From: Patescibacteria group bacterium
GTDB taxonomy: Bacteria; Patescibacteriota; Patescibacteriia; Buchananbacterales; UBA6539
DNA: 64,000 nt
Direction of reading: 5' to 3'
Assembly: GCA_028688055.1 (NCBI GenBank)
Contig: JAQTYZ010000002.1
Location: 4,256-68,255 of the forward strand
Shown here: positions 1-64,000 of the stretch, one piece after another
How the letters are laid out: each line of letters begins with the position of its first letter
Numbering within the stretch: position 1 is the stretch's first letter
The notes under the pieces: model-generated
Told to the model about the DNA's origin: nothing
The model's database searches: none
What the model saw: only the letters and a program-made list of their open reading frames with translations
Translations under genes and position numbers: made by a program

Positions 1-10
1 AGCCGCCGCA

Positions 11-211
11 ATGATTGACCAGCTAGACCAGTTCACCGCCGGTGACTACTATGCCTACGCCGGAGGCTTGTTGGTTCTTGAGGGTCGCACCAAGGAAGCC
101 CTGCATTATTTGAGTCAGGCCGAAAGACGCCTTAACGCGATCAAGGCTCACCCCGACACTGCGCGAGTTTTCAACCTAATTGAGGATCTTCGCAAACGAC
201 TAGGAGGGTAA
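11..211 (+). CDS. hypothetical protein, 3' end; the ORF may begin upstream of the window
   Basis: ORF ends at 211 and is followed by a rho-independent terminator hairpin. No recognisable motif. Confidence 0.3.
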   Translation: MIDQLDQFTAGDYYAYAGGLLVLEGRTKEALHYLSQAERRLNAIKAHPDTARVFNLIEDLRKRLGG

Positions 212-292
212 CGATACAACCTCGAAACCCTTAGCAGAGATGCCGAAACCACCGCCATGGCGGGGCAAGCAAGTTCGGCATGACAGATAAAC

Positions 293-321
293 GGAGACGT
301 CAACGACGTCTTCTTTTTTTG
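293..321 (+). terminator. rho-independent terminator
   Basis: agacgtc-aac-gacgtct hairpin followed by tcttttttt. Confidence 0.55.
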
Positions 322-402
322 TTTAATTTAGATAAATAGTATATATTGTATAAGACATAAGAGGACATTAATAGCTATTTACAGGACTCTTGAGATATCC
401 AC

Positions 403-431
403 TTGACTTAACTAGACAAAACCCCTAGAAT
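403..431 (+). promoter_or_regulatory. sigma70-like promoter for the small HTH gene
   Basis: TTGACT, 17 nt spacer, TAGAAT, about 45 nt upstream of the ATG at 478. Confidence 0.45.
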
Positions 432-477
432 TTAAGTATAATTTATGGCTTAAACGACTTAATAAAAGCCAATAATA

Positions 478-672
478 ATGGCAGATTACAAGCTGCTCAC
501 AATGGAAGAGGTAGCCAGAGTCTTAGGAGTTTCTCTTAAGACTGTTTATCGTTGGATTGATGCTGGCGAATTGCCGGTAAGTCTAATCGGGGAGAGGACT
601 TACCGGATTTTTGAGCGTGACTTGATTAAGTTTGTTTATTCGCGCCAAATTAAGAAAAAAAAGCCAAAATAA
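478..672 (+). CDS. small excisionase-family helix-turn-helix DNA-binding protein
   Basis: The 64-aa protein carries TMEEVARVLGVSLKTVYRWIDAGELP, a classic HTH_17/MerR-superfamily excisionase-type HTH, and has a lysine-rich tail. Confidence 0.6.
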   Translation: MADYKLLTMEEVARVLGVSLKTVYRWIDAGELPVSLIGERTYRIFERDLIKFVYSRQIKKKKPK

Positions 673-731
673 GCGACAAAACAAAGGTCGAAAAAAAACG
701 AGAAAACCAAAAATAAATTGAGGAGGAAAAA

Positions 732-1490
732 ATGACAAAAAGTTTTAACAAAATCAGAAATATTAGCCAAAAAGCCTTGACTTTTTCGCTAAATTATGCT
801 ATCCTGATACTAGGGTATATCGGTATAGTGGTATACCTTGACGGTCTGAAGTCAGCTGCCAAATTAGGCAAACTGACCCGTCAAAACAAAAAGCAAAACA
901 AAATTACTTATCAGCTACTCGCCGGACAAGCTTTGTCTGGAGCTAGCGTGCTCAAAGCCGCTAATTTAGCTGACCAATTCAATAGTAATCTACCTTTATT
1001 TACGTTTTGCTTTTTGTCAAAACGTTTTTTTATTAAAAGGTCGAAAACTAAAAAACAAAAAATAAAAATCAACAGCAATGATAGCAGGCTACTATCGATT
1101 AAAAGACATTTTGCAGCAAATCGATCGCAACAAAACGACGTTAATTCGCTGGGAAGAAGCGGGCTTAATTCCCAAGGCTTTGCGCGACAGTCGTGGCTGG
1201 CGTTGTTATTCCAAAGAACAAGTCGACGAAATCATTCGACGCGTTCAGGATACCAACTACTTTCACGAAACGGTTGGCGATCAAATAAACTTCGAGGGAC
1301 ACGTGCTGGATTCACATCCGAATCACGCGTAAAGTCTTTGAAGTTTTTATTAATTGCAACTGCAAAATATGACTTGGTCGAAACCAAACAAAAGTTTAGT
1401 TATTGGTTAGGAAATATTTCTAGCCGATTTTCTGTTTTTACTCGACCACTGTCATTAGACAAGGGTGAAATTAATATTCAAACGGATTAA
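732..1490 (+). CDS. questionable ORF of 252 aa, low complexity and K/N/R/S rich, overlapping the better-supported HTH ORF in another frame
   Basis: Strong SD (gaggagg) before the ATG at 732 and one N-terminal hydrophobic segment. The rest looks like read-through of intergenic or alternative-frame sequence. Possibly only the first ~95 aa are real. Confidence 0.2.
1078..1332 (+). CDS. second small MerR/excisionase-like HTH protein
   Basis: [26 protein letters not shown] is an HTH motif paralogous to the 478..672 gene. Confidence 0.5.
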
Positions 1491-1497
1491 TTAAAAA

Positions 1498-4400
1498 ATG
1501 AACTGGCTGCAAACCAAAATCTATCAAGCCGCCAAGGTAACAATGTTAACCAGCGTGTTAGCGTTGGTCGCTTTTGGTTTGCAATTAGCAAAATTTGAAC
1601 CAACAATTGCCGCCACCGGCATCAACCAACAATTAAACTACCAAGGTAAGTTGATGACGGTCAGTGGCGTGCAAGTTGCTAATACTAACTACAACTTCCG
1701 GTTCCGCATCTATAATGCTTCTTCCGGTGGTACGGTCTTGTGGACGGAACGGTGGACGGCCACTTCCACTCAGATTACCACGGTCAACGGAGTGTTCTCC
1801 GCTGCCCTTGGTTCGATTAATGCCTTGAGCAATGGTTCAATTGATTGGAACTCAGACAGTTTGTACCTCCAAGTTGATTTAGACGCTGACAATAATGGGT
1901 CCTGGGAAGAAAGCTTTGCTACTCGCAAACGTTTAACCTCCACACCGTATGCGTTCAACGCTAACCAAGTTAACGGCTTTAGCGCGACTTCCACCGCGGC
2001 GGTGGCCAACAATATTCCAGTCTTTGATTCTAACCTAACCTTGAACTTGTTTAATGGGGGAGTCAGTACTACGCGCGCCACCACCACCGCTTTATACTTC
2101 GTACCCCAAACCACGGCCCCTGACAGTCAAACCGGGAAACTCTACTTTGACTCAGGCAGTAACTACTTCAAATTCTACAATGGTCTCACTTGGGCTAGTT
2201 TAGGTGGTGGTGGAGCCGCTTGGGAATTATTCAACACTGACTCTGCTTTTATTACTCCCACCTCGTCCAAACCAATTTATGTCCCTGGTGCCTCACGGCT
2301 GGAAATGATTAATGCATCGACGACGAATGTTGATACCTTAACCGTCTATGGTAATAGTATCTACAACGGATTATCAACCTTCACTGATTTACGTACCACC
2401 AACCTTAATGCCTCAACGACGGCTAACTTCAATAATCTATTTATCTACGGTCTGGGCGATTTCACCGACCTGCGTTCAACCAACTTAAACGCTTCGGGCA
2501 CTCCGACCTTCGCCAATATTATTAACTACGGTACCTATACGGGCAACGGTGGTTTATCAATCTTCTCTGATCTGCGTCCGTCAATGTTGAATGCGTCGAC
2601 GACGAATGTTGACACCTTACGAGTTTACAATTCTCTCACCGTGCCTGACAGCAGTATCGCCTGGTCAAAATTAACTGGCATACCAACGTCAACCACTGAC
2701 CAATTGCCGGAAGGCGCGACTAACAAATATTACGCTAACTCTCTCGCTCGAGCCGCGCTATCAGCTTCCAGCCCAATTAGCTATGACTCGGGTACGGGAG
2801 CATTTAGTTTCCTCTATAACACAACAAATAATTGGACAGGGTTAAATACTTTCACCGACCTGCGTTCAACCAACTTAAACGCTTCGGGCACTCCGACCTT
2901 CGCCAATATTATTAACTACGGTACCTATACGGGCAACGGTGGTTTATCAATCTTCTCTGATCTGCGTCCGTCAATGTTGAATGCGTCGACGACGAATGTT
3001 GACACCTTACGAGTTTACAATTCTCTCACCGTGCCTGACAGCAGTATCGCCTGGTCAAAATTAACTGGCATACCAACGTCAACCACTGACCAATTGCCGG
3101 AAGGCGCGACTAACAAATATTACGCTAACTCTCTCGCTCGAGCCGCGCTATCAGCTTCCAGCCCAATTAGCTATGACTCGGGTACGGGAGCATTTAGTTT
3201 CCTCTATAACACAACAAATAATTGGACAGGGTTAAATACTTTCACCGACCTGCGTTCAACCAACTTAAACGCTTCGGGCACTCCGACCTTCGCCAATATT
3301 ATTAACTACGGTACCTATACGGGCAACGGTGGTTTATCAATCTTCTCTGATCTGCGACTCGCAAACGGATTAAATGCCTCTTCAACCGCTAACTTCTTAA
3401 ATGTGACATCCTTTGGCACGGTATCATCAACCGTTGCGCTAAACACCCAAGGCACCGGTCATTTTGGTAATAACGTAACCATTGACGGCAAGGTTGGCAT
3501 CGGCGCGACATCTCCACTTGCTAACTTAGAAATATATGACGGAACCGCGAGTAATATTTTAGGATTAGCAGTGAGAAGTAGCGGTATTGCTTGGACAAGC
3601 ACTCAACTACATCTTGGTCTTTATGACGAACGAGCATTAGCCGCAGATACGGGTCCAGCCATTGGATTTATCGCTCGCTATACGGCTAGCGCCTACACTC
3701 ATATGGCGGCGATAAAAATGGGCAAAGACAATGCGACGAGCGGAGAATATGGTGGCTATCTTTCGTTTATGACCAGAGCTAATGGTGTAGGAGAAGCAGA
3801 AAGAATGAGAATAACCAGCGCCGGTAATATCGGCATTAACAACACCGCGCCTGACGCTAAGTTGCACGTGACCGGTGATGCCAAAATAACGGGCAATGCC
3901 TCGACCACTGGTTGGTTTAATATTGGTACAACCAATCCGTTGGCAACCCTTGGCACATTGATCGGTGCCGGTGATTTATTTGTCGGACGAAATGCTACTA
4001 TCACCAACAACTTAACGGTTGATGGCACTACGTTGGTAGTTCAGGCTGATACTAATCGTGTCGGGATTGGAACGGCGAGTCCTTATGCCACTTTAGATGT
4101 CCAAGATACAATCCGTGCCACTAGGGCCGGTTATGATAATTTACAATATATTCAAATGACAGGAGATGGAGCTGGGAATTATCTAGTTGCTAATTCACAA
4201 GCAACTAATGATAAAGTTTTCTATATTGATGCTAAAAGCAATACAAATCCGGCCGGGGCAAATAATCAAATTCAGTTTCGAAATGGTTATACTCTATCGA
4301 CTAAAATGACTATTGATTCTTCTGGCAATGTCGGTATCAACAATACCGCCCCCGACGCCAAACTTCACGTCACTGGTGATGCCAAAATAACAGGTAATGC

Positions 4401-7400
4401 CTCAACTACCGGCTGGTTTAATATTGGTACAACTAATCCGTTGACAACCCTTGGTGCGCTCATTGGTGCTGGTGATTTGTTTGTTGGACGTAATGCCACT
4501 GTCACCAGTAACTTAACGGTTGACGGCACTACCTTGGTGGTTCAGGCCGATACCAATTATGTCGGTATTGACACAGCGAGTCCATTATCAAAACTTCATA
4601 TTAACAATGGGGCTAGTGGCAATATTTTATCTGTTGAAAGTAATGCCAGTGCCATTGATGAATATGCTGGATTAACACTGGCCAGTAAGGACTCAGGTGG
4701 GGCGTTATGGTATGGATCAGAAATTAGAAATATTAATACCGCTGGAAACCCTAGTTTTCTAAACCCAAGATTAGGTTTTTTCACTCAAGATTACTCCACT
4801 TATCTCCCGGCCAATCGAACAGAAAAAATGTCTATTCTAGGAAATGGTAATGTTGGGATTGGGACGGTGAGTCCAGGTAATAAACTGCAAGTTGTTGGAG
4901 CGATGGACGCAACTTATCCGGATTTGGTCGGACAAATAAATATTTCTTCAAATGATTCAGCGGCAATCAATAAAGGTGGCGTTTTGTCATTCGGCGGTAA
5001 CTATACCGGGACAACCAACACATCTTGGGCTACAATCTATGGTCGCAAAGAAAACTCGACGGCAGGCGATTATGCTGGCTATTTAGGCTTTGTAACAAGA
5101 GCGGTGGGAAATACCGGAACAGAAAAAATGAGAATAACCAGTGCAGGTGCTGTCGGTATCGGCAACACCGCCCCCGACGCCAAACTTCACGTCACTGGTG
5201 ATGCCAAAATAACGGGCAATGCCTCGACCACTGGTTGGTTTAATATTGGTACAACCAATCCGTTGGCAACCCTTGGCACATTGATCGGTGCCGGTGATTT
5301 ATTTGTCGGACGAAACGCGACGGTGACGAATAGTTTTATTGTTGACGCCGGAACTTTGTTTGTTGATTCTGGTAATAACTATGTCGGCATCGGGACGACG
5401 GCACCAGATGCAGGATTAACCGTAAACGGTTCAATCGATAGTATTTTACCATCAACCAACCGTCATTATTATAACGTTGCCGATTATAACTATACCGCCG
5501 GGGCGATTGTCGGGACAACAATCATTACGCTCCCTAAATACGGATCGTCCACGATGTTGCAAATCAAAATCAGCGGTTATGACTATAGCAGTGGTCGTGG
5601 CGCCTGGGAAATTATCATTGGTGGTTATAATTATTCCACCCACGACTGGTATAACACCAGCGTTGAATATAAAGGCACACCGCCGTTTACTCAAGTCCGC
5701 TTAGCAAATAATGGTACGAATGATTTAATTTTATTAGGAACAACGGCAACCAGTTGGGCCTACCCAAAAGTGGTGGTTACTGATGTTATGACGGGGCATA
5801 GCAATCTTAATAATTGGGGGACGGGCTGGTCAATCACAAACACAGCAACTGAACCTACTCTATTTAATGTCACCACTCTGACACCTAAAATGTTTATTGA
5901 TACTGCCGGCAAGGTTGGTATTGGCAATACCGCTCCCGCCTCATTATTAACCCTCGGGACGGCCGGCACGACGGCTGGCTCATTATCGTTAGCTGGTGCC
6001 ACTTCTGGTGTTATCACTCTTGCAACGGCGGCTGCGGCTGGGACGTACACGTTAACGCTGCCAACATCGGCCGGTAGTTTAAACCAGGTGTTAACTACCA
6101 ACGGCAGTGGGACGCTCTCGTGGTCAACAGGCCCCAGTACCCAGGCCTGGCAAAAGTACACCGGACTGGCATACCCAACGGATATTATCACGCCGACCAC
6201 TACCAATGCTTCAATTTTTATTTCAGGCAACGCGACGACCACCGGCAACATCACCATTACCCAGGCCGCCAACCCGGCCGGCAACCTGGCTTTCTCAGCT
6301 GCTAATCCTGTTATCAAAGCTTCCAGCTATATCACTGTCCCTGGCGGTATGTATGTCAGTGGTGGCACGCTTTATGCCCAAAACTCACTCAAAGCAAGGG
6401 GCGGTATCGCCGATGACCAGAACACCTACCTAACGCTGGCCGGCGGCACCAGCGGCTATTCTTATTTTTCCGGTAACGTCGGCATTGGCCAGACCGCGCC
6501 AGCAGCTTGGTTGGAAATTAACGGCGGCGCCACGACTAATGACTTGTTTAAAATTGCGACTACCAGCAATTCGGCAATTGTTTTTGTGGACAAAAGCGGT
6601 AATTTTGGCATTGGTACCACCACCTTCTTTAATAGCCCGGAAAACGGCAATCCCAAACTTGTTGTTGATGGTGGCTTAACCGGCGATGGCGGTATAATGT
6701 TGAACAGTGCTCAAGGTCGTTCAGCATATTTAGAATTTGCTAATGGTGCTAAAAGTGAATGGTATATATCCTCAAGAAATACTTTGATGGCGGGCGACAA
6801 TCATCAATTAAATTTTGATACTTACGTTAATGGTGGTCCAACAAACGTTTTGAGCTTAATGCAGTCGGGCAACATCGGCTTTGGTACGACCTCCCCGATT
6901 TATAATACCGTCACTCACCTTTCGAGTAGCGCCGCTAATCCGAATGATCGCCGAGCCAACTGGACCCGTGTTGACCTGTCTGGCAGCATTAGTAGTAATA
7001 TCTCTAATTACGGCCAATACATTTATCTATCAAATACCGGAGGAGCAACCGGAGGATTAATTGCAAATTCTTATTATGGGGGCAAATCAGAAGTAATCAA
7101 TTCTGGGGCAACAACGCCAACTGATGCGTCTTGGGGTCCAGCTCTAGCCAACTACGGCTATTATGGTCACGCCCAGTCGACCGGAACGGCCAATGCCGGC
7201 AGTGGTGGTAGCAATAACCGCTCGAACTATGGTGTCTATGGTCTTGCCGACGGCAATACCAATGGTTCAACCAGTAACTACGGCGTTTACGGTGATGCTT
7301 CTACAGGTGACCTAAATTATGGCGTTTATGCCCGGACCTGGGGCGCGGCTGGTCAAACCGGCTATGGTCTTTACGCAATGGACAACGCCAGCGCCGGTAC

Positions 7401-8835
7401 TAGTTATGCTGGCTATTTCCAAGGCAGTACCGCCAGCGATTACGTCATTTATATCAATAATATCGGTACGACTCCGGGTATTCACGACGATTCCGGCGCC
7501 GAGTTGACCGCGGCCGGAGCCTGGAATGCTGCGCCATCGTGGAGTTGGTATAAAAATCAAACCGCCGATCAGCCCACCGATTATTTGGAAAAACTGAGAA
7601 ATTTACCGGTCCACGCCTGGCAATATAAAAATGAAGTTGTCGATGGGAGTAACCGATATCTAGGCGATTCAAACGTTCACGTTTCACCATTCTTAGACGA
7701 CTTTAATAGTGCCTTTAGCATTGGGCCGGTCAATTCCGTAAACTATCAGGACTGGATTGGTGTCACGATGGGCGCGGTCAAAGAACTGGATAGCAATGTG
7801 TTACAGGTTCAAGATTCATTAAAATCTCTGGAGAGCAAAATCGGTTTAGACCAAGCCATTAACAATCCAATAGTTAATACCCCGGTCATCACTGTAATTA
7901 ATAACCCGGATTCCGAAATCAACACCTTAGTGGTTAATCAAGCCGCCACCTTTAATGGTACGTTATATGTTGTCGGTGAGGCCGGCTTTATGCACAAAGT
8001 TACCTTTGCCGACGACATTATTGTGGGCGGCAAAATTTATGCTTCCGAAGATCAGGCCGGTACCGCTGTTGTTGACGCCAACGCGACCTCAACGGAAATC
8101 ATTTTTAATTCCGAGTATGAAACCGTGCCAAAAATTGTCGCGAGCGTCGTCGGTGAAGATGATGACATTTGGGTCAATTGGAAAATCATCGGCAAATCAA
8201 CCAAGGGCTTCCGAATCTTACTTCAGCAGCCAATGGCCACACCGATTAGTTTCGATTGGATTGCCTTGCCGGTTAAAGGTGGCACAGCCGCGCCGGTGAT
8301 AAATGATTTAATAACCTCATTGACGTCAGTCGGCGCCAATATTCCAGTTGAACTTTGGGCTCAAGCTGCCGACCCCGACACCAGCGATTCTGAATTATCA
8401 TATTCCTGGAAATTGTCACCGAATATTGGAAAAATTGACGGCCAGTCTGGTCTCGTTTACTGGACAATTCCCGCTGATCAAATGCCATCAGCCGATACTG
8501 ATGTGACCGTTACCGTGACGGTTTCTGACGGTTCCCATTCGGCAACCAAATCAGCAACCATTAAAATCCTGGTACCGGAAAATAATACCGATGTCGCCAA
8601 TGATCAGCCAGCAACAACCGACACTTCGCAAACCACTTCTGATCAACCGACCGAAACTGGAAATAACTCAACCACCACCAACCAGGCTACCGTTGCTAAT
8701 GGGTGTACCGATAATACCGCGACCAACTATGATCTAACCGCGACTGACGATGATGGTTCGTGCCAATATCCGCCGCAGCCAACCAATAACTCCGACGCTT
8801 CAACAACGTCGGCCTCAACCACCCCAAGCAATTAA
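1498..8835 (+). CDS. giant (2445 aa) secreted or anchored tail-fibre-like surface protein with repeats and a Peptidase_S74-like intramolecular chaperone motif
   Basis: N-terminal signal/TM segment. Many (V/I)GIG(T/N)T(A/S)P...L.V.G tail-fibre-type repeats. The motif VNYQDWIGVTMGAVKELDSNVLQVQDSLKSLESKIG resembles the chaperone-of-endosialidase (S74) domain. Ig-like segment with TVTVTVSD. S/T/N-rich C-terminal tail. Confidence 0.85.
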   Translation: MNWLQTKIYQAAKVTMLTSVLALVAFGLQLAKFEPTIAATGINQQLNYQGKLMTVSGVQVANTNYNFRFRIYNASSGGTVLWTERWTATSTQITTVNGVFSAALGSINALSNGSIDWNSDSLYLQVDLDADNNGSWEESFATRKRLTSTPYAFNANQVNGFSATSTAAVANNIPVFDSNLTLNLFNGGVSTTRATTTALYFVPQTTAPDSQTGKLYFDSGSNYFKFYNGLTWASLGGGGAAWELFNTDSAFITPTSSKPIYVPGASRLEMINASTTNVDTLTVYGNSIYNGLSTFTDLRTTNLNASTTANFNNLFIYGLGDFTDLRSTNLNASGTPTFANIINYGTYTGNGGLSIFSDLRPSMLNASTTNVDTLRVYNSLTVPDSSIAWSKLTGIPTSTTDQLPEGATNKYYANSLARAALSASSPISYDSGTGAFSFLYNTTNNWTGLNTFTDLRSTNLNASGTPTFANIINYGTYTGNGGLSIFSDLRPSMLNASTTNVDTLRVYNSLTVPDSSIAWSKLTGIPTSTTDQLPEGATNKYYANSLARAALSASSPISYDSGTGAFSFLYNTTNNWTGLNTFTDLRSTNLNASGTPTFANIINYGTYTGNGGLSIFSDLRLANGLNASSTANFLNVTSFGTVSSTVALNTQGTGHFGNNVTIDGKVGIGATSPLANLEIYDGTASNILGLAVRSSGIAWTSTQLHLGLYDERALAADTGPAIGFIARYTASAYTHMAAIKMGKDNATSGEYGGYLSFMTRANGVGEAERMRITSAGNIGINNTAPDAKLHVTGDAKITGNASTTGWFNIGTTNPLATLGTLIGAGDLFVGRNATITNNLTVDGTTLVVQADTNRVGIGTASPYATLDVQDTIRATRAGYDNLQYIQMTGDGAGNYLVANSQATNDKVFYIDAKSNTNPAGANNQIQFRNGYTLSTKMTIDSSGNVGINNTAPDAKLHVTGDAKITGNASTTGWFNIGTTNPLTTLGALIGAGDLFVGRNATVTSNLTVDGTTLVVQADTNYVGIDTASPLSKLHINNGASGNILSVESNASAIDEYAGLTLASKDSGGALWYGSEIRNINTAGNPSFLNPRLGFFTQDYSTYLPANRTEKMSILGNGNVGIGTVSPGNKLQVVGAMDATYPDLVGQINISSNDSAAINKGGVLSFGGNYTGTTNTSWATIYGRKENSTAGDYAGYLGFVTRAVGNTGTEKMRITSAGAVGIGNTAPDAKLHVTGDAKITGNASTTGWFNIGTTNPLATLGTLIGAGDLFVGRNATVTNSFIVDAGTLFVDSGNNYVGIGTTAPDAGLTVNGSIDSILPSTNRHYYNVADYNYTAGAIVGTTIITLPKYGSSTMLQIKISGYDYSSGRGAWEIIIGGYNYSTHDWYNTSVEYKGTPPFTQVRLANNGTNDLILLGTTATSWAYPKVVVTDVMTGHSNLNNWGTGWSITNTATEPTLFNVTTLTPKMFIDTAGKVGIGNTAPASLLTLGTAGTTAGSLSLAGATSGVITLATAAAAGTYTLTLPTSAGSLNQVLTTNGSGTLSWSTGPSTQAWQKYTGLAYPTDIITPTTTNASIFISGNATTTGNITITQAANPAGNLAFSAANPVIKASSYITVPGGMYVSGGTLYAQNSLKARGGIADDQNTYLTLAGGTSGYSYFSGNVGIGQTAPAAWLEINGGATTNDLFKIATTSNSAIVFVDKSGNFGIGTTTFFNSPENGNPKLVVDGGLTGDGGIMLNSAQGRSAYLEFANGAKSEWYISSRNTLMAGDNHQLNFDTYVNGGPTNVLSLMQSGNIGFGTTSPIYNTVTHLSSSAANPNDRRANWTRVDLSGSISSNISNYGQYIYLSNTGGATGGLIANSYYGGKSEVINSGATTPTDASWGPALANYGYYGHAQSTGTANAGSGGSNNRSNYGVYGLADGNTNGSTSNYGVYGDASTGDLNYGVYARTWGAAGQTGYGLYAMDNASAGTSYAGYFQGSTASDYVIYINNIGTTPGIHDDSGAELTAAGAWNAAPSWSWYKNQTADQPTDYLEKLRNLPVHAWQYKNEVVDGSNRYLGDSNVHVSPFLDDFNSAFSIGPVNSVNYQDWIGVTMGAVKELDSNVLQVQDSLKSLESKIGLDQAINNPIVNTPVITVINNPDSEINTLVVNQAATFNGTLYVVGEAGFMHKVTFADDIIVGGKIYASEDQAGTAVVDANATSTEIIFNSEYETVPKIVASVVGEDDDIWVNWKIIGKSTKGFRILLQQPMATPISFDWIALPVKGGTAAPVINDLITSLTSVGANIPVELWAQAADPDTSDSELSYSWKLSPNIGKIDGQSGLVYWTIPADQMPSADTDVTVTVTVSDGSHSATKSATIKILVPENNTDVANDQPATTDTSQTTSDQPTETGNNSTTTNQATVANGCTDNTATNYDLTATDDDGSCQYPPQPTNNSDASTTSASTTPSN
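2461..3355 (+). repeat. perfect 390-bp (130-aa) tandem repeat, ~2.3 copies, inside the giant gene
   Basis: Identical blocks start at 2461, 2851 and 3241. The third copy diverges at ~3355. The encoded unit is FTDLRSTNLNASGTPTF...NTTNNWTGLNT. Confidence 0.9.
3838..5330 (+). repeat. three dispersed near-identical ~200-bp modules inside the giant gene
   Basis: Copies at ~3838-4060, 4327-4555 and 5161-5330. Each encodes NNTAPDAKLHVTGDAKITGNASTTGWFNIGTTNPL.TLG.LIGAGDLFVGRNAT with only a few nucleotide differences. Confidence 0.85.
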
Positions 8836-8842
8836 CTGAACA

Positions 8843-11299
8843 ATGTTAATGTTTGTTTTCCTAAAAAAATTGTTAGCCCAAATTGAAGACCTGCCAATCA
8901 AGCCCTGGCAACTATTGGCCTGGTGGTATTTTATTACTATTATCAGAACCCTCCTTGAAGCTTTCACCGACAGTGGGGGGCATTTAAGCGGCTTCCAGCC
9001 ATTTTTTCTTCAATATCCTGCCTACTACGCCGTGGCCTTCATGGGCATAATTATTATTTTAAAATTAATTACCAATGAAAAAATAGAAAAAATCGCCAAA
9101 GTCTTTTTTCTTTTTTCTTTCTTTATTTTTATTGGCCCAACTGTTGACGCGTTGTTATCAGCCTCAAATAATATAAGCTACATCAGCGTTGACAACTGGC
9201 CACTGATATTAAAATCGTATCTCACCATTGGCCTGGGTGGTATTTTTTTCCAAGGGACCACTAGTGGTATCAAATTCGAATTAATATTTGCCCTGCTATC
9301 AATTTTTCTTTACCTGAAATTGAAAGGTGTCACAATTATAAAATCACTGCTTGGCATTAGTAGCATCTATTTTTTTATTATTTCAACTTTTTTAATCACC
9401 ACCTACATTAAATTTTTTTATCTCTATTTTGGGCTTACCTTTAATTTTACCTCCCAATTTATTGGTTTATTTTGGACCATAATAACTACCATCAATACTT
9501 TAATATTTTTTTATTTATGGGATAAGACTAAATTAAAAAACTGGTTTTATGGCCTCGACTGGTTTCGTACGACCTTGGTCTGGCTGGTGATGACGTGGGG
9601 GATCGTTATCTATTTCAACCAAAGGTTCGACCCAGCACTTTGGCAATCTGATTGGCCAGCCGTCATTCTAAAAATGCTCGCCGTGACGATGGTCGGTTTT
9701 CTCATTTGGCAAATTATTAGACTAATCAACGATTTTGTCGATTTTGACTTTGATCATTATTCACAGTCGCCCAATTTATTAAACCAACTGCCAAAATCAG
9801 ATTTAATTACCGTCCTAATATTTTATTTAATTTTCTTTTTATTTTTGGCGCTGCAAATAAATTATACTTTTTTTGTCCTGCTGTTAATCTATATCCTCAT
9901 CGGCTATTTTTACAGCTGTAAACCAATATTTTTAAAACGCCATTTTATTTCAACCGCGGTTGCTTTAAGCCTAAATTATCTCCTCGCTTTTTGGGCCGGC
10001 TATGCGGCTTTTTTTACCACCGCTGACTCCCTAAATTTAGTGCCAAGAAACATCAGCCTGCTAATATTTCTCACCTTTGTCGCCGTGATCGGTTTTAAAG
10101 ACGTCAAAGATGAATTAAGTGACAAGCAACAAGGAGTAGTCACCTTGGTCACTCGCTACGGAGTTAATTGGGCCGCCAAAATTATTAGCTTAATGATTAT
10201 TTTAGTAATTCTTTTGGGCGGCTGGCTGTGGCACAGTTGGCCCTTATTAATCTTCGCGTTAATTGCCTTCGCCGCCGCTTATTATTTGACTAACGGTTTT
10301 ACAATTTTTAAAAATAAAATTGCGTTGGCTATTACTCTAATTTTATTTTCAATTGCCGCGCCCATCGTCGTTAGTTTTAATAAACCACTTCAAGCCTCAA
10401 TTGGTGCCATCAATTTAAAAAATGACGCCGGTTGGCATCCAACGGCCAATCAAGAAGCGTGGGATATTTCAAGCCTCTTAACCGATCAAAACGGCGATCG
10501 CTACTTTTTTTCCCAGAACTACTCGCTGTTAAACGGATCAACTCTAACTTTAATTGATTTACAGACTAAACAATATTACAAAGAATATTTTCCTGATGAG
10601 GGTTTCACGGCCATTACTAAAAATATCTTAGCAATCAACCAATATATTCCGGGCTACCATGGCAGCAATGTGTTTTATGACAATAACCGCGGCCCTTATA
10701 TTTTAAAAACCTATTTTGCCGATGGTTTACTTGAATTGACTGCCAAGGAAAAATCTAATGGCAATTTAATGGCGGCCACACCTAATGGCGTACTGAGTTT
10801 AAAAAATGGGGGAATGATTAATCAGTATTCACAACCAAATTTGGTAGCCAAAGGCCGCTTAATTTTTACCGGCCAAAAAATTATTAACATTTCTGGCCCA
10901 TTTTGGTTAGAACATCGTTGGGGTAATTTTACCGCTGACTGGCGCCAATTAAATTTAATCACCATTAATCTCGACGATGAGACAAAAATAATGATTGCTT
11001 ACCTGGGTTATGACAACGGCAGCCTGGCTTACGGTGGCCTTTTAAAAAATAACGAACTACAAAATTTTAGTCAGCTAACAATCCGGGTCGATCAAGACTG
11101 GCAAAGTCCAACCACCAACCAAAAGTGGCCAATCAAATTGAATTTAGCCAATCGCAATATTAATCTCGAGCTAGAAGCCATTTTACCAAATCAAGAAGCT
11201 CCCCAAAATACTTGGTCGGGACCAATGACGGTAACAGGCGAAGTTAATGGACAGCCAGTTGCTGGTTGGGCAAATTTTAGTGAGCTACGCCCCGACTAA
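8843..11299 (+). CDS. polytopic membrane protein: UbiA-like prenyltransferase core fused to a ~300-aa C-terminal soluble domain
   Basis: More than 12 hydrophobic segments. FKDVKDELSDKQQG is an Asp-rich motif like the second UbiA motif. The C-terminal domain (WLEHRWGNF...) is possibly CrtC/AttH lipocalin-like. Confidence 0.5.
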   Translation: MLMFVFLKKLLAQIEDLPIKPWQLLAWWYFITIIRTLLEAFTDSGGHLSGFQPFFLQYPAYYAVAFMGIIIILKLITNEKIEKIAKVFFLFSFFIFIGPTVDALLSASNNISYISVDNWPLILKSYLTIGLGGIFFQGTTSGIKFELIFALLSIFLYLKLKGVTIIKSLLGISSIYFFIISTFLITTYIKFFYLYFGLTFNFTSQFIGLFWTIITTINTLIFFYLWDKTKLKNWFYGLDWFRTTLVWLVMTWGIVIYFNQRFDPALWQSDWPAVILKMLAVTMVGFLIWQIIRLINDFVDFDFDHYSQSPNLLNQLPKSDLITVLIFYLIFFLFLALQINYTFFVLLLIYILIGYFYSCKPIFLKRHFISTAVALSLNYLLAFWAGYAAFFTTADSLNLVPRNISLLIFLTFVAVIGFKDVKDELSDKQQGVVTLVTRYGVNWAAKIISLMIILVILLGGWLWHSWPLLIFALIAFAAAYYLTNGFTIFKNKIALAITLILFSIAAPIVVSFNKPLQASIGAINLKNDAGWHPTANQEAWDISSLLTDQNGDRYFFSQNYSLLNGSTLTLIDLQTKQYYKEYFPDEGFTAITKNILAINQYIPGYHGSNVFYDNNRGPYILKTYFADGLLELTAKEKSNGNLMAATPNGVLSLKNGGMINQYSQPNLVAKGRLIFTGQKIINISGPFWLEHRWGNFTADWRQLNLITINLDDETKIMIAYLGYDNGSLAYGGLLKNNELQNFSQLTIRVDQDWQSPTTNQKWPIKLNLANRNINLELEAILPNQEAPQNTWSGPMTVTGEVNGQPVAGWANFSELRPD

Positions 11300-11657
11300 A
11301 TTAGGGTCAAAACTTTACTAATTACAGTACTGATAAACAGTAATTTATTTATTTTAATGACCATATTTGAAAACAAAAAAATAAACAAAATTCAGTCCCA
11401 AGACCTTGTCCAGCCCATTCAAACAACTGCAATTGCTTTTGTGGTAATTACGACTTGTCGCGACTAAATTTAAAAACTGTTTTAATAGTGGAAACTTTTT
11501 ATATCAGCTTCGACTGTCAAACCAAACAAGAAATTATTACTAAATATTCTATATCAATATATTATTTCTTTCATACTACTGTCTTGCGGCTATAAACTTC
11601 TTTATACCGGTGACAGAAATTATGTTTATAAGGTGAAATAACTTATAAAAAATAAAT

Positions 11658-12629
11658 ATGCCAGCCAAAGAACCGTTATATTTTTTTCTTCACATTCCTA
11701 AAACCGGCGGAACAACAATTAATCAAGCACTGGCCTCAACCTATAAAAATGGCGAGTTCATTTTTTTACCATCAAATATTTTAGACGAAAAAGCAAGCAG
11801 AAAATCCATTAAAAATTATTTACTAAACATTCCAGTGGCTAAAAAAAATCTAATTAAAGTGATTGCTGGTCATGATGTTTATTACGGTTTACATAATATT
11901 TTTCCCAACCGCGAACCACGCTATATTGCTTGTTTTCGCCACCCAGTTGATTTAACAATATCTAGCTACAATTATTATTTAACCATTACTAATAAAAAAG
12001 ACTGCAATCCAACAAATATTGCAAAACAACCCATTAATGATATTAAAATACTAAATTTTCAAGACGTCTTAACAAAGTATGAGGAACTCCATAATTTAAC
12101 TTTTAAATTTCTCGCTGATCGCCTGCTCGATAATAAACGTTTAAATAAACACCTAAATCTAAAGGATGTAGACTATATTAATACAAAAAATAATGATTTT
12201 ATTTTAAAAAAAATTAAAAATATATTGTCGCATTTTTATTTTTTAGGTATAACGGAAAAATCGCAAGATGATTTTTTATTTATTGCTGATAAATTTGGCA
12301 TAACTAAGTACATGCCAAAAGATAATATTTCAACAAAATTTTTTAATCTTAGCACCAATCCAACAATTAAAAATGCCATCGAACAATATAATCTCTTAGA
12401 TCAAAATTTATACGACTATGCAGTGCAAGTTAATAATAGTTATAAAAAAAATAATCAAAATTTTAATTTAAGGGTGAAAAAAATAAATAATATGTTTACT
12501 CTGGGGTTGATTATGGATATGTTTAAAATAACGCATTATCCTCAAAATATCTATCGCTTTTCTGATTGGCTCAAACAAAAATCTAACTTGTATAAAAAAA
12601 TATTAGCATACTTTAAAAATTTACATTAA
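11658..12629 (+). CDS. sulfotransferase family protein
   Basis: N-terminal FFLHIPKTGGTT is a PAPS 5'-phosphosulfate-binding-loop motif of Sulfotransfer_2/3 families. Very AT-rich gene. Confidence 0.65.
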   Translation: MPAKEPLYFFLHIPKTGGTTINQALASTYKNGEFIFLPSNILDEKASRKSIKNYLLNIPVAKKNLIKVIAGHDVYYGLHNIFPNREPRYIACFRHPVDLTISSYNYYLTITNKKDCNPTNIAKQPINDIKILNFQDVLTKYEELHNLTFKFLADRLLDNKRLNKHLNLKDVDYINTKNNDFILKKIKNILSHFYFLGITEKSQDDFLFIADKFGITKYMPKDNISTKFFNLSTNPTIKNAIEQYNLLDQNLYDYAVQVNNSYKKNNQNFNLRVKKINNMFTLGLIMDMFKITHYPQNIYRFSDWLKQKSNLYKKILAYFKNLH

Positions 12630-13336
12630 TGATTTTTGACTAGACGTAAATTATTTTTTACCTCCAATGTCATTTCTCGTATTGTTTTTATTTCAAAATT
12701 TTCTATCAGTAATAATTCATATATTTTTTTCAAATACTCACTTGGCCAAGGACAATATCCTTCATTATCGAGGCCATGTGCTCTCAAAATTAACCAACTA
12801 TTAGCTGGCAGCTGGCTTATTTTTTTCAAGGCCTTTTCTATTGTTAATCTGCCCTCAAATGGGTCAAAAGAAATCAGTTCTAAAAGGTCAATTTTTTCTA
12901 ATGAATTATAAATATATTTACCATCACATAGTCTGATAGAGTCGTAGGGTGGATTGTCTGGAGATTTAATGCCGTAAGGCATAGCCAATGAATAAGGACC
13001 AGGATGAAACTGTTGGATATATTTTAACGATTCAATATAACCGTCTGGGCCATCACTGCTTGGCCCAGCATGGCAGACAGTATGAGAACTTATTTCATGA
13101 CCTAGATTAGACAGCTTCTTCCATTGCTCAAAGTCTCCGTGATCTAAGCCGATATTACATTTGTCATTAATCTTTATAGGATTTGGTTTTAGCCATCCAG
13201 TCACAATATAAAATATTGCTTTATTGGGATAGATAATGTCGTTTACTTTATTGGCGCTATTTATAAGGCCATCATCAAAGGTAAATGACACGTAACGATT
13301 AATTATCTTTTTGGGTTTGTAAAAAAAATTAAACAT
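12626..13336 (-). CDS. polysaccharide deacetylase (CE4/NodB-homology domain)
   Basis: TFDDG and HTVCH motifs. Confidence 0.65.
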   Translation of the reverse strand: MFNFFYKPKKIINRYVSFTFDDGLINSANKVNDIIYPNKAIFYIVTGWLKPNPIKINDKCNIGLDHGDFEQWKKLSNLGHEISSHTVCHAGPSSDGPDGYIESLKYIQQFHPGPYSLAMPYGIKSPDNPPYDSIRLCDGKYIYNSLEKIDLLELISFDPFEGRLTIEKALKKISQLPANSWLILRAHGLDNEGYCPWPSEYLKKIYELLLIENFEIKTIREMTLEVKNNLRLVKNH

Positions 13337-13342
13337 AAGTTA

Positions 13343-14353
13343 TTACAGGATATTTTGCAAGTATTTTAATTGTCTATAAAGTTTAATTTTTGTTCCTACC
13401 AGTAATGAGATGTCACCTTTCAGGAAAAAGATCAATTCTAATGGTAAAAAAAACAGTTCTTTCAAGATAAATACCATATCATAAAATGGCAAATCAACGC
13501 CTAGGTTTCTTTTTAGGGTACATTCAGACAAATAAGATAAATTATACATTTTTACGGATGATTTAATGCTTTTTTGATTATAGCTTCCATTAAATTCTCG
13601 ATGGGTATCTGGAACTCGGTGGTGTTTAATTGATACTTGATCTATGAAGTATGGGAAGTGCGGCCAGAGAGTTTCAATTTGCCGAATCAGATCAGTATCA
13701 TCGTGAGAAAAAATAATTTGCTGGTTGAAGTGGACGTAGTCAAAAATCTTTTTTTTGATTGACAAATTCCCGGCCGCTATTGTTCCTGCAATTGGCTGAT
13801 TAGTGACTAAGTTTTGTTTAAGAACTGTGTCATATATTTGCCCCTGACCTAAAAAGAAACTGCCATTAGCATATTTATGATAAAGGCGACTTAGCCATTC
13901 AGGATCAACTTCACAATCATCATCAATAAAAATTAAGAGTTCTCCGGTAGCCATTTTGATTCCTTTATTCCGGCCAGCGGATATGCTTATTATTTTCTCC
14001 TGAAAAACTTTTAATAATTTATTATTTTGGGCATATTGTTGTAAATATATATAAGTTCCATCATTTGAATTATTATCAATAATAATTATTTCATAAGGTA
14101 AGGTATCAAATTGAAGATGTTCTAGGCTGGCCAAAGCATATTTTTTAAGGGCATTCAGACGATTTCTAGTGGTGATTATAATTGAAATCTTATTAATTTG
14201 ATCTCCAATAATTTCAGTGGTGGTTTTTTTTATTATATCGACGGGTAATGTTTTTTTATTATATTTTTTATTCAATCCCTCATATATTTTAAATGGAAAA
14301 TAATAAATATAATTCTTTATTTTTTTTGGCATCAATTGCAACAGATACTTCAT
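13343..14353 (-). CDS. family 2 glycosyltransferase
   Basis: ISIIITTRNR...IIIDNNSNDGT...IFIDDDC (GT-A fold with DxD). Confidence 0.75.
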   Translation of the reverse strand: MKYLLQLMPKKIKNYIYYFPFKIYEGLNKKYNKKTLPVDIIKKTTTEIIGDQINKISIIITTRNRLNALKKYALASLEHLQFDTLPYEIIIIDNNSNDGTYIYLQQYAQNNKLLKVFQEKIISISAGRNKGIKMATGELLIFIDDDCEVDPEWLSRLYHKYANGSFFLGQGQIYDTVLKQNLVTNQPIAGTIAAGNLSIKKKIFDYVHFNQQIIFSHDDTDLIRQIETLWPHFPYFIDQVSIKHHRVPDTHREFNGSYNQKSIKSSVKMYNLSYLSECTLKRNLGVDLPFYDMVFILKELFFLPLELIFFLKGDISLLVGTKIKLYRQLKYLQNIL

Positions 14354-15369
14354 GATTTTTGGCTTAATTTAAATATTTCTTTGTCTGATATTTTTCTCGT
14401 TGCCTGGATGTTTTTTCTCAACTTCAAAGTCTTTGATAAATTATGTAAATTCCAATAAAAAGCCATGAACGGGATGGGCAAAAATTTAATTCGTTTGATA
14501 AAATAATTTTTGTTTTTGAATAATGGCACTAGCTTGCCATTCTCTATTTTTCTATTTAATAAATATCCGCCAGGATATAGGATAAAATAATCCAATATAA
14601 TAATCGGCAGCGCTTTAACGATATTTTTAAATTCGTAATTTTTTAAAATTGTATAAAGTGAATTTCGACGACAAAGATATATTTTTTTAAACTGATAATT
14701 GCCCCAGGTAGCACTACCTTTATGATAAACTACGGCACTAGGCTCAAAGATAATCTTATAACCCAATAAATTTGCCCGGTAACCCCAATCCAAATCTTCA
14801 AAATATGAATAATAGTTTTCATCTAGTAACCCGACATTTCGAAATGACTCCCTTTTTATTAGTGTGGACCCCCAACAGCTTGCCAAGATATCTTTCTGAA
14901 AATTATTTACCTCCGCTTTGTTCCGATTGAAATTTATATCCAGCCCATAACCAGAAAAAGTAAATCTTCCACCCTGGCTATTGATTATGTTCGGATGATC
15001 ATAAAAGAGCATATTAGAGGCCACGGCTACTATCTTCCCATCAGATTTAATAGCGGTTACAAGATTTTTCAGCCAAGCCTTATCAACCCTAATATCATTA
15101 TTTAAAATAGCTATATAATCAGGATTATATTTATCCAAAGAATAATTAATCCCATAATTTACCACCTTAGCAAAGCCCAAATTATTTTTTAAAGCTACAA
15201 CCTCTATTGCGGGAAATTTATTTTTTATAAAAACAATACTACCATCTGTCGAACAATCATCTATTACTATAATTTTTATATTGTGATAAGTTTGGCTTAT
15301 TAAAGAAGACAGGCATTCTTGAAGATGGCCTTCCCCATTAAAATTAACTACTAGAACAATAGTTTCCAT
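14350..15369 (-). CDS. family 2 glycosyltransferase
   Basis: VLVVNFN...VIDDCSTDGS, GT2 signature. 4-bp overlap with the downstream GT2. Confidence 0.75.
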   Translation of the reverse strand: METIVLVVNFNGEGHLQECLSSLISQTYHNIKIIVIDDCSTDGSIVFIKNKFPAIEVVALKNNLGFAKVVNYGINYSLDKYNPDYIAILNNDIRVDKAWLKNLVTAIKSDGKIVAVASNMLFYDHPNIINSQGGRFTFSGYGLDINFNRNKAEVNNFQKDILASCWGSTLIKRESFRNVGLLDENYYSYFEDLDWGYRANLLGYKIIFEPSAVVYHKGSATWGNYQFKKIYLCRRNSLYTILKNYEFKNIVKALPIIILDYFILYPGGYLLNRKIENGKLVPLFKNKNYFIKRIKFLPIPFMAFYWNLHNLSKTLKLRKNIQATRKISDKEIFKLSQKS

Positions 15370-15371
15370 AG

Positions 15372-16106
15372 TTAGATATCATAATTTTTTACCATGCCAT
15401 CTAATCTTTTTATTTCAAAACCGACGCGTTGGCATTTATTGCCACAATTGGGACAAGACTCTCCTTCCAAAATCGTACCTACATCTCCAGTGCGAAATCC
15501 CTCTGGATAATGATTGGAATAAAATATCAATTCATTATTTAGCGAATCGACCTCAAACTTGCCTGATTCGGTAAAAACATGGTAACCACATGACAAATCA
15601 TCACAAGTTGTCCAGGCGACTCTCGCTTCAGTGAAACCATAGGTAGCATAAATTATTGTTCCTGGGCAGAGCATCCTTGATTCTTGAATAAATTTATTGT
15701 TGATGCCATTAGCTCCGATAATTAATTTCATCCGACTGAGATCGACATTATTTTCTTTGGCTAGGTTTAATGTCTTAAGAATGTAACCGGGCAGGCCGGC
15801 AATCATTTCCGGTGGAAATGATTTCATGATATTTATGGTTTTTTCTGATGTCACATGTTTGCCGCCACCGGTGTTTATTGTTAGAGAGCCGGTTATTTCT
15901 CCATACATGGCACCTAAATAATACCCCAGGTGAGGGGCAAAAGGTAATAAATTATAATAAACTCCGGCTTGCTTGTGGATCATCGAAAATCTAGAAATAC
16001 ATTTTTCCATGTTGATTTTGTCTTCCATGGTGTAAATTATCGGCTTAGCGCTTTTACCGGATGTTCCCGAACTGAAGAGAAGGAGAATGGGAGTGTTATT
16101 TTTCAT
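15372..16106 (-). CDS. adenylate-forming enzyme fragment (PaaK/CapK-like), N-terminally truncated
   Basis: The AMP-binding P-loop SSGTSGKSAKP lies at residue 12 rather than ~90-100, and there is no room upstream. C-terminal CPNCGNKC. Confidence 0.45.
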   Translation of the reverse strand: MKNNTPILLLFSSGTSGKSAKPIIYTMEDKINMEKCISRFSMIHKQAGVYYNLLPFAPHLGYYLGAMYGEITGSLTINTGGGKHVTSEKTINIMKSFPPEMIAGLPGYILKTLNLAKENNVDLSRMKLIIGANGINNKFIQESRMLCPGTIIYATYGFTEARVAWTTCDDLSCGYHVFTESGKFEVDSLNNELIFYSNHYPEGFRTGDVGTILEGESCPNCGNKCQRVGFEIKRLDGMVKNYDI

Positions 16107-16113
16107 ATGTTTC

Positions 16114-16863
16114 TTATTTATGAAATACTAATAATAAATATTTTCGGTTATCATCGGCGTATATTTTTTTAGAAAATGACCAATTTTTTAAGTATTTTTT
16201 ACTATTTAAATCTTTGGCTAGATTAATTGCAAAATCAGTTGTAGGAATGATATTTTTTGTTAGATCCTGCTTTTCAATAAGTACATATTTATTTTGACTT
16301 AATATTTTTATTAATTTAACTTCAGTATTCTTTAGTGGTACACCCTCCTTATCAAATTCATCAAGAATTATTAGACTACTATGTTCTTTTAAGCAACTTA
16401 CTATATTTGATATAGCTAATTCAGTATTTATAAAATATTGGTATGATTCTATTAAAACCGCAAGATCAAATTTTTTATCAATTTTTAAATTTTCTGCCGA
16501 AGTAAGAAGAAATGATACTTTGGGATTATGTTTTTTACCATACTTGATAAAATTTTGGTCAGGCACCACACAAAGACAATGGTAATTTTTATTCATAAAT
16601 TGTCTGGCCATACTGCCGATTCCACCGCCAACATCAATAATATCTTTTGTATCTACTGGAATTTTATCAATTACTAGTTTTGATAGATTTTCTTGAGCGT
16701 CAATTATGCTATCATTTTTGTTTTTGTAATAACCATAATGTATATGTTTCCAACCAAAAACTTTTAAAAAAGTAAAATGGGCCGACAAAAAATCCTTCTC
16801 CTTAATAATTTTAATTCTGAGATATATTATTTTTATTTTATAAATTATTTTTGAATAACACAT
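16114..16863 (-). CDS. class I SAM-dependent methyltransferase
   Basis: DVGGGIGSMA motif I and an acidic motif II. Confidence 0.65.
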   Translation of the reverse strand: MCYSKIIYKIKIIYLRIKIIKEKDFLSAHFTFLKVFGWKHIHYGYYKNKNDSIIDAQENLSKLVIDKIPVDTKDIIDVGGGIGSMARQFMNKNYHCLCVVPDQNFIKYGKKHNPKVSFLLTSAENLKIDKKFDLAVLIESYQYFINTELAISNIVSCLKEHSSLIILDEFDKEGVPLKNTEVKLIKILSQNKYVLIEKQDLTKNIIPTTDFAINLAKDLNSKKYLKNWSFSKKIYADDNRKYLLLVFHK

Positions 16864-16866
16864 ATT

Positions 16867-18969
16867 TTATATTAATAAACTCCAATCGGCATCAATACAT
16901 GTTAAATATAAATCGTCAGTTTCAATTGGGTAGCAAGAGTCATTATAAGTAAAATAAATCTCCCTTCCTTTATAATAGTTTCTCAAATGTAAAATTTTCA
17001 ATAGCCTCATATCAGTTGTAACTAATCTTAATTTTCTCACCCCCAATTTTTGGCAAAAATATTCAATGGCTAAAAATATACTAGCATTAATATATTCATT
17101 TAAAATCAGTATATCGGAAATAACAGCATTAGTTTCATTTTTCTCTAATGAAAAATAACCGATTATTTTGCTGCTTTTTTTAACAATAAATAAGTCCATT
17201 TTTTTTGGGGAATCTATTATTCTCCATTTTATAAATTCCCAATTTCGAACTACCCCAACATTAATTTCAGTTTTTTTACGTTCCCAAAGGCTGTTTATTT
17301 CTTTTTCACCTTCATCGGCACTAACTTTTTCGATAGTTAATTCACTCTGAATGATTTTCTCATTAAAGTTTAATATTTTAGGCCAACATAACCAGTATAA
17401 TCTTTTTTCAAGGAGATTAGATTTGATGGTTTTATTTGCTTGATGGGCGCCAGCAGCTGGAACCACTCTGCCATATACAGAATTCATTTTTTTATTGACA
17501 AACCCCCATGGCAAAAAATTACCTTGATCAATAAGCATACTAAAACAACTTTTAATAAACCCCTGATCTCGATATTGTTTTTCTATCCCCACCTCAGCAA
17601 TTTGATGAATAATTTGCTCCTTTGAATAGTATTTGATTTTGTGGCGTAAAACAGCAAATTGTCCGATTATTTCTTTTGTGCTATTCTCAGCAACAAGTAT
17701 CATTGAGCCCATTGGACAGTTCTTATATTTCCAAATCCATTTAGCATAATCCGTGGGATCAAAAATTTTATTGATAATATTGATCAGCCCCGCTTCATCG
17801 CCAGCTTGGTATGGCCTTATTTTGTAAAGGAGTTTTTCTAATTGTTGTTGGTTGTCAGCCATTTTTTTTGTGGCGAATGGCAACTGTTTTAATTTTTTAT
17901 AAAGCCATGGCGAATATTTTTTCAAAAAAATTCCAACGAGTCCCAACAACCTATCGATCAAAATTTTACTATTAATCCACATCGAAGCAGGCTGTTTGAA
18001 TTTCAATAAAAAATAATATAAATCCGGAGATAGTTTTTTTAGAGCAAGACCCCACCAACCAATAAATCGATCAATAAGCCATTTTGGGCAGGAGAATATT
18101 ATTTGCCTAATTAAATGATGATGATATTTTTTCAATTCTTCGTCACTCCAAACAAATTGAGCTGATGGACGGTTATTTAAATTAATTTGGTCAGCTTTGC
18201 TTAAGTTATCTTTCCATGTATTGTAAATTGATTGGCAATAATAAATTGGTTTTTGATAAGAAATAAAATGCACCATAATTGATTTTAGCTTTTTTGGTTC
18301 TATGTAATAATTCTTTAATTGATTATAATTCAGACAGTAGATAGGTGATAAATTATCCCACTCGTTGGCAAAATATAAACTCAGGATAAATTCGTCAATG
18401 TTACCAATATGATTTTGGTATTTAATTAGGAGAGATTTTAAATCATCAAATGTTTTGTGTGTTATGATTTCAGTATTGATAACAAGGAAGTTACAGCAAG
18501 GTATTGGCAAGTTGAGATTATATTTTTTCAGATTAGTTTGTTGGAATTTATTATTAAGCTCGTAAAATCTTAAAAAATGTTTCAATTTAACCTGCCAGAA
18601 GAAATACCGAATACCCGTTGCGGCTATTTTATTTGTGTCTAATAAATTATCTAATGAGGCAGTTACTATCAAGTCAGCATCCAGAAAAATTATTTTATCC
18701 CATTGCTTGAATTCTGATGTAAATAAATAGAGTTTACTCAATATGACTGCCGGCCAGCGCCCAACTAATTTTTCTGCCAATGGTTCGCATTTTTTGATTA
18801 AGATGCCTTTGTCTCTAAACCATTTCAAATCTTCTTCCGGCACTTCATGAGCTAACAGCATATAATCGCCTTGCCAACCAGAATTAAAATAAACACTGCT
18901 AAATAATTGCTTAGCAAAGTCTAAATATTTTTTATCGGCTAGAGTGACAAGAAGATTTTTTTTATTCAT
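16867..18969 (-). CDS. GT8-like nucleotide-sugar transferase fused to a C-terminal GNAT-like domain (700 aa)
   Basis: N-terminal LVTLADKKY...IIFLDADLIV (GT8/glycogenin-like DxD). Middle amphipathic repeats. C-terminal VGIEKQYRDQGFIKS is GNAT motif-A-like. Confidence 0.5.
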   Translation of the reverse strand: MNKKNLLVTLADKKYLDFAKQLFSSVYFNSGWQGDYMLLAHEVPEEDLKWFRDKGILIKKCEPLAEKLVGRWPAVILSKLYLFTSEFKQWDKIIFLDADLIVTASLDNLLDTNKIAATGIRYFFWQVKLKHFLRFYELNNKFQQTNLKKYNLNLPIPCCNFLVINTEIITHKTFDDLKSLLIKYQNHIGNIDEFILSLYFANEWDNLSPIYCLNYNQLKNYYIEPKKLKSIMVHFISYQKPIYYCQSIYNTWKDNLSKADQINLNNRPSAQFVWSDEELKKYHHHLIRQIIFSCPKWLIDRFIGWWGLALKKLSPDLYYFLLKFKQPASMWINSKILIDRLLGLVGIFLKKYSPWLYKKLKQLPFATKKMADNQQQLEKLLYKIRPYQAGDEAGLINIINKIFDPTDYAKWIWKYKNCPMGSMILVAENSTKEIIGQFAVLRHKIKYYSKEQIIHQIAEVGIEKQYRDQGFIKSCFSMLIDQGNFLPWGFVNKKMNSVYGRVVPAAGAHQANKTIKSNLLEKRLYWLCWPKILNFNEKIIQSELTIEKVSADEGEKEINSLWERKKTEINVGVVRNWEFIKWRIIDSPKKMDLFIVKKSSKIIGYFSLEKNETNAVISDILILNEYINASIFLAIEYFCQKLGVRKLRLVTTDMRLLKILHLRNYYKGREIYFTYNDSCYPIETDDLYLTCIDADWSLLI

Positions 18970-18970
18970 T
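18668..18970 (-). repeat. 303-bp perfect direct repeat, copy A (5' end of the GT8 paralog)
   Basis: Identical to 19668..19970 at an offset of exactly 1000 bp. Confidence 0.9.
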
Positions 18971-19969
18971 TTTTATTAATTTTTTTAAAAAGTAGTATGA
19001 TTTTGGATAATCTTTTTTAAGCCAAATACCAGTTAATCCGATTAAGAAGTCGAGTGACTCAATCAGCCGATATAACATCGCATAAGGAATAAAAAATACT
19101 CTTCGCATTTTTAACAGTAATTCGTATTTTTTTATTTCAAAATGACCCCAAATCTTGGTTGGCGGCAGGCGCAAGCTTAAATTAATTTCATCAGCACGAT
19201 CAAGGTTGTAGCGCCATATCTTATAAAAATAGGGGTGATAATCAATCGGTTTCTGGCAATTGAAAAAATTAATAATGATTGCCCTCGTTTTTTGTGGTTT
19301 TAGACAATTATATTTGATTAAGCTGAAAACATTAAGACAATAGAGCGGTGATATTATTTGTAGTTGTTTAATAAAATATAAAGTTAAGATCATTTCTTCA
19401 AGTGCTCCAAAAATAGTTTGATATTTATCTGCCAATTCTTTCAACCCAGTAAATGTATTTTTTTTTATAATAGTGGTGGAAAAGACGAAAACTCCACCAC
19501 TTAACATGAGGGAATTCAAGTCGTAAAGTTTTTCGCCTTCGCGCCTTATTTTTTTGTCAGCCTTATAAAAAAGATGTTTGAGACGGGATTTTTGCAGATA
19601 CAAGCTGTAGTTTGTAAAGCCAGCTATATTTTTAACTTCAAGTAAGTCATCTAGTGAAGCACAAACAATCAAGTCAGCATCCAGAAAAATTATTTTATCC
19701 CATTGCTTGAATTCTGATGTAAATAAATAGAGTTTACTCAATATGACTGCCGGCCAGCGCCCAACTAATTTTTCTGCCAATGGTTCGCATTTTTTGATTA
19801 AGATGCCTTTGTCTCTAAACCATTTCAAATCTTCTTCCGGCACTTCATGAGCTAACAGCATATAATCGCCTTGCCAACCAGAATTAAAATAAACACTGCT
19901 AAATAATTGCTTAGCAAAGTCTAAATATTTTTTATCGGCTAGAGTGACAAGAAGATTTTTTTTATTCAT
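18962..19969 (-). CDS. GT8-like nucleotide-sugar transferase; paralog of the upstream gene without the GNAT part
   Basis: The first ~100 aa are identical to the 700-aa protein. The same DxD motif is present (FLDADLIV). Confidence 0.5.
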   Translation of the reverse strand: MNKKNLLVTLADKKYLDFAKQLFSSVYFNSGWQGDYMLLAHEVPEEDLKWFRDKGILIKKCEPLAEKLVGRWPAVILSKLYLFTSEFKQWDKIIFLDADLIVCASLDDLLEVKNIAGFTNYSLYLQKSRLKHLFYKADKKIRREGEKLYDLNSLMLSGGVFVFSTTIIKKNTFTGLKELADKYQTIFGALEEMILTLYFIKQLQIISPLYCLNVFSLIKYNCLKPQKTRAIIINFFNCQKPIDYHPYFYKIWRYNLDRADEINLSLRLPPTKIWGHFEIKKYELLLKMRRVFFIPYAMLYRLIESLDFLIGLTGIWLKKDYPKSYYFLKKLIKNE

Positions 19970-19970
19970 T
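19668..19970 (-). repeat. 303-bp perfect direct repeat, copy B
   Basis: Identical to 18668..18970. Confidence 0.9.
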
Positions 19971-20285
19971 TACTCCGTTAAATACTTATTTTGCAATAAT
20001 AATCTTAAAGACGGGGTCTAGCTCACCAAACCAGGAATCCGTATGATAATTAATTATTGGTAGGAATATCTCGAAACTACCAATCATTTTTGGGCCAATT
20101 GTAACATCAACAAAAAAATCAACGGCCGGGCCTGGTAATACCGGATCGGGAAGCTTGAGTCTTAGGCCGTCATACAAGCGGTCTCTTAACTCACAACCAT
20201 CTTAAAGAAGTTAAAAGTTAGGACCAATATTGTTCATTTTAAAGGAAAAGTTTACTTTTTGTCCAACCTTAAATATAGAAGGTGT

Positions 20286-21374
20286 TTAGGATGATGCCTT
20301 TATCTTTTCCTTTATTTTATCAATAAAAATCTTAGTATCAAATTTTCTAGCTTGCTTAATGCATTCTTCTCTATATTTTTCCGGACTTAAACCAATATTC
20401 CTTACTGCCTCTACTATTTTGTATTCATCGATATTGTCAATCAATTTTCCCGTCACCCCGTCAATCATTGTTTCACGATAGCCCCCTTCATTCGGAGCAA
20501 TAACCGGTTTACCCGATGCCATTGCCTCCAAAGGTGCCAAACCAAAATCCTCTTGATACGAAGTTGTAATAAATCCCTTGCAAGTTGCGTAAAGTTTAAT
20601 TAAGTCTTGATCACTAACCCAACTAATTATTTCAACATTATTTGGTTTTAAGTTTTGAATTTTTTTTAGGTATTGCTTAAAGTGTTTTGATTGTTCATAA
20701 CTGCCGACGATGACTAACTTTTCAGTTGGTAACCTGCGAAATGCTGCCAGTTGTATTTCAATCCTCTTGTAACCCACCAAACGATTAACCGAAAGCCAAA
20801 AATCACCGTTGTTTTCATACTGATATTTAGTGGTGTCAATCGGCGGATAAATCACGCTGGACTCACGATGAAAGTATTGTTCAATTCGCTTTTGTACCGT
20901 GGCCGAAATCGCTACAATTTTATTAACCGATCTAACGTCACGCCGATTACCGGCTCGCCTTAATTGGACCCAAACGTCAAATATCCAACGGGCATACCAG
21001 GGTACAATATTATTGCGGGTATCTGAATAAAGATCCCAAATCTCTCGAAGCGGCGAATAAACATACCACAAATTCGGCCGATTATGGACTGCCGCGCTCA
21101 TCGCCCAATCACCGGCAATAATGTAAAAATCATAGGCCGTTTTTAAATTCAAGCGCCGAAATTTCCAATAAGCTGCTTCTTGCTTAAATGGAGCATTAAT
21201 GGGTATTTTGCCAATACTATAAATATTATTCGTCGCAAACCCCATTTGCCTTATCTTGGCGTGGTCAATATTTGTGGTATAAATATCTGCTCCAAGCTCT
21301 TTGGCCAACATTAAATCTACCAGCTCCGCGCCACCAATGTTGTCCATAAAATTATGAAAAATTACAACTTTCAT
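20286..21374 (-). CDS. family 4 (GT-B) glycosyltransferase
   Basis: EDFGLAPLEAMASGKPVIA is the EX7E motif. Confidence 0.8.
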   Translation of the reverse strand: MKVVIFHNFMDNIGGAELVDLMLAKELGADIYTTNIDHAKIRQMGFATNNIYSIGKIPINAPFKQEAAYWKFRRLNLKTAYDFYIIAGDWAMSAAVHNRPNLWYVYSPLREIWDLYSDTRNNIVPWYARWIFDVWVQLRRAGNRRDVRSVNKIVAISATVQKRIEQYFHRESSVIYPPIDTTKYQYENNGDFWLSVNRLVGYKRIEIQLAAFRRLPTEKLVIVGSYEQSKHFKQYLKKIQNLKPNNVEIISWVSDQDLIKLYATCKGFITTSYQEDFGLAPLEAMASGKPVIAPNEGGYRETMIDGVTGKLIDNIDEYKIVEAVRNIGLSPEKYREECIKQARKFDTKIFIDKIKEKIKASS

Positions 21375-21383
21375 TAATTTAGA

Positions 21384-23318
21384 TTATTTAGCCTCAACAT
21401 TAATTGAAACTTTCAAAGAATCCCCAAACCAACCGATGCTTTCTTGAAACATTCTCAGTTCGGTTTCATAGACGCCACGGAAAGAGCCACGATATCTTGT
21501 GATTATTCTAAACTCATACTCTTCACCGGGCAGTATTTTTTTTTCCACTCTTTTAAACGTCTGCCCAGACACATCCCGTAATTCAAAATTTAAGGCCGGC
21601 AACCAGGCTGTTGTTCCGCTGTTCTTAATCGTAACCGTCAACGTCCTCGCCTCACCAACTGTCGTTGCTTGAGGGATATCACTACTAACAATTTTTGCAT
21701 CAAAATAATTCTGTTTTACCAAATAGCCAGAATTATTGCGATAAACAATATTAGCCAAATCATAATACTTTTCCTGATTTAACTCTTGGAAATTAGTAAT
21801 CCCGACAATCGGGTCTTTGATGTAATCATTAAATTCGCCACTAATTTTTAGGTCATTATTGGTCACAATGTATAAATGCTTAGCGTGTGGTGGAAATAGC
21901 ATCGCCTGATAAGCCTCAATCTCGACGATTGATGATGACACCGAATAGCCTTGATCGTTTGCCCAGTCAACTAGCTCGCGCACTTCATTAGGAATATATC
22001 TAATGTTACTACGAACGTCATAAAAGGGCGTGCCAAAAAAGTCCGTTTTAAAAATAAAAATCGACGGGTAGGCAAAAGTTGCACTAACCACAAAAAAAAT
22101 GATCAATGGCAATCTGATAATTTTTATTTTATCAATTGCCCAGACCAAACCTTGAGCGGCTAATATACTCATCGGGGAAAAAATAAACTCCAGCGTTCTA
22201 AATGGGTCAAAGGGGATATCCCGTAAATTATGCACCAAATAAAAATGGTAAAGTGCTACTCCCCATAAAACGGGAAAATATAAACACGCCAAAACTAAAT
22301 TATTAGTAATCCGATCGCGACTGACAAAAAATCCAACCATAATCAAAAAACCAAGCACCATAAATTGAACCCAAATTTGTGGCGGGTAGGCTATTGGCAA
22401 AATATTATATACGACCGCTCGAAAAAAAATCAGCAGTGTCGCCACCAGCACTATTACCAAAGCCGGAGATTTTATCCGATTAAGATTAAGCCATTGTTTG
22501 ATGACATTAAGCTTTAAAAAAATAAGAATGATTGTCGACGCACCAACCAACAGAAAAAATGGATTCACGCTTAAAATCTCTTGCAACAAAAAAATGCCAC
22601 GCCTAAAAAATAACGCCCAATAAACCAATGAGATAAACGTCACCCCACCAATTGTCAACCAAGCCACCAAAGCCTTTTTTTTATCATCAATAAAAACCAT
22701 AGTGTACATCATAATCCATCCAATGATAAACAACGCCGACCCATAATGGGACATAATCATTAATATAAATATGGCCATTAACCTTAACCAGCGACCAACA
22801 GTCAATGAAACCGACGGACCTGAACCGAAATACTGGTCAAATAAATAGATCACCAACGGGAAAAAAAACAGTCCCATTGTTTCCCTGATTGGCTGAGCGC
22901 TCCAGTAAATGTGAGGGATGAAAATGGCTATTAAAAAAAGTGCCCACAGGCTAATCTGGTTTGAAAAATATTTTTTTGAAAACAAATAAAAAAATAGTAA
23001 CCCCAAACAGGCGAAGACCTGCGGTACAAATAAATAAATTTTTAGAAGCTCAAAATCAGACAAGACGTAAAGACCATACACCAAAATATGTAATACCGGG
23101 AATGCACCATAATCAAAATAACTGCCATACAGATGGATTTGTCCAAAATCGGACAAATATTTAACCTGCGTAAAATCACGCATTCCCTCATCGGCAAACG
23201 GGATATCATACCCCAACAAATATGGCAAAACTCGAACCACGTAGGCAACAAATAAAATCGCCGCCACGCAAAGCTTTTCATTTCTAAAAAATGGGCTGAT
23301 TTTATTAAGGTAAATCAT
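21384..23318 (-). CDS. polytopic membrane protein (GT-C-like) with a C-terminal beta-sandwich domain
   Basis: About 12 TM segments followed by a ~180-aa soluble tail (TLTVTIKNSGTTAW). Confidence 0.45.
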   Translation of the reverse strand: MIYLNKISPFFRNEKLCVAAILFVAYVVRVLPYLLGYDIPFADEGMRDFTQVKYLSDFGQIHLYGSYFDYGAFPVLHILVYGLYVLSDFELLKIYLFVPQVFACLGLLFFYLFSKKYFSNQISLWALFLIAIFIPHIYWSAQPIRETMGLFFFPLVIYLFDQYFGSGPSVSLTVGRWLRLMAIFILMIMSHYGSALFIIGWIMMYTMVFIDDKKKALVAWLTIGGVTFISLVYWALFFRRGIFLLQEILSVNPFFLLVGASTIILIFLKLNVIKQWLNLNRIKSPALVIVLVATLLIFFRAVVYNILPIAYPPQIWVQFMVLGFLIMVGFFVSRDRITNNLVLACLYFPVLWGVALYHFYLVHNLRDIPFDPFRTLEFIFSPMSILAAQGLVWAIDKIKIIRLPLIIFFVVSATFAYPSIFIFKTDFFGTPFYDVRSNIRYIPNEVRELVDWANDQGYSVSSSIVEIEAYQAMLFPPHAKHLYIVTNNDLKISGEFNDYIKDPIVGITNFQELNQEKYYDLANIVYRNNSGYLVKQNYFDAKIVSSDIPQATTVGEARTLTVTIKNSGTTAWLPALNFELRDVSGQTFKRVEKKILPGEEYEFRIITRYRGSFRGVYETELRMFQESIGWFGDSLKVSINVEAK

Positions 23319-25023
23319 TGGTTTTATCCTGCCGGTATTTAATAATCTCCGGCCAGTTAGTATTATAAACCATCATTAAGCCATCATCATACACTTTAGC
23401 AAAATGTGAATCATAATAATTAAAAATATTATCCGTCACCGGTGTCGTCTCGAAACTGTTGGAGTAAAGAATTTTTTTCATCGACGTCGATAGAATAATA
23501 TAGGTGTCAGTAATACCAGCACCAATCTCATCGTAGCGATAAAAAAGTCGCTGATAATCTAAGTCCTTATCTTGAAAAAAATGAACATCATTTTTTCCTA
23601 AATATCGAAACAGCGCGGCTGTTCTGAGATCACTCATATATAGCCCCGGCCAATCCAACTCAATTATTTTGCCAGCCGACTCAACTTCTGCCTTCTCGTA
23701 ATAACGCCTCATTGTAAATGGATCCCTAAAAATCATAAATTCTGAGACTATCAATAATACTAACGTTCCGACCACAATGGTTTTGCGCCACTTATAATGA
23801 GTTGTCCAGTAGATTGCGAAAGCCACATAGGCCAACGGGAAAGAATAGTCCAAAATCCGACCATAATAAAATTCGAGACTTAGCGTTGCCGCAATACCAA
23901 CAACACCCAACAACCATCCTAAGATTATGCTCGAGTTAACGTTTTTTTTGCTGAAGTAAAAATGATATAACAAAAATAGAATATAAAAATGAGTTAGAAT
24001 AACTTGGGCAAAACTATTGTTTAATGTCACCGTTGAAATGTAATAATTTTTAACCCCGAGCTTCAGCAAACCGTCAAACACCGGCTGCTGAAAAAATATC
24101 AAAAAAGCAGCCGGGGCCAACAGGGCTAAAAATAAATATTCGGATTTAACATAACGGCCTAGCTTTGATGAAGTTTTTATTGTAAGAAAAGCCACTAAAC
24201 CAACAAAAAAAATACCGCTCAAGATGAAAAATACGTGGGTTATTCCACTATTAATAAAAGCATTACGGATTAAGACTACTTCACTGCTGTCAACGTAAAT
24301 TAACCACAGTAAGTAGAAAGCAAAAATAAAACTTATTACTAAAAAGGCAAGTCGATCAGCAAGTTTAAACCATACCAAAGAAACCACTAAACCACCGATA
24401 ATCGCGACTAAGGCCGCGGCACCGGTATGGTAAGAGGTGAGTGACACCAGGGCCGAAATTATAAACAAAAAGATACATAAAATGTTTTTATTTTTTAAAT
24501 ACTTTACTAAAAATAACAGCGACAAAAAAATAAAAACATAACACAGCCCGCTATCGTTAACAATGATATTTCTGGTATAGTATAAAAAATTTTCTGGGGC
24601 AACGGCAAACAATGCCGCGGTTAAAACACCGCCAATCAATTTGCCGGATAGTTCCCAACCTAAAAATAACAAGGCGAAAAAACCAATAAAATAAATAATA
24701 TAAAAATTTCCCAGCACCGCGTTAAAAACATAACCAAACCAAAATTTCATCGGGTATTCAGCAATCTGATCGGTAAAATGTCTCGCCCCTCCCTGGTTGA
24801 CATTTTCCCCGCCCTGAAGCTCAAACGCCTCATAAGGTGATAATTGAAGATAAAAATGTTGCGGCGGCCAAGATCGCAAACAATAGCCGACTATGAACAT
24901 CAAAAAAACGCCGGCAACAAAAAACGTTTTCCGAAGTGAAAGATAATTTCTAGATTTATGGGTTATCCACAAATCAATTCGGCTAATAACTTGCCTAACT
25001 AAATCCCAATAAGTTACGATCAT
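23305..25023 (-). CDS. polytopic membrane protein, GT-C-like
   Basis: Many hydrophobic helices with large loops. Confidence 0.45.
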   Translation of the reverse strand: MIVTYWDLVRQVISRIDLWITHKSRNYLSLRKTFFVAGVFLMFIVGYCLRSWPPQHFYLQLSPYEAFELQGGENVNQGGARHFTDQIAEYPMKFWFGYVFNAVLGNFYIIYFIGFFALLFLGWELSGKLIGGVLTAALFAVAPENFLYYTRNIIVNDSGLCYVFIFLSLLFLVKYLKNKNILCIFLFIISALVSLTSYHTGAAALVAIIGGLVVSLVWFKLADRLAFLVISFIFAFYLLWLIYVDSSEVVLIRNAFINSGITHVFFILSGIFFVGLVAFLTIKTSSKLGRYVKSEYLFLALLAPAAFLIFFQQPVFDGLLKLGVKNYYISTVTLNNSFAQVILTHFYILFLLYHFYFSKKNVNSSIILGWLLGVVGIAATLSLEFYYGRILDYSFPLAYVAFAIYWTTHYKWRKTIVVGTLVLLIVSEFMIFRDPFTMRRYYEKAEVESAGKIIELDWPGLYMSDLRTAALFRYLGKNDVHFFQDKDLDYQRLFYRYDEIGAGITDTYIILSTSMKKILYSNSFETTPVTDNIFNYYDSHFAKVYDDGLMMVYNTNWPEIIKYRQDKTNDLP

Positions 25024-26162
25024 TTTTCCTGGATCCCCAAAATACTAAGCATAAACGAAGAAAATATTGTTTGCAGTCCTACCACCATAAAAGTTAGAGC
25101 CATAATAGAATTTTTAATTTCTTCCAGTGCCCCAAAATTATTTTGATACCACTTCCAAAAAATAAAAACAAAAATTATACTGCCCAAAATAACCAAGGCC
25201 GTTCCCAGCAGACTGGCTTTTTCGATGGTTATATGACGCTGAATGAAATTAATTATTTTACTACTGTCGCCTAAATGAATTATCGCGTAAGTTTTGGCAA
25301 ATAAAGCAAAAAACATTAGCTGATAACCGCTGATAATTAAAATCAATCCCAAAAACATCGGGTGGTAGCTAAAGTGCCGGCCAAATAAAAATGGAAAATT
25401 ACCGTAGATCCAAAATGTTATTACTAAACCTAAGCTAAAAAATATCAACCCTGGGACTAAAAATAAAAACAGGGGACTGTACAAGAGCATAAAACGTAGA
25501 TGCCGCCAACCGTCGGCTAGCGGTTTTAGTTTTGACTTTCCTTTTCTCGAATGATAGCTGATTGGCAATTCGCTAATTTGGAGGTTTTTTTTCACCGCCT
25601 GAATAACCATTTCCGAAGCAAATTCCATCCCACTAGTGTAAAGGGTAATTTGATTCAAGGCCTGACGACTAATTGCGCGCAGACCGCAATGGACGTCGGT
25701 GACCTGGGCGTGAAATAAAAATCGTAGTATTGATGACAACAAGGGGTTGCCAATATAACGATGAAGCCACGGCATTGATCCAGTTTCGATTTTACCACCA
25801 AAACGATTCCCAATCACAAAATCACTACCAGCCGTTAACTTATTAATAAAATTTGGTATTTCCCTAAAATCATAACTGCCGTCGGCATCAGCCAAAAAAA
25901 TATATTGACCACAAGCAGCGGCCAACCCCTGACGGCAGGCAACACCATAACCTTCACAGTCATGCTTAATTAAAACCGCCCCATAGCGCCGCGCAATCTC
26001 CGGCGACTGGTCGGACGATGAATCAGAGACGATAATTTCACCAACTAAATTTGATAATTTAAAAACTTCAATAATTTGTTCGAGACATGCCGGCAAGGCG
26101 GCCATTTCATTGCGGCAAGGCAAAACTACACTAACATCAATTTTTTCCGGTTGATTATCCAT
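25020..26162 (-). CDS. GT2 polyprenyl-phosphate glycosyltransferase (GtrB/DPM1-like) with C-terminal TM helices
   Basis: VSVVLPCRNE...FLADADGSYD, plus 3-4 C-terminal TM segments. Confidence 0.75.
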   Translation of the reverse strand: MDNQPEKIDVSVVLPCRNEMAALPACLEQIIEVFKLSNLVGEIIVSDSSSDQSPEIARRYGAVLIKHDCEGYGVACRQGLAAACGQYIFLADADGSYDFREIPNFINKLTAGSDFVIGNRFGGKIETGSMPWLHRYIGNPLLSSILRFLFHAQVTDVHCGLRAISRQALNQITLYTSGMEFASEMVIQAVKKNLQISELPISYHSRKGKSKLKPLADGWRHLRFMLLYSPLFLFLVPGLIFFSLGLVITFWIYGNFPFLFGRHFSYHPMFLGLILIISGYQLMFFALFAKTYAIIHLGDSSKIINFIQRHITIEKASLLGTALVILGSIIFVFIFWKWYQNNFGALEEIKNSIMALTFMVVGLQTIFSSFMLSILGIQEK

Positions 26163-27645
26163 TATTTATACGGTAAATATAATTACCATCTTCCTGATAA
26201 ATAAGGTTAAAACCGCAGTTAAGGTTGAACGGAGACAAGATATATTTAACTTGTTCAGTTTTGATAATATCAAGCTTGCTCTGACAAGTATTGTTAAGAA
26301 AAAACCTTTCGACGATGGTTCGATCGCCATAAAATACCAAGTCACCAACCGGATTGTCGCGCGCCACGGCATAAATGGCAGTTGAAACCATTGGCAACGC
26401 CAAAACTTTTCCCGGTGGCTGTTGGGCTAAAAACTTTAAAGCACGATAATCAGCTTCGGACATTACCTGATATAAATTCAATCTGGTTGGTAATAAGTAA
26501 TAATTACTAAAAATAATTAAGGTGGAAAATAATACCAAAACCGTTGCGACAATTGTTTTTATTACTTGATCGCTAAAATTAAATCGGTGATAATGTTTTA
26601 TTTCATTGGTCACAAAATCAATGGCATAGCCTAAGCCGATTGCGCTTAAATAGGGTAGTGCGAGCACAAAATAATACATATTGCGCTGATATGGGCTCAG
26701 AATCGACACCCCCCAAGCACGATAAAATAATATTAGTGCCAAGACTGTCAACGGCCAGACTAAAAAAAGGGCCAGCTCCCGACTTCGCTTATTAAGATAA
26801 ATAAACACGACGCCAACTACCGCCAACAGATACCCCAGCCAGCTATAAACTTCGACAAAAGAATTTTTAACCTCCAGCACCCCCCAACCATGGTCGAACT
26901 GTAAACTATTGGCCAAGTGCCCCACCAGTTGGGGCCAAGGCACGTTAAGCATGTACTTATAGAACAAAACCCCACCGATTGGGATCACCAAAAAACTCAA
27001 AAAATATTTAAACTCCTTAAAAATAAAGCGAAAATTAATAAGGGAAATAATTAGCAATAACGGAAGAGAAAATAATACGGAGAGCGAATGGGTGGGAACC
27101 AAAAAAATCATGATACCCAAGGACCAAAAAATATACTTAATATTTTTAACCTCGAGACCCTTGGCATAAAAATGAAGATACAAATAAACTAATGGGATGG
27201 AAAATGTTAAGGGCGTAAAAAACCAAAAGCCGGTTAAATTAACATTAGATTTGATCGACGCCAAAAATACGACTGCCAGCCACGAAATAAAAAAATTATG
27301 TTTTGATCTTTCCCAAACAACATAAAAAAGAGCGGCGGCCGATAAAACGGCCCATAAGGCCGGCAAGTATTGATAGACTAAAATTAAATTTACGACGAAG
27401 GAAAGTAAAAAAAGAATGGCCTGAAAACCCATTTCCATTCCATTAAATCGCTTAAAACCTTCCGAGCGCAAAACTTCAAAATATTCACCATAATTACCGA
27501 GCCTTAAACCCTGAGAAATATGATGCCATTCGTCGACGTGGTAAGGAAAATGATAAGTAAAATGAGGAACATAGACTAAAATAAAAACTGCCAGTAAGGT
27601 ACCCGCTAATACCGCCGCTTGTTTTGGACTCAACTTTGTTGGCAT
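26155..27645 (-). CDS. GT-C-like membrane glycosyltransferase, a candidate partner of the GtrB-like GT2
   Basis: 12-13 TM helices. Conserved acidic motif DEWHH in the first loop. Overlaps the upstream GT2 by 8 bp. Confidence 0.5.
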   Translation of the reverse strand: MPTKLSPKQAAVLAGTLLAVFILVYVPHFTYHFPYHVDEWHHISQGLRLGNYGEYFEVLRSEGFKRFNGMEMGFQAILFLLSFVVNLILVYQYLPALWAVLSAAALFYVVWERSKHNFFISWLAVVFLASIKSNVNLTGFWFFTPLTFSIPLVYLYLHFYAKGLEVKNIKYIFWSLGIMIFLVPTHSLSVLFSLPLLLIISLINFRFIFKEFKYFLSFLVIPIGGVLFYKYMLNVPWPQLVGHLANSLQFDHGWGVLEVKNSFVEVYSWLGYLLAVVGVVFIYLNKRSRELALFLVWPLTVLALILFYRAWGVSILSPYQRNMYYFVLALPYLSAIGLGYAIDFVTNEIKHYHRFNFSDQVIKTIVATVLVLFSTLIIFSNYYLLPTRLNLYQVMSEADYRALKFLAQQPPGKVLALPMVSTAIYAVARDNPVGDLVFYGDRTIVERFFLNNTCQSKLDIIKTEQVKYILSPFNLNCGFNLIYQEDGNYIYRINNG

Positions 27646-27784
27646 AGGTCAAAAAACCTTAAATTACCTTATTATTATAAGGTTTTTTTACTATCTTGTC
27701 CATTTACCAATGAGCCAAACAATCAAAAAAATTTATTTAATAACACCAAGTCGACCAACCATAGCAACAACTAATATTGTTTAT

Positions 27785-27817
27785 AAAAAACACCCCGCAA
27801 CAGCGGGGTGTTTTTTC
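27785..27817 (-). terminator. bidirectional rho-independent terminator
   Basis: caccccgc-aaca-gcggggtg flanked by A6/T6. Confidence 0.7.
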
Positions 27818-27827
27818 AAAATCTAAA

Positions 27828-28142
27828 TTAGATTCTCAAATCGTCGATGACTGAAGTGTCAGTTTCGACTGACTGAGGTTTTCGTGAACCTTCCGGCTCA
27901 TGAATTTTTAGGTTGACTCGAGCGTTATTCTTCGCCCCGACAATTTTTAGTAGGGTTCGAATAGCACGAGCGGTCTGGCCTTGACGGCCAATGACGTAAC
28001 CCATGTCGGCTGGATTAAGATGAAGAGTAATCAATACCCCCATCTCATCGACAGTCCGGTCTGTCTTAACGTCGTCAGGATTAGCCACAATGGCTCTGAC
28101 AATCAATTCGACAAACTCTTGATCTGTGTACTTTTCTGCCAT
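27828..28142 (-). CDS. khpA: KH-domain RNA-binding protein (KhpA/YlqC-like)
   Basis: VIGRQGQTARAIRTL is a GxxG KH motif. Conserved position next to rpsP. Confidence 0.75.
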   Translation of the reverse strand: MAEKYTDQEFVELIVRAIVANPDDVKTDRTVDEMGVLITLHLNPADMGYVIGRQGQTARAIRTLLKIVGAKNNARVNLKIHEPEGSRKPQSVETDTSVIDDLRI

Positions 28143-28304
28143 ATTTCACTCTGTGTATCACTTCCGATAAAAACCGAAAAGTGAATTACTTTCATAACCA
28201 CCAGTACTGCCGACCTCTAGACAACCTGATCTGGGTTGCCAAAATACAGTCTGGTACCAGTTCCCTTAATTTAAGGAACATTCAAAATATAACACACATA
28301 ACTA

Positions 28305-28343
28305 TTTTGTCAATAAATAAAACAACGCGACATTAATCGCGTT
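28305..28343 (-). terminator. hairpin plus T-rich tract after rpsP
   Basis: aacgcga-ttaatg-tcgcgtt followed by gttttatttatt on the minus strand. Confidence 0.4.
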
Positions 28344-28362
28344 ATTTTATTTATAATTGAAG

Positions 28363-28842
28363 TTAAACTGCTTCTTTTTCCTCGGCAACGGTTTCCACTT
28401 TTAATTCAGCGGCGTCAGCTTCTTTGGTCGCTACCGCAACCTCAGGTTCTGCAACTTTTACCTCCGCCGGGGTTTCTTCAACCACTGGCGTAGGGGCAAC
28501 CGCAACAACTTCGGCTGGCTTTTCAACAACTGCTGTGGCCGGCGCGACGGGTGCCTCGGCTTCAGCTGGTTTTTTCTTACCAGGTTTGGAAGCCTTAACC
28601 TTGTCGGCAGTCAAGACATTTTGATCAACCAACATATTATGAACTGTTGGCGACGGCTGGGCTCCTTTGCCAATCCAATAAAGCGTCCGATCTTTATCAA
28701 TTTCGGTCACTTTACTAAACGGATTATAGTGCCCCAAAATTTCCAACGCTTTGCCATAGGTATCTTTAGTTGAGTCGGAAACAACAAAACGATAACTAGG
28801 TCTTTTCTTCTTGCCAACTCGGGCTAGTCTAATTTTAAGCAT
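28363..28842 (-). CDS. rpsP: 30S ribosomal protein S16 with a long A/E/V/P-rich C-terminal extension
   Basis: MLKIRLARVGKKKRPSYRFVV, then ~75 aa of low complexity. The start is taken at the internal Met. Confidence 0.9.
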   Translation of the reverse strand: MLKIRLARVGKKKRPSYRFVVSDSTKDTYGKALEILGHYNPFSKVTEIDKDRTLYWIGKGAQPSPTVHNMLVDQNVLTADKVKASKPGKKKPAEAEAPVAPATAVVEKPAEVVAVAPTPVVEETPAEVKVAEPEVAVATKEADAAELKVETVAEEKEAV

Positions 28843-28965
28843 AAAAAAATATCTATTAATGATTAATGACGCCATTTAATGCCGGCGTCGTGAGCACGAC
28901 CTTTACCTTATCAAATAGATATAAGGTATTAACGATTATTACACAATTGCCAAAATTAGTCAACG

Positions 28966-31305
28966 CTACTGACGGACGACGCGTTCGGCTTCTTCCAATT
29001 TCAAACTGATTAATTTCGATATTCCTTCATCACCCATGGTCACCCCATATAAAATACTAGCCTGATGCATCGTGGCGCGATTGTGAGTAATAACAATAAA
29101 TTGCGTTTTGTGAGCCAGCTCGCGAACAATTTTGGCAAAACGCTGTGAGTTGGCTTCGTCCAAGGCCGCATCCACTTCGTCCAAAATCACAAATGGTGAT
29201 GGGTTATTATAAATGACCGCGCAAATCAAAGCAATCGAGGCCAATGATCGTTCACCGCCCGAAAGCATACTAATGGCTGAAACTTTTTTGCCCGGCGGTG
29301 TCGCAATAATATCAATGCCCGTGATTACTTTACCGGTACGCTTTTTCAAAAAACGTTTTGGCGACAATCTTTCTTCCGCTGCCTCAAGCGTTTTTAAAAT
29401 GCCTGGTTTAAATTCAGGCTCACTTTCAGTTTCAGCCTCAGCTTTACCACCGGTAACTGACTTAGGGTCCGCTTCATCTTTAATCAAAACCAATTCCGCC
29501 TTGCCACCATTAAACAAAATTTTGAAAAACTTAGTAAACTCGTGATTGATGTGTTTAAAGGAAGTGTCAAACTGCTGTTGAATTTGCTCATCAAGCTCAT
29601 TAATAACTTGCTCCAAGTCGTTAATTGATTTTCTGAGATCATCACCTTGCTCGGTCAAAAAATCAAATCGCTCTTTAGTCTGCTCGTACTCACCGACAAT
29701 TTCCGGGTCGACGCCGCCAATTAATTCCAACTGGTGCTTCAACTGATTAATTTCCGACCGCAGAGCCCCTTCGTCGATCTTCTCAACCGGATAATTTTTA
29801 AGCCACGCTAAGTCGCCGGTTTCCTGCCTAATTTCCGCTGACAAATCCTGCTGTCTGGTTTCCAAGCGCGCCATCTCAACGCGCAAACTCGAAATCTCAC
29901 TGGCCAACTTATTGTACTCTTCCTGCTTCACCGTAATCTGGCGCTGCAAATCAAAAAACTTTCCCTTTTTCTTTTCTTCGGCGGCATTAAAATTCTCAAT
30001 CGCGGTGCGCGCGGCAACCAACCGCTGGTCCACCCCCTCCAGATCAGCGGTTACCCCCTTGAGATCAACTAAAATTTCAGGATCAATCTCATTTTTAATT
30101 TCCGACTTAACTTTTGGATTCTCCAACTGTTCCACCAAATCTTTTAATAACCGGCCAATTTCTCTGGCATCTTCACGCGCCTGCGCCAACTCCGCGGCCG
30201 TACCAGCGACCAAATTTTTTGTTAAGCTAACCTCTAATAAATCAAGCTCTTTTAAACGGCGCAAAATCTCAGGCAAAGCCATCGGAACCGGTTTATCCGT
30301 TAAGCGCTGTTTGGCCAGCTCAATTTTATTTTGCAAAATTAATTGCTCCTCACGGAGCTTATTTTTTTCATCCAAAATTTTCTGGTGGGCTTGCTGTAAA
30401 TCATTAAAAACCTTACTGCGCGAATCCTGATTTTCTAGCGAGCGCAAGTGTGACTGCAAATCGTGAAGTTCTTTCGCCTTGACTAGCAGCTTACTTTCGC
30501 CGCTAACCAGCCTAGGTTTTACTTCCTTGGTTTTGCTTTCTAAATCGGCCCATAAAAAACCATAATATTTCCGTGAGGCTTCGGTTAATTCCGCCTCAAC
30601 TTTGGCGCGACGCTCCAACCGCTTTACCTGACGCGTGAGGGAATTCAACCGCGGCGTAATTTCGGTCAACAGCGCATCAACTTGCCGTAAATTATTCCAC
30701 GCATTTTCCAACTTATTAATTGATTGATCGCGCTTAAGCTGGAATTGCTTAACGCCAACGGCCTCGTCAAAATATTCTTTACGTTCATTGGGCGTTGCCA
30801 TAATCACCTGATCAATGGAGCCTTGCGATACAATCGAATAACTTTTTTGGCCAAAATTTGATTTTGCTAACAGCAATAATACATCTTGTAACCTGACTTT
30901 ACTTTTATTGATGATATATTCACTTTCGCCATTGCGATAAAGTTTGCGCGAAATCACCACTTCCTGAAAATCAACCGGCATCGCGCCATCCTCATTATTA
31001 ACATGCAGCGACACTTGGGCCATCCCTAACCTAGCTTTTTTGTCGGAGCCGGAAAAAATAACATCTTCGGATTTTTTTCCTCGCAAACTTTTCAAGCTCT
31101 GCTCGCCCAAGACCCAACGAATCGCGTCGACGATGTTCGACTTGCCTGAACCATTCGGTCCGACAATACAAGCAACACCGGCAATGACGCCATTGCCGGC
31201 GCTGGTTTGAGTCATTGGCCGGTCCGGCCGCGGAAACTCAAGCGTGACTTTTTGGGCAAATGATTTAAAGCCCTGAATTTCAATTTTTTGTAGAAACATA
31301 AACAA
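28966..31305 (-). CDS. smc: SMC-family chromosome segregation ATPase (short, 779 aa)
   Basis: N-terminal Walker [17 protein letters not shown]. Coiled-coil middle. C-terminal [13 protein letters not shown] signature and [10 protein letters not shown] Walker B. Confidence 0.8.
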
Positions 31306-31495
31306 AAATATTGTATCACGCTAATTGACTAAAAACAATAATATTTATCGGACCGATTATCAAAGCTGCCCCATAAATTTCACTGCTGGCCGCCCTAATA
31401 CCAATGAAGGGCTATTTTATTGACAGTCCTTGTTTGATAAACTAGCATATACCTACTGGTTTATTTTGGGCCCAACCACTGGAGGAGAATGAACA

Positions 31496-32563
31496 TTGTC
31501 AACAAAAAAACTTGGCGGAGTTTTAACCGCCCTGGTAACGCCATTTGATGGCAAAGGCGGGGTTGATAGGGAAGCCCTGCGTCGGCTGATTGATTTTCAG
31601 CTTAAGCAAGGCGTTGATGGTCTGGTGCCAACCGGTACCACTGGCGAATCGCCAACGCTGACGTGGCCAGAACAGCTACAAGTTATCCAACTCACGCGGC
31701 AAAGCGCCGGCAACACCTTTGTCTTGGCCGGCACCGGTAGCAACTCCACCAAAGAAGCTTTGGACCACTCGCGCAAGGCCGTCGAGCTTGGCGTTGATGG
31801 AGTATTATCACTTGACGCGTACTATAACAAACCGGCTTCGTGGCAATTACTAGCTCTTCATCACTTGCCAATCGCGACTGCCGTCCACCAAGTAGCGCCG
31901 GGTATTCGTTATGTCCCGTACATTATTCCCGGGCGTACCGGCTGCCAACTGTTACCGCCGGACTTAGCCAAGCTGGCCGAATACTCGCCCAATGTCACGG
32001 CCGTCAAGGAAGCCACCGGTAACCTTGAAAATATGGTCCTAACCCGTCAACTGCTTGGGCTAGACTTTTTGGTTCTGAGCGGCGACGACAGCCTAACCGC
32101 AGCGATGATGACTTCAATGATGATCCGCGCTAATGGCGTAATCTCGGTTATGAGCAACCTCATTCCTGGCATCATGGTCAAAATGATCCGACTGCTTAGC
32201 GGGGCAAATGTTCTAGCGGGTGGTATTCTAGCCAAAACACTCGAGCCACTATTTAGCTGCGTGGGCATTGCCGCGCCGCGATCATTCGACGTCAATGGCC
32301 AAAGTTACACGGTAACAGACAAGTTCCCCAATCCGTGTGCGGTCAAAACCATGATGGCCGGTCTGGGTATGTGCTCGATTCACATGCGCCAACCGCTGGG
32401 ACTAATGACACCAGCAGCCGTCCTCATTTGCCGCGATACCCTGCGACAGCTTTGGCAGACGCTGCCCGAAGCGCTGACGCCGATCAACGATCACTTCGGT
32501 GTCGACGTGGAGGCGCGCCTTCACGACAATGCCATTTGGAAAAGTCTCGGCGCCAACATCTAG
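31496..32563 (+). CDS. DapA/NAL-family class I aldolase (dihydrodipicolinate synthase-like) with a C-terminal extension
   Basis: TPF...G, GTTGE and AVKEATGN (Schiff-base lysine) motifs. TTG start with a GGAGGAG SD. GC-rich. Confidence 0.7.
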   Translation: MSTKKLGGVLTALVTPFDGKGGVDREALRRLIDFQLKQGVDGLVPTGTTGESPTLTWPEQLQVIQLTRQSAGNTFVLAGTGSNSTKEALDHSRKAVELGVDGVLSLDAYYNKPASWQLLALHHLPIATAVHQVAPGIRYVPYIIPGRTGCQLLPPDLAKLAEYSPNVTAVKEATGNLENMVLTRQLLGLDFLVLSGDDSLTAAMMTSMMIRANGVISVMSNLIPGIMVKMIRLLSGANVLAGGILAKTLEPLFSCVGIAAPRSFDVNGQSYTVTDKFPNPCAVKTMMAGLGMCSIHMRQPLGLMTPAAVLICRDTLRQLWQTLPEALTPINDHFGVDVEARLHDNAIWKSLGANI

Positions 32564-32651
32564 CGCCATGGCGTAAACTCCAACAGCGCACTGCCGACCC
32601 CCGTCCCGGTGCGCTTTTTTTATCCCCAAGTATTAATGTTATAATGAATTT

Positions 32652-35375
32652 ATGTCCAAAACTGCCGAAAAATTTGTCGTGATCGATGGCAACGCTTTAA
32701 TTCATCGCGCCTGGCACGCCTTACCGCCCACGATGACGACCAAAGACGGTACGATGACCAATGCCGTTTATGGCTTCACCACGATTTTGCTTAAAGTTTT
32801 AAAAGACTTGAAGCCCGATTATCTCGCGGTCACTTTTGACCTCAAGGGTCCAACTTTTCGCCACCGACAATACGCCGCCTACAAGGCCACGCGCGTCAAA
32901 CAAGCTGATGAACTTTACGAACAATTTCCGCTGGTGAAAAAAGTGGTCCGCGCTTTTAATATCCCAATTTTTGAACTAGCGGGTTATGAAGCGGACGACG
33001 TTATTGCCACCTTAGTTCGTCATCCCGACGTTGAAAAAATAAAATCACTGATTGTCAGTGGTGACCTCGATACCCTGCAACTCGTTGACGACAACACCGA
33101 AGTTTATACCATGCAAAAAGGCATTGCCGATACTTTTATTTATAATACCGCTGAAGTTAAGCGCCGCTTTGACGGCCTGACGCCGGCCCAAATGGTTGAC
33201 TACAAAGCTTTGCGTGGCGATCCGTCAGACAATATTCCGGGGGTTAAAGGTATTGGCGAAAAGGGCGCGATTAATTTGCTTAAAGAATTTAAAACGCTGG
33301 AGAATCTTTACCAAAATATTAACTCAAAAAAAATCTCGGAGCGCAATCGCCAACTACTAATCGAACACCAACCAGAGGCCACCATGTCCAAACAGCTAGC
33401 CCAAATGGACAATCACGCTCCGATCAAATTTTCCTTAGACGAGACTAAAATTAAACCTTACGATTTAGACCAAGTTGTCACGTTATTTCGCGAACTTGAA
33501 TTCAAATCCCTAATCGCCAAGTTGCCCAAGGAAACGCCTGACCGCGAACAACAGGGCGTCTTTCAATTTGGCCCGGCTGAACGTAAAATTAAAGCTACTG
33601 ATGTCGACTACCAACTCATTAAAAACAATGCCGACTTCAAAAAATTTCTGGCTGAACTGAAAAAACAAAAAATCTTTGTTTTAGATACGGAGACTTCCAG
33701 CTTAGATCAATTTTCCGCCGAACTGCTCGGCATCAGTTTTTGTTGGCAGCACGGCCAGGCTTTTTATTTACCGGCCAAACCGGAATGGCTGGAGCAAATC
33801 AGAACAATTTTGGAAAACGACCAGCTTAAAAAAGCCGGACACAATATCAAGTTTGACCTTGAAGCCATCAACACGGCCGGCGTGGAAGTTAAAGGCGTTT
33901 GGTTTGACACGATGATTGCTTCCTATTTGGTTAATCCCGGTAGCCGCCAACATAACCTCGACGGCGTAGTATTTTCTGAACTTGGCTATCAAATGCAGCC
34001 CATTGAAGACTTAATTGGTAAAGGCAAAAATCAAATTTCCCTCAAAGCTGTTGACGTCCAAAGAGTCAGTGACTACTCCTGTGAAGACGCCGATTTTACT
34101 TGGCGCTTAATTAAACCGCTCACCAAAGAACTGGTTGAAAAAAATAATTTAGGGCTACTGGAAAAAATTGAAGTGCCCCTAATTTCGGTTTTGGCCCAAA
34201 TGGAAACCACTGGTATTTTAATTGACACCAAATTTCTTAACCGTATGGCCAAACAAGTTGGGGTTGAGCTTAACGACCTCGAAGACACTATTTATAAAAT
34301 TTCTAAAACGACTTTTAACATCGCTTCACCGTTACAATTAAAAGAGGTGCTGTTTACTAAATTAAAAATTTCAACGCAAGGGTTGGGCCGTACCAAAACC
34401 GGCGTTTCCACCGCCGCCGGTGAACTGGAAAAACTTAAAGGCCAACACGAAATTATTGATCACCTCATCAGGTTCCGCGAGTTAGCAAAATTAAAATCAA
34501 CTTACTTGGACGCCTTGCCAAAATTAGTTGATCAAACCGGTCGCATTCATACCAGCTACAACCAAACCGTGGCCGCGACCGGTCGCCTATCTTCATCGGA
34601 CCCAAATTTACAAAATATTCCCATTCGCACTGAGCTGGGACAAAAAATCCGTCAGGCTTTTATTGCGCCCAACGGCTACAGTATTTTATCAGCCGACTAT
34701 TCTCAAATTGAGTTACGCATTATCGCGTCACTGGCCAATGATAAAAAAATGATTGCCAGTTTTGAAAAAGGTGAGGATATCCATTCACGCACCGCGTCGG
34801 AAATCAACAACGTGCCGCTGGACCAAGTCACCAAAGAAATGCGGTACGCCGCCAAAGCTGTCAACTTTGGTATTATCTACGGCCAAGGCGCTTGGGGCTT
34901 AGCCGAAGGCACGGGGATTACCAGACAAAAAGCGATGGATTTTATCGACCGCTATTTTGAGATTCACAGTGCCATTAAAAAATATTTAGACGGCGTTAAA
35001 GATTTAGCGCGCGCCAATGGTTACGTTGAAACTTTTTTCGGCCGTCGACGCTATTTGCCTGAAATCAATTCTTCAATGCAACCAGTACGCGCCGCGGCGG
35101 AGCGCGCGGCCATCAATCACCCAATTCAGGGAACAGCCGCGGACTTGATTAAATTAGCGATGATTGAAATTTATCAAGACTTACCAAAATTTTCGCCCGC
35201 CACCAAAATGTTGCTGCAAGTTCACGACGAATTGGTGTTTGAAGTACCCAATAATGAAATAACCAAGGTGGCAAAATTTGTCGCGGACTATATGGAAAAA
35301 ATTTATAAGCTACGAGCGCCGGTTGAAACCCACGTTTCCGTTGGTCCAAATTGGGGCGAACTAAAGCCGCTTTAA
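32652..35375 (+). CDS. polA: DNA polymerase I
   Basis: 5'-3' exonuclease N-terminus, 3'-5' exonuclease domain, pol motifs RRAAKAVNFGIIYG and QVHDELVFE. Confidence 0.95.
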   Translation: MSKTAEKFVVIDGNALIHRAWHALPPTMTTKDGTMTNAVYGFTTILLKVLKDLKPDYLAVTFDLKGPTFRHRQYAAYKATRVKQADELYEQFPLVKKVVRAFNIPIFELAGYEADDVIATLVRHPDVEKIKSLIVSGDLDTLQLVDDNTEVYTMQKGIADTFIYNTAEVKRRFDGLTPAQMVDYKALRGDPSDNIPGVKGIGEKGAINLLKEFKTLENLYQNINSKKISERNRQLLIEHQPEATMSKQLAQMDNHAPIKFSLDETKIKPYDLDQVVTLFRELEFKSLIAKLPKETPDREQQGVFQFGPAERKIKATDVDYQLIKNNADFKKFLAELKKQKIFVLDTETSSLDQFSAELLGISFCWQHGQAFYLPAKPEWLEQIRTILENDQLKKAGHNIKFDLEAINTAGVEVKGVWFDTMIASYLVNPGSRQHNLDGVVFSELGYQMQPIEDLIGKGKNQISLKAVDVQRVSDYSCEDADFTWRLIKPLTKELVEKNNLGLLEKIEVPLISVLAQMETTGILIDTKFLNRMAKQVGVELNDLEDTIYKISKTTFNIASPLQLKEVLFTKLKISTQGLGRTKTGVSTAAGELEKLKGQHEIIDHLIRFRELAKLKSTYLDALPKLVDQTGRIHTSYNQTVAATGRLSSSDPNLQNIPIRTELGQKIRQAFIAPNGYSILSADYSQIELRIIASLANDKKMIASFEKGEDIHSRTASEINNVPLDQVTKEMRYAAKAVNFGIIYGQGAWGLAEGTGITRQKAMDFIDRYFEIHSAIKKYLDGVKDLARANGYVETFFGRRRYLPEINSSMQPVRAAAERAAINHPIQGTAADLIKLAMIEIYQDLPKFSPATKMLLQVHDELVFEVPNNEITKVAKFVADYMEKIYKLRAPVETHVSVGPNWGELKPL

Positions 35376-35417
35376 GCTTAAGCCGCAATAATCAAGCCAT
35401 TTAGTGGCTTTTTATTA

Positions 35418-35446
35418 TTGACAAAAATAGCAAAATCTGCTATTAT
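35418..35446 (+). promoter_or_regulatory. perfect consensus sigma70 promoter
   Basis: TTGACA, 17 nt spacer, TATTAT. Confidence 0.6.
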
Positions 35447-35649
35447 TTAAAATCGCCCTTTAATAACCAATCAATTTGCTAGTTGCCATTTGGGCCGAAA
35501 ATCAGAAATCATTTTAAGGCATAATCTTGTTAGATCAGCCGTTTTTCGGTCGAAATGGCAACTAGCTGTACTAGTGGCCAGCTTTGATTTGTGGCTTCAT
35601 AGTGAAGACACAACCTTCCCGAATAATAGTAGGGGAAAAGGAGCATCTC
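35447..35649 (+). promoter_or_regulatory. ~200-nt structured leader or possible ncRNA with a long imperfect inverted repeat
   Basis: gctagttgccatttgggccgaaaa ... ttttcggtcgaaatggcaactagc forms a ~24-bp stem. The segment is followed by the SD (aggggaaaaggag) and a GTG start. Confidence 0.35.
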
Positions 35650-36942
35650 GTGAGCGCCAAAAAAATCCACACAGTAGTCACCCGTTACGCGAACTCAAGT
35701 TTGGAGGGCCCCGCCCTGGCAGCCCTGTTGGCCCAAGGTCGAAACATCCCCAACGCGCTTGGTTTCTCCAAGAGCGTGGAGTTTCAGTTTAAGAGCACGG
35801 CGAGACTGAGAATCGCTTGGCCGCCACCAACCGCCGCGGAGTTCAAACGCATTCGCGACAGGCAACGCGCCAGCGGCACGATCTTGTTTAACGTCGGCGA
35901 CGAATACGGCTGCGGTCATTACGACCACCACGGCGACCCGACTACCGCTTCACTGACCTCGCTAGACCGCCTCTGGGTCAACAATGGAGTCGTCGAAGAA
36001 GGCTATTCACACCTAGTTGATCCGTTGTTGGCGATTTCCGGCAACGATGCCTTCGCCAACGCCTTGTCACCCGACAAGGACAACTTGCGTCGACTGATGC
36101 AGGCAATGGCCGTAAGCCACCCGCAAGACTGGAACTTCCAGCATGGGTGGTTGGACATGGCCATCCGAGGCGTCTTTGCCCAACACAAGGCGACTGGCGA
36201 GCTCAATAACGCCTTCTCAATGGCTGGCATCCTACAGGGACTCGCGGTTGATCACCCTACGGTTGTCAACGACCTCGAGTCGATCTGGCAGACTGGCGTT
36301 GAAGCGCTGTTAAAAGATCGGAAGACTGCCAGGGAGGATGTCAAGCAGGCGATGAAACGCGGGCAATTCGCCTGGATTTCTCATCCCGCGCTGTCACCGA
36401 AGCTGATCTGTCGTAACGGCCAAACCTGGTCCTACGGCGGTAAGCTGAAGGTAGTCTGGGTTCGCTCCGATGCCGTCAACGCAGCCAAGGTCTGCCGCGA
36501 CAAGTGGAACGGGGGTGACGCGGACATTGCCATCATCCTCCGCAGCACCGGACACTACCAGGTATTCCAACGCATTACGTTGGAGCATGCCCTGCCGGAA
36601 ATCGGAGCCAAGGAACCCGGGAAAATATTGGCCAAATACAAGCTAACGCTCGGGCCGCTCGCTCGGGCCTTACGGCTCGCCGAAGCCAACCTGGTCACCC
36701 CACGGCGTATCTTGATTCAAGACATGGACTGGACCAACGACGCGGCCGTTTACGACACCGACGGGAACATCGTTCCATGGTATCTCGGCTGCAATCAAAC
36801 GTTGCTGGTTGGCAACACACTGTCGTCGCCGGACATGCCGCCAAGTGTGATCCGCCACGATAAGGTCGTCGACCTGATCTGTGATAATCTCCCCAATTGT
36901 GGGGTAATCACTCAGGACAATGAGACCGACGACTGGTCGTAA
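35650..36942 (+). CDS. hypothetical protein of ~430 aa, GC-rich orphan
   Basis: A GTG start with a good SD is favoured over the track's upstream ATG. Contains GCGHYDHHGD. No family recognised. Confidence 0.5.
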   Translation: MSAKKIHTVVTRYANSSLEGPALAALLAQGRNIPNALGFSKSVEFQFKSTARLRIAWPPPTAAEFKRIRDRQRASGTILFNVGDEYGCGHYDHHGDPTTASLTSLDRLWVNNGVVEEGYSHLVDPLLAISGNDAFANALSPDKDNLRRLMQAMAVSHPQDWNFQHGWLDMAIRGVFAQHKATGELNNAFSMAGILQGLAVDHPTVVNDLESIWQTGVEALLKDRKTAREDVKQAMKRGQFAWISHPALSPKLICRNGQTWSYGGKLKVVWVRSDAVNAAKVCRDKWNGGDADIAIILRSTGHYQVFQRITLEHALPEIGAKEPGKILAKYKLTLGPLARALRLAEANLVTPRRILIQDMDWTNDAAVYDTDGNIVPWYLGCNQTLLVGNTLSSPDMPPSVIRHDKVVDLICDNLPNCGVITQDNETDDWS

Positions 36943-37041
36943 AGCCAGAACTAGTACACCTCATCGGGCGCCCGAATCCAAAAAAAAGGATTTTCGGGCG
37001 CTCTTCATTTTATCCAAATTTTTTGCTAAGCTAAGTCCACT

Positions 37042-38031
37042 ATGATTTTCTTCCTCGCTGGCCCTGACACCTTTCGCTCGCGTCGCAAGCTAGCGGAAAT
37101 TCGTCAAAAATTTATTACTGAGATTGACCAGTCGGCCATTAATATTGAAGCTCTTAACGGCGAGCTACTGGAAGTTAACACTTTTTCCAACGCGGTTTTT
37201 ACGCCGCCGTTTTTGGCCAAGAAACGGCTGATTATTGTTGAAAATTTATTAGGCAAAAATAAAACGGCCAAAACCGAAACGGAAATTTTTGAAATTATCA
37301 ATGGCCATAAGCTAGACGATGTCATCATTGTTTTTTGGGAAGGGGAGCTGGCCGGTAAAAAAATTACCAAAAAAAAATCTACCCGCAAACATAGCGGACA
37401 ACTACTGGCCAGACTTAAACAAGAAAAATACGCCATTGACTTCCCGCTGCTTAATTCAGCGGCGGTCGTTAAATTCGCGAGTGCTGAATTTGCTCGAAAA
37501 AAAGTGGCCATTGAGGCGGCGGCCATCAAACTCTTAACCGATCTAACCGGCAATGACTTGTGGCAATTAAATTCAGAGATTGAAAAACTAACCGCCTTTG
37601 CTCAAGGCAAATCAATTACCGCCGCTATGGTCAGTGAACTGGTTTTAACCAAACTTGATGACGATATTTTTAAATTAACCGATGCCATTGCCCAACAACA
37701 GAAACCACTGGCCATCAAATTGATTTCGGATCAGCTACAAGCCGGCACCATGCCGACTGAACTGCTGGCCAAAATTACCTGGCAATTTCGTAATTTACTA
37801 TTGGTCCGAGGCTTTATTGAAGCCAACGGCGGCGGTTATCCGGCCAGCCGCGTCGCTTATCAATTAGGCCTACATCCCTTTGTCTTAAGTAAAACATCAC
37901 AGCAGGTCAAAAACTTTTCCTTGGCCGACTTAAAAAATAAGTACCAAAACCTACTGGCCATTGACCACAAAATCAAAACAAGCCAAGCTGACCCTGAGGT
38001 TTTACTTGACTTGCTAGTGATAAAAAACTAA
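37042..38031 (+). CDS. holA: DNA polymerase III delta subunit
   Basis: N-terminus MIFFLAGPDTF...KLAEI is like HolA. Conserved holA-rpsT neighbourhood. Confidence 0.6.
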   Translation: MIFFLAGPDTFRSRRKLAEIRQKFITEIDQSAINIEALNGELLEVNTFSNAVFTPPFLAKKRLIIVENLLGKNKTAKTETEIFEIINGHKLDDVIIVFWEGELAGKKITKKKSTRKHSGQLLARLKQEKYAIDFPLLNSAAVVKFASAEFARKKVAIEAAAIKLLTDLTGNDLWQLNSEIEKLTAFAQGKSITAAMVSELVLTKLDDDIFKLTDAIAQQQKPLAIKLISDQLQAGTMPTELLAKITWQFRNLLLVRGFIEANGGGYPASRVAYQLGLHPFVLSKTSQQVKNFSLADLKNKYQNLLAIDHKIKTSQADPEVLLDLLVIKN

Positions 38032-38032
38032 C

Positions 38033-38302
38033 TTATTTTTTGGCAATTGACTTGACTAGCTTATGCAACCGTGACTTCTTGCGCGCGGCGGTATTTTTTT
38101 TAATAATTCCTTTTTGCGCCGATCGATCAAGTTTCTTAATCGCTTCACCCAACCACTCAGCGGCCTTGGCGGCGTCTTTGGCAGCTACGGTCTTATTCAC
38201 TTTACGGACTAAAGCGGCAACATCACTTTTAATCTTCGCGTTGGCGTGCGCTTTCTTTTGGCTCTGGCGCAGAGCCTTCATTGCTGATTTTTTTATAGGC
38301 AT
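38033..38302 (-). CDS. rpsT: 30S ribosomal protein S20
   Basis: MPIKKSAMKALRQSQKKAHANAKIKS... Confidence 0.9.
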   Translation of the reverse strand: MPIKKSAMKALRQSQKKAHANAKIKSDVAALVRKVNKTVAAKDAAKAAEWLGEAIKKLDRSAQKGIIKKNTAARKKSRLHKLVKSIAKK

Positions 38303-38432
38303 AGTTTTTATTCATTGTTAACAAAAAAAAGATAACATAATTATTATAAAAAGGCAAGCTGAGACCGAATTGACAGCGAGACCTAAAAAGCTTAATCTTA
38401 GAGGGTAAAATACTTAATTTTGATCAAACAAT

Positions 38433-38858
38433 ATGTTTAAAAAAGAAGATGGGAATGAAGTTGAAACAGTCATCGGGCCCTCCGTCCAAGTTGAAGGAAA
38501 TTTTGTGGCCAACGGCGATGTTATTATTGAAGGTATCGTCTCGGGTAGTATCAAAACGGAAAAAAATCTTCACATTGGCGCCGAGGCTAAAATCTTTGCC
38601 GATGTTTACGCCGCCAACGCTGTTATTGCCGGCGAGGTACAGGGCAACATCAAAGTTAAAGACGGCCTGGAGCTGACCAATACCGCCAAAATATTCGGCG
38701 ACATTAAAGCTCAGGTCTTAACCATCAATGCTGGTGCCGTTTTACACGGTAAGTGCGACAGTGGTGACGAGCGAAAGTCAAAATTGGAAAAAATTGAAGA
38801 GCGTGAAAAAAATAAAGCCAAAGAAACGGCTCAGCCAATGGCCGAAAAAATTAAATAG
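38433..38858 (+). CDS. bactofilin
   Basis: Repetitive beta-helical I/V-rich core with a K/E-rich tail (DUF583 pattern). Confidence 0.75.
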   Translation: MFKKEDGNEVETVIGPSVQVEGNFVANGDVIIEGIVSGSIKTEKNLHIGAEAKIFADVYAANAVIAGEVQGNIKVKDGLELTNTAKIFGDIKAQVLTINAGAVLHGKCDSGDERKSKLEKIEEREKNKAKETAQPMAEKIK

Positions 38859-38872
38859 CGTGAGCTAAAACT

Positions 38873-39652
38873 TTGGTTATGTATCTCTATTTGTACGACT
38901 CATTTTTAAATGACAAAAAATATTCCAGCCTGCTGGCAAAAATTGAAACGAGGCTGACCGATTTAGGTATCGGTGGAAAAATATTTCGTCTCTCACCGTT
39001 GCGTAATGTCTCGGAACTAATCAACGATGAAGCACGCGCCGGCGCCCAAACTATTGTGGTGGTTGGTAACGACAAAACCTTTACCCAAATCATCAACCTA
39101 GCGGCTAAAATTGATATTACCATTGGCATTATCCCCGTTGGCCCCGATAATAAAATTGCCACCGCGCTGGGCATTAATTCTCCGGAAAATGGTTGCGCGG
39201 TTTTAGCCTCCCGCACGATCGAAAAAATCGATTTAGGTAAAGCCAATGGAACGTATTTTTTATCCAGCCTGACGCTCTCGCCGGGTAATGTCACCATCGA
39301 ATGTGAAGATCAATTTAAAATTACCCCACCACCCCAGCAACAAATCAGCATTTGCAACTTAAAACCGGCCACCGCCAACGGCTTTGGAACCACCAGCTAC
39401 TTCAACCCTAAAGACGGCTTATTGGAAATTTTAATCCAGCCGCTGACGCCTTTGGTTAGAGGCCTGGGCCAGCTATTTCGCCGCTCCAACAGCCAAAACC
39501 ACAGCATTATTCCCTTTAAGAAAATTGCCATTAGAAGTCGGGGGTCAATCAGTATTTTAACCGACGGCCAAAGAATTTTAAAGACGCCTGTTGAAATCGA
39601 AATCGCGCCAAAAAAATTAAAAATCATTGTCGGCAAAGATCGAATTTTCTAA
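38873..39652 (+). CDS. DAGK_cat/NAD-kinase-fold protein with a degenerate GGDGT motif (GNDKT)
   Basis: IVVVGNDKTFTQIIN...IGIIPVGPDNKIATALGI. Confidence 0.4.
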   Translation: MVMYLYLYDSFLNDKKYSSLLAKIETRLTDLGIGGKIFRLSPLRNVSELINDEARAGAQTIVVVGNDKTFTQIINLAAKIDITIGIIPVGPDNKIATALGINSPENGCAVLASRTIEKIDLGKANGTYFLSSLTLSPGNVTIECEDQFKITPPPQQQISICNLKPATANGFGTTSYFNPKDGLLEILIQPLTPLVRGLGQLFRRSNSQNHSIIPFKKIAIRSRGSISILTDGQRILKTPVEIEIAPKKLKIIVGKDRIF

Positions 39653-39654
39653 AC

Positions 39655-39692
39655 AAAAAACTGCCTCCAAAAAGCTGAGGGCGGTTTTTTTG
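39655..39692. terminator. bidirectional terminator between convergent genes
   Basis: A6-ctgcctc...gagggcgg-T7. Confidence 0.6.
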
Positions 39693-39702
39693 TTTGCTAA
39701 AA

Positions 39703-39993
39703 TTATTTGGCCGTCGGCACCATCATCGGCAGGTCACCAAGATTAGTTTGTTTTTCCTTAATCGTGTTATCATCCACAATCATTTTTTCCTTAGAAATAG
39801 CAATCACCTGGGACCGATCAATAATTAACTGCTGATGCCACAAACCCTGAATTAACCCAGTCTTAACATAATAGCGCATAACCACGACCACCTCGCCTTC
39901 AAATTCCAAATCAAACGAGCTGACCTTCCCTAAATTGCGACCGCCCTTGGTTTGAACCGGCAAATTTACTAGATCAATTGATGATATCGCCAT
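39703..39993 (-). CDS. PRC-barrel domain protein
   Basis: A ~95-aa beta-barrel-like sequence. Internal Met start chosen to avoid overlap with yidC. Confidence 0.4.
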   Translation of the reverse strand: MAISSIDLVNLPVQTKGGRNLGKVSSFDLEFEGEVVVVMRYYVKTGLIQGLWHQQLIIDRSQVIAISKEKMIVDDNTIKEKQTNLGDLPMMVPTAK

Positions 39994-39994
39994 A

Positions 39995-40741
39995 TTATTT
40001 ATTGGTATTGATGACCTCAACCTCGGGTTTTTTTAGTCTTTTTTTAAAAATCAATTCCTGCTGGGCCACGGTCAACAATGTTGTTAATAACCAATACAAA
40101 ATTAAGCCAGAAGGCCAGCTAATACCCAAGACAAAGGTCATAATTGGCATGAAGTACAACATTTGCTGATTCATAATTGTCATCATGTCTTCATCCTTAG
40201 CACCCGGTACCTTGGGCGGCCGCTTGACTGACATCATTTTGGTCTGCCAAAACTGAGCTAAACCGGTTAACGCCGCCAAAATTACATTTGGTTTAGAGAG
40301 ATCAAAAAATCCTAACGAAATCGGGTTTAATTGCCCCGGATTCTGGACAAAAGGGTAGAGTAAATTAAGACTATCTGAATGCAAACCACTGCTAAAAACC
40401 TGGTAAACGGCTAGTAAAAATGGCAGTTGAATTAATAATGGCAAACACGAAGACAGGGGATTAACCTTTTCGCTTTTATAAAGCTCCATGGTTTCTTTAG
40501 CGAGCTTTTCTTTGTCGTTTTTATGTAGTTTTTTTAAAGCCTCCATTTTTGGCTGCAGTTCCTGCAAGGCTTTTTGCGACTTGATTGATTGACTGGCCAA
40601 CGGATACAAAATTAAACGGATAATAACGGTTAAAATCACAATTGCCACCCCTAAATCATGCCCCGGCACGACATTATATAGTACCACCAAAGCGTTTAAC
40701 AGCGGCTGAAACAAAATGACGTTAAAAAGTTGTCCAATCAT
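39995..40741 (-). CDS. yidC: membrane protein insertase YidC (short form)
   Basis: ILYPL...QPKMEALKKLHKNDKEKLAKETMELYKSEKVNPLSSCLP. Confidence 0.85.
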   Translation of the reverse strand: MIGQLFNVILFQPLLNALVVLYNVVPGHDLGVAIVILTVIIRLILYPLASQSIKSQKALQELQPKMEALKKLHKNDKEKLAKETMELYKSEKVNPLSSCLPLLIQLPFLLAVYQVFSSGLHSDSLNLLYPFVQNPGQLNPISLGFFDLSKPNVILAALTGLAQFWQTKMMSVKRPPKVPGAKDEDMMTIMNQQMLYFMPIMTFVLGISWPSGLILYWLLTTLLTVAQQELIFKKRLKKPEVEVINTNK

Positions 40742-40754
40742 TTGATAATTTTAG

Positions 40755-41009
40755 TTATTTAACGGGGTCGTTGCCGCCGTGATTCCACGGATTACAACGC
40801 ATTACTCGCCAGATGGCCATTAAACCACCCTTAACCACGCCGTACTTTTCAATGGCTTGGTAGCCATACTCCGAACAAGTCGGGTTAAAGCGGCAGTAGC
40901 CGTTGGGGAAGAGGTGTCGAAAAATACCGTGGTCAAATGACAGCGTTTTCTGATAAAGCCGAAGGAGCTGCAAAACCAACATTTTAATTTGTAATTTTAA
41001 AAAACTCAT
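40755..41009 (-). CDS. yidD: membrane protein insertion efficiency factor YidD
   Basis: CRFNPTCSEYGYQAIEKYG...GGLMAIWRVMRCNPWNHGG. Confidence 0.8.
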   Translation of the reverse strand: MSFLKLQIKMLVLQLLRLYQKTLSFDHGIFRHLFPNGYCRFNPTCSEYGYQAIEKYGVVKGGLMAIWRVMRCNPWNHGGNDPVK

Positions 41010-41347
41010 TTTAGCAGTCTCGCTTTGGCCAAAAGTCCACCGACTTGATTTTCAAGCTCCCCAAACTCGGCGTCAATGGCGCGGCCACTGGCATAGAAAA
41101 CCAGATCAGCACCAGGCTTAATTTCCGCAAAATTTAAACGAATAATTTCCGCCAGTCTTCTTTTGACTCGATTTCTAACCGTGGCTTTCTTACTAACTCG
41201 GGTCGATACAACCACGGCGCAACGAGCGACGGGGAGGTTATTGGCCACGAATTTTAATTTTAAAAACGGGGAATAGCATGATCGCCCCGCAGAGTTGATC
41301 TTTTTAAAATCCCTGGCTCGGCTTAAGCGCTGGGTGGCCTTAAGCAT
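41006..41347 (-). CDS. rnpA: RNase P protein component
   Basis: RLSRARDFKKI...VVVSTRVSKKATVRNRVKRRLAE. Confidence 0.85.
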   Translation of the reverse strand: MLKATQRLSRARDFKKINSAGRSCYSPFLKLKFVANNLPVARCAVVVSTRVSKKATVRNRVKRRLAEIIRLNFAEIKPGADLVFYASGRAIDAEFGELENQVGGLLAKARLLK

Positions 41348-41349
41348 AA

Positions 41350-41487
41350 TTAAAGAGATAATTTAGCTCTTTTTTTTGCGCGACGGCGCTTCAAAACTTT
41401 TTTTCCGCCCACTGTGGCGGCACGCTTACGAAAACCGTGTTTTTTTTGCGCTCGTCTTTTGTTAGGTTGATATGTTCTTTTAGGCAT
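41350..41487 (-). CDS. rpmH: 50S ribosomal protein L34 (missed by the ORF track because it is under 60 aa)
   Basis: Manual translation gives [45 protein letters not shown]. Confidence 0.85.
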
Positions 41488-41704
41488 AGATGTTTTTATT
41501 ACTCCTACATAATATCAGCATTTTTCGGCCGAGTCAAAGGTCTTGACCGATCTTAATTAGAGGTTTAAATTGTTATACACAGCTAGTTAACACCTTGATA
41601 ACACTTTGACTACTTTTAGCATAACCTGTTAATACTGTTGACGTGTTATAATAACCCCGCATTTAATTATTTGCTCGATGAGGGCATAAATCCGCATTAA
41701 CGAT
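41488..41704 (+). promoter_or_regulatory. dnaA upstream region
   Basis: TGtTATAAT extended -10 at ~41643-41651. TTATACACA (one mismatch to TTATCCACA) at ~41572-41580. Confidence 0.35.
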
Positions 41705-43066
41705 ATGGAGGAACAAAAAATTTGGCAAGCGGCACTTGGTGAACTCGAGCTAACTTTAAGTCGAGCTAACTTTACGACCTGGTTTAAAAACACCTTCATT
41801 ACCGAACGAACGGAAGAAATGGTAATTATTGCTGTACCCAACACTTTTACCAAAGCCTGGCTCGAAAAAAAATACCATTCGGCCATTTTGAGGGCCTTAC
41901 AAAAAATTACCAGCAACAAAATAAAATCAATCGTTTACCGAGTTGAAACAGTTTTAAAAATCCAGGAAGAGGTCGTGCTCGAAACTGCCGAAGCCCAGCC
42001 CCAGCTGTCACGGCCCGAGCCTGTCCCGTCAGTCGCGGCTAATGAATTTGGAATCAACCCGCGCTATCGCTTTGACAACTATGTTATTGGCAAGGGTAAT
42101 GAACTCGCTCAAGCGGCTAGTATCGCCGTCACCCAAAAACCAGGTAACGTTTATAACCCGTTATTCATTTATGGCGGCGTTGGCCTTGGTAAAACCCACT
42201 TAATGCAAGCCGTTGGCAACGAAATTTTAAAATTATGGCCGGGCAAAAAAGTTTTATATGTCTCCTGCGAAAAATTTACCAATGACTTTATTAAATCAAT
42301 CTCTTCCAACCGAGCGGACCGTTTTAAAGACACTTATCGCTCCGTTGATGTTTTACTCATTGATGACATTCAATTTTTAGCTGGCAAAGAGGGTACTCAA
42401 GAAGCCTTTTTCCACACCTTTAATGATCTCCACCAAGCCAATAAACAGGTAGTCATCACTTCGGACCGGCCGCCCAAGGCGATCCCGGCCCTGGAAAGCC
42501 GCCTAGAGTCTCGCTTTGAATGGGGGATGATTGCTGACATTTCCAGTCCTGACTTGGAAACCCGGGCCGCCATTTTAAAAACTAAATGCGCCGAAAAAGG
42601 CTATCGACTAAGTGACGAGGTTATCACTTATATTGCCACGAATATTCAAAATAATGTTCGCGAGCTAGAGGGCGCCCTCAATAAAGTAATGGCCTACAAC
42701 CAACTAAATGGCACGGAGCCAAACCTTGAAAACGTAAAAAAAATCATTGGTTCGCTAGCCGCTGGGATTCGTAAAAAATCAATTACCCCAAAACAAATCA
42801 TTAATATTGTGGCCGAATTTTATGATATTGCACTTGATGACCTACTGGGCAGTTGCCGCAAAAAAAACCTTGCGCTACCTAGGCAAATTGTGATGTACCT
42901 AATGCGCGAGGAGCTTAAAAGTTCTTACCCTTCAATTGGTTTAGAGATTGGTAAGCGCGACCACACTACCGCCATGCACGCTCACGTAAAAATTTCCAAC
43001 TGCATTGATGACGATGAAAAAATTAACCAGGATATTAAATTAATTAAAGAAAAACTTTACAACTAA
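41705..43066 (+). CDS. dnaA: chromosomal replication initiator DnaA
   Basis: N-terminus WQAALGELELTLSRANFTTWF. AAA+ GGVGLGKTHL. C-terminal DnaA-box binding domain. Confidence 0.95.
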   Translation: MEEQKIWQAALGELELTLSRANFTTWFKNTFITERTEEMVIIAVPNTFTKAWLEKKYHSAILRALQKITSNKIKSIVYRVETVLKIQEEVVLETAEAQPQLSRPEPVPSVAANEFGINPRYRFDNYVIGKGNELAQAASIAVTQKPGNVYNPLFIYGGVGLGKTHLMQAVGNEILKLWPGKKVLYVSCEKFTNDFIKSISSNRADRFKDTYRSVDVLLIDDIQFLAGKEGTQEAFFHTFNDLHQANKQVVITSDRPPKAIPALESRLESRFEWGMIADISSPDLETRAAILKTKCAEKGYRLSDEVITYIATNIQNNVRELEGALNKVMAYNQLNGTEPNLENVKKIIGSLAAGIRKKSITPKQIINIVAEFYDIALDDLLGSCRKKNLALPRQIVMYLMREELKSSYPSIGLEIGKRDHTTAMHAHVKISNCIDDDEKINQDIKLIKEKLYN

Positions 43067-43324
43067 CTGGGGACACTTTGTTAATAATAAGTTGTTTTTT
43101 TAGGACAACTCATGGGACAACTCATGGGAAAAGCTCCGACCAAAAAGTTAATAAAAAAATGACCAAAAAAAACAGTCCTTTTTGTACCACCCCCATTCAC
43201 ACCTTTCAACAATTTAATTAACAGCTGTTTATAAAAAAATTAGCTAACTAAAGCAAATAAAAAACGTTATCCCCTCTATCCACACCCTTATTAATACTAT
43301 TAATATATAAATATATATAAATTT
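43067..43324. other. candidate oriC in the dnaA-dnaN intergenic region
   Basis: cTATCCACAc DnaA-box-like site at ~43276. A ggacaactcatg tandem. A 40-nt AT-only tract immediately before dnaN, a possible DUE. Confidence 0.4.
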
Positions 43325-44473
43325 ATGAAAATCTCCTGCACCCAAGAAAATCTCAACCAAGGACTTTTCGTTGTTAGCCATCTTGCATCTAAAAATAGTG
43401 CCTTACCAATTCTTAATAATATTTTAATTAAAGCTCAAGAAAATAGTATTAAGTTGTCGGCCACTAATTTAGAAATTGGAGTTACTTGTGAAATTAGGGG
43501 TAAAGTTGAAATGGAGGGAGATTTTACGGTGCAATCTAAGCTACTAGCTGATTATGTAAATTTATTACCAAAAGAAAGAATTGATTTACTGGTCACCGAT
43601 CAGGATGGTCAAAATCCATTACTTAACATTGAGTGTAAAAATTATTCAACAAAAATAAACGGTCAGGGGGCTACGGAGTTTCCGCTAATTCCGCAAATTA
43701 GTCGCGTTCATTCATATTCCGTTGATAGTCAAGCGTTAAGGCAGGCAATTAGTCAGGTTATCTTTGCCGTTTCCATTAGTGAAACTAGACCGGAAATCAA
43801 CGGCGTTATGTTTAGTCTATCCCCAAGTGAATTAATTTTGGCGGCAACCGACGGTTACCGGTTAGCGGAAAAAACTATTAAACTAGACGGTAAATCAAAA
43901 GGAGGAGACCAACAGGTGATTGTACCAACTAGAACCCTTCAGGAATTACAACGCATTTTGGGAAGTTTTAAAGATCCCGCCGCGATTTCTGATTTGAAAA
44001 ATATTGATATCTATCTCGCCGAGAATCAAGTCTTATTTAGTTTTGGTGGGATCGAATTAATTTCGCGACTAGTGGAGGGGCAGTATCCCGATTATCGCCA
44101 AATAATCCCGCAACAATCAACAACTAAAATAGTTTTGAGTACCGCTGATCTTATTAGTGCCGCTAAGACGGCCAGCCTTTTTGCCAGAAGTGGTATTTAT
44201 GATATAAATTTGAGTTTTTCATCAACCAAAAAAGAAGCAACTGTTGGGGCAATTAATAACCAATTAGGAGAAAATGAGTCAACATTAAGTGCGGATATTT
44301 CCGGGAGTGATAATGATATTGTGGTTAATTATCGCTACTTATTGGATGCTTTACAAAATATTAATTCTGACCAAGTTGAAATAAAATTAATCGACAGCGG
44401 CAGTCCTTGTGCGCTTCGTCCCGCTGGAGCGAGTAGTGACTATATTTATATTATTATGCCAATCCGTCGCTAA
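43325..44473 (+). CDS. dnaN: DNA polymerase III beta sliding clamp
   Basis: MKISCTQENLNQGLFVVSHLASKNSALPILNNILIKAQE. Confidence 0.9.
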   Translation: MKISCTQENLNQGLFVVSHLASKNSALPILNNILIKAQENSIKLSATNLEIGVTCEIRGKVEMEGDFTVQSKLLADYVNLLPKERIDLLVTDQDGQNPLLNIECKNYSTKINGQGATEFPLIPQISRVHSYSVDSQALRQAISQVIFAVSISETRPEINGVMFSLSPSELILAATDGYRLAEKTIKLDGKSKGGDQQVIVPTRTLQELQRILGSFKDPAAISDLKNIDIYLAENQVLFSFGGIELISRLVEGQYPDYRQIIPQQSTTKIVLSTADLISAAKTASLFARSGIYDINLSFSSTKKEATVGAINNQLGENESTLSADISGSDNDIVVNYRYLLDALQNINSDQVEIKLIDSGSPCALRPAGASSDYIYIIMPIRR

Positions 44474-44491
44474 ACGATTAACGATAAATTA

Positions 44492-44531
44492 TAAAAAAAA
44501 TACCACCAAGGGTTTGGCGGTATTTTTTTGT
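44492..44531. terminator. bidirectional terminator between dnaN and the PBP gene
   Basis: A8-taccacc...ggcggta-T7. Confidence 0.6.
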
Positions 44532-44550
44532 TTTAAGTTGATAATGTAAA

Positions 44551-47421
44551 TTATTTTACCGTGACGGTTGGCCCGTTTACCTTGAAAGAGTAGCCGTCCT
44601 TGTCGGTAATTATTAAATATATTTGATATGAACCAGCGGCTGGTGGCGTTTGCCACTGAGATACTATTTGATTATTTAGTATTTGTCTCACCGTATTAAT
44701 CGGAGTTGCTTGATTATTAGTGCCTGAGTAATAAATCTCAACTTGATTAATGTCGTTGTTGTTTTCAACCGAACCCTTAATGGTCAGTGGGAAGTTTTTT
44801 GCCCGTAGGGTTTGATTATTAGTGGGGGACACCCAGTTAATTTTGGTGGCGTCGTTGCTAAATTGCAGCTTGATGTTAATTTCTGTCGCGGCGGTAGCGC
44901 CACTTGAATCAACAATCGTTGCCTTAAGGATGGCTTGCCCGTTGGCTATTGCTGGGCTAGTTAAATTAACATTTAGTCGGTAAGGTGCGGTTGTTATTGA
45001 ACTAATTAATTCGTCATTTAGGTAATATTGAACCCGCATGATGTTAGTTGGCGAATAGGTATTAACATCGGCGGTAAGCTGTCGGTTAGTAATTGTTTCG
45101 CCATCAGCTGGTGAGGTAAAAGTAATTGTTGGCTGGCTGGGGTTGGTGGTACCATCGTCGTATTCGGTAGGCGGATCTTGGGAGACGATGTTGTTGGCTT
45201 TTGCCCAGGCCTGAACCCCGTCTTCCCACCTTTGATATTGTTGGTCATTTAAGTCAGGGGCGGTGTTACCCTGAGGGTCAGTCTTATTAATGTAGAATAA
45301 AATGTTATGTACCTGCCGATAGGTCCGTTCTTCAACCAAGTCGTTTGGCGTCAGGTTGGTTGCTAATTTTCCGTTCAGCCGGTTTATTTTAACTGTAATA
45401 CCATTTATGATGCTGCCGTTTAAAACTGGTTTATCGGTTTGAACTGGGTCGGGTGCGGTGAAGTTTTCAATTGGAGTGTCACCTAAAACCTTGGCCATAA
45501 ATTCGTGCCAAATCGGAGCGGCCACGACACTGCCATCTGCCCCGCGTTTCATCGGTTCATTGCGCGTGTTGCCAACCCAGACTCCCGCCGCTAACGAAGG
45601 AGTAAAACCAATAGTCCAAGCGTCATGATAGTCATTGGTGGTGCCGGTTTTGGTCGCCACCGGACGATTACCCAAATTTAAATAATTGCTGGCCCCAAAG
45701 ACATAGGCCCTAGCGCCGTTATCCGACATCATCTGGTTCATTTGTCTGGCAACCTGAGTGGAAATTACTTTCTTTTCTTCCGGTTGAAATTCTTCCAGGA
45801 CGTTTCCATCCTTGTCTTCAACTTTTAGAATTACGGCTGGGGCATGCCACTCACCTTCGCGCGCGAAGGTCGCATACGCGTTGACGTGTTCAAGTAGTTT
45901 AACTTCGGCGCCACCCAAAACTAGCGATAAGCCAAAGCGACTTCGGTCGGTTAAGGTTGAATAGCCTAAGTTGTTGGCAAAGTTGATGATATTGTCGATG
46001 CCAGCTAGATAGCTAGCCTTAACCGCCGGGATATTTAATGATCCGGCCAGCGCTTTAGCCAGCGTCACTGGTCCTCGTTCTTTTAAATCATAATCACGCG
46101 GGGTATAGTCGCGGCCATCATAGTTTTTGAAGTTTGTTATAACGTCGTACAATACGGTCTGCGGGGTGAAACCTTGGTTTAGAGCCGTGGCATACACAAT
46201 TGGTTTAAATGACGATCCTGGTTGCCGTGGTCGAATCGCAACGTTAACTTGTCCGTCGATATCGTCGTTAAAAAAATCGCGCGAACCTACCATACTTAAA
46301 ACTTGCCCAGTCTTTGGGTCAATGGCAACCATGGCGGCGTTATTGGCCTGCCATGTTTTTTCATTTTTATCGGCAAAATCATTAATGGCTTGCTCGGCTA
46401 AGTTTTGTTTATACATATCTAAGGTGGTAATCACCTTAAGCCCGCCTTGTTCGACTGCCAAGTCGCCATATTTTTCGGTTAAGTACTGTTTAACGTACAT
46501 CACAAAGTGGGGGGCCACGATGGTGTCGTTACTTTTTTGGAATTTAATGGTTTCTTCACTTGCTTGCTTCGCCTGATCTTTAGTGATAAAGCCAGCGTCG
46601 GCCATACCATTTAAAATAAATTTTTGCCTGGCCAATAAATCGTCTTTATTGGGGCCGTAGGGGGAATAGTACGTTGGCGCTCTGGGGATGGCGGCCAAAA
46701 TCGCGCCCTCGGCCAAGTTGACATCTTTGATATTTTTACCAAAGTAGGTCTGCGCCGCCGCCCCGATACCATAGGCGGTTGAGCCATAAGGGATTTCGTT
46801 AAAATACATTTTTAATATTTCATCTTTGGTAAATTTTTTCTCAATTTGGTAAGAAATAATTACTTCTTTAATTTTTCGGGTAAAGGTTTTTTCCGGAGAC
46901 AGGATCGCATTTTTTACCAGTTGTTGGGTTAGGGTTGAACCGCCCTGGACTTTTCCACCCTTGATAATATCGACGATGGCTGAGCGCAGGATACCAGTTA
47001 AACTAAAACCTTGGTGCTGGTAGAAATTTTTGTCTTCCGCTGTTAGGGTGGCCTGTTTAACGTATTCTGGGATGGCGGCAAGCTCGACGACGGTTCTTTT
47101 TTCATTGCCGTGAACGTCGTAAAGAAGGGTTTCGCCCGTTCGGTCATAGATTTTGGTGCTAAGCGCAATTGAGCGGTCAATAATTCGATTGGGGTTTGGT
47201 AAATCTTTAGCGATCCAAGCTAACAAAATAATGCTAAAAATTCCACCCCCGGCCACGAGTATTGCTAAAGCGATTAAAGCACGCTTAGCAGTATTGGCTG
47301 GCAGTTTGAACTTGGGTTTTTTGGGGCGGCCTGACATTATTGGCAAGCGTCGTTTATTGGCGTGATTGTTGCGCCACGATTGTGGCGACGATGTTTTGAC
47401 TAATAGTCCGGGTATTGGCAT
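44551..47421 (-). CDS. class A penicillin-binding protein (GT51 transglycosylase plus transpeptidase) with a ~300-aa C-terminal Ig-like extension
   Basis: EDKNFYQHQG and GGSTLTQQ (GT51). SFKP and KTGTT (TP). N-terminal TM. The start is probably the internal MSGRPKK. Confidence 0.9.
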   Translation of the reverse strand: MPIPGLLVKTSSPQSWRNNHANKRRLPIMSGRPKKPKFKLPANTAKRALIALAILVAGGGIFSIILLAWIAKDLPNPNRIIDRSIALSTKIYDRTGETLLYDVHGNEKRTVVELAAIPEYVKQATLTAEDKNFYQHQGFSLTGILRSAIVDIIKGGKVQGGSTLTQQLVKNAILSPEKTFTRKIKEVIISYQIEKKFTKDEILKMYFNEIPYGSTAYGIGAAAQTYFGKNIKDVNLAEGAILAAIPRAPTYYSPYGPNKDDLLARQKFILNGMADAGFITKDQAKQASEETIKFQKSNDTIVAPHFVMYVKQYLTEKYGDLAVEQGGLKVITTLDMYKQNLAEQAINDFADKNEKTWQANNAAMVAIDPKTGQVLSMVGSRDFFNDDIDGQVNVAIRPRQPGSSFKPIVYATALNQGFTPQTVLYDVITNFKNYDGRDYTPRDYDLKERGPVTLAKALAGSLNIPAVKASYLAGIDNIINFANNLGYSTLTDRSRFGLSLVLGGAEVKLLEHVNAYATFAREGEWHAPAVILKVEDKDGNVLEEFQPEEKKVISTQVARQMNQMMSDNGARAYVFGASNYLNLGNRPVATKTGTTNDYHDAWTIGFTPSLAAGVWVGNTRNEPMKRGADGSVVAAPIWHEFMAKVLGDTPIENFTAPDPVQTDKPVLNGSIINGITVKINRLNGKLATNLTPNDLVEERTYRQVHNILFYINKTDPQGNTAPDLNDQQYQRWEDGVQAWAKANNIVSQDPPTEYDDGTTNPSQPTITFTSPADGETITNRQLTADVNTYSPTNIMRVQYYLNDELISSITTAPYRLNVNLTSPAIANGQAILKATIVDSSGATAATEINIKLQFSNDATKINWVSPTNNQTLRAKNFPLTIKGSVENNNDINQVEIYYSGTNNQATPINTVRQILNNQIVSQWQTPPAAGSYQIYLIITDKDGYSFKVNGPTVTVK

Positions 47422-47453
47422 AGGTTGGTATTATTTTGAAGACAGCGAAGACA

Positions 47454-48014
47454 TTAACTAACTTTTTTTATGAACACTTTAAAATTTTTAGCAAGCTGGT
47501 GGGCTGCGAAGTTCATATCAAAATGATGGACTGGCAGTTGATATTCTAAGGCTAATTGTTCCTGTTGCTGCGGAAATGGACGATCAAATTTCTCCCCCAA
47601 ATATTCTGGGGATGGGTATAACCTATTTCTAGTTTTAACATTTTTTGCTCTCAATAGTGCGCGTTTGATGCAGACGTCCTTAACGAGCTCGCAGAGTACG
47701 ATCTCAACTTTTTTTAGCCGATTAATTTCAGCAAGTCGTGATATCACCAGCTCTGCGTAATTTGTCCCATATTCAACAATAATATCTCCAGTTGTCGAGG
47801 CCAGGTCGTTCAGTAACCCCTCATTCGCCAAACGTTTTTGCTCGTCGGTTAAGTTTCCGTTTTTATCTTTGTACTTTTCAATATAATCAAAGATGTCAAA
47901 AATTTTTAATTTTGGATTTTCTTTAACGATCGATTGGATCATCGTAGATTTTCCGCAACCCGGAAACCCAAACGTGGCGACTAGTAATGGTTTTTTGGTA
48001 TTATTTAAAGTCAT
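47454..48014 (-). CDS. P-loop NTPase/kinase-like protein
   Basis: GFPGCGKST Walker A at the N-terminus. Start overlaps the galT-like stop (ATGA). Confidence 0.5.
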   Translation of the reverse strand: MTLNNTKKPLLVATFGFPGCGKSTMIQSIVKENPKLKIFDIFDYIEKYKDKNGNLTDEQKRLANEGLLNDLASTTGDIIVEYGTNYAELVISRLAEINRLKKVEIVLCELVKDVCIKRALLRAKNVKTRNRLYPSPEYLGEKFDRPFPQQQEQLALEYQLPVHHFDMNFAAHQLAKNFKVFIKKVS

Positions 48015-48952
48015 TATTTTCGATAAAATTTAGCCGCTTCTTCGGGCGGAATCGGGTTAATAATCAACCCCGAGCCGATTTCGACGCCCGCCCAAACACT
48101 GCCGCGCGGTGTCACCTTCATGTAAAAATGTTGATCACGGTCATGAATGACTTGATGGAAGTAGTAGTTGTAAGGCAGATCAAGGTCGTTAATTTTGCCT
48201 AAGATTGATTTTAAAATTTTGGCGAAACTTACCCTTTCCTTGGCCGTCAGCAAACTGATGTTATCAACGTGCCGTTTAGGCATAATCCAAATTTCGTAGT
48301 TATGCAGTGACGCCCAGGGGCAAAAGGCAATGATGTTTTTATCCTCGGCAACGAGTCGGGGACTCTTTCTTTCCTTGCCAATCACATGGCAATAAACGCA
48401 GTCGCCGTACTTGAGGCGATGGTCCTGCATTTTTTGTGATTTGTCTTCCAGATGGGGCGGTAGGAATTGGGTGGCGAAAATTTGCGAGTGAGCGTGCTGC
48501 AGCGAGGCCCCGGCCGCGCCGCCGTTATTTTTAAAAATTAAAATGTAATTTATTTTTTTGTCTTTGGAAATGGCACTGGTTCGCTCGGCATAAACATTTA
48601 AGATTTCCGCAATTCTCGCCACCGGCAGCTCTTCAATTTCTTTGAGGTGGTCGGGGGTTTCAACAACAACCTCTTGGCGGCCATAAGCCTTCGGATTTGA
48701 CACGCTCACGGACGGGAAGCGGTTTTTTATAACCGCAATGGCCCACGGCTCATTAGCCTCAACGGTTTTTTTATCCAACTTAACAATTGTCCCGGCGCGC
48801 TGAATTTTTCCGGGACAAAAAATGCACTGCTCTTTTTTGGGCGGCGTAACACGGATTGGTTTTTCAATATCATGCGGTCGCCGCCCGCGGCGTGGCGCGA
48901 TGATGACGTATTTATCTTGGATATAATCTTTTCTCAGTTCGGATTTTTTCAT
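48014..48952 (-). CDS. galT: galactose-1-phosphate uridylyltransferase-like HIT-superfamily enzyme
   Basis: CIFCPG zinc motif. NGGAAGASLQHAHSQIF (HxHxQ). Second degenerate HIT half. Confidence 0.65.
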   Translation of the reverse strand: MKKSELRKDYIQDKYVIIAPRRGRRPHDIEKPIRVTPPKKEQCIFCPGKIQRAGTIVKLDKKTVEANEPWAIAVIKNRFPSVSVSNPKAYGRQEVVVETPDHLKEIEELPVARIAEILNVYAERTSAISKDKKINYILIFKNNGGAAGASLQHAHSQIFATQFLPPHLEDKSQKMQDHRLKYGDCVYCHVIGKERKSPRLVAEDKNIIAFCPWASLHNYEIWIMPKRHVDNISLLTAKERVSFAKILKSILGKINDLDLPYNYYFHQVIHDRDQHFYMKVTPRGSVWAGVEIGSGLIINPIPPEEAAKFYRK

Positions 48953-48992
48953 TTATTTGGTGATGTTATATTATTTTACCACGTTCTAACCA

Positions 48993-49496
48993 TTAATTCT
49001 TGGGATTAAGTTGATGGGCACAGCAGATTGCTGCCGCTAACGCATCAGCCGCGTCATCAGACTTTGGCGGTGTTGGTAAGTCTAAAACGATTTTTACCAT
49101 CTGTTGTATTTGTTTTTTATCGGCTTGACCATAGCTAGTCAGGGCCAGTTTGATCTGAATTGGGGTATACTCTTTAACATCAAGTTTTCGCTTGCCGGCC
49201 ACTACCATGACCACACCTCGAGCCTGGCTGACAATCATCGCGGTTTTAACATTTTTTGAAAAAAATAATTTTTCCACCACCATAACGGTTGGGCGGTATT
49301 TAACGATTAGGTGATCAAGCGAATTATAGATGTCCAAAAGTCGATCTTCGGTGGGTACTCCCGCTTTGGTTTTAATCGAACCATAGTCGATTACTGATAG
49401 TTTTGGGCCTTCTTTTTTAATTAAACCGAAGCCGGTGTCAGCGATGCCAGGGTCAACCCCTAAAATAATTATGGATTTTTTTTTAGATGTCGGCAT
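48993..49496 (-). CDS. ruvC: Holliday junction resolvase RuvC
   Basis: IILGVDPGIADTGFGLI. Confidence 0.85.
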   Translation of the reverse strand: MPTSKKKSIIILGVDPGIADTGFGLIKKEGPKLSVIDYGSIKTKAGVPTEDRLLDIYNSLDHLIVKYRPTVMVVEKLFFSKNVKTAMIVSQARGVVMVVAGKRKLDVKEYTPIQIKLALTSYGQADKKQIQQMVKIVLDLPTPPKSDDAADALAAAICCAHQLNPKN

Positions 49497-50193
49497 TAGT
49501 ATAATAGTTGTTTACGTCCTCGTCGTCTTCAAGTTCGTTGAAAAGTTTTTCCACCCTTGCTTGCCCGGCGGTGCTAATCGTTTTCTTTTCTTTTGGTACT
49601 TGCTCAATTTCGGCATAATCAGTGGTAATATGTTTTTGGGTTAAAAAGTCAGTGACTTTTTTTAAGTTGTTTGACTGGCAGTAGATCGTTACACCGCCAT
49701 CCTCAGACATGATATCGTCGGCGCCGGCATCAATTAGCTCAAGCTCCAGCTCAGGATTAATATTTTTTATTCTGATCACGCCTTTTATTTCAAACATCCA
49801 AGACACGCTGCTTGGCCCACCCAAGTTGCCGTCATATTTTGACAAGAGGTGTTTAATGTTAGCGCTGGTTCGGTTTCGATTATCGGTTAAGCACTCAATA
49901 ATGAAGGCCGTGTTCTCCGGACCAAAACCTTCGTAAGTTGTTTCTTCTATTTTGCCGCCGTCTAATTCGCCGGTGCCGCGTTTAACGGCTCGCTCAATAT
50001 TGTCTTTTGGCATATTGGCTTCCTTGGCTTTATCCACGGCCAGTCTTAGTTGATAATTGGCCTCTACGTCGCTGCCACCCAACCTCGCTGCCACTGATAT
50101 ATTTTTTGCCAATTTAGTAAAAACCGCCCCGCGCTTGGCGTCGGTGACGCTTTTTTGACGATGCGTTGTTGCCCACTTACTGTGTCCTGACAT
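49483..50193 (-). CDS. yebC: YebC/PmpR family DNA-binding regulator
   Basis: MSGHSKWATTHRQKSVTDAKRGAVFTKL. Confidence 0.9.
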   Translation of the reverse strand: MSGHSKWATTHRQKSVTDAKRGAVFTKLAKNISVAARLGGSDVEANYQLRLAVDKAKEANMPKDNIERAVKRGTGELDGGKIEETTYEGFGPENTAFIIECLTDNRNRTSANIKHLLSKYDGNLGGPSSVSWMFEIKGVIRIKNINPELELELIDAGADDIMSEDGGVTIYCQSNNLKKVTDFLTQKHITTDYAEIEQVPKEKKTISTAGQARVEKLFNELEDDEDVNNYYTNADI

Positions 50194-50297
50194 AAAGCTA
50201 TAAATGTCTTAATCAATTATGACTTGATTTTAGCATTTTTTAACCCTTTTTTCAATGGTCGCCACCGGCAATTTGTGTTATAATTAATTCATAATTA

Positions 50298-51392
50298 ATG
50301 ATAATTTTTCATCGTATGATTATTTTGGATGATTTAAAAAAGATTAAACGACAAGATCCGGGGCATGTTTTAGCGTCGGCTGATTTATTTGGTCAGCAAC
50401 TTAATCAGGCCTGGACGGAATTTAAAAAAGTTAAGCTGCCTGCTAACTTTAAACAAATTGATAAAATTGTCGTCAACGGTATGGGCGGTTCGGCGCTAGG
50501 GACTCATGTTTTGCAGTCGGTTTTTTTCTCTGATCTCAAAATTCCAATCGAATTAGTTAACGGTTATCAGGTGCCGGGTAATGTTAATGATAAGACTTTG
50601 TATATTATGTCGAGCTATTCGGGTACCACCGAAGAACCCATCTCGACTTATACTGAGGTTAAAAGGCGTGGGGCTAAAATTTTTGGTATTGCCAGCGGTG
50701 GCGTTTTAGCCAGCTGGATTAAACAGGGCAAAATCGCCGGGTTTATTTATGAGCCGAAATTTAATCCATCGGGGCAGCCGCGGATGAGCCTGGGATATTC
50801 GTTTGGGGCACAGCTTGGCTTGCTTAAAAAATTAAATTTAATCAAACTTTCCGCCGCCGAGATTGCCAATTATCTTAAACAAATCGACGGCTTTAAAAGA
50901 AAATTTGGCGCTGATAAGCCGGCTCAAGCTAACGCCGCTAAAAAACTAGCCTTACAGCTTAAGGGTCGGCTGCCGGTTGTAATCGCGGCCGAATTTTTGG
51001 CCGGTAACGCTCACGTGTTTGCCAACCAGTTGAATGAGAATGCCAAAACTTTTGTTAGTTATTTTTTATTGCCGGAGTTAAACCATCATTTAATCGAGGG
51101 GTTACGTTTTCCCAAATCCAACCCGGCTAATTTAGCTTTTGTTTTTTTGGAGTCTCGCTTATTTAATCAGCGAATCATTACTCGCTATAGCATTACTAAA
51201 AAAATTGTCACCAAGCATCATTTGAAAGTTGAGTCCTATTCGGCCACTGCCAGCGATAAACTAGGGCAAGTCTTTGAAGTCTTAGTCTTTGGCAGCTACG
51301 TCAGTTTTTACCTGGCCATTTTAAATGGTTTAAACCCATCGTTAATCCCGTGGGTTGATTTCCTCAAGAGTGAGCTGAAAAAAGTTAAGTAG
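50298..51392 (+). CDS. SIS-domain bifunctional phosphoglucose/phosphomannose isomerase-like protein
   Basis: IVVNGMGGSALG (SIS). Archaeal-type PGI/PMI architecture. Confidence 0.55.
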   Translation: MIIFHRMIILDDLKKIKRQDPGHVLASADLFGQQLNQAWTEFKKVKLPANFKQIDKIVVNGMGGSALGTHVLQSVFFSDLKIPIELVNGYQVPGNVNDKTLYIMSSYSGTTEEPISTYTEVKRRGAKIFGIASGGVLASWIKQGKIAGFIYEPKFNPSGQPRMSLGYSFGAQLGLLKKLNLIKLSAAEIANYLKQIDGFKRKFGADKPAQANAAKKLALQLKGRLPVVIAAEFLAGNAHVFANQLNENAKTFVSYFLLPELNHHLIEGLRFPKSNPANLAFVFLESRLFNQRIITRYSITKKIVTKHHLKVESYSATASDKLGQVFEVLVFGSYVSFYLAILNGLNPSLIPWVDFLKSELKKVK

Positions 51393-51394
51393 TT

Positions 51395-52954
51395 ATGCGG
51401 CTTATTAATCGAATCGCAAATTATTTTAGTAACCAGCCTTGGCGTCAGTCGATCTTGCTTTTCGTTTTAGCCGTTTCGTTGTTTGGCTTTCTTCACTCCG
51501 ACCCGACGTTTGCCGACCCGGACTCTTTTTATCATGCCAAAATGGCCGTCTTACTTAGTCAACGCGGTGCGGTAACGGAATTTCCTTGGCTGTCGGCCAC
51601 TAACTTGAAATATAGCTTTACTGATCATCATTTTTTGTATCATTTTATTTTAGTGCCGTTGGTGTTGTTGTTTCCGCCGCTAATCGGCTTGAAAATTTTT
51701 ACCGTCATCGCCGCGACGTTAGCGATCCTCGGATTTTTTTGGCTGTTGCGCTACCTTAAAATTCAGGGCGCATTTTGGTATGCGGTTTTTCTGTTAACCA
51801 TTAATCCGTTTATCTTTCGTTTAGCCTTAGCTAAAGCACAACCCCTGGTTTTTATTTTTTTATTTTTATTTTTGTATTTATTGTTTTCGCGCCGTTATCT
51901 TTGGTTGATTTTTGTCTCCTGTCTTTATGTCTGGCTTTATGCCGGCTGGACCTTGCTGCTTTTACTCGTTGGTCTCTATTGGTTTTTGGCGATGATTTGG
52001 CTAGTTAAAGAAAAAAATTGGAGCGTCGTTGTTAACAAAAGGACCAAAGCGCTTTGGCAAGTTTTTGGCTTGGTGTTTTGCGTTGGCCTAGGCTTGGCCG
52101 CGGGAATTTTTTTCAGCCCCTATTTTCCGCGTAATTTATTTTTTTACTGGGATCAATCTTTCAAAATTGCGGTGGTCAATTATCAGTATATCATTGGGGT
52201 TGGCGCTGAGTGGTACCCTTACGGCTTGGGGGAGTTATTTTTTTCCGCCGTGCCGTTTTTTATTATTTACTTGGTCGGTTTAGTCGTTTGGGTGGCGACT
52301 TACCGGCAGCAGTCGATGAATAGTTGGTATTTTTTCCTTTTAAGTTTTGGGTTTTTTGGTCTGACGTTAAAGTCGCGGCGCTATGTTGAATATTTTATTC
52401 CGTTTGCTCTCAGCTTTTCCGTGATCAGTATTAATGTTGTTATGCCTGAGCTTAAACGTCGGCTCGGAAAGCAGTTGCCCCGTAAGCTGATTTTAGTTTT
52501 ACCGTTACTTCTAATTTTAGCCATTTCCCCGGTCATTTTCCGTGACCTGAAGTCAGTTAAAGATTCTTATGCCCGAGGGTTTAAATTTGATAAGTTCGCC
52601 GCGCCCAGTCGTTGGCTAGTGGAGAATTCACTGGCGGGCGATATTGTTTTCCATTCTGATTGGGACGAATTTCCGCTTTTATTTTATAACAATGACCACA
52701 ATTTTTATTTAGTCGGACTCGACCCAACTTTTATGTACGAGTATGACCATGAATTGTATCGTCAGTGGGTTGGCATAACCACCGGTCAGGTTAGCACTAA
52801 TTTATATCAGACTATTAAGGAGTTGTTTGGGGCAAAGTATGTCTTGGTTGATATTAATCAAAATAAAAAGTTCGACCAAAATCTTAAAGCCGATGGCGGC
52901 TTTAACGAAGTTTTTTCCAGTCCGGAAGCCAAAATTTATCGGCTCGCCGATTAG
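51395..52954 (+). CDS. GT-C-like polytopic membrane protein
   Basis: More than 12 TM helices. First-loop FADPDSFYHAK acidic motif. Confidence 0.45.
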   Translation: MRLINRIANYFSNQPWRQSILLFVLAVSLFGFLHSDPTFADPDSFYHAKMAVLLSQRGAVTEFPWLSATNLKYSFTDHHFLYHFILVPLVLLFPPLIGLKIFTVIAATLAILGFFWLLRYLKIQGAFWYAVFLLTINPFIFRLALAKAQPLVFIFLFLFLYLLFSRRYLWLIFVSCLYVWLYAGWTLLLLLVGLYWFLAMIWLVKEKNWSVVVNKRTKALWQVFGLVFCVGLGLAAGIFFSPYFPRNLFFYWDQSFKIAVVNYQYIIGVGAEWYPYGLGELFFSAVPFFIIYLVGLVVWVATYRQQSMNSWYFFLLSFGFFGLTLKSRRYVEYFIPFALSFSVISINVVMPELKRRLGKQLPRKLILVLPLLLILAISPVIFRDLKSVKDSYARGFKFDKFAAPSRWLVENSLAGDIVFHSDWDEFPLLFYNNDHNFYLVGLDPTFMYEYDHELYRQWVGITTGQVSTNLYQTIKELFGAKYVLVDINQNKKFDQNLKADGGFNEVFSSPEAKIYRLAD

Positions 52955-52955
52955 T

Positions 52956-54308
52956 ATGAAATTTTTTTTTAATCAAACCAGGCGGTTAAACTCGTTTGGC
53001 CTTTTTTTATTTGTTATTTTTTCTTTATTATCTGCCGCGGTTAGCTATTTTGATTTTCAAAATAGTTGGTATCTGACCACTATTTATTTATTATTTTTAG
53101 CGTACGTCGTCTATTTTATTTTTTGTCAGGCTTTTTTAAATGTTGATCTTAGTCAGTTAACTTTGAAGTGGCCAATTTTTATCACCATCTCAATTTTAGC
53201 GACCCTCTTAATGATGATGCCGGGCTACGGTAACGATTTTTATCATTACGTCGCTGAAGATTTAATTTTAGTTAAATATCACCTCAACCCTTATCTGGTT
53301 AGTCCCAGCCAATTGCCTTTTGAGCCGGCGACTTGGTTAAGTTTTTGGCGGGACTTGCCAGCGCAACATGGACCTTGGCGAATTATTTTAACTCTGCCCG
53401 CCGCCGTTGTCACGGCCTCAAATTTTGTTGCGGGTATTATTAGCTACAAAATAATAACGGCGGGATTTTTTTTGGCAACGGCGGTTGTTTTTTATAAGTT
53501 GCTCATTATTTTAAATATTGCCGAGGCCAAACGGGGACTACTACTTCTACTGTGGAACCCTTTAATGTTATTTGGGACTTTTGCCGGCGGTGGGACTGAT
53601 ATCTTAATGACCTTTTGGTTATTGTTATCATTATATTTTGCGGCGAAGCATAAATGGCTACCTTCAATTGCCGCTATTTCAATTTCGATTTTAGTTAAGT
53701 ATGTCACCATCTTAATTTTGCCTTTATTGATGATGTTCTTTATTTCCACGGCCTTGGGGGCAGCTAAAAAAATATATTTTTTACTCAAACAAACGCTGGT
53801 TTTTACCGTTATCGTCGGTGTTTCTTTTTATCCTTTTTGGGCCGGCTTTAAAATTTTTGCCGGCTTACTCTGGGTGTCACACTTTTTTGACCTTAGTTCG
53901 TTCCCCGGCTTTATTGGCTCGGTGCTGCTACTTGTGGATCCAAATTTTGAGCCCTACTCGCTTAAGCTGCCGTTTGAATTAATTTTTATTGCTATTTATT
54001 TTTTTATTTTGTTAAAGTTTTTTTTGATCCCAGAAAAAAAAATCCAAAATTTAGTTGGTTATTCAGCCCTCATTATTGGTGTCTTTCTGATCTTAGGAAA
54101 ATTTTGGTTTTATCCGAAGTACTTAATTTGGCTGTTACCGTTGTTGCTTTTGAGTGGCAAAAAGTTTTATTGGTTGGCCATTTTTTTAAGCGGTCTAATT
54201 GTTGGGTCGCCTTTCCCTTCGGTGCCATTGCCAGTTTTTTTTATTGTTCCCAGTTTGGTTTTTGGGGTTTACTTTTATCTTAAGGATTTAGCCGGTTTTG
54301 AGATATGA
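52956..54308 (+). CDS. polytopic membrane protein (start moved to the ATG at 52956)
   Basis: Removes the 128-bp overlap with the upstream gene. More than 12 TM helices. Confidence 0.45.
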   Translation: MKFFFNQTRRLNSFGLFLFVIFSLLSAAVSYFDFQNSWYLTTIYLLFLAYVVYFIFCQAFLNVDLSQLTLKWPIFITISILATLLMMMPGYGNDFYHYVAEDLILVKYHLNPYLVSPSQLPFEPATWLSFWRDLPAQHGPWRIILTLPAAVVTASNFVAGIISYKIITAGFFLATAVVFYKLLIILNIAEAKRGLLLLLWNPLMLFGTFAGGGTDILMTFWLLLSLYFAAKHKWLPSIAAISISILVKYVTILILPLLMMFFISTALGAAKKIYFLLKQTLVFTVIVGVSFYPFWAGFKIFAGLLWVSHFFDLSSFPGFIGSVLLLVDPNFEPYSLKLPFELIFIAIYFFILLKFFLIPEKKIQNLVGYSALIIGVFLILGKFWFYPKYLIWLLPLLLLSGKKFYWLAIFLSGLIVGSPFPSVPLPVFFIVPSLVFGVYFYLKDLAGFEI

Positions 54309-55024
54309 CCAAAATTTTAATTGTTATTCCGGCCTACAATGAAGAAAAAATTTTAGCCACCAATGTTTTGACGCTTTTTAATTATTGTCAAAAAAATATC
54401 GTTGACGACTGGGAGATTGTCATTGCCAACAATCTATCAACAGATTGTACTGCCACCATTGCCAAATCCTTAGCCGACAAATTGCCTCACGTTAGCTCCA
54501 TTACTATTAATACTAAAGGTAAGGGCGTCGCTATTGCGGGTGGCTGGAACTCGGTTGCGGCGGACGTTTATTGTTTTATGGATGCTGACTTGGCAACTGA
54601 CTTGTCAGCCTTGCCGTCCTTAATTGCCGGGATAAAAAGCGGGTATGATTTGGTGGTTGGCAGTCGTTATGTTGAAGGCGCGCAAGTCTCCCGTACCCTG
54701 GCTAGACGAATTTTTTCTTTTGGCTATCGGCTGGTTTTGCAGCTGTTGCTCGGAACAAAAATAAAAGACTTGCCTTGTGGCTTTAAGGCGATTAATAGTA
54801 AGATAAAAGAGTCAATTTTGCCACTGCTTCACAATCAAGGCTGGTTTTTTGATACCGAATTAGTTATCGTTTCAGAAAAGCTGGGCTTTAAGATTAAGGA
54901 AATTCCGGTGACCTGGTTTGAACCGCGTGGTCCGGCCGATAAAAGCCGGGTTAATTTATTGGCAGTAGCCTGGTCGTATCTTCAGGAAGTGATTTGGTTG
55001 CGGTCAAGATTAAAAAAAATGTAG
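54305..55024 (+). CDS. GT2 polyprenyl-phosphate glycosyltransferase
   Basis: ILIVIPAYNEE...CFMDADLATD. Confidence 0.75.
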   Translation: MTKILIVIPAYNEEKILATNVLTLFNYCQKNIVDDWEIVIANNLSTDCTATIAKSLADKLPHVSSITINTKGKGVAIAGGWNSVAADVYCFMDADLATDLSALPSLIAGIKSGYDLVVGSRYVEGAQVSRTLARRIFSFGYRLVLQLLLGTKIKDLPCGFKAINSKIKESILPLLHNQGWFFDTELVIVSEKLGFKIKEIPVTWFEPRGPADKSRVNLLAVAWSYLQEVIWLRSRLKKM

Positions 55025-55025
55025 T

Positions 55026-55742
55026 ATGCCAAAAATTTATATTGTCATTCCAACCTATAACGAAAAAAATAATATTGTTAAACTTTTAGACCTTATTTTT
55101 AGGCAGTCAATTGAAGGGCTAAATGTTTTAGTGGTTGATGATAACTCACCTGATGGTACGGGTGATGTTGTTGATGGATTAAGGGCAGGCAATCTGCGGT
55201 TGAATATTTTACATCGCCACCATAAAGACGGTTTAGGCCGCGCTTACATTGATGGTTTTAAACTGGCCCTCACAGCCGGGGCGGATTTAATTTTGGAGAT
55301 GGACGCTGATTTGTCGCATGACCCTAAATATTTGCCAGCCATTTTAGCGGCGGCCACTAAGTTTGATTTGGTTATTGGCTCAAGGTATATTAAGGGCGGG
55401 GGAGTCGCTAACTGGAATATGGCCCGCCGACTAATTAGTCGTTTTGGTAATTTATATGCCCGCGTCATTTTAGGGTTGTCGGTTCGGGATTTAACCGGCG
55501 GTTACAAATGCTACCATCGCCAAGTTTTAGAAAACATTGGGCTTGATGACTTAAGTTCGGTCGGCTACAATTTCCAAATTGAAACAACCTACCAAGCGCT
55601 GCGGGCGGGATTTAGGGTCGGTGAAGTTCCGATTGTGTTTGTTGAACGAGCCGAAGGCCAGTCGAAATTTAGCCTTGGCATTATGTTGGAAAGTTTTTGG
55701 AAAGTTTTTATTTTAAAGTATAAGTCGCGCGTCACGAAATAA
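55026..55742 (+). CDS. GT2 dolichyl/polyprenyl-phosphate mannose synthase-like
   Basis: IYIVIPTYNE...VLVVDDNSPDGT...EMDADLSHDP. Confidence 0.8.
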   Translation: MPKIYIVIPTYNEKNNIVKLLDLIFRQSIEGLNVLVVDDNSPDGTGDVVDGLRAGNLRLNILHRHHKDGLGRAYIDGFKLALTAGADLILEMDADLSHDPKYLPAILAAATKFDLVIGSRYIKGGGVANWNMARRLISRFGNLYARVILGLSVRDLTGGYKCYHRQVLENIGLDDLSSVGYNFQIETTYQALRAGFRVGEVPIVFVERAEGQSKFSLGIMLESFWKVFILKYKSRVTK

Positions 55743-55748
55743 TATTTT

Positions 55749-56435
55749 ATGTCTACGGTTTCGATTGTCGTGCCAGTTTATAATGAGCGAGCCTATATTG
55801 CTAAGATTTTGAACCAGCTTGATGAGCTGGTATTTAGGGGCAATGCCAAAGAAATTATTGTGGTTAATGATTGTTCAACTGACGGTACGACTGAAATTTT
55901 AAATCAGTTTGTCGACCGTTTCAAAATTTATAATCATAAGACTAATTGTGGTAAAGGGGAGGCACTGAAAACCGGTTTTGCGAAGTGTCGGGGTGATATT
56001 ATTGCTGTCCAAGATGCCGACTTGGAGTATAACCCAGCCGACTTAATTGAATCAGTGGCGCTGCTTAATAGTACTGAGGCGAGGGTGGTTTATGGCTCGC
56101 GGATGATGGCTCATAATCCCGTTGGTCATTGGGCATATTATTTTGGCAACCGATTAATTTCGTTTCTCACGCGCTGGCTATATGCAGCTAAAATAACTGA
56201 CGTGGAGACCGGCCACAAAGTTTTTCGCCGTGAAGTTCTTGAATTAATGAAATTGGAAAATAATGATTTTGGATTTGAGGTTGAATTTACGGCCAAGCTT
56301 TTAAAACAGGGGATTAAAATTATGGAACGTCCAATCAGTTATCAGCCGCGCCAATTCAACGAGGGCAAGAAGATTGGCTGGCGTGATGGGCTCAAGGCCG
56401 TCTGGCTGCTAATCAAGTATCGGTTTAAGGACTAG
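55749..56435 (+). CDS. GT2 glycosyltransferase
   Basis: VSIVVPVYNE...VVNDCSTDGT...VQDADLEYNP. Confidence 0.75.
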   Translation: MSTVSIVVPVYNERAYIAKILNQLDELVFRGNAKEIIVVNDCSTDGTTEILNQFVDRFKIYNHKTNCGKGEALKTGFAKCRGDIIAVQDADLEYNPADLIESVALLNSTEARVVYGSRMMAHNPVGHWAYYFGNRLISFLTRWLYAAKITDVETGHKVFRREVLELMKLENNDFGFEVEFTAKLLKQGIKIMERPISYQPRQFNEGKKIGWRDGLKAVWLLIKYRFKD

Positions 56436-56437
56436 TA

Positions 56438-58090
56438 ATGACTTTAAGGCAAATTTTTAAATCTATTACATTAGCTGAGTGGCGCTGGGTGACTGCGCTT
56501 GGTTTTTTAATGATCGTGATTACCACCGCCCCTTTGCTTTATGGTTTTTTAATAACGCCGTCGGGCAGCGAATTTACCGGTATTCATTTTGCCGCGCCCA
56601 ATGATTGGTTTGTCTATTATTCTTACATTGAACAAGTTAAGCAAGGACACTTACTATTTCGCGATTTGTTCGCCTCAGAACCGCATACTCCGGTTTTAAA
56701 TATTCTCTGGCTGGCTGTTGGTTTTCTGGCAAAAATATTTAACCTTTCAGCCATCGTTGCTTTTAACCTCGCCCGAATTTTTCTCATTGGTGTCTTTTAT
56801 TTTATTCTTTATTTATTTTTAGCTTATTGGTTTGAGGAAATAAAATGGCGTCGATGGTTGACGGTTTTTATTTCTTTTTCGTCTGGCTTAGGGATACTAC
56901 AAATCAACCGCATTATTCAGTTTCCCTTTAATTTTGCTCATAATCAATTCAATTGGCCAATGGATTTGTGGGTGCCGGAGTCAAATACTTTTTTGACCCT
57001 TTATTATTCGCCCCATTTTATTGCTTCGCTGAGTTTAATTTTACTGACTTTTTTCTTGCTGGTCTTAGCCGTTGATAACCACAAACTAAGCTACTCATTT
57101 TTAGCGGGTTTGTCGGCCGCCGCCTTATTTGAATTTCACCCCTTTCATATTTTGACTATTTTTGTTGTCACTCTTATTTACTATTTTATTATTTGGCGGC
57201 GGAAAGTAGTTAATTTTATATTCCTAGCCGCTAGCTATTTGATTTTGTTTTTTGTCTCTTTGCCGGTTGTCGGGTACTATTTATATTTATTAAAAACTGA
57301 CTGGGTAACTCAGCAAAAAGCGGCCCAAAATTTAACTTTTACTACGCCGCTTTGGCTCACCTTAGTTAGTTATGGTTTGTTGTTGCCATTATTTGTTTAT
57401 GGTTGGTGCTTAGTTGTCAAAAAAAATAATTTAACTAGCAAAAATATTTTATTACTGGTCTGGCCCGTGGTCCAGTTTTTTTTAATTTACTTCCCGGTGA
57501 ACTATCAGCGACGGCTAACAGAAGGGCTGCATCTTCCCCTGGCAATTTTTAGTGGCATTGCCATTGTTGAATTGTATCGTCGACTGCAAAATAATCAGCA
57601 GCCGAAGGCGCGGTGGTTATTGGCGAATCGTTATGCCTTTATTTTTTTATTCGGTGCCCTGTTAATCAGCTCAAATATTTTTGCGCTGGCGTCAGACCTT
57701 TTTATTTACGCCGATCAACGAGATTTAGCTTATCTGCCCCGCGCCGAAGTTGCGGCCGCGACTTGGTTGTCCACGCTGCCGGGTAATATTATTGTTTTTA
57801 ATTCAGCGAGCAACATTGTAAATATCATTCCGGCGTATTCCGGTCAAACCGTTTTTGTTGGTCATGGTGTGGAAACGCCTGATTTTGGCAGTAAACAAAT
57901 GATGGTTAACTATTTTTTTTCGAACAATCGTGATGTGGCGTCCGAGCATAATTGGTTGAAAAAAAATAGTATTTCCTACCTTTATTATGGCCCCGCCGAA
58001 CAAAAACTTGGCCACTTTAATCCCGAACTCAAAAATTATTTAAAGCTGGTTTATCGTAATGATTTAGTTTCAATTTACCAAGTCCTATGA
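56438..58090 (+). CDS. polytopic membrane protein (GT-C-like), paralog A
   Basis: N-terminal L.QIFKSITLAEWRWV and YYSYI motifs shared with the next gene. Confidence 0.45.
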   Translation: MTLRQIFKSITLAEWRWVTALGFLMIVITTAPLLYGFLITPSGSEFTGIHFAAPNDWFVYYSYIEQVKQGHLLFRDLFASEPHTPVLNILWLAVGFLAKIFNLSAIVAFNLARIFLIGVFYFILYLFLAYWFEEIKWRRWLTVFISFSSGLGILQINRIIQFPFNFAHNQFNWPMDLWVPESNTFLTLYYSPHFIASLSLILLTFFLLVLAVDNHKLSYSFLAGLSAAALFEFHPFHILTIFVVTLIYYFIIWRRKVVNFIFLAASYLILFFVSLPVVGYYLYLLKTDWVTQQKAAQNLTFTTPLWLTLVSYGLLLPLFVYGWCLVVKKNNLTSKNILLLVWPVVQFFLIYFPVNYQRRLTEGLHLPLAIFSGIAIVELYRRLQNNQQPKARWLLANRYAFIFLFGALLISSNIFALASDLFIYADQRDLAYLPRAEVAAATWLSTLPGNIIVFNSASNIVNIIPAYSGQTVFVGHGVETPDFGSKQMMVNYFFSNNRDVASEHNWLKKNSISYLYYGPAEQKLGHFNPELKNYLKLVYRNDLVSIYQVL

Positions 58091-59751
58091 ACAAGATTTT
58101 TAATTCAATCAGCCGCGCGGAATGGCAGTGGGTAGCTTGGTTAACCACGTTGGTGATGATTTTGACTATTATCCCTTATCTATTGGGTTACTGGTTGGCG
58201 CCGGCTAATACTGTCTACAATGGTATTCATGCTCTGAGTCCCGGTGATATCCCGGTTTATTATTCATACATCAATCAAGCTGCTAGTGGTAAGATTTTTT
58301 TTACCGATTTGTTTACCACGGAAAAGCAAACGCTGGGCACTTTTAATGTTTGGTGGTTGGGGATTGGACTATTGGCCGGCTTACTTCAGTTATCGGCTCC
58401 GGTTATATTTCAGCTGTCTCGCCTAGCAATGATCCCAGTTTTTACGGTTGTTTTATACTTTTTTTTGAGCTATCTCTTTAACGATTCTGTTTTACGCCGC
58501 CTGGCTTTTTTCTTGGTTTTATTTTCTTCTGGTGTCGGCGCTTATGTTTCCCCGGCCCTTGACTCCATTGCCTACCGCAATTTGGATCAATATCCTTGGC
58601 CGATTGATTTGTGGCTGGTGGAGTCAAATACCTTTAACGCCCTTTACCAAACTTCGCATTTTATTGCCTCCATTACGCTTACTTTGCTGATTTTTATTCT
58701 GATGCTTCTGGCCTTTGAAACTGGCAAGGTTCGCTATGCCGTCTGGGGCGGTTTAGCCGCCCTATTTTATTTTAATTTTCACCCTTATTATGTGCCGGTA
58801 ATTTATGGCACCGTGGGACTTTATTGGCTGGTTTGTTCTTTTAAAGCTAAAAAATTGCTCTGGCAATATTTTTGGCAGCTGATAATTTTTGGGGTCATCT
58901 CGGTACCGTCGGTGTTTTATCACGCCTGGTTAATTCAAAATAGTTTTGTCATTGGCATTCGCGCCACCCAAAATGTTACTTTAATTTCACCGCTCATCTA
59001 TGTGTTGTTAGGTTATGGTTTTTTAATCCCCGGATTTTTATTTGGCTTAGCTGTTGTTAAAAAACTAAAAATTAACCAGCGCGTCGTCTGGCTGTTGTTG
59101 TCCTGGCTGGTTGTCAGTGTGGCCCTAATTTATTCTCCTTTTCCGTTTCATAGCCGCTATACTCAGGGCGTACAAATTGTTTTAGCCATTTTTACGGCGG
59201 TGGGATTATTATATTTTTATCGTTGGGCCCAAATCCATTGTCCCAGAAAAATTTATGATTTTTGGATTAAAAACCCGGCGCTTTGGCTAATGCTATTTAT
59301 TTTGTTATTTGCGCCTTCCAATATTTATGGGCTGGTGCGCGACGTTTATTATGCCGTTTATCAACCAGGCGAAATCGCTACCTATTATTACATTCCAACC
59401 GACGATTTGCAGGCGTTTGCTTGGTTAAAAAATCAGCCAAAAATTCAGAATGTTTTATCGTTTGGTCTGGCCGACAGCTTCATCCCAGCGTTTAGCGGCC
59501 AGGCCTCCTATGCCGCCCATGCTCAGGAAACGTTATTTTTTAATTCCAAGTTTATTCAGGTTGTTTGGTTCTATGGTTCCAATATTAATGATTCCGCGAA
59601 AGAAAAATTTTTAGCGGCTAACAATATCACTTTTGTTTTTTATAGTGATTATGAAAAAAAACTGGGTGACTTTGCCCCCAGTCAAAAAAAATATTTAAGT
59701 TTGGTGTTTAGCACGCCGACGGCCAAAATTTACCAAGTCATTCAACCGTAA
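58087..59751 (+). CDS. polytopic membrane protein (GT-C-like), paralog B
   Basis: About 30% identical to paralog A over the full length. 4-bp overlap. Confidence 0.45.
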   Translation: MNKIFNSISRAEWQWVAWLTTLVMILTIIPYLLGYWLAPANTVYNGIHALSPGDIPVYYSYINQAASGKIFFTDLFTTEKQTLGTFNVWWLGIGLLAGLLQLSAPVIFQLSRLAMIPVFTVVLYFFLSYLFNDSVLRRLAFFLVLFSSGVGAYVSPALDSIAYRNLDQYPWPIDLWLVESNTFNALYQTSHFIASITLTLLIFILMLLAFETGKVRYAVWGGLAALFYFNFHPYYVPVIYGTVGLYWLVCSFKAKKLLWQYFWQLIIFGVISVPSVFYHAWLIQNSFVIGIRATQNVTLISPLIYVLLGYGFLIPGFLFGLAVVKKLKINQRVVWLLLSWLVVSVALIYSPFPFHSRYTQGVQIVLAIFTAVGLLYFYRWAQIHCPRKIYDFWIKNPALWLMLFILLFAPSNIYGLVRDVYYAVYQPGEIATYYYIPTDDLQAFAWLKNQPKIQNVLSFGLADSFIPAFSGQASYAAHAQETLFFNSKFIQVVWFYGSNINDSAKEKFLAANNITFVFYSDYEKKLGDFAPSQKKYLSLVFSTPTAKIYQVIQP

Positions 59752-61681
59752 TTGAGCCGAGCTTAAGCTCGGGCCCGATTACGGTTTTTTTGTCAATAAC
59801 ATCTTGTGCGGAACGTAGGCCATTTAATTCAATTCCGCCACCGTCAATGGTTAGCAAAGTGGCAACTAAGTCGTAAGTGCCACTTGCAAAACCCGCGGCC
59901 CCCAGCCAATAATTTGTCTGAATTATTTTATTTGACTCACTTTCGCTGTTTATTAAATCATAGGCCCAGGGCATAATTAACTGGCTGATTTTTTTAGCTG
60001 ATTGTGAAAAAGTGAATTCAAGCCGATAAATTTTACTTAGGGGTTTATTGATTTGCCAAAATAAACTCATTTTTTTGTCCGTTTGTGTCACGCCCCTAAA
60101 GGTAAGCTCGTCATTTATTTTAATATTTTGGGTCGTCATCTTTTGTGGCAACGCCGTTAATTTTTCCACTAAATGCTCACTGGTGAAATGATTTTTTTGG
60201 AACAGTGCACTAGTCGCCGTTTGATCAAGTAGGCCAAAACCATTAAGTAGCGACGGCCATTTTTTTAGTGCCGTTGCGTATTGGTCTTGATAAAATGGGT
60301 GAAAACCGTACTGCAGTTGATAGGTAACCAGATCCGGCCAGTCGATAATGATATATTCGGTGTCCGCTGGCAATGTATAAGCAGTTTGCAAAAATTGCTG
60401 CTTGCCTAAAAAAATATAGTTTAAGGAATAAAGCTTTTCCCTTGAGGCGAGGGCCGGTAGCATTTTGTACGACGCGGCCACCACCGCTTGCGGCGGTATC
60501 GCGGCTAATAATTTATTGGTCCCATCGTTTCGATTAGTATTTAGTTGCGCTAAGGACGTCATCGGCCCTAAAGTAATTGATCCATATATCACCGCTGTTG
60601 TCAAGCCGACCACGGCCAGCGGCCAATGTTTATTGATTAGGGTGGTGGACGCGTTGGGGCTAACATTTTTTTTAAAATTGCTTACGGCATAAATGGCAGC
60701 CAAAAATACCGCTGGTAGTAATAAGCTGACATAATGCGTTTGGAGAATAATATCGCCGCCACCGCTGGTGCTCAAAAATAATTGGAGGAAAATTAGCAAG
60801 GCGATAATTAGCGGCGGCAGATAGAATAGGGGCAAAAAAAATAAGGGCATTAATAAACCGAGTAGAAAAATAAAATTATTGATTCGGAATAAATAGCTTA
60901 GCGGTAGCCATGGCTTGGTTAAAAGATTAGTTATAGCCGTTGGGATGTTGTTTCCCAGCCACGGGTAGTAAATTAAAAACTTGTATTGATGGCTGGCGGC
61001 AAAAACACCACTAATGGTAATGGCTAACGCCAGGTAACCTAGGCCTAGCAGGATCGGCGTTAACCGCCAGTTTATTTTTCTTTTTTTCAGCCAAGCGTAG
61101 GCACCAAACATAATTATGACCAAAGCGACATCTTCGCGGGACATTAAGGCGACTATTGAAGCCGCCAGAAATGGCAAAAACAAATTGGACTCAAAAAAGT
61201 AAATTGCCAGCCAGATGGCCATGATGGCGAAAGGCATTAAGCTGAACTCAAACATATTAATGTTTTCGACAAACGGGTTGGCCAGCCAGAATATTGCAAA
61301 GGCTACCGCCCAATTGTTGCCGACAATTTTTTTCGCAATCAAATAAATGGGTATGGCGGCAGCGGCGAGTGTTAGGGTTTGGAGGATGAGCAAGGTCTGT
61401 GGCCCTCGGTATAGCCAATAGAAAGGAAGTAGTATTAAAATTAGCGGCGAAAAATGATCGCCCAAGTAAGTCGGCGGGTGAATCGACGAAGCAAACCAAT
61501 GGCCTACGCTGGAAGTAAAAAAAACTTGGTTGATGATGGCCAAGTCTAGCGCGTTATAGCCGTGCTGGTAATATTTTGTCAGGGTGGAAATTGCAAAAAT
61601 TGTAACATAAATAATGACGGCACCAATCACCACGCCCAAACCGTGCTGGCTAATTAAATTGTTGAGGTGTTTTCCTTTCAT
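59738..61681 (-). CDS. large membrane protein (DUF2079-like architecture)
   Basis: N-terminal multi-TM region and a ~250-aa C-terminal soluble domain. Confidence 0.45.
   Translation of the reverse strand: MKGKHLNNLISQHGLGVVIGAVIIYVTIFAISTLTKYYQHGYNALDLAIINQVFFTSSVGHWFASSIHPPTYLGDHFSPLILILLPFYWLYRGPQTLLILQTLTLAAAAIPIYLIAKKIVGNNWAVAFAIFWLANPFVENINMFEFSLMPFAIMAIWLAIYFFESNLFLPFLAASIVALMSREDVALVIIMFGAYAWLKKRKINWRLTPILLGLGYLALAITISGVFAASHQYKFLIYYPWLGNNIPTAITNLLTKPWLPLSYLFRINNFIFLLGLLMPLFFLPLFYLPPLIIALLIFLQLFLSTSGGGDIILQTHYVSLLLPAVFLAAIYAVSNFKKNVSPNASTTLINKHWPLAVVGLTTAVIYGSITLGPMTSLAQLNTNRNDGTNKLLAAIPPQAVVAASYKMLPALASREKLYSLNYIFLGKQQFLQTAYTLPADTEYIIIDWPDLVTYQLQYGFHPFYQDQYATALKKWPSLLNGFGLLDQTATSALFQKNHFTSEHLVEKLTALPQKMTTQNIKINDELTFRGVTQTDKKMSLFWQINKPLSKIYRLEFTFSQSAKKISQLIMPWAYDLINSESESNKIIQTNYWLGAAGFASGTYDLVATLLTIDGGGIELNGLRSAQDVIDKKTVIGPELKLGSITVE
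59746..59792 (+). terminator. rho-independent terminator embedded in the 3' end of the convergent gene
   Basis: ccgtaat-tgagccgagc-ttaa-gctcgggcc-cg-attacgg, then T8. Confidence 0.6.
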
Positions 61682-61699
61682 GTTGGCTTAAGTTTACTT

Positions 61700-61746
61700 T
61701 TTTATGTCACAAAAAACAATCCCGAACCTAAGCTGGCGGGATTGTT
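61700..61746 (-). terminator. terminator after the pilin-like gene
   Basis: aacaatcccg...cgggattgtt hairpin, then T5 on the minus strand. Confidence 0.55.
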
Positions 61747-61758
61747 TAAGTTTTTGGA

Positions 61759-62178
61759 TTAAAGACTGGTACCCTGGGTGGCAATCAATAATTGGTCAAT
61801 GACAAAGTAGGTAATGATATAGGCCGACAAAACGATGGCCACGCCGACAATAGCTGCGGCCATTGTTTTTTTGGCCGTTGAAATCCGATCTTCATTACCC
61901 GCCGCTGTCATCCACGTAAAGCCTGCATATAAAATTAAAACCAAAAAAATTATTGCTAAGAAACCCAAGGCCACTTTAATAATCTGCGAGATCGATTTGG
62001 CAAAAGTCGATGAATCGACGTGTTGATTGGGCGAGTAGATATCTTCGACCGGCTTAAGCTGGTCGCGGATTAAATTATTAACTTGGCTGCTTTCCGCCAG
62101 CGCGATTGGCGCTGCCACTAATGCTAGGACGTTAAAAACCATTACCAGGGTTAGAAAAAATTTCAATTTATTTTTCAT
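61759..62178 (-). CDS. TrbC/VirB2-like pilin-family secreted two-TM protein
   Basis: Signal peptide, then YAGFTWMTAAGNED motif between two hydrophobic helices. Confidence 0.6.
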   Translation of the reverse strand: MKNKLKFFLTLVMVFNVLALVAAPIALAESSQVNNLIRDQLKPVEDIYSPNQHVDSSTFAKSISQIIKVALGFLAIIFLVLILYAGFTWMTAAGNEDRISTAKKTMAAAIVGVAIVLSAYIITYFVIDQLLIATQGTSL

Positions 62179-62358
62179 AGCGCTTTTTTATTTTTTAAAT
62201 GACTGTTCATTGGAAGTATAACACTTTTTGAGCGTTTAGCTAAGCGACAGCGGGGGATAATTATTGACAATTTAATGATATTATGGTATTTTTTATTGTC
62301 CAGTAACGGTGAATTTCAACCCTTCCATCGCTAAGGTGGAAGATTAAGGAGGCTCTGA

Positions 62359-62829
62359 ATGAAACGGATTATGTTGCTCGTTGTTTTGTTGCCATTGGCG
62401 GGCTGTGGTTCCCTGGGCACGAGATTTTCTTGGGAGACATTTCGCGCCCAAGAAAGAACTATCGTGGCGCAGAACAAATCGGACCAGGCATACTGGGAGG
62501 CGCTTGGTGAAAGCTACCGACCAAGCGGTCAGCCGGGAACAGTTGATTCGGCGGGGATTAAGTCGCCTGGGTACTATCAGAATGGTGTACTGATCAATCG
62601 GGCTTGGCAAATGGTGACGTTTGTTATCACCGGTCAGAAGTCGCTGACGCGAACCGTCCCGATTGGTTCAACGGCCAAAGTCTCCTTACCCCCAGGGATG
62701 TATCGGGTAGAAATCTATTACTCGAGATCCACGACGCCATACCGGCAAGCCGATTTACCGGTTGACGCCGAGCGTGGTGATTGCGACATTGATGGTCAGG
62801 TGTGCGATTTCTTTATGATCGCGCCTTGA
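62359..62829 (+). CDS. lipoprotein
   Basis: MKRIMLLVVLLPLAGC lipobox. SD aaggagg. GC-rich relative to its neighbours. Confidence 0.6.
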   Translation: MKRIMLLVVLLPLAGCGSLGTRFSWETFRAQERTIVAQNKSDQAYWEALGESYRPSGQPGTVDSAGIKSPGYYQNGVLINRAWQMVTFVITGQKSLTRTVPIGSTAKVSLPPGMYRVEIYYSRSTTPYRQADLPVDAERGDCDIDGQVCDFFMIAP

Positions 62830-62837
62830 CTGATGGG

Positions 62838-62925
62838 ATTGCTGTGTCACTCGCTCCTTGCAATGATCGAAAAATACACCTCAGTAAATCGTGTCATTGC
62901 GAGCGAACAAAGTGAGCGAAGCAAT
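62838..62925. other. nested inverted-repeat element (possible sRNA or structured site)
   Basis: gggattgct...agcaatccc outer stem, ttgcaatga / tcattgcga inner stem. Confidence 0.25.
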
Positions 62926-62984
62926 CCCACACCCCAACCGACCAACCCGTTCTTTGAGGGGACAGCCCGTGATGCTGGCCCTTC

Positions 62985-63022
62985 TTTTTTTTGACAAAAA
63001 AATCCCCGCTGAACGCGGGGAT
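62985..63022 (-). terminator. terminator for the pilin-like paralog
   Basis: aatccccgc-tgaa-cgcggggatt with A/T runs on both sides. Confidence 0.65.
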
Positions 63023-63042
63023 TAGTATTAGCCTTTTGGAGT

Positions 63043-63483
63043 TTACGGATTGGTCGGTGTGCTTGTTCCCGAACCTAGGCCAGAACCATTGGTTGCTTTG
63101 AGAATATTGTCGATAACAAAGAAAGTAATAAAGTAAGCCGCCAGAACAATTGTTAAACCAATAATTGCCGCGGAGATAATTTTTTTTGCCCGCGAAATAT
63201 TTTCTTCATTGCCCGCGGCCAGCATCCAGGTGTAACCGGCATAAATTATCAGGACAATAAAAATGATTCCCAAAAAAGACAGTAAGACTTTGATGATTTG
63301 GCTGACGGTGACTGAAAAATTGGCATTAGTGCCTAAGCCGCTGGCCGTTAAGAAGGCTTGGTTTTGAACATCTAACTGTGCTTTAGTGTCGCCGGTTACG
63401 GTTTGGGCTAATGACTGGGAAGTCACACCTAAAACCGCCGAGCACATCAGGGTTAAAATAATAAATTTTTTTAGTTTATTCAT
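63043..63483 (-). CDS. TrbC/VirB2-like pilin-family protein, paralog 2 (start at the internal MNKLKKF)
   Basis: YAGYTWMLAAGNEENISRAKKIISAAIIGLTIVLAAYF. Confidence 0.6.
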   Translation of the reverse strand: MNKLKKFIILTLMCSAVLGVTSQSLAQTVTGDTKAQLDVQNQAFLTASGLGTNANFSVTVSQIIKVLLSFLGIIFIVLIIYAGYTWMLAAGNEENISRAKKIISAAIIGLTIVLAAYFITFFVIDNILKATNGSGLGSGTSTPTNP

Positions 63484-63493
63484 ATTGATAAAT

Positions 63494-63913
63494 TTAAGTT
63501 CCACTGGGGATTTGAGCCGTTGGTCCGCTTGATAGCACTGTACTAACAAAGGTGTAAATGGCCGCGGCTGATAAAATAATAATGATGCCGATAATACCAT
63601 CACGAATGATTTTTTTAGCCTGGGAAACTTTTTCTTCATTGCCCGCCGCTGTCATCCACAGATAGCCGCCGTAAACGGTGTAGGAAATAAAAATGATGCC
63701 AATTAAGGAAATAAATAATTGCACAATTGTTCCGGCGACTGTCGCCAGCGCGGTTTCTTTTGGTTTGGTTGTATCGTAGCCGGCGCCATTTTCGCCAGCG
63801 GTATCTTGGAGCATCCCTTGCAGCGTGTTATCAGCTGCCAGCATGACGGTTGGCAATAGTAGCATCGTTAGTAAGCCAGCCGTGATAATGAATTTTGTGA
63901 TTTTTTTGTTCAT
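63494..63913 (-). CDS. TrbC/VirB2-like pilin-family protein, paralog 3 (start at the internal MNKKITKF)
   Basis: YGGYLWMTAAGNEEKVSQAKKIIRDGIIGIIIIL. Confidence 0.6.
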   Translation of the reverse strand: MNKKITKFIITAGLLTMLLLPTVMLAADNTLQGMLQDTAGENGAGYDTTKPKETALATVAGTIVQLFISLIGIIFISYTVYGGYLWMTAAGNEEKVSQAKKIIRDGIIGIIIILSAAAIYTFVSTVLSSGPTAQIPSGT

Positions 63914-63920
63914 ATTTTTA

Positions 63921-64000
63921 TTGTGGGGTGCCAGCATTAAAGCCAGTGGCCGCGGCCACTTTCGAAACGACAAAGGCCGTTATTGCATAGGCTGACAAGA
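63921..64000 (-). CDS. C-terminal fragment of a 4th pilin-like paralog (runs off the window)
   Basis: The minus-strand frame ends ...LSAYAITAFVVSKVAAATGFNAGTPQ*, matching the C-termini of the other paralogs. Confidence 0.4.

What the first reader, a model, noticed from the sequence alone, without database searches (positions are those of the whole stretch)
478..8835. Giant tail-fibre-like surface protein with an S74-type chaperone motif, preceded by two excisionase-family HTH genes
The 2445-aa ORF combines an N-terminal signal/anchor, dozens of phage tail-fibre-type (V/I)GIGTxxP...L.V.G repeats, a segment matching the intramolecular chaperone (Peptidase_S74, chaperone-of-endosialidase) consensus, a further Ig-like domain and an S/T/N-rich tail. 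In phage fibres the S74 module is strictly C-terminal and is auto-cleaved. Here about 365 aa follow it, which is atypical. Two tiny HTH_17/excisionase-type DNA-binding genes sit immediately upstream. This could be a domesticated or prophage-derived fibre used as a host-attachment adhesin, fitting an episymbiotic lifestyle, or part of a cryptic mobile element.
Basis: partly seen in the sequence, partly recalled or inferred. Interest (0 to 1): 0.75.

Follow-up and report, generated by a model that had tools for sequence, protein, structure and literature searches.

The report
Giant CPR surface fibre, internal S74
A 2445-residue gene in an ultrasmall (Patescibacteria) bacterium encodes a phage-tail-fibre-like surface fibre related to the prey-recognition fibres of Bdellovibrio, and its self-cleaving assembly domain sits inside the protein, ahead of a conserved lectin-like module, rather than at the end.

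Summary
It has a signal peptide, 11 fibre motifs (not "dozens"), an S74-type domain, a PKD/Ig domain and an S/T/N-rich tail.

Pfam alone does not support S74 (12-13 bits against a cut-off of 22). Homology is established through intermediates: phage proteins that pass PF13884 match the segment at 2e-11 and 4e-8, and a profile of the variant alone recovers canonical S74 proteins. The Ser-x4-Lys dyad (S2014/K2019) is kept, as it is in all 22 internal S74 copies examined in relatives.

- An H-type-lectin-like domain follows the S74.
- The N-terminal domain is distantly homologous to the Bdellovibrio MAT fibre N-domain.
- The layout N-domain, fibre, internal S74, lectin-like domain recurs in about 20 complete genes across Patescibacteria.

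An HTH_17 gene lies directly upstream of the fibre gene in 24 related loci, so it is a conserved partner and probably a regulator, not an excisionase. No integrase, tRNA or phage genes were found, and the locus is chromosomal, about 33 kb from dnaA.

Verdict: a new architectural variant of a known kind. A host-attachment role is inferred, not shown.

The parts
403..442 (+). Promoter-like sites upstream of the first HTH gene. The upstream gene is followed by a hairpin plus T-run at 293-313.
   Evidence: TAGACA-18-TATAAT (11 of 12) and TTGACT-17-TAGAAT (10 of 12). These are consensus matches only.
478..672 (+). hth1: a 64-aa HTH_17 (excisionase-family fold) DNA-binding protein with a basic tail. 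It is a conserved upstream partner of the fibre gene.
   Evidence: PF12728 1e-14; TIGR01764 2.2e-12; BldC-like 1.4e-6; homologues lie within 1.1 kb upstream on the same strand in 24 related loci.
732..1076 (+). Small ORF with a strong Shine-Dalgarno sequence and one predicted membrane helix. Its end is uncertain, because the frame stays open to 1490 and overlaps hth2.
   Evidence: conserved in L010 (43% identity, 8e-16) and L018 (4e-6).
1078..1332 (+). hth2: an 84-aa MerR-type HTH protein.
   Evidence: MerR_1 23 bits, cut-off 21.6. (phrog_20793 2e-8); homologues at 3e-32 and 6e-31 in the same position in L018 and L010.
1498..8835 (+). Giant fibre precursor gene, 2445 aa.
1498..1614 (+). Signal peptide or N-terminal anchor, aa 1-39. 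It has a hydrophobic core at aa 14-31 and an AxA-like end (IAA|TG).
   Evidence: Read directly from the sequence. The layout is shared by 20 relatives. No signal-peptide predictor was run.
1609..2010 (+). Conserved N-terminal beta-rich domain, aa 38-171. It is distantly related to the Bdellovibrio MAT N-domain and is the presumed cell-proximal base.
   Evidence: NF053851 8e-9, 35.5 bits, cut-off 60; 17 of 20 relatives match; 70 loci in Patescibacteria.
2460..3356 (+). Perfect 390-nt tandem repeat, 2.3 copies, inside the N-proximal shaft (aa 322-620).
   Evidence: 100% identity.
3445..6897 (+). Fibre shaft, about aa 650-1800. It carries 11 VGIGTxxP-type motifs and three 100-aa repeat units.
   Evidence: phrog_9942 2.4e-32; phrog_18345 3.7e-28; Bdellovibrio MAT structures 8ojn 8.6e-6, 8ond 4.8e-4.
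7006..7422 (+). Six (N/G/S)Y(G/A)xY repeats, aa 1837-1975. This is the presumed distal tip of the mature fibre, just before the cleavage site.
   Evidence: The function is inferred.
7513..7839 (+). Divergent S74 (intramolecular chaperone, auto-processing) domain, aa 2006-2114. The predicted nucleophile Ser2014 is at nt 7537-7539 and the predicted base Lys2019 at nt 7552-7554.
7897..8286 (+). Conserved neck (aa 2134-2185) plus an H-type-lectin-like six-stranded beta-sandwich (aa 2186-2257).
8296..8568 (+). PKD/Ig-like domain, aa 2267-2357.
8572..8832 (+). S/T/N-rich tail with one Cys-pair motif, GCTDxxAxNY...DDGSCxY (aa 2402-2424, nt 8701-8769). No C-terminal membrane helix or sorting signal is present.
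   Evidence: The same motif occurs up to about 10 times in relatives.

Best explanation
The gene encodes the precursor of a long trimeric surface fibre. It belongs to a family that is widespread in Patescibacteria (CPR) and distantly related to the 'mosaic adhesive trimer' (MAT) fibres of Bdellovibrio and to phage tail fibres.

Proposed mechanism:
1. The protein is exported by an N-terminal signal peptide.
2. The conserved N-domain (aa 38-171) stays at the cell surface.
3. About 1800 residues of beta-helical shaft project outward. By scaling from Bd3182 this would be of the order of 100 nm (inference).
4. The divergent S74 domain (aa 2006-2114) acts as an intramolecular trimerisation chaperone.
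5. Its conserved Ser2014-Lys2019 dyad then cuts the chain.

One precursor therefore yields two products: the cell-bound fibre, ending at about aa 2013, and a 432-residue C-terminal fragment. That fragment contains the S74 domain, a neck, an H-type-lectin-like domain, a PKD domain, a Cys motif and the S/T-rich tail. Because it is the best-conserved part of the family after the N-domain, it probably has a role of its own. It could be a trimeric glycan-binding unit that caps the tip or is released.

The small HTH_17 gene, and here also a MerR-type one, upstream is a dedicated DNA-binding partner of the fibre operon. It is most likely a transcription regulator, not an excisionase.

Shown here: the architecture, the homologies, the conservation of the dyad and the gene pairing.
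Inferred: trimer formation, cleavage, surface display, glycan binding and a role in attachment to a host cell.
For: - Fibre. PHROG tail-fibre families match at 2.4e-32 and 3.7e-28. Bdellovibrio MAT structures 8ojn and 8ond match by sequence. The 11 motifs compare with 0.013 expected by chance.
- N-domain. Bdello_MAT_N matches at 8e-9, and in 17 of 20 relatives.
- S74, via phage intermediates. tblastn of aa 2006-2116 hits the C-terminal ends of N4-like phage virion proteins at 2e-11 and 4e-8. Those proteins score 34 and 36.5 bits on PF13884 and carry SSK(D/E)(Y/F)K where this protein has SWSWYK.
- S74, via profile search. A profile built only from the variant type finds 4957 proteins at E<=1e-3. 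Three of the members tested pass PF13884.
- Dyad. Ser and Lys at +5 are kept in all 22 internal CPR S74 copies, while the residues between them vary.
- Architecture. About 20 complete ORFs combine the N-domain, an internal S74 and a lectin-like domain, with 146-389 aa after the S74. None ends at the S74.
- Shared C-terminal module. The same module follows the variant S74, the canonical S74 (PF13884 1e-10 to 3e-16), a weak Peptidase_G2-like match or a coiled coil in different relatives.
- HTH pairing. Of 28 hth1 homologues in 1.0 Mb of related loci, 24 lie within 1.1 kb upstream on the same strand.
- Chromosomal context.
Against: - Direct Pfam and NCBIfam scores are below curated cut-offs for S74, MAT_N and H_lectin.
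- hhalign of variant against canonical S74 gives only E 0.042. The variant profile finds nothing among PDB sequences.
- The aspartate of the canonical SDxxxK motif is replaced by tryptophan, so activity is unproven.
- No experiment or expression data exist, and no trimer model could be run.
- Sugar-binding residues of the lectin-like domain were not examined.
- Only 24 of 66 loci with upstream sequence carry the HTH.
Confidence: 0.6

Rival explanations
1. The S74-like segment has lost protease activity and serves only as an in-line trimerisation module. The protein stays in one piece, and the lectin-like and PKD domains form the true distal, receptor-binding tip of the fibre.
For: - The lectin-like and PKD domains are typical adhesive modules, and they lie at the end far from the N-terminal base.
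- The canonical SD is replaced by SW.
- The Pfam score is below its cut-off.
- In the MAT family, tips are adhesive domains (PMC10769870).
Against: - Ser and Lys at +5 are kept in 22 of 22 internal copies, although the residues between them change freely. That pattern argues for selection on catalysis.
- Relatives with fully canonical SDxRxK motifs and strong PF13884 scores carry the same downstream module.
- Phage proteins of the nearest S74 subtype also lack the Asp (SSKDYK) and are annotated as auto-processing.
Confidence: 0.22
2. The whole C-terminal 432 residues are a disposable, enlarged assembly module. The obligate-trimer lectin fold nucleates trimerisation, as a foldon does. The S74 then zips up the shaft and cuts the module off, and the fragment has no later function.
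For: - H-type lectins are trimers (own knowledge).
- The module always lies just after an assembly element: S74, a G2-like match or a coiled coil.
- More distant proteins end in the same FDWW(I/V) beta domain right after S74 and a coiled coil.
Against: PKD domains, up to about 10 Cys-pair repeats and long S/T-rich tails are kept downstream in relatives. These are not needed to nucleate a trimer and look like binding or spacer modules.
Confidence: 0.13
3. The locus is a remnant of a prophage or another mobile element. The HTH_17 gene is an excisionase and the giant gene is a captured tail fibre.
For: - The HTH_17 gene matches the TIGR01764 'excisionase family' model and PHROG excisionase families.
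- The shaft and the S74 domain are homologous to phage tail-fibre parts.
- GC content changes sharply at about position 300.
Against: - No integrase, tRNA or phage structural genes occur in 64 kb.
- Neighbours of the relatives are housekeeping genes.
- The HTH-fibre pair is conserved across many species, and the same HTH type also precedes an unrelated surface-protein operon.
- No relatives were found in IMG/VR.
- The N-domain occurs in 70 Patescibacteria genomes.
Confidence: 0.04
4. The fibre is real but does not serve host attachment. It could be a structural envelope or S-layer-associated fibre, a spacer, a phage decoy, or a mediator of cell-cell or substrate adhesion.
For: - Nothing here shows a binding partner.
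- Many CPR lineages with unknown lifestyles carry the family.
- A glycosylation island lies nearby.
Against: - The nearest characterised relatives, the Bdellovibrio MAT fibres, act in recognising other bacteria (PMC10769870).
- A mosaic shaft and tip, with a second copy in the same genome, is typical of receptor-binding proteins.
Confidence: 0.2

Closest known systems
Bdellovibrio bacteriovorus MAT (mosaic adhesive trimer) fibres, S74 group, e.g. Bd3182 (PMC10769870; PDB 8ojn, 8ond; NCBIfam NF053851)
   Same: - A signal peptide is followed by a conserved beta-rich N-domain.
- A long shaft carries VG.G..P...L-type loops.
- There is an S74 chaperone/protease with a Ser...Lys motif.
- The gene is chromosomal, in a bacterium that lives on other bacteria.
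- The genome holds several mosaic copies.
   Different: - MAT proteins are about 1000 aa and end at the S74 domain or at an adhesive tip. This protein has 2445 aa, and the S74 is followed by 332 more residues (lectin-like, PKD, Cys motif, tail).
- The N-domain match is partial (profile positions 9-75 of 162) and below NCBI's cut-off.
- The host phylum differs, with a Gram-positive-like envelope (own knowledge).
- The paired HTH_17 gene is not described for MAT.
Phage tail fibres and tailspikes with a C-terminal intramolecular chaperone (Peptidase_S74 / PF13884): K1F endosialidase, T5 pb1, S16 fibre. The nearest subtype is in N4-like phage virion proteins (Serratia phage Parlo gp78, Klebsiella phage ZX1).
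   Same: - The S74 domain is homologous (2e-11 and 4e-8 to the phage proteins).
- The Ser-x4-Lys spacing is the same.
- The position next to the nucleophile is non-Asp in the nearest subtype (SSKDYK against SWSWYK).
- The shaft repeats are tail-fibre-like.
   Different: - In the phage proteins the domain ends the protein, with 6-13 aa after it. Here it is internal.
- There is no virion context.
- The N-terminus is a secretion signal plus a cell-surface domain, not a virion attachment domain.
Eukaryotic MyRF (myelin regulatory factor) ICA domain (PDB 7dc3)
   Same: It is the known case of an S74-type domain placed inside a protein, where self-cleavage separates two functional parts of a trimer. 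This is from the MAT paper and own knowledge. PDB 7dc3 is hit by the canonical S74 profile of the relatives.
   Different: MyRF is a membrane-bound transcription factor with unrelated flanking domains. No direct similarity to the window protein was detected.
H-type lectins (Helix pomatia agglutinin 2ccv, discoidin I 2w94; PF09458)
   Different: The Pfam score is below threshold: there is no hit for this protein and 15-22 bits for relatives. The sugar-binding residues were not checked. The bacterial context after an S74 domain appears in database names only (NCBI names P0002 an 'H-type lectin domain-containing protein').
Small excisionase-fold (HTH_17/MerR-like) regulators such as Streptomyces BldC, TorI and Xis
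   Same: It is a 64-aa single-domain winged HTH. It matches TIGR01764 (2e-12) and, more weakly, the BldC family model (1.4e-6). BldC is a precedent for this fold acting as a transcription regulator without a recombinase (own knowledge).
   Different: It scores far below the BldC family cut-off (28 against 77 bits). Its conserved position directly upstream of a giant fibre gene has no described parallel that I found.

Membership tests
Peptidase_S74 / intramolecular chaperone auto-processing domain | Match to the family model (PF13884) above its gathering score | tested here: not met
   The whole protein gives no hit. Segments give 12.3-13.3 bits, E 0.11-0.21, covering profile positions 10-36 of 58, against a cut-off of 22.
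Peptidase_S74 / intramolecular chaperone auto-processing domain | Homology to bona fide members through intermediate sequences or profiles | tested here: met
   - tblastn hits phage proteins at 2e-11 and 4e-8. Those proteins score 34 and 36.5 bits on PF13884.
- The variant-only profile retrieves P0152, P0165 and P0256, which pass PF13884.
- phrog_8003 matches at its C-terminus at 2.8e-7.
- Direct hhalign against the relatives' canonical domains is weak (E 0.042).
Peptidase_S74 / intramolecular chaperone auto-processing domain | Catalytic Ser and Lys five residues apart (SDxxxK) at the start of the domain | tested here: met
   S2014-W-S-W-Y-K2019 aligns with SD.R.K of canonical relatives and SSKDYK of phage proteins. 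S and K are kept in 22 of 22 internal CPR copies. The Asp at +1 is not kept.
Peptidase_S74 / intramolecular chaperone auto-processing domain | Characteristic fold: short helices, a small sheet and a long C-terminal helix in an intertwined trimer | tested here: inconclusive
Peptidase_S74 / intramolecular chaperone auto-processing domain | Position at the C-terminal end of the protein | tested here: not met
   There are 332 aa after the domain. Among the 150 best matches, 108 end within 30 aa of the domain and 24 have more than 200 aa after it.
Peptidase_S74 / intramolecular chaperone auto-processing domain | Autoproteolytic release of the domain after trimer assembly | not testable with these tools
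   This needs expression of the wild type and the S2014A/K2019A mutants.
MAT (mosaic adhesive trimer) fibre superfamily | Conserved beta-rich N-terminal domain of about 130 aa directly after the signal peptide | tested here: inconclusive
   NF053851 Bdello_MAT_N matches at E 8e-9 and 35.5 bits, but the cut-off is 60 and only profile positions 9-75 of 162 are covered. It also matches 17 of 20 relatives, best 2.4e-12. This is distant homology, not membership of the curated subfamily.
MAT (mosaic adhesive trimer) fibre superfamily | Trimeric beta-helical shaft with recurring capping-loop motif (V-G-G/N-x-x-x-P-x-x-x-L) | tested here: met
   This holds at the sequence level only. There are 11 motif copies. 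phmmer hits solved MAT fragments 8ojn (8.6e-6) and 8ond/Bd2133 (4.8e-4), aligning on these motifs. The trimeric state was not tested.
MAT (mosaic adhesive trimer) fibre superfamily | Protein terminates in an S74 domain or in a single adhesive tip domain | tested here: not met
   Here the S74 is internal and is followed by lectin-like and PKD domains and a tail.
H-type lectin (PF09458) | Match to the family model above threshold | tested here: not met
   There is no hit for the window protein. Relatives score 21.9, 16.9 and 15.3 bits against a cut-off of 24.
H-type lectin (PF09458) | Six-stranded beta-sandwich fold like Helix pomatia agglutinin | tested here: met
H-type lectin (PF09458) | Sugar-binding residues at the trimer interface | not tested
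   No residue-level comparison was made.
Excisionase (Xis) of an integrative element | HTH_17 / TIGR01764 DNA-binding domain | tested here: met
   PF12728 matches at 1e-14 and TIGR01764 at 2.2e-12.
Excisionase (Xis) of an integrative element | Adjacent integrase or recombinase, with att repeats or a tRNA target | tested here: not met
   - There is no tRNA in 64 kb.
- There is no recombinase among the ORFs scanned up to about 35 kb downstream, nor in the 1.5 kb of extra upstream sequence from L001.
- No long direct or inverted repeats flank the locus.
- Recurrent neighbours in 70 related loci are housekeeping or surface-protein genes.
- Sequence more than 2 kb upstream of the window was not available.

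The most novel reading that the evidence does not exclude
Patescibacteria share with predatory Bdellovibrio an ancient family of phage-like recognition fibres, but have rebuilt it as a two-product precursor. Self-cleavage at the internal S74 would leave a cell-anchored fibre of about 100 nm. It would also free, or leave as a removable cap, a trimeric H-type lectin-PKD unit that binds host or self glycans. The whole cassette would be switched by a dedicated excisionase-fold regulator encoded directly upstream. This would be a main, so far undescribed, host-recognition system of ultrasmall episymbionts.
Probability: 0.3. Interest if true: 0.8.

Novelty: new variant of a known kind. Interest (0 to 1): 0.6.

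Why it matters
[quoted passage not shown] This locus gives a concrete candidate family.
- It is found in at least 70 Patescibacteria species-level genomes.
- It is homologous to the only bacterial fibres shown to take part in recognising other bacteria.
- It has defined, testable elements: Ser2014 and Lys2019, the lectin-like domain, and the paired HTH regulator.

The locus also shows that the S74 chaperone, usually treated as a terminal and disposable domain, is used routinely in this clade as an internal processing site ahead of conserved domains. In bacteria this arrangement has so far been visible only in database names. I found no paper describing it in four of the literature searches.

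Tried and rejected
- Pfam on the whole protein and on eight overlapping segments gave nothing significant for S74.
- A profile of the five variant-type S74 sequences against PDB sequences gave only chance hits.
- hhalign of variant against canonical S74 was weak (E 0.042).
- Foldseek against the PDB with the multi-domain model was swamped by tandem Ig and cadherin hits.
- Exact-sequence look-ups of the giant protein, its UbiA neighbour and the paralogue P0113 found no contig. Only the HTH look-up gave 1.5 kb more upstream sequence (L001).
- Scans of IMG/VR with the N-domain and with the S74-lectin module found no relatives.
- Four literature searches linking CPR or Patescibacteria, or H-type lectins, with S74 or tail fibres found nothing relevant.
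- I considered and rejected a chimeric assembly at the GC step near position 300. The same junction is present in an independently assembled Logan contig.
- I also considered whether the 252-aa ORF 732..1490 is the real gene instead of hth2. The hth2 frame is much better conserved in L010 and L018 (about 1e-31) than the overlapping frame. Only the first ~115 codons of the long ORF look conserved in their own right.

Full report
**1. What is there**

The window holds a single ORF at 1498..8835 (+) of 2445 aa. It is identical to NCBI MDD2807212.1 (locus tag PHW95_01675). That record is a 'hypothetical protein' on a 201-kb contig of a 'Patescibacteria group bacterium' MAG.

Two small DNA-binding genes lie upstream.
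- hth1, at 478..672, has 64 aa. It matches PF12728 HTH_17 at 1e-14 and the TIGR01764 'excisionase family' model at 2e-12.
- hth2, at 1078..1332, has 84 aa and is MerR-type. It scores 23 bits on MerR_1 (cut-off 21.6) and 2e-8 on phrog_20793.
- Between them lies a small ORF starting at 732. It has a strong ribosome-binding site and one hydrophobic helix. Gene callers extend it to 1490 across hth2 in another frame.

A hairpin with a T-run at 293-313 and near-consensus promoter hexamers at 403-442 precede hth1.

**2. Anatomy of the giant protein**

- **aa 1-39.** A basic start, a hydrophobic core and an IAA|TG junction. Twenty relatives share this layout and a nearly invariant 'AATGINQQLNYQGK' start of the mature protein.
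- **aa 38-171.** A conserved beta-rich domain.
- **aa 322-620.** Encoded by a 390-nt tandem repeat, 2.3 copies, 100% identical.
- **aa 650-1800.** The shaft. It has 11 copies of the motif [VIF]G[IVF][GDN][TNAQ]xxP, against 0.013 in shuffles, and three 100-aa repeat units. This region matches PHROG tail-fibre families at 2.4e-32 and 3.7e-28. It also matches the solved Bdellovibrio MAT fibre fragments 8ojn (8.6e-6) and 8ond/Bd2133 (4.8e-4), aligned on exactly these motifs.
- **aa 1837-1975.** Six (N/G/S)Y(G/A)xY repeats.
- **aa 2006-2114.** The S74-like segment.
- **aa 2134-2185.** A strongly conserved 'neck' that the monomer model cannot place.
- **aa 2186-2257.** A six-stranded beta-sandwich.
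- **aa 2267-2357.** A PKD/Ig-like domain (pLDDT 87-96).
- **aa 2359-2445.** An S/T/N-rich tail with one Cys-pair motif, GCTDxxAxNY...DDGSCxY. There is no C-terminal membrane helix.

**3. Is the S74 call right?**

It is not supported by Pfam directly. The whole protein gives nothing, and segments give 12-13 bits (E 0.1-0.2) against a cut-off of 22. A profile of the five variant-type sequences finds nothing among PDB sequences. hhalign against the relatives' canonical S74 domains gives only E 0.042. The monomer structure models are too weak to decide.

Three independent sequence routes do establish homology.
- **Phage intermediates.** tblastn of aa 2006-2116 against 50,697 phage genomes hits the C-terminal ends of virion proteins of N4-like phages. 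Klebsiella phage ZX1 matches at 2e-11. Serratia phage Parlo matches at 4e-8 and is annotated 'intramolecular chaperone auto-processing domain-containing protein'. Those proteins score 34 and 36.5 bits on PF13884.
- **Profile search.** The variant-only profile, run against 1.84 billion representative proteins, finds 4957 proteins at E<=1e-3. Three of the members tested (P0152, P0165, P0256) pass PF13884 on the matched stretch.
- **Positional equivalence.** In close relatives the identical downstream module is preceded at the same place by canonical S74 domains, with PF13884 from 1.9e-10 to 3.3e-16. The profile of those domains hits the solved S74 structures 6f45, 8jov, 8hqz and MyRF 7dc3.

The catalytic pattern is in register. 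S2014-W-S-W-Y-K2019 aligns with S-D-x-R-x-K of canonical relatives and with S-S-K-D-Y-K of the phage proteins. Across 22 internal CPR copies the Ser and the Lys at +5 never change, while every residue between them does. I read this as selection on the protease dyad. Cleavage is therefore likely but not shown.

**4. What follows the S74**

It is in fact a conserved module.

The module of neck, lectin-like domain, an optional PKD domain, Cys-pair repeats and a low-complexity tail is 45-60% identical among relatives. It follows a variant S74, a canonical S74, a weak Peptidase_G2-like match or a coiled coil in different proteins. More distant proteins end in the same kind of domain (signature FDWW(I/V)) after S74 and a coiled coil.

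**5. The family and its distribution**

A scan of one genome per species with the N-domain found 70 loci. By record title they belong to Buchananbacteria, Saccharibacteria, Uhrbacteria, Moraniibacteriota, Peribacteria and unclassified Patescibacteria. Some third-party assemblies are labelled 'uncultured Gammaproteobacteria', which I did not verify.

Local HMM searches of these loci gave the following.
- About 20 complete ORFs of 790-2784 aa combine the N-domain, an internal S74 and the lectin-like domain. That domain starts 10-70 aa after the S74.
- Between 146 and 389 aa follow the S74.
- No member ends at its S74.
- Many other members have the lectin-like domain near the C-terminus without an S74 that my small profiles could detect.

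Among the 150 best matches to the variant S74 profile from all of life, 108 have the domain within 30 aa of the C-terminus and 24 have more than 200 aa after it. Internal placement is therefore unusual overall but standard in this clade.

The N-domain matches NCBIfam NF053851 'Bdello_MAT_N' at 8e-9. The score is 35.5 bits against a cut-off of 60, and only profile positions 9-75 of 162 are covered. The model also matches 17 of 20 relatives, best 2.4e-12. Together with the shaft hits to MAT structures, this makes the family a distant relative of the Bdellovibrio MAT superfamily. That superfamily was described in 2024 as surface fibres with mosaic tips that take part in prey recognition. Thirteen of its 21 members terminate in an S74 with an SDxxxK motif (PMC10769870).

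The same MAG carries at least one more copy. P0113 (PHW95_00055) has an almost identical N-domain but a different signal peptide and a different continuation.

**6. The HTH genes**

In 1.0 Mb of related loci there are 28 hth1 homologues. Of these, 24 lie within 1.1 kb upstream of the fibre gene on the same strand, in 24 of the 66 loci where upstream sequence is available. Their core (VSLKTVYRWI ... RTYR(I/V)FE.DL) is nearly invariant.

There are two subtypes. In L030 and L039 one subtype precedes a trio of secreted or surface proteins, and the other precedes the fibre gene. hth2 homologues sit in the same place in L010 and L018. In the 64-kb window, hth1 and hth2 are the only copies.

No recombinase is among the recurrent neighbours, which are rpoB/rpoC, ftsK, ndk and a metallo-beta-lactamase-fold gene. 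The gene is therefore a conserved partner of surface-protein operons. I interpret it as a small excisionase-fold transcription regulator. BldC of Streptomyces is a precedent from my own knowledge, and the BldC model matches weakly here at 1.4e-6. DNA binding and its targets remain untested.

**7. Mobile element or prophage?**

This reading is not supported.
- The window carries dnaA (41705-43066), polA, smc, a class-A PBP, dapA-like and many glycosyltransferase genes.
- There is no tRNA and there are no long flanking repeats.
- There is no integrase among the ORFs scanned up to about 35 kb downstream, nor in the extra 1.5 kb upstream from L001.
- IMG/VR holds no detectable relative of the N-domain or of the S74-lectin module.

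What lies more than 2 kb upstream of the window remains unseen.

**8. How it most likely works**

The shown steps are the domain order, the homologies, the conserved dyad and the conserved gene pair. Every step below is inferred.
1. The protein is exported by the Sec pathway.
2. The N-domain holds the fibre at the cell surface, as proposed for MAT.
3. The S74 domain nucleates and checks trimer folding of the shaft from its C-terminal end.
4. The Ser2014-Lys2019 dyad cuts the chain.
5. The cell keeps a fibre of about 1970 residues. Scaled from Bd3182 in PMC10769870 (about 550 A for about 760 residues), its length is of the order of 100 nm. Its tip is the YGxY-repeat region.
6. The 432-residue fragment forms a trimeric lectin-like and PKD unit. 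It either stays as a cap on the tip or is released.

The main rivals are these.
- The S74 no longer cuts, and the lectin and PKD domains are the true tip (0.22).
- The C-terminal part is only an enlarged, disposable assembly module (0.13).
- The fibre serves something other than host attachment (0.20).
- The locus is a mobile-element remnant (0.04).

**9. Novelty and verdict**

The kinds of parts are all known: phage-type fibre, S74 chaperone, MAT-like N-domain, H-type lectin, PKD and an Xis-fold HTH. Three things appear not to have been described in the searchable literature.
- The family is widely present in Patescibacteria.
- The S74 is routinely internal and followed by a conserved lectin-like module.
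- A small HTH_17 gene is fixed directly upstream.

I rate the finding a new variant of a known kind, with interest 0.6. It is a good lead for the open question of how ultrasmall episymbionts recognise hosts. It rests on sequence inference alone.

Noticed in passing
window 2460-3356: A 390-nt tandem repeat, 2.3 copies at 100% identity, lies inside the giant gene (aa 322-620). It could be a very recent duplication, a length-variable region, or a collapsed or expanded assembly.
   Followed up: partly
window 732-1490 (overlapping 1078-1332): A small ORF with a strong Shine-Dalgarno sequence and a membrane helix is conserved over its first ~115 codons in L010 and L018. Its frame stays open across the MerR-type gene, so annotation pipelines call a 252-aa protein and miss hth2. 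A hairpin with a T-run at 1002-1025 lies inside it.
   Followed up: partly
window 1-300; L001 899-1780: The gene upstream of the locus (293 aa, no Pfam match) has about 55% GC and abuts a 36% GC region. The same junction is present in an independent Logan assembly.
   Followed up: partly
window 12000-20000: This is a low-GC island (29-32%, against 40-49% elsewhere). It carries glycosyltransferases (GT2, GT8), a methyltransferase, an AMP-binding fragment and a polysaccharide deacetylase, and looks like a surface-glycan locus close to the fibre gene.
   Followed up: no
window 8843-11299: An 818-aa fusion of a UbiA prenyltransferase with two lipocalin-like domains starts 8 nt after the giant gene's stop codon and is probably co-transcribed. 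It is not conserved next to the fibre gene in relatives.
   Followed up: partly
window 41705-43066 and ~44000: dnaA is present and the GC skew changes sign nearby, so the window spans the likely replication origin. The fibre gene lies about 33 kb from dnaA.
   Followed up: no
L017 4387-9222; L030 4483-9400; L039 4559-9337 (19-30 related loci): A conserved trio of secreted proteins lies upstream of the fibre gene in many relatives. The first has about 250 aa, the second about 330 aa with a C-terminal membrane helix, and the third about 1050-1090 aa with CarboxypepD_reg and fn3 matches. The trio is itself preceded by an HTH_17 gene in L030 and L039. It is absent from the window. From memory it resembles Gram-positive WxL/DUF916 surface clusters, which was not tested.
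   Followed up: partly
P0113 (PHW95_00055, another contig of the same MAG): A second fibre-type gene has an N-domain almost identical to the window protein's (one difference in about 128 aa), but a different signal peptide and a different continuation. This suggests recent exchange of the N-domain between paralogues.
   Followed up: partly
P0156 (4928 aa), P0157 (4164 aa), P0164 (3409 aa), P0150 (1701 aa): Representative proteins from the large library carry two or three S74-like domains each. They may be polyproteins that cut themselves into several fibres.
   Followed up: no
window 8701-8769; P0001, P0004, P0005 C-termini: The Cys-pair motif GC(T/M/I)DxxAxN(Y/F)xxxAxxDDGSCxY occurs once here and up to about 10 times in tandem in relatives. 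No specific family model matched it. The only hit on such a protein, PsaN on P0001, lies in its repeat region and looks spurious.
   Followed up: no

Follow-up and report, generated by a model that had tools for sequence, protein, structure and literature searches.

The 64-kb window, by which we mean the whole stretch of DNA analysed here, contains a giant gene whose features are collected in the table below. The protein it encodes is identical to NCBI MDD2807212.1 (P0001), annotated as 'MAG: hypothetical protein PHW95_01675 [Patescibacteria group bacterium]', which forms a singleton protein cluster and lies on one 201-kb contig. The window is chromosomal and carries dnaA, polA, genes for an SMC-family ATPase and a class A penicillin-binding protein, and a low-GC glycan-synthesis island. 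No Rfam family and no tRNA was found in scans of the 64 kb. The homologues of the giant protein are Patescibacteria proteins of 1.4-4.2 kaa, many of them with the Pfam domain PF13884 (Peptidase_S74) and some named 'tail fiber domain-containing protein', and the best of them is 43-55% identical, locally only. We considered a phage or prophage tail-fibre gene and rejected this candidate, since the neighbours are chromosomal housekeeping and glycan-synthesis genes.

Table. Features of the giant gene and of the repeat array within it (positions are those of the window).
Feature	Position	Strand	Basis or remarks
Giant gene (putative MAT-like surface fibre)	1498..8835	+	ORF list and translation; 2445 aa
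N-terminal hydrophobic helix (putative signal peptide or membrane anchor)	1498..1611 (about aa 1-38)	+	MNWLQTKIYQAAKVTMLTSVLALVAFGL...
Core of predicted beta-rich N-domain (aa 38-107)	1609..1818	+	NCBIfam NF053851 (Bdello_MAT_N) match
Upstream flank X	2281..2459	+	two degenerate 27-aa short repeats in translation (LEMINASTTNVDTL..., FTDLRTTNLNASTTANF...)
A1	2460..2576	+	117 bp, 39 aa (FTDLRSTNLNASGTPTFANIINYGTYTGNGGLSIFSDLR); repeat family D3
B1	2577..2849	+	273 bp, 91 aa; one LNASTTNVD short repeat and a ~50-aa phage-tail-fibre-type repeat
Phage-tail-fibre-type repeat in B1	about 2659-2835	+	TTDQLPEGATNKYYANSLARAALSASSPISYDSGTGAFSF
A2	2850..2966	+	identical to A1
B2	2967..3239	+	identical to B1
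A3	3240..3356	+	identical to A1; array stops after FSDLR codons
Next short repeat, 3' of A3	directly after array end	+	LANGLNASSTANF...
Older dispersed 300-bp repeats (copies 1, 2 and 3)	3797-4096, 4298-4597, 5120-5419	+	76-80% identical
Divergent S74-like (intramolecular chaperone/protease) region	7537..7872	+	positional alignment with S74 of P0004, P0005 and P0017

The hydrophobic helix at the N-terminus is placed by AlphaFold at residues 2-31. For the domain that follows, the Bdello_MAT_N family gave an E value of 6.2e-7 with the whole giant protein and of 2.6e-9 (37.1 bits) with the N-terminus alone, both below the curated cut-off of 60 bits, and the same family matched the N-termini of 11 out of 11 homologues (best E 5.6e-13). 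In a model of the N-domain based on 11 sequences (mean pLDDT 58.8), residues 46-146 contain beta strands, and the block-mean pLDDT is mostly between 58 and 80 there. When the PDB was searched by phmmer, only crystal structures of Bdellovibrio MAT fibres were returned, with weak matches (8ojn, E 8.6e-6; 8ond, that is Bd2133, E 4.8e-4). A Foldseek search of the PDB with the N-domain model found no match at E<=0.001 and only insignificant Ig-like matches, which agrees with Caulton et al. (2024; PMC10769870), who state that nothing in the PDB is structurally homologous to the N-domain of MAT proteins.

In the S74-like region, the motif SWSWYK (near aa 2014) occupies the S-D-x-x-x-K position of the homologues (SDERLK or SDDRIK) with the Ser-x4-Lys spacing kept, and about 300 more conserved residues follow the region. 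PF13884 had no match in the giant protein, and a Pfam search with the whole protein and five pieces of it gave nothing significant. We conclude, from sequence comparison, that the giant gene probably encodes a MAT-like fibre, which would be located at the cell surface. The earlier note had already spoken of a surface fibre, and this view is supported by the N-terminal helix, the Bdello_MAT_N match, the MAT structures found in the PDB and the homologues annotated as tail fibre or S74 proteins.

According to the same paper (PMC10769870), MAT proteins form trimeric fibres on the cell surface; their N-domain is conserved, their tips are exchangeable, and part of them have an S74 chaperone. Characteristic of the superfamily are a beta-rich domain of ~130 aa directly behind the signal peptide, an intertwined trimeric fibre of the beta-helix or prism kind, and at the C-terminus either an S74 chaperone/protease with an SDxxxK motif or another tip domain. 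The likeness to the MAT proteins of Bdellovibrio bacteriovorus lies in the predicted order of a signal sequence, a beta-rich N-domain and a long fibre of repeated beta modules, and S74 chaperone domains are likewise present in most homologues of the giant protein. The lifestyles are also comparable, as Bdellovibrio is contact-dependent on other cells and so are Patescibacteria, according to bioRxiv 10.1101/2024.11.25.624915. On the other hand, the giant protein belongs to another phylum, is two to three times longer, reaches only 37 against 60 bits for the N-domain, and has an S74-like part that is divergent (SWSWYK, no Pfam match) and not terminal; moreover, no perfect internal tandem array is noted for the Bdellovibrio proteins in the excerpt of PMC10769870. 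A search for literature linking Patescibacteria with S74 or MAT fibres found none. The apparent distant link between the giant fibre of Patescibacteria and Bdellovibrio MAT proteins is a by-product of this analysis, and the more interesting one.

Within the giant gene, Tandem Repeats Finder reported a period-390 array at 2460..3356 (897 bp; 2.3 copies, 100% matches, 0% indels, score 1794) and no other large tandem array in the 64-kb window. By direct string comparison, 2460-2849 equals 2850-3239 base for base, and the first 117 bp of the unit recur exactly at 3240-3356. Both methods thus agree with the earlier note, which had described a perfect 390-bp tandem repeat of 2.3 copies in this gene. 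It had placed the blocks at 2461, 2851 and 3241 and the end of the array at 3355, which is a codon-phase version of the array, but the identity runs one base further at each end; and its 'three identical blocks' are two full identical units plus a third block that is only partial (117 bp, or 0.3 unit). Both edges of the identity are sharp, with GTCTGGGCGA against GGTTAAATAC on the left and TCCGTC... against ACTCGC... on the right. The unit corresponds to 130 codons and the array is in frame within the giant ORF. Chance is no issue for such an array, because just three further exact direct repeats of at least 30 bp (47, 119 and 304 bp) were found in the 64 kb.

The layout of the array and its flanks is X-A-B-A-B-A-Y. 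The A block and the start of B are made of short repeats of 27-34 aa of the type F[TS]DLR..LNAS(T)T, of which degenerate copies lie just upstream and downstream of the array; in flank X, for example, 2304-2340 is 89% identical to 2583-2619 and 2973-3009 (repeat family D5). The same repeat type also occurs in the homologues P0002, P0007, P0015 and P0017. Unit residues 67-125 (TTDQLPEGATNKYYANSLARAALSASSPISYDSGTGAFSF...) are of a different kind. When 1.84 billion representative proteins were scanned in full with HMMER, these residues matched 873 of them (E<=1e-3), in as many as 27 stretches per protein. Repeats of this type thus stand in tandem in hundreds of fibre-like proteins. The motif aligns with P0040 and P0042, the latter with 12 Pfam Phage_fiber_2 (PF03406) repeats and S74, and for others of these proteins there are matches to PHROG families of tail and structural proteins (among them PHROG 2952, a minor tail protein, E 7e-4). 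In this respect the unit resembles phage tail fibres (PF03406, TTDxLxEGxxNxYY repeats), as residues 67-125 correspond to a motif of ~35-50 aa that is repeated up to 27 times. However, PF03406 had no match in the 130-aa unit at E<=10, the unit combines two short beta repeats with one fibre repeat, and the giant gene is chromosomal, unlike the genes of phage tail-fibre repeats. A single-sequence AlphaFold prediction of the array region (aa 262-661) had a pLDDT of 31.7, too low for use.

A perfect in-frame module repeat in a surface-fibre gene is a familiar and ordinary type of feature. In staphylococcal and streptococcal repeat surface proteins, copy number varies from strain to strain. The B repeats of Aap/SasG and Sdr would be the nearest functional analogues of the array: SasG/Aap carry between 5 and 17 B repeats, each of 78 + 50 residues, and those of Sdr proteins behave as rigid rods that project the distal binding part (PMC4261907). 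Like the array, the Aap/SasG, alpha C/Rib and Sdr proteins have long in-frame tandem units (about 128 aa and near-identical there, 130 aa and identical here), in a surface protein there and in a predicted one here, and in the Aap/SasG type the copy number sets the length of the rod that projects the distal binding part. In contrast, there is no relationship in sequence or fold between Aap/SasG and the array, which has 2.3 copies only, and Aap/SasG is a monomeric LPXTG rod whereas the giant protein is predicted to be a phage-tail-fibre-like and probably trimeric fibre.

Signs of recombination are also present elsewhere in this genome. Between copies 1 and 3 of the older 300-bp repeats in the giant gene there is a perfect 119-bp patch (3874-3992 = 5197-5315), about the same size as A, and between copies 2 and 3 a perfect 47-bp patch (4345-4391 = 5167-5213). 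In a three-way alignment, copy 3 is identical to copy 2 up to about column 100 and then to copy 1 over columns 95-213. Because the nearest relative switches along this alignment, the 300-bp repeats form a gene-conversion mosaic. Two adjacent GT8 glycosyltransferase genes have a perfect 304-bp 5' block in common and thereafter only about 37% protein identity; this pair has the layout R-M-R, which corresponds to '1.3 copies' with a period of 1000 and is the kind that we propose below as the precursor of the array.

Similar structures were observed in homologous giant genes: a 417-bp tandem array of 2.3-2.6 copies with 89-95% identity and a 446-bp exact tract in the gene of P0030 (L001; GCA_964567135.1), a 466-bp exact repeat at offset 1131 in that of P0021 (L002; GCA_964350585.1), and a 238-bp exact repeat at offset 657 in that of P0033 (L003; JGI 3300029288). 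Since long exact internal repeats recur in homologous genes of independent assemblies, module duplication with patchy homogenisation is a normal mode of evolution of these giant genes. A close relative was found neither in the genome contigs nor in the metagenome contigs or the protein collection. The exact B-A junction was absent from the genome contig collection and the exact protein from the contig index, and the unit had no match in the genome contigs and one distant match of 29 residues in the metagenome contigs.

The interpretation to which we give about an even chance is that the array is a real duplication, made by recombination, by which the membrane-proximal shaft of a Patescibacteria MAT-like surface fibre gained a module of 130 residues. 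Among three alternatives between which it did not choose, the earlier note had named a very recent duplication. Duplication is indeed part of the model that fits best, but the proposal is too simple because 2.3 perfect copies do not result from one tandem duplication and need at least two homology-driven events. As a single tandem duplication gives integer copies and homology-driven changes involve whole units, the third A should pre-date the duplication. We therefore reconstruct a two-step history with a probable order of events. At the beginning, a gene-conversion tract of ~117 bp would have made two units of the short repeats identical, which would have resulted in A-B-A, that is 1.3 copies with the A copies 390 bp apart. 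Subsequently, the identical A copies would have allowed the 390-bp A-B unit to be doubled, either by unequal crossing-over between them or by slippage of replication at the long repeat, giving A-B-A-B-A. Later exchanges could then gain or lose whole units of 130 codons and leave the frame intact. The conversion step is plausible with regard to size, because the genome contains other conversion tracts of about this length. The diverged precursor of the third A is not visible, since the sequence on either side of the array shows no in-register homology to the unit; for the same reason, an older 390-bp array that was homogenised later was rejected. The slipped-strand mechanism mentioned in the earlier note, in the sense of short-repeat mispairing, does not apply to a unit of 390 bp, where recombination, or replication slippage at long repeats, has to be considered instead. 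We also rejected a variable/template pair of a diversity-generating retroelement, as the copies are identical at every base and show no differences at adenine positions.

To see what the assembly can say about the number of units, we compared the k-mer sets of locus versions with 0.3, 1.3, 2.3, 3.3, 4.3 and 6.3 copies. At k<=117, the sets are identical for all versions from 1.3 copies up. At k=119-508, the version with 1.3 copies is distinct, but those with at least two units do not differ from each other in their k-mers, and no sequence shorter than the 2.3-copy version contains every k-mer of the longer arrays. Sequence alone therefore does not tell a short-read assembler how many units there are, and 2.3 copies is the minimal result that it would naturally give. 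The copy number written in the assembly cannot be trusted, and a true count of 2.3 is something that we infer rather than read from the contig.

A mis-count by the assembler, in line with the assembly artefact among the alternatives of the earlier note, is accordingly a less likely explanation, although its chance is substantial. Either the true structure is A-B-A (1.3 copies) and a loop in the graph was traversed once too often, or there are more than 2.3 copies or slightly differing ones, of which the assembly gives the minimal path with merged variants; the '2.3 perfect copies' would then be a property of the assembly and not of the organism. Bubble merging by assemblers can make slightly different copies look identical, so that besides the copy number even the perfect identity might be an output of loop traversal, whatever the truth. 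The k-mer comparison speaks for this explanation, as does the source of the sequence, which is a MAG with the protein as a singleton cluster on one contig, and giant repeat-rich genes are known to be difficult for assemblers (bioRxiv 10.1101/2023.11.21.568195). However, assemblers do not invent k-mers, and it is certain that at least the perfect 117-bp direct repeat 390 bp apart is present in the reads. In addition, the 201-kb contig passes the array as well as the exact repeats of 304 and 119 bp, which implies that the assembler had the information for resolving repeats of such sizes, and the homologues hold similar arrays with 89-95% identity, such as that of L001, which short reads can resolve. 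It is also conceivable, although unlikely, that the array is real but static, i.e. a one-off recent duplication that became fixed and is neutral; units would no longer be gained or lost, and fibre length would have no role. In favour of this, there are 2.3 copies only against 5-17 near-identical B repeats in Aap/SasG (PMC4261907), variant alleles were not found in the genome and metagenome contigs, where no close relative exists, and most other internal repeats of the giant gene have diverged to 76-80%, so that duplicates can simply age. By contrast, three 117-bp and two 390-bp perfect tandem direct repeats are a strong substrate for recombination or slippage, and instability is expected for direct repeats of this kind. 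Furthermore, the non-integer number of perfect copies already takes more than one event with no point mutation in between, and the conversion tracts elsewhere show active recombination.

If the array is a real and recombination-made duplication, ongoing variation of its copy number and an effect on the reach of the fibre may follow. The phase variation proposed in the earlier note does not fit, as the unit is 130 codons inside an ORF and the frame is preserved whatever the number of copies. The array can therefore not switch the gene on or off, and only the length of the proximal shaft could change. A phase-variable contingency locus of the simple-sequence-repeat type was likewise rejected, given a unit of 390 bp and no frame shift. 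In PMC10769870, the model of Bd3182 has a length of about 550 Å over some 780 residues, and the tip of Bd2133 one of 150 Å over some 370 residues. Scaled from these Bdellovibrio MAT models, one 130-residue unit would add roughly 5-9 nm to the fibre.

In short-read MAGs, a perfect tandem repeat that is longer than the reads is written with the lowest number of copies that the k-mers allow, and therefore claims of gene length and of recent duplication need a read check before they are interpreted. A further idea, which we regard as rather improbable, is that Patescibacteria episymbionts carry relatives of the MAT fibres by which Bdellovibrio recognises its prey, and may tune the reach of the tip by recombinational gain and loss of 130-residue modules, the array being one allele of a length-variable host-attachment fibre that is fed by the gene conversion behind the 119-bp and 304-bp tracts. 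The cultivated members of this lineage are all attached to other microbes, and their host-recognition molecules are poorly known. If real and variable, the array would mark a length-adjustable attachment fibre in Patescibacteria and would connect the fibres of these bacteria to those of the predator Bdellovibrio.

The giant surface-fibre gene contains three 300-bp repeats (3797-4096, 4298-4597 and 5120-5419; copies 1, 2 and 3), which are 76-80% identical outside two perfect tracts, one of 119 bp (window 3874-3992 = 5197-5315) and the other of 47 bp (4345-4391 = 5167-5213). Copy 3 is identical to copy 2 on one flank and to copy 1 on the opposite flank, and the repeats thus form a gene-conversion mosaic.

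The second long perfect direct repeat of the window was observed in a pair of GT8 glycosyltransferase paralogues, which belong to a glycan-synthesis island of low GC content (29-32%) at ~12-20 kb. Both genes have their start codon and first 101 codons within this repeat of 304 bp (18668-18971 = 19668-19971, offset exactly 1000). The two proteins are 100% identical over residues 1-102 and only ~37% identical beyond them; because the identity pattern is such a sharp mosaic, gene conversion is suggested here as well.

A tandem array was also identified in the gene for the giant homologue P0030 (locus L001), where the copies are 89-95% identical and enclose an 863-bp perfectly periodic stretch. 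This array has the architecture of the 390-bp array, at a slightly older stage.

Features of the window and of the homologous locus
Feature	Position	Strand	Remarks
Conserved N-domain of giant protein	window 1609-1818		aa 38-107; NCBIfam match
S74-like region and remaining C-terminal part of giant protein	window 7537-8835		aa 2014-2445
Fusion gene	window 8843-11299		818 aa; directly 3' of giant gene
GT8 paralogue	window 16867-18969	minus	700 aa
GT8 paralogue	window 18962-19969	minus	335 aa; adjoins 700-aa paralogue
dnaA	window 41705-43066		at turn of cumulative GC skew
Tandem array in P0030 gene	L001 7274-8353 (GCA_964567135.1)		417-bp period; 2.3-2.6 copies

Since dnaA coincides with the turn of the cumulative GC skew (minimum near 42-44 kb), the chromosomal replication origin probably lies within the window, ~35-40 kb from the giant gene. 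The gene following the latter encodes a UbiA-type prenyltransferase (E 3e-19) fused to lipocalin-like domains (Lipocalin_9, CrtC N-terminal), an uncommon fusion to find beside a surface-fibre gene.

In giant Patescibacteria proteins, among them homologues in the series P0002-P0023, the conserved N-domain matches the NCBIfam model that represents the corresponding domain of Bdellovibrio mosaic adhesive trimer (MAT) fibres (11 of 11 N-termini tested; best E 5.6e-13), and the giant protein's own N-domain scored below the curated cut-off. MAT structures 8ojn and 8ond were the only matches in a PDB sequence search. Our literature search found no paper connecting these giant proteins with MAT fibres.

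At the other end, the Pfam scan recognised no domain in the S74-like region, which has SWSWYK in place of the SDxxxK of homologues. Unlike in phage and Bdellovibrio S74 proteins, this region is followed by a conserved stretch of ~300 residues (AATFxGTLYV...WIAL...), and motifs of the form GCTDxxAxNY, which contain cysteine, also lie downstream of it. If cleavage took place, a large part of the giant protein would come free.

Follow-up and report, generated by a model that had tools for sequence, protein, structure and literature searches.

The AT-rich block at 11,300-20,285 of the analysed stretch of DNA (the window, 64,000 nucleotides) is probably a replaceable glycan-tailoring cassette in a variable surface-glycan locus, acquired by exchange with a lower-GC organism of its own lineage. 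The host chromosome is that of an ultra-small bacterium of Candidatus Buchananbacteria (Patescibacteria/CPR) and the region lies near oriC: PolA is 72% identical to that of Buchananbacteria/Patescibacteria metagenome-assembled genomes (MAGs), dnaA and dnaN are located at 41.7-44.5 kb, and the cassette lies ~22-30 kb from oriC. Seven co-directional genes and one convergent sulfotransferase gene make up the cassette at the variable end of a surface-glycan operon, directly downstream of a conserved core of a 10-TM protein, a GT2 with a TM domain (GT2-TM) and a GT4. The genes are tightly spaced (overlaps of 4-8 nt or gaps below 10 nt) and encode two GT2 and two GT8 glycosyltransferases, one GT8 being fused to a GNAT-like region, together with a CE4 deacetylase, a class I methyltransferase, a mini adenylate-forming protein (mini-ANL) and the sulfotransferase. 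In a hydropathy scan the proteins were without TM segments or signal peptides, except for one C-terminal hydrophobic segment in the first GT2 (GT2a). Genes for a host-like giant surface protein (2445 aa) and for UbiA are found on the left flank. The features, with assignments predicted from Pfam matches, motifs and TM counts, are:

11300-11657, +: left junction spacer with a frameshifted gene relic
11658-12629, +: carbohydrate O-sulfotransferase, 323 aa, Sulfotransfer_2 / HS2ST-HS6ST type (motifs, profile, predicted fold)
12626-13336, -: CE4 polysaccharide/oligosaccharide de-N-acetylase, 236 aa, Polysacc_deac_1 24.1 bits (cut-off 23.1)
13343-14353, -: GT2a, 336 aa, Glycos_transf_2 E 2e-24, DDD motif, C-terminal hydrophobic segment
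14350-15369, -: GT2b, 339 aa, Glycos_transf_2 E 6e-25, 78% identical to its L085 orthologue
15372-16106, -: mini-ANL, a stand-alone PaaK-like adenylate-forming core, 244 aa, AMP-binding 34.8 bits, profile positions 160-330 of 384
16114-16863, -: class I SAM-dependent methyltransferase, 249 aa, Methyltransf_11 35.8 bits, IIDVGGGIG motif
16867-18969, -: GT8-GNAT-like fusion, 700 aa, retaining GT8 at the N-terminus, Glyco_transf_8 34.6 bits (cut-off 24.3)
18962-19969, -: second GT8, 335 aa, Glyco_transf_8 36.7 bits, paralogous, in tandem, to the GT8 domain of the fusion
18670-18969 and 19670-19969, no strand: copies 1 and 2 of a perfect 300-bp direct repeat (100% identity), covering codons 1-100 of both GT8 genes
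19970-20285, no strand: right junction spacer between cassette and GT4, GC 0.364 with a 0.42 patch at 20000-20200
20286-27645, -: conserved glycan core, same direction as the cassette
20286-21374, -: GT4 (Pfam), first core gene beside the cassette
21384-23318 and 23305-25023, -: two 12-13-TM proteins (TM counts)
25020-26162, -: GT2-TM, GT2 with C-terminal TM domain (Pfam and TM counts)
26155-27645, -: 10-TM protein, 496 aa (TM counts)

The preliminary description had claimed a GC drop at ~11,300 and a recovery at ~20,250 between GC-richer flanks, which was borne out by windowed GC, GC3 and dinucleotide signature. GC is 0.309 for 11300-20285 and 0.386-0.471 elsewhere (mean 0.428; 372 same-size windows of the stretch); measured against its flanks, the island gives z = -6.7 on the left and z = -9.5 on the right. 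By segment, GC runs from 0.458 (1-8842) through 0.379 (8843-11299) to 0.307 (11300-19969), and on the right side from 0.379 (20286-27645) to 0.431 (27646-64000). The left edge is abrupt, with 0.45 at 11100-11299 and 0.29 at 11300-11499 in 200-bp windows; at the right edge GC rises over ~19970-20300 to an intermediate 0.38 only, and core-like values of at least 0.43 are regained only beyond ~27.6 kb. GC3 is 0.17-0.31 in the island genes (0.37 in the mini-ANL gene) and 0.40-0.50 in housekeeping genes, the methyltransferase gene being the most AT-rich of all (GC 0.248, GC3 0.168). The GC-normalised dinucleotide distance (delta*) of the island to the rest is 137, against 14-90 for other same-size windows, and its signature is the most deviant in the window. 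The neighbouring glycan genes, vertically conserved, are likewise GC-poor (0.38); part of the island contrast therefore reflects gene class. Furthermore, at least one syntenic gene downstream of PolA is a lasting high-GC outlier in all relatives and so, together with the GC-poor vertical neighbours, makes composition alone an imperfect marker of horizontal transfer in this lineage.

The same cassette genes were found in the same order on a 19-kb Buchananbacteria contig present in three data sets (L085/L086/L087, hereafter L085). The two cassettes share 70% DNA identity over 7.4 kb and protein identities of 61, 63, 60, 78, 82, 61 and 54%, whereas flanking orthologues are only 37-55% identical, the junctions differ, and the cassette is to one side of the conserved core block here and to the other in L085. 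The higher identity of the cassette proteins could be explained by stronger constraint instead of more recent shared ancestry. By delta*, the island lies at 32 from the L085 cassette, 62 from the L085 flank and 137 from its own flanks. Mean cassette GC3 is ~0.27 here and ~0.26 in L085 (a difference of ~0.015), while that of flanking orthologues differs by 0.09-0.14 (here versus L085, 0.381 and 0.289 for GT2-TM, 0.396 and 0.310 for the 496-aa protein, 0.398 and 0.280 for a 644-aa protein, 0.457 and 0.315 for the giant protein), a comparison in which the core GC and distance of the L085 host come from flanking genes only, its contig being without a housekeeping gene. Since cassette GC3 is nearly equal and flanking GC3 tracks the host, the composition of the cassette is decoupled from its host here.

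In other related loci, the 496-aa protein and GT2-TM genes are syntenic in L003, L004, L009 and L083, the GT4 comes after the GT2-TM gene in L004 and L083, and L010, which also has the 496-aa protein, ends there. After the GT4, L083 and L003 carry radical-SAM, GT4, methyltransferase, triple-GT2 and Wzm/Wzt genes, and in L090 and L092 variable tailoring genes come after the conserved GT2-GT4 pair. Of the PolA relatives whose context can be read, the two closest have other genes at the site and no cassette. Since the same cassette occurs in the lineage with different junctions, and close relatives are without it, exchange within the lineage is indicated, not simple vertical descent. The earlier proposal of lateral acquisition thus best explains the composition, but as exchange within the lineage; foreign import is not supported, and the closest homologues lie within the lineage, not outside it. 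The same island in vertically related genomes, with congruent phylogeny, had been set against lateral acquisition; the cassette is indeed carried by a Buchananbacteria MAG, but the junctions differ and PolA relatives are without it.

The left junction holds a relic at ~11371-11638, derived from the 3' end (~50 codons) of a polytopic membrane-protein gene of the "496-aa family"; the relic stops shortly before the start codon of the sulfotransferase gene. An HMM of that family (7 orthologues) matched 11489-11638 at E 5e-5 (HMM 448-495) and 11371-11592 at E 0.016 (HMM 444-467); in six frames of the window these were the only two fragments besides the real gene, the next best reaching E 0.16. In the right junction spacer no relic or similarity was found. 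Scans that included Pfam showed neither an integrase nor a transposase, no tRNA and no direct repeats at the flanks, so the transfer mechanism is not visible.

Judged by family profile, predicted fold and PAPS-binding motifs, the sulfotransferase call is genuine. The motifs HIPKTGGTT (5'-PSB), RHPVDLTISSY (3'-PB) and GH are invariant across the family, whose profile matches HS6ST in the PDB at 1.3e-21 and HS2ST at 5.7e-15; the AF2 model (pLDDT 76) has HS6ST and HS2ST as best Foldseek matches at probability 1.0. As a single sequence the protein gave only a sub-threshold Sulfotransfer_1 match in Pfam, and an identical NCBI protein is named "sulfotransferase family 2 domain-containing protein". 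Compared with HS2ST/HS6ST (Pfam Sulfotransfer_2), the PAPS-binding and GH catalytic-region motifs align, the predicted fold matches and a carbohydrate hydroxyl is the presumed substrate, but identity is 13-18% and the enzyme here is bacterial, soluble and without a Golgi-type membrane anchor. The close family is tiny (5 relatives at ≥30% identity among 5.8 billion proteins). That sulfotransferases are uncommon in such small genomes holds as to rarity, not as to uniqueness: in the close relative L004 an APS kinase gene follows the GT4 at this locus, and a contig probably from a related small-celled organism, with a 52% identical GT4 homologue and similar glycan genes, carries two Sulfotransfer_2 genes. 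The window contains no PAPS-synthesis gene, and Pfam scans of it showed no domain of that kind.

The enzyme list given earlier lacked the second GT8 with its shared repeat, and the left-junction relic had also gone unnoticed; the list was otherwise largely upheld, except that the adenylate-forming enzyme lacks its C-terminal subdomain and the GNAT assignment falls below the Pfam threshold. The CE4 protein shows TFDD, H-T-V-C-H, PY and LRAH motifs, its L085 orthologue reaches 36.4 bits for Polysacc_deac_1, and no signal peptide, TM or hydrophobic segment was found in it by hydropathy scan. The best NCBIfam match of GT2b is a rhamnosyltransferase subfamily (1.5e-19), far under its cut-off. The mini-ANL, which at 82% identity to L085 is more conserved than any other cassette product, belongs to a family of 8 proteins of 233-247 aa among 5.8 billion. 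It shares the SSGTSGK P-loop, YGFTEA, TGD and hinge with PaaK/coenzyme-F390-synthetase-like enzymes, but is without ~115 N-terminal residues and the entire C-terminal subdomain, on which adenylation by canonical ANL enzymes depends; a search of the whole window turned up no remnant of these parts. Full-length relatives (460-520 aa), which are PaaK/FlxY/F390-like and score best with FlxY, PaaK and DVU_1553 models, align through their residues ~115-380, and the NCBIfam DVU_1553 model (331 positions) stops where their C-terminal subdomain starts. CapK-type PaaK/F390-synthetase-like adenylate-forming enzymes occur in polysaccharide clusters.

In the GT8-GNAT-like fusion, the C-terminal ~340 aa form two weak GNAT-like halves (Acetyltransf_9 at 20-21.6 bits, cut-off 25); the second half of the L085 orthologue reaches 21.7 bits for Acetyltransf_1 (cut-off 20.7), and an AF2 model from the single sequence had pLDDT 42, too low for use. 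The second GT8 is 57% identical to the fusion overall, with the first 102 residues identical. The two repeat copies lie exactly 1000 bp apart, and identity drops abruptly to near-random on either side.

An assembly or binning chimera, in which low-GC Buchananbacterium DNA was joined to this genome, might be suspected because the source is a MAG, short-read contigs break at the internal perfect repeat and the same cassette is known from a low-GC relative. Nevertheless it is very improbable. A Logan contig from a different assembler runs at 100% identity over 7926-18697, starting in the giant-protein and UbiA genes, crossing the left junction and reaching well into the cassette, and a second spans the right junction (19942-22374, 100%), joining the GT4 to the repeat; both come from run SRR22315507, the sole run in which these sequences turned up. 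The contigs end 28 nt inside each repeat copy, and the repeat lies inside the cassette, between two of its genes, instead of where it joins host DNA. Alternatively, the cassette may be ancestral and vertical, lost or replaced in some Buchananbacteria and locally rearranged, its AT-richness being a lasting gene property (from amino-acid usage, low expression, or selection that is relaxed or favours AT-rich DNA) and not a mark of recent transfer. The shared gene order of two Buchananbacteria, best homologues all within the lineage and the absence of mobility genes are consistent with this, as are identities of 54-82% that resemble those of housekeeping proteins at comparable distance (PolA 69-72%, SMC 71%, DnaA 77%), the GC-poor glycan neighbours and the persistent high-GC gene near PolA. 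It is nonetheless unlikely: at ~30% core protein divergence GC3 should equilibrate, as in the flanks and not in the cassette, and the opposite positions about the core, the truncated relic at one junction and the other genes in the closest PolA relatives all speak against it. Exchange within the lineage is thus preferred, in which the cassette would have arrived by recombination from a lower-GC member and would remain un-ameliorated.

From its enzyme families, the product would be a sulfated, deacetylated and methylated glycan. In the proposed pathway, the core would start a polyprenyl-phosphate-linked sugar at the cytoplasmic face and the four cassette glycosyltransferases would lengthen it; the CE4 enzyme would take off an N-acetyl group and the GNAT-like domain may re-acylate or acetylate; the methyltransferase and the PAPS-dependent sulfotransferase would cap hydroxyl or amino groups, and the mini-ANL, despite the missing canonical subdomain, may activate a carboxylate substituent. 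Polytopic membrane proteins of the locus would export the finished glycan to the cell surface, possibly onto the adjacent 2445-aa surface protein; Pfam scans of the window found no Wzx/Wzy, Wzm/Wzt or other recognised exporter family. A different product can be imagined, a discrete decorated oligosaccharide or glycolipid acting as a Nod-factor-like signal or adhesin toward the host of a presumed episymbiont. The Nod pathway combines a GT2 synthase, NodB-type CE4 de-N-acetylation, N-acylation, NodS-type methylation and NodH-type sulfation, and the cassette has the same classes (GT2, CE4, acyl/acetyl-transferase, methyltransferase, PAPS-dependent sulfotransferase, ANL-type acyl-activating enzyme), all cytoplasmic, with no polymerase or chain-length genes in the cassette and with relatives' loci paired with ABC-2 transporters of the NodIJ/Wzm-Wzt type. 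Such a product is improbable, however: NodC is matched only negligibly (E 7e-4 to 3e-3, ~17-19 bits where the cut-off is 550), similarity to NodA and NodH is not significant, a NodA-family acyltransferase is absent, nodPQ-type PAPS genes are absent from the window and the sulfotransferase is of HS2ST/HS6ST type. The locus also adds two GT8 genes and is continuous with the GT4/GT2-TM core and with numerous polytopic GT-C-like proteins, as is usual where envelope glycans are assembled.

The envelope-glycan cassette would be one of several alternative tailoring sets carried by relatives at this locus and would therefore set a strain- or lineage-specific "glycotype", bearing on phage recognition or host attachment. 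As an island of surface variation it is of an ordinary kind; what is unusual is the host. Replacement flexible genomic islands of the glycotype kind include proteobacterial O-antigen and capsule loci (PMC4898812). Unlike them, the present case concerns a CPR host with a reduced genome that has neither LPS nor an outer membrane, conservation among relatives is limited to the right flank, this version is without Wzx/Wzy or Wzm/Wzt genes, and the genomes compared stand at genus or family distance and are not strains of one species. Like them, it comprises a surface-glycan set at a fixed locus beside conserved genes, where relatives hold different, functionally equivalent sets; exchange by recombination without dedicated mobility genes is presumed, composition is deviant, and the same version is found in another genomic background.

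The window covers bacterial chromosome around oriC, with dnaA at 41705-43066, dnaN at 43325-44473 and a GC-skew minimum near 43 kb, and it also encodes PolA, SMC, YidC and PBP1. Its PolA is 67-72% identical to those of metagenome-assembled genomes (MAGs) named Candidatus Buchananbacteria or Patescibacteria, which bears out the small-genome host guessed in the preliminary description, and proteins identical to those of the window are found at NCBI in a MAG named 'Patescibacteria group bacterium', on a contig of 201 kb. The eight glycan genes of the AT-rich island at 11300-20285 comprise the distal portion of a long minus-strand gene array and one plus-strand gene, for the sulfotransferase, that is convergent with the array. 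The left flank, the island and the array are laid out as follows.

1498-8835, plus strand: giant protein of 2445 aa without Pfam domains, with a TM segment at its N terminus
8843-11299, plus strand: UbiA-family prenyltransferase fused to a C-terminal lipocalin/CrtC-like domain (818 aa, 11-TM)
11658-12629, plus strand: predicted sulfotransferase
12626-13336, minus strand: CE4 deacetylase
between the CE4 and mini-ANL genes, minus strand: GT2a and GT2b
15372-16106, minus strand: mini-ANL, an adenylate-forming core protein of 244 aa
16114-16863, minus strand: methyltransferase
16867-18969, minus strand: 700-aa protein, GT8 with a GNAT-like C-terminal region
18962-19969, minus strand: second GT8, absent from the list of the preliminary description
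20286-21374, minus strand: GT4
21384-25023, minus strand: two 12-13-TM proteins
25020-26162, minus strand: GT2 with a C-terminal TM domain (GT2-TM), partner of GT4
26155-27645, minus strand: 10-TM protein of 496 aa, with which the array begins

The sharp break in base composition that had been noticed by eye was borne out by computation, since GC, GC3 and dinucleotide usage all deviate far beyond the noise between windows. The GC content of the island is 0.309, against 0.410 for the whole window and a range of 0.386-0.471 in 372 windows of the same size taken elsewhere. GC3 is 0.17-0.31 in the island genes and 0.37 in the mini-ANL gene, compared with 0.40-0.50 in housekeeping genes, and the GC-normalised dinucleotide distance (delta*) between the island and the remainder of the window is 137, where other windows give 14-90. 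The segments have GC values of 0.458 at 1-8842, 0.379 over the UbiA-lipocalin gene at 8843-11299, 0.307 at 11300-19969, 0.379 at 20286-27645 and 0.431 at 27646-64000. The left edge at 11300 is abrupt, falling from 0.45 to 0.29 within 200 bp, while on the right GC rises again at about 20000-20300 to an intermediate level only, so that a single-segment model favours a wider low-GC block at 9047-25469. The pattern is thus nested: a GC-depressed surface-glycan region encloses a far more AT-rich core. That this core was joined to its flanks by an assembly chimera is very improbable, because contigs that another assembler produced from run SRR22315507, the sole run found to contain these window sequences, match 7926-18697 and 19942-22374 at 100% identity, and both junctions were therefore assembled consistently.

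The same cassette was found on a 19-kb contig of Candidatus Buchananbacteria (L085, recovered as L085-L087 from three data sets), in the order sulfotransferase, CE4, GT2, GT2, 244-aa ANL, methyltransferase and GT8-GNAT. The two cassettes are 70% identical in DNA over 7.4 kb, and their proteins, in that order, are 61, 63, 60, 78, 82, 61 and 54% identical, while the flanking orthologues are merely 37-55% identical. In L085 the cassette lies on the opposite side of a conserved block (643-aa protein, GT2-TM, 490-aa protein) and adjoins a giant-protein gene. That contig is AT-rich throughout, with flanks at 0.30-0.335, so the cassette does not stand out in it. Compared gene by gene, cassette GC3 is nearly equal in the two genomes (means of about 0.27 and 0.26), and that of flanking orthologues differs by 0.09-0.14; the dinucleotide distance of the island is 32 to the L085 cassette, 62 to the L085 flank and 137 to its own flanks.

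Other relatives carry different genes at this site. The right flank (GT4, GT2-TM, 496-aa protein, KhpA, S16, SMC) is conserved, and beyond it lie different tailoring sets in L083, L004, L090 and L092, of which L083 (same locus as L003) and L004 belong to the closest PolA relatives and the others are contigs with the GT2-GT4 pair. The L083/L003 locus (PolA 72%) retains SMC, S16, KhpA, a 493-aa protein, GT2-TM and GT4, followed after GT4 by radical-SAM/SPASM, further GT4, methyltransferase and triple-GT2 genes and by a Wzm/Wzt transporter. The cassette is thus missing from the same site in L083/L003 and L004, which have other genes beyond the GT4 orthologue, and compared with 80 PolA loci, among which few relatives have a readable context, its proteins gave no match except one GT2 at 27%. 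Another bacterial contig and an archaeal contig likewise have a GT2-GT4 pair with variable tailoring genes after it. The conserved flank is on the right only: the UbiA-lipocalin protein has no homologue in GTDB species representatives (pattern scan) or in any fetched locus, and hence there is no synteny anchor on the left. In the left junction spacer, the last ~50 codons of a gene of the 496-aa family survive as a frameshifted relic, whose fragments match the family HMM at E 5e-5 and 0.016, the rest of the window, apart from the intact gene, giving values of at least 0.16. This relic is a recombination scar; the right spacer at 19970-20285 shows no relic and no similarity.

On balance, these observations are read as a glycan-tailoring cassette that occupies a variable locus and can be replaced, and that has probably been exchanged among Buchananbacteria and has resided in this genome too briefly to ameliorate. 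The lateral acquisition argued in the preliminary description from the composition break is upheld by the deviant composition and by the absence of the cassette at the L083/L003 and L004 site, but the homologues lie within the lineage and mobility signatures are wanting, as there are no integrase or transposase domains in Pfam scans, no tRNA and no flanking direct repeats. The missing mobility genes, tRNA and repeats would suit vertical persistence of the cassette within the lineage, a rather unlikely explanation given the altered content of that site in the relatives. Also in its favour, the L085 contig has no housekeeping genes, so that its host's core composition is inferred from flanking genes only, and the lineage does contain persistent syntenic compositional outliers, such as a high-GC gene downstream of PolA.

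As to the source of an exchanged cassette, the preliminary description had proposed checking whether best matches lie outside the host lineage. For the sulfotransferase and the mini-ANL, the nearest homologues are annotated Candidatus Buchananbacteria; the homologues of the cassette are too few for a proper tree. Searches of viral contigs returned only distant Sulfotransfer_2 members, at 22-37% identity, and no relatives of GT2b. Import from outside the lineage is therefore disfavoured, and a phage-borne origin is not supported, since viral contigs hold no close relatives. Searches of metagenome contigs with a single mini-ANL sequence gave no match, and those with a 3-sequence alignment gave one 1.1-kb fragment (L089), so the distribution of the cassette rests on exact-protein look-ups.

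The plus-strand gene of the cassette encodes a member of the sulfotransferase family of heparan-sulfate 2-O- and 6-O-sulfotransferases (HS2ST and HS6ST), an identity that motifs, homologues, profile and fold model together establish. Residues 12-20 of the protein read HIPKTGGTT and residues 94-104 RHPVDLTISSY; across 16 family members K15, R94, P96 and S102 do not vary, and Y104 hardly does. These PAPS motifs align to LHIQKTGGTT and RDPVSRYLSEW of HS6ST and to PKTASTS and RDPIERLVSYYY of HS2ST, and the invariant pair G71-H72 falls on the HGH segment of HS2ST, in which the His has a catalytic role. By itself the protein matches Sulfotransfer_1 only, at 16.4 bits (cut-off 22), and PF03567 was not reported on it at E<=0.01 in the Pfam scan; its homologues P0124-P0126 carry PF03567, and at NCBI the protein itself is named sulfotransferase family 2. 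A profile of the 16 sequences matches 6-O- (1.3e-21) and 2-O-sulfotransferases (5.7e-15), and the seven top PDB hits of a Foldseek search with the AF2 model (pLDDT 76.2) are HS6ST and HS2ST, at E 2e-6 to 8e-5, probability 1.0 and TM 0.49-0.59. The close family of this protein is very small, as is that of the mini-ANL.

No APS kinase or ATP sulfurylase was found within the 64-kb window, Pfam scans included, so the predicted sulfation depends on genes outside it. In L004, from a close Buchananbacteria relative (PolA 72%), a gene at 290-1105 on the plus strand, directly adjoining and convergent with the GT4 orthologue at 1102-2181, encodes a fusion of an APS kinase (PF01583, E 6e-37) and a cytidylyltransferase-like nucleotidyltransferase domain. 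The variable glycan locus of this relative thus includes a gene for PAPS synthesis, of which the window has no homologue. Contig L088, probably from a related small-celled organism, has similar glycan genes and a GT4 homologue 52% identical to that of the window, and at 5088-10975 two Sulfotransfer_2 genes flank a Wzm/Wzt ABC transporter, together with pyruvyl transferase and GT2 genes. Sulfotransferases thus recur in such glycan loci. The literature search found no paper relevantly linking sulfotransferases with Patescibacteria, the Buchananbacteria papers found being surveys, which makes the predicted glycan sulfation modestly new there.

Among the other enzymes, the assignments of the two GT2s and the methyltransferase are unambiguous. 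Pfam scores lie above cut-off for GT2a (86.7 bits), GT2b (88.6) and both GT8s (34.6 and 36.7), with the DxD-type motifs DDD, NND/ED and DAD in the GT2 and GT8 sequences. The CE4 protein scores 24.1 bits with Polysacc_deac_1 against a cut-off of 23.1 (36.4 in its orthologue), and the metal and catalytic motifs TFDD, H-T-V-C-H and LRAH are seen, the motif-3 Arg not being evident. For the 700-aa protein, described earlier as GT8-GNAT, the GT8 part holds, but its C-terminal region, with two weak GNAT-like halves, reaches only 20-21.6 bits with Acetyltransf_9 (cut-off 25); the second half of the L085 orthologue scores 21.7 bits with Acetyltransf_1 (cut-off 20.7). PDB sequence searches with the GNAT-like half gave no match, and its single-sequence AF2 model (pLDDT 42) is unusable. 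A perfect 300-bp repeat, 18670-18969 and 19670-19969, corresponds exactly to the first 100 codons of both GT8 genes, which outside it are only about 40% identical, and short-read contigs break inside it. Boundaries this abrupt point to a recent event, either gene conversion or recombination that exchanged the half binding the donor.

The protein first described as an adenylate-forming enzyme does have the AMP-binding core motifs, namely an SSGTSGKSAKP P-loop (A3), YGFTEA (A5), RTGD (A7) and a KRLDG hinge (A8), but it is a core only and lacks the C-terminal subdomain, which in ANL enzymes carries the catalytic A10 lysine. It matches Pfam AMP-binding at 34.8 bits (cut-off 29.9) over profile positions 160-330 of 384, starting at the P-loop and stopping at the hinge, so that the two-domain architecture is incomplete, and full-length PaaK/FlxY/F390-like relatives align to it over their own residues ~115-380. 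The missing N- or C-terminal subdomains were not found in any frame of the window or in a neighbouring protein. Since a length of 233-247 aa is kept in 8 proteins among 5.8 billion, the L085 orthologue is 82% identical and no detached subdomains occur, a pseudogene fragment or split gene was rejected, and the protein is taken as a conserved, unusual core that stands alone. Weak NCBIfam matches link the methyltransferase to the DVU_1556 family (E 1.5e-4) and the mini-ANL to the DVU_1553 family AMP-dependent ligase (E 6e-6), both named after neighbouring Desulfovibrio genes; they may hint that the ANL-methyltransferase pairing is conserved, both scores being far under their cut-offs.

Apart from one C-terminal hydrophobic stretch in GT2a, the cassette proteins have no signal peptides or TM segments, and their chemistry would therefore be cytoplasmic. 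As read from the enzyme classes only, a lipid-linked glycan would be begun by the conserved GT2-TM/GT4 core and extended in the cytoplasm; it could then undergo de-N-acetylation, (re)acylation, methylation, carboxylate activation and O-sulfation, and the finished glycan would be exported last. No Wzx/Wzy or Wzm/Wzt genes for export or polymerisation were found in the window, while its relatives carry ABC_tran and ABC2_membrane pairs, and the two unannotated 12-13-TM proteins are export or polymerisation candidates. By enzyme class the cassette resembles Nod-factor tailoring, although no component belongs to the Nod families.

CPR bacteria are regarded as living on the surface of host cells, and to our knowledge almost nothing is known of their surface chemistry. 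From the cassette, together with the APS kinase and the extra Sulfotransfer_2 genes that lie at or next to the equivalent glycan genes on two related contigs, a wider reading was drawn, distinctly doubtful as a whole, that some CPR/Patescibacteria build sulfated, de-N-acetylated, re-acylated and methylated surface glycoconjugates (Nod-factor-like or glycosaminoglycan-like), with cassettes swapped among lineages and the 244-aa adenylation core working without its C-terminal subdomain. If so, cassette swapping would change host or phage recognition of an ultra-small episymbiont, and the stand-alone core would be previously undescribed. The cassette itself suggests sulfation within the CPR surface repertoire, and a variable, laterally exchanged cassette beside a glycosyltransferase pair conserved at 60-67% marks a specific locus by which surface identity may be set in these organisms. 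Two small curiosities are the mini-ANL and the perfect converted segment of the GT8 pair. Surface-glycan islands that are AT-rich and replaceable have been well described, for example as 'replacement flexible genomic islands / glycotype' (PMC4898812). The present cassette extends this known pattern to a CPR host and brings no new mechanism, offering useful context for CPR surface biology that is unsurprising in principle.

Several further features of the window were observed. Its GT4 shares 60-67% identity with over 100 proteins of CPR, DPANN (Nanoarchaeota, Woesearchaeota) and Omnitrophota, and in the contigs looked up (L083, L090 and L092, including the archaeal contig, which encodes RNase P p30) the GT4 gene comes straight after a GT2 gene, the stop codon of the GT2 gene overlapping the start codon of the GT4 gene. 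The two form a glycosylation pair that is conserved to an unusual degree across domains in ultra-small organisms. A counterpart of ~2370 aa to the giant protein (local identity ~30%) adjoins glycan genes in L085, and the giant protein is a possible surface protein and glycosylation target; the UbiA-lipocalin protein may make a polyprenyl-linked donor for the adjacent polytopic glycosyltransferase-like proteins. Rfam and tRNA scans of the whole window gave no matches, and promoter and terminator counts over 11000-21500 were at or below shuffle expectation. Two high-GC outliers flank PolA, a DHDPS-family gene at 31496-32563 (GC 0.545) and a gene at 35584-36942 (GC 0.568, GC3 0.70) whose product of 452 aa lacks Pfam domains. 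Synteny of both is kept in relatives, and there too GC peaks just downstream of PolA, so this anomaly looks persistent and vertical. A second glycan or envelope cluster occupies 51395-61681, and a pilin-domain gene lies at the window end.

51395-54308 and 56438-59751: four 10-12-TM proteins with no Pfam domains
54305-56435: three tandem small GT2 genes
59738-61681: DUF2079 membrane protein
63043-63639, minus strand: small protein with type IV secretion system pilin domain PF18895 (E 5e-7)

Follow-up and report, generated by a model that had tools for sequence, protein, structure and literature searches.

Old tandem GT8 glycosyltransferase paralogs in a Patescibacteria genome with a probably gene-converted donor-binding half, one of them joined to a double-GNAT acyltransferase-like domain

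LgtC and glycogenin exemplify the retaining class of GT8 glycosyltransferases, the class to which the domains described here compare. In GlyE of Streptococcus pneumoniae and WbbM of Klebsiella, a GT8 domain is joined to an extra domain. Two GNAT folds in one chain are found in Eis-like proteins, and N-myristoyltransferase and mycothiol synthase (MshD) are also double-GNAT acyltransferases. In the synthesis of Nod factors, acylation is prepared by a deacetylase: NodB bares an amine, and NodA re-acylates it. To our knowledge, hardly any work exists on the glycans at the surface of Patescibacteria and DPANN archaea, which live attached to other cells. The locus described here offers a concrete, testable enzyme pair.

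The lgt genes of Neisseria show what near-identical DNA in neighbouring glycosyltransferase genes can do. The pairs lgtA/lgtD and lgtB/lgtE share near-identical segments, strain 15253 carries a deletion made by recombination, and phase variation stems from homopolymer tracts within the 5' part of the coding sequence. Strain 15253 has only lgtA and lgtE in place of five genes (PMC2192810). The present locus is similar in having tandem glycosyltransferase paralogs with near-identical DNA, an arrangement in which recombination can delete genes and alter the glycan. It differs in that the homogenised tract matches the donor-binding half-domain and is repeated in up to seven modules in relatives. 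The Neisseria enzymes belong to GT2 and GT25 and their variation was shown experimentally, whereas the enzymes here belong to GT8 and only the footprint of conversion is seen.

The stretch of Patescibacteria DNA that was analysed, hereafter the window, has a length of 64,000 nucleotides. Two GT8 genes lie next to each other on its minus strand, a short upstream gene (18962..19969) encoding 335 amino acids and a long downstream gene (16867..18969) encoding 700. They had been predicted to be GT8-like paralogs, and both proteins exceed the gathering score of PF01501 (36.7 bits for the short and 34.6 for the long protein, against 24.3), each matching profile positions 4-248 of 253. Neither protein has a match in NCBIfam, neither is on record in exact-protein look-ups, and a PDB sequence search with the short protein gave nothing meaningful. 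In a full-length model of the long protein, the GT8 part matches the GT-A folds of GlyE (5gvv) and WbbM (6u4b) by Foldseek, with E-values of 2.5e-11 and 5e-11, at 15-17% sequence identity. As in those two enzymes, a GT8 domain is joined to an extra domain, here within a glycan gene cluster. The C-terminal helix motif and double-GNAT partner of the long protein are not found in characterised GT8 enzymes, and the N-terminal 100 residues (LVTLADK...GWQGDYM) mark a distinct, very conserved subfamily present in Patescibacteria, DPANN archaea, Bacteroidales and others. Both genes are predicted from their sequences to encode retaining GT8 glycosyltransferases, which would draw on a UDP-sugar.

The two genes start with the same DNA. 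Base-by-base comparison and a repeat search find a single unbroken run of 304 nt, at 19668..19971 (minus strand) in the short gene and 18668..18971 (minus strand) in the long gene, an offset of 1000. Each copy begins 2 nt before the ATG and takes in codon 101 up to its second base. The original prediction was right about the adjacent genes, the 5' identity, the 1000-nt spacing and the later divergence, and gave 303 nt for a block that measures 304. The spacing follows from the 1008-nt length of the short gene less an 8-nt overlap (ATGAATAA), in which the ATG of the long gene overlaps the stop codon of the short one. At 4 nt ahead of its ATG, the short gene has the Shine-Dalgarno sequence GGAG. 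The long gene has no such sequence, and for this reason the pair look not only co-transcribed but translationally coupled through the overlap. In the window, tRNA and Rfam scans gave no match and a promoter scan found sites to be rarer than in shuffled sequence; similar DNA was not found in a plasmid collection.

One half of the GT-A fold binds the nucleotide sugar, and it is this half, as far as the DxD motif, that the block encodes: the block covers β1-β4 together with D97-A-D99, and has an A8 tract at codons 3-5. The DxD motif is present in both proteins and nearly invariant among relatives, and in the model of the GT8 domain it is placed after strand E90-96, the predicted β4. Over the ∼45 nt beyond the block, identity drops to ∼70%, and further out it reaches the level of old paralogs: the remainder of the GT8 domain has 38% protein identity, with a pS of 0.77, which is saturated. 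The block itself is 76-92% identical in protein between lineages, with ∼79% nucleotide identity, third-position identity of 0.40-0.59, pS of 0.67-0.96 and pN of 0.06-0.17, whereas within the window pS is ∼0. Since the block is conserved in protein and synonymously saturated between lineages, nucleotide identity within one genome points to recent gene conversion.

The same tandem layout occurs in another lineage, from another assembly (L002), in which the blocks mismatch at 2 of 240 nt, the differences beyond fall mostly at third positions, and the identity also covers 21 nt 5' of the ATG. The blocks are 100% identical within the window, 94-99% within L002 and, at the nucleotide level, 79% between the two. 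For the 3' halves, the short-type proteins of the two genomes are 42% identical and the long-type 46%, against 38-41% within one genome, a small margin. The paralogs thus appear to group by genome inside the tract and by ortholog type outside it. The short-type genes of both the window and L002 have a common His-to-Asn change, which dates the duplication before the split of the lineages and the homogenisation after it. Chance was rejected as the source of a 304-nt identity, since 0.79^304, taking the ∼79% nucleotide identity between lineages, is ∼1e-31. Selection alone was rejected as well: unconverted arrays and between-lineage comparisons are at 72-79% nucleotide identity.

The preferred reading, to which we assign a probability of about 80%, is that these are old tandem GT8 paralogs that underwent recent gene conversion at their 5' ends, and that the long protein is a GT8 joined to a double-GNAT acyltransferase in a glycan cluster. 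The paralogs, retaining GT8 enzymes in a cell-surface glycan gene cluster, would have exchanged DNA by recent non-reciprocal homologous recombination, with ∼304 nt from the start of one gene copied onto the other. Very strong purifying selection on the block throughout the subfamily would keep the paralogs competent for recombination there, and the acceptor-side halves would be too diverged. Conversion between old paralogs is a familiar kind of event; for the glycosyltransferases of Patescibacteria, a literature search found no paper that describes it.

Homogenised blocks recur within the subfamily, in which arrays of 3-7 modules at a pitch of ∼1 kb are common. One Staskawiczbacteria contig (L007) has seven GT8 modules with 168-171 of 171 nt identical, and in an archaeon (L012) and a member of the Saccharibacteria (L014) block identity is 0.94-1.00; across these three loci, the homogenised tracts vary in length from 171 to 347 nt. 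In seven arrays of the same subfamily that show no conversion and serve as controls (L004, L013, L015, L017, L020, L038 and L047), identity is 0.57-0.75. The pattern has thus recurred independently in several genomes. A near-identical block of 170-300 nt, present in some small-genome lineages and not in others, is a clean case of concerted evolution of half a domain.

The blocks may also be kept for a purpose. The locus would then be a contingency locus, in which the 5' blocks serve as handles for RecA-mediated deletion, amplification or swapping of acceptor-specific GT8 cassettes, and in which these events, with slippage in the A8 tract, would make the surface glycan vary frequently among the cells of a population. 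The common multi-module arrays and the variable tract lengths fit this proposal, as does the relative L006, which has no short gene, just as a block-to-block deletion predicts. In the homologous poly-A tract of L004 and L005, A7 replaces A8 and the long gene is frameshifted, and this is seen in two samples. Against it, no allele of this locus with a deletion or an amplification was observed, many arrays of the same subfamily are not homogenised, and an A8 tract (Lys-Lys-Asn) is expected in a gene of 30% GC. In L006, the GT4 ortholog directly abuts the long gene, and this position may be the ancestral state. A scan of metagenome contigs for the junction that a 1000-nt deletion would leave (sequence upstream of the short gene, then the block, then sequence specific to the long gene) gave no match, and neither did the wild-type control, the population being absent there. 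Ordinary passive gene conversion accounts for the data, and selected variability is considered unlikely, although a repeat-mediated loss of the short gene is in itself plausible. The same doubt attaches to the wider proposal that, across the reduced genomes of CPR bacteria and DPANN archaea, the ultra-conserved 5' donor-binding block acts as a recombination handle for deletion, amplification and swapping of acceptor-specific GT8 cassettes, with poly-A slippage as an off switch. If it were true, one locus would give a shifting repertoire of surface glycans towards hosts and phages, and the 1000-nt repeat would be one switch. Cassette deletion or swapping driven by the blocks would give organisms that have few other known variation systems a simple way to vary their glycans.

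It is very unlikely that the block or the tandem was made by the assembler or polisher, from a single real GT8 gene or from 5' parts that in truth differ. There are grounds for suspicion: the source is a metagenome-assembled genome, for which no independent assembly of the window population was found, and an exact repeat of 304 nt is difficult for short-read assemblers. The contigs of several relatives break inside the block (L001, L003 and L046), and the L010 contig stops after 47 nt of the second copy; assemblies of GT8 loci tend to break because of their near-identical blocks. Slight over-homogenisation of the copies by assembly or polishing is also possible. However, both open reading frames are intact and in frame, the identity fades gradually into diverged homologous sequence as it does in paralogs, and a mis-join would not yield a clean 8-nt overlap of stop and start. 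A short-type ortholog with the shared diagnostic substitution, together with the near-identical tandem blocks of L002 and the seven L007 modules, also argues against an artefact.

Of the two origins first proposed, recent duplication or gene conversion, the second is supported; an origin in which a 1-kb unit was duplicated in tandem not long ago and its 3' part then diverged very rapidly would fit a direct repeat exactly one gene length apart and an L002 identity that reaches 5' of the ATG as if the whole unit had been copied, yet it is highly improbable, because one duplication cannot give both saturated 3' halves (38% protein identity) and a pS of ∼0 inside the block, and because each gene type is closer to its counterpart in the other lineage (42% and 46% versus 38%), with the Asn/His signature shared by a short-type ortholog elsewhere.

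Gene conversion of this block forces both GT8 transferases onto one common donor-binding half, and most likely the two enzymes use the same donor sugar and different acceptors. They differ at a site in the second half of the domain. In LgtC and glycogenin, a His within the C-terminal H-x(n)-KP(W) motif serves as the third metal ligand. Asn stands in its place in the short protein (INFFNCQKP) and in its L002 ortholog. The long protein has VHFISYQKP at this site, and HF is found in most other modules. The short paralog, without the canonical third ligand, may therefore have altered activity or none.

The long protein has four parts: the GT8 domain (residues 1-∼260), a segment of helix motifs (residues ∼276-361; 17887..18142, minus strand), a disordered linker (residues 363-378) and a C-terminal domain (residues ∼380-700; 16870..17830, minus strand). 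The helical segment is built on the motif LIDRxxGxxGxxLKKxSPxLY, identified by motif alignment, which occurs twice in the long protein (at about residues 298-318 and 341-361) and once, at the C-terminal end, in the short one. The second copy is found only in the long protein of the window and in one relative (P0003). In the model, the segment forms helices H276-313, H315-323, H335-352 and H354-361, with low pLDDT. Of the amphipathic repeat helices originally proposed, the repeat is confirmed and the amphipathicity is only moderate (muH 0.47). The segment could be an interfacial membrane anchor, in which case membrane-interface helices and a flexible linker would tether the GT8 to its C-terminal partner.

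An acetyltransferase-like, GNAT-type C-terminal domain had also been proposed. The fold and transitive homology support it, and a direct pass in Pfam does not: Acetyltransf_9 (PF13527) scores 20-21.8 bits, short of the cutoff of 25 (E 2e-4 to 7e-4), and PF00583 has no match to the long protein. The AlphaFold model of the domain (pLDDT 85, pTM 0.83) matches N-myristoyltransferase and the Eis-like structures 2hv2 and 2ozg in Foldseek with a probability of 1.00 and E-values of 5e-14 to 3e-12. As in 2hv2, 2ozg and 3n7z, a single chain holds two GNAT folds, and comparison with the Eis-like proteins gives a TM of 0.62-0.65 and an rmsd of 4.0-4.6 Å. Identity to Eis-type proteins and N-myristoyltransferase is 10-15%, and the domain lacks the SCP2-like third domain of Eis, with 320 residues versus ∼400. 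Acetyltransf_9 scores below threshold in five of six family members, and a profile search links the family to relatives over the cutoff (P0025, 33 bits; P0053, 53; P0058, 70). The search recovers 3590 relatives, mostly stand-alone proteins of 310-370 residues. P0024 is a stand-alone homolog of the present domain. PDB sequence searches, run with the double-GNAT sequence by itself and with a profile of it, returned nothing meaningful. The model allows residues ∼380-700 to be assigned with confidence to a predicted double-GNAT fold of the Eis/N-myristoyltransferase-like type. A FemAB or aminoacyl-tRNA transferase was rejected as the first-choice reading and is kept as a less likely one, the top fold and sequence signals being of the Eis/N-myristoyltransferase type.

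In GNAT enzymes, the loop that binds the CoA pyrophosphate follows β4 and reads R/Q-x-x-G-x-G/A. The putative CoA loop here has the sequence YRDQGF, which we take to resemble the R-x-x-G loop of the Eis type. Its R, Q and F are invariant, and G is replaced by K or N in P0002, P0004, P0005 and P0024 (for example YRNQKF). By analogy with Eis, MshD and N-myristoyltransferase, acyl-CoA probably binds to the N-terminal GNAT half, while the acceptor pocket probably owes its shape to the second half. The double-GNAT module is fused to three glycosyltransferase families, in P0031 to GT4 and in P0095 to GT2 in addition to GT8, which suggests a glycan-modifying enzyme; fusion to a glycosyltransferase within a glycan cluster makes a sugar likelier as the acceptor than a protein or an aminoglycoside. 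Glycan acylation is the likely role, with the substrate suggested by fold and gene neighbourhood; from the same two sources we infer donor sugar, acceptor, acyl donor and acylation site. The glycan acylated would probably be the one made by the adjoining transferases.

Upstream, a 316-nt spacer separates the short GT8 gene from a GT4 glycosyltransferase gene (20286..21374, minus strand; PF00534, 109.9 bits). Downstream lies a co-oriented module (12626..16863, minus strand), assigned by Pfam and with the gene order of L003, which comprises a methyltransferase (16114-16863), a 244-residue AMP-binding-like protein (15372-16106), two GT2 genes (14350-15369 and 13343-14353) and a NodB-type polysaccharide deacetylase (12626-13336), all on the minus strand. 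GT2 genes adjoin the double-GNAT module in all loci, and a NodB-type deacetylase (PF01522) does so in most, namely the window, L003, L004, L006 and L008. Next to the module in L001, a recognisable NodB deacetylase was not found, the one faint match being to PIG-L (E 0.075). The co-occurrence of a NodB-family deacetylase, GT2 enzymes and an acyltransferase recalls the NodB/NodA pathway, and L004 adds an acyl-activating, AMP-binding enzyme and a carrier protein, as well as a phosphopantetheinyl transferase and a PlsC-type acyltransferase. The likeness is an analogy rather than membership. The acyltransferase here is a double GNAT and does not have the NodA fold; a faint match to NodA is seen in one distant relative only. 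The most speculative step would be that the double GNAT acylates an amine freed by the deacetylase of the cluster. In base composition, the downstream genes belong with the GT8 pair to one low-GC module, with a GC content of ∼0.30 against 0.41-0.49 in the flanks.

The two GT8 genes lie in tandem on the minus strand and overlap by 8 nt: the upstream, short gene (18962-19969) encodes 335 aa and the downstream, long gene (16867-18969) encodes 700 aa. Comparison of the window with itself gives a single perfect run at an offset of 1000, 18668-18971 = 19668-19971, which confirms the original prediction of a nucleotide-perfect 5' segment at 1000-bp spacing followed by divergence, and extends its 303 bp to 304 nt. 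This block runs from 2 nt 5' of each ATG to within codon 101; over the next ∼45 nt identity is ∼70%, and farther on it is at the level of old paralogues. The spacing has no special meaning, because a 1008-nt gene minus an 8-nt overlap gives 1000 nt.

The block coincides with a structural half-domain. Both proteins score above the curated Pfam GT8 cutoff of 24.3 bits (34.6 and 36.7 bits), and the NCBI entry of the long protein is a MAG glycosyltransferase, from an uncultured patescibacterium. In its full-length AlphaFold model (pLDDT 81), residues 1-260 form a GT-A domain with the DxD motif, D97-A-D99, directly after strand beta4, and Foldseek matches this GT8 part to the GT8 enzymes GlyE (5gvv) and WbbM (6u4b). 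The block thus corresponds precisely to the nucleotide-sugar-binding half of the enzyme, through the DxD motif: the locus has two GT8 enzymes with identical donor-binding halves, and a double GNAT attached to one of them. Farther along, the usual third metal-ligand His is Asn in the short-type genes of the window (19267-19275, aa ∼232-234) and of L002, a locus of a different lineage from a different assembly, whereas the long-type genes of both retain His (INFF...KP vs HF...KP). Its conservation in two lineages suggests a functional variant rather than decay.

The two parts of the sequence have different ages. A codon alignment of both window genes with their counterparts at other metagenomic loci gives, for the first 101 codons and across lineages, a protein identity of 76-92% and a DNA identity of 72-79%, with a third-position identity of 0.40-0.59, pS of 0.67-0.96 and pN of 0.06-0.17; in the remainder of the GT8 domain protein identity is 35-54%. 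Strong purifying selection therefore conserves the block protein, yet its synonymous sites are still saturated. The two window copies of the block show essentially zero synonymous difference, and outside it the paralogues are 38% identical with pS 0.77. Two ages in one sequence indicate that the 5' part has recently been overwritten by gene conversion. In the 3' halves, orthologues (42% and 46% identical) are slightly closer than paralogues (38-41%), which together with the shared Asn places the duplication before the lineage split and the homogenisation after it. Where recent duplication or gene conversion had been proposed, conversion is borne out and recent duplication is not.

Similar pairs and arrays occur elsewhere. 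L002 has the layout of the window, short gene then long gene (long protein 43% identical); its 5' blocks differ at 2/240 nt, with mostly third-position changes to ∼nt 370 and unrelated sequence beyond. A 594-kb Staskawiczbacteria contig (CAVXIE010000002.1) carries seven GT8 modules at L007:10001-21400 (the same array as L023), its 633-700-aa proteins being double GT8, and a 171-nt block is common to all seven at 168-171/171 nt. A block scan of GTDB genomes yielded 38 loci, from Patescibacteria, DPANN archaea, Bacteroidales, Smithella and others; many hold 3-7 modules in an array with a pitch of ∼1 kb. Within-locus block identity is at least 0.94 in the window, L002, L007, L012 (an archaeon) and L014 (Saccharibacteria), and 0.57-0.75 in L004, L013, L015, L017, L020, L025, L036, L038 and L047. 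These non-homogenised arrays serve as a control, and because they stay at 0.57-0.75, selection alone does not account for the identity.

Consensus polishing may have slightly over-homogenised the copies, in which case 'perfect' becomes 'nearly perfect' and the conclusion of conversion is unchanged. A mis-join or collapse during assembly could in principle create identical blocks, and the contigs of several relatives do end inside the block (L001, L003 and L046, with L010 stopping 47 nt into the second copy). Such ends are what a genuine repeat produces by breaking short-read assemblies; against an artefact, both ORFs are intact, similarity tapers off past the 3' edge of the block, the two genes have a clean stop/start overlap and the tandem layout recurs in independent assemblies. 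Chance cannot produce a 304-nt identity. The repeat is real, and the evidence supports the interpretation first placed on it.

Gene conversion between tandem paralogues is well known, and so is the remodelling of a glycan locus by recombination between glycosyltransferase paralogues, as at the Neisseria lgt locus. There, strain 15253 has lgtA and lgtE alone in place of five genes (PMC2192810). Bifunctional glycosyltransferases such as WbbM are likewise already known. Less ordinary here are the coincidence of the converted tract with a structural half-domain, the reach of conversion to seven modules in some CPR/DPANN genomes and its absence from other arrays of the subfamily, and the uncharacterised double-GNAT partner with its promiscuous fusion to GT8, GT4 and GT2 enzymes.

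The C-terminal GNAT-like domain claimed for the long protein is not recovered directly by Pfam (Acetyltransf_9 at 20-21.8 bits, below the cutoff of 25 bits; sub-threshold GNAT matches in 5/6 family members) but is upheld by its fold and its relatives. Residues 369-700, modelled with five homologues, form two consecutive GNAT folds (pLDDT 85, pTM 0.83), which Foldseek matches in the PDB to N-myristoyltransferases and the Eis-like acetyltransferases 2hv2 and 2ozg (probability 1.00, E 5e-14 to 3e-12; TM 0.62-0.65 and rmsd 4.0-4.6 Å for the Eis-like structures). A domain profile search of 1.84 billion proteins found 3590 representatives (1007 at E≤1e-10), mainly stand-alone proteins of 310-370 aa; the relatives sampled score above the Acetyltransf_9 cutoff, at 33-70 bits. 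The domain may bind CoA: its putative CoA loop reads YRDQGF in the window protein, with a glycine that the family does not conserve. Fusions to GT4 (P0031) and GT2 (P0095) also occur. That its partners come from three unrelated glycosyltransferase families is good evidence for the glycan as the target of the module. Of the stand-alone copies, P0024 is the closest (37% identical); its gene has a GT4 gene on one side and GT2/deacetylase genes on the other, with an ABC-2 transporter adjacent. Proteins that combine GT8 and double GNAT in full are rare, with four others (41-56% identity) among 5.8 billion searched.

In the AlphaFold model, the segment between the domains consists of low-confidence helices (aa 276-361) followed by a disordered linker (aa 363-378). 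The long protein and P0003 each carry two copies of the motif LIDRxxGxxGxxLKKxSPxLY, the other long proteins carry one, and the short protein has one at its C-terminal end. Of the extra amphipathic repeat helices originally proposed, the extra motif copy stands, while amphipathicity is moderate (hydrophobic moment 0.47); the motif may be an interfacial membrane anchor.

Both GT8 enzymes probably use the same donor sugar with different acceptors, and the double GNAT probably acylates the glycan. With similar, fair confidence the genes are predicted to be co-transcribed and translationally coupled, because a GGAG lies 4 nt before the ATG of the short gene and none precedes the long gene. More speculatively, the acyl group might be placed on an amine freed by the NodB-type deacetylase encoded alongside the module in the window, L003, L004, L006 and L008, and in L004-type clusters, which encode an AMP-binding enzyme and a carrier protein, these two may supply the acyl donor.

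Recombination between the repeats would delete exactly the short gene and would put the long gene behind the ribosome-binding site of the short gene. The relative L006 has this predicted layout, a GT4 orthologue (57% identical at the C-terminus) directly abutting the long gene, although the arrangement may just as well be ancestral. Scans of metagenome contigs for the predicted deletion junction and, as a control, for the intact junction both gave no match. At L004:3580-3610 and L005:2713-2743 the long gene is frameshifted: its poly-A tract near the start has A7, identically in the two samples, where the window genes have A8 (18957-18964 and 19957-19964). Phase variation, a pseudogene or sequencing error could each explain the difference. 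The L006 layout and the A7/A8 tracts hint at a contingency locus but do not amount to evidence for one.

The pair belongs to a co-oriented glycan run: GT2, two large membrane proteins, GT4, the two GT8, a methyltransferase, a 244-aa AMP-binding-like protein, two GT2 and the NodB-type deacetylase. The stretch 12000-20000, from the GT8 pair through the deacetylase, has a GC content of ∼30% (0.29-0.32) vs 41-49% in the flanks, which, with a gene order as in the Buchananbacteria locus L003, suggests a horizontally acquired glycan module. The 244-aa protein (15372-16106, minus strand) aligns only to the central part of the AMP-binding profile (positions 160-330 of 384). L003 has a protein of equal length at the equivalent position, which marks the window protein as a conserved mini-protein rather than a fragment. 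It and the adjoining methyltransferase weakly match the NCBIfam models DVU_1553 and DVU_1556. A 2445-aa ORF (1498-8835, plus strand) has no Pfam match at E≤0.001, and is followed by an 818-aa protein (8843-11299) with a UbiA prenyltransferase domain and lipocalin-like domains. A 316-nt spacer (19970-20285), absent from L010 and L006, parts the GT4 gene from the short gene and holds a GC-rich patch around 20110-20170 and a 63-aa TTG ORF, probably spurious.

Some minor observations concern the relatives. In L007 and L012, the arrays with the strongest homogenisation, GC content is much higher in the block (nt 12-183 per module) than elsewhere in the modules (0.50 vs 0.33 in L007, 0.42 vs 0.26 in L012), which hints at GC-biased gene conversion; the window block has no such excess (0.34 vs 0.31). 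The L007 modules at 11039 and 13139 share ∼340 identical nt, 60 upstream nt included. At the end of a 922-kb contig, L010:10001-11010 is the same short-GT8 locus as that on a 9-kb contig (L026/L001), at only ∼92.6% identity. Both contigs are binned in one MAG, SO_2017_GW1_162, so that either two strains are mixed or the small contig is mis-binned; both end in the repeated block. Across L011, L012, L019, L021, L024 and L032-L047, the N-terminal GT8 block of Patescibacteria has 51-73% protein identity to that of DPANN archaea (Woesearchaeota, Pacearchaeota, Nanoarchaeota); the block is also found in Bacteroidales, Smithella, Verrucomicrobiota and Cloacimonadota, and this distribution points to transfer of the subfamily between Bacteria and Archaea.
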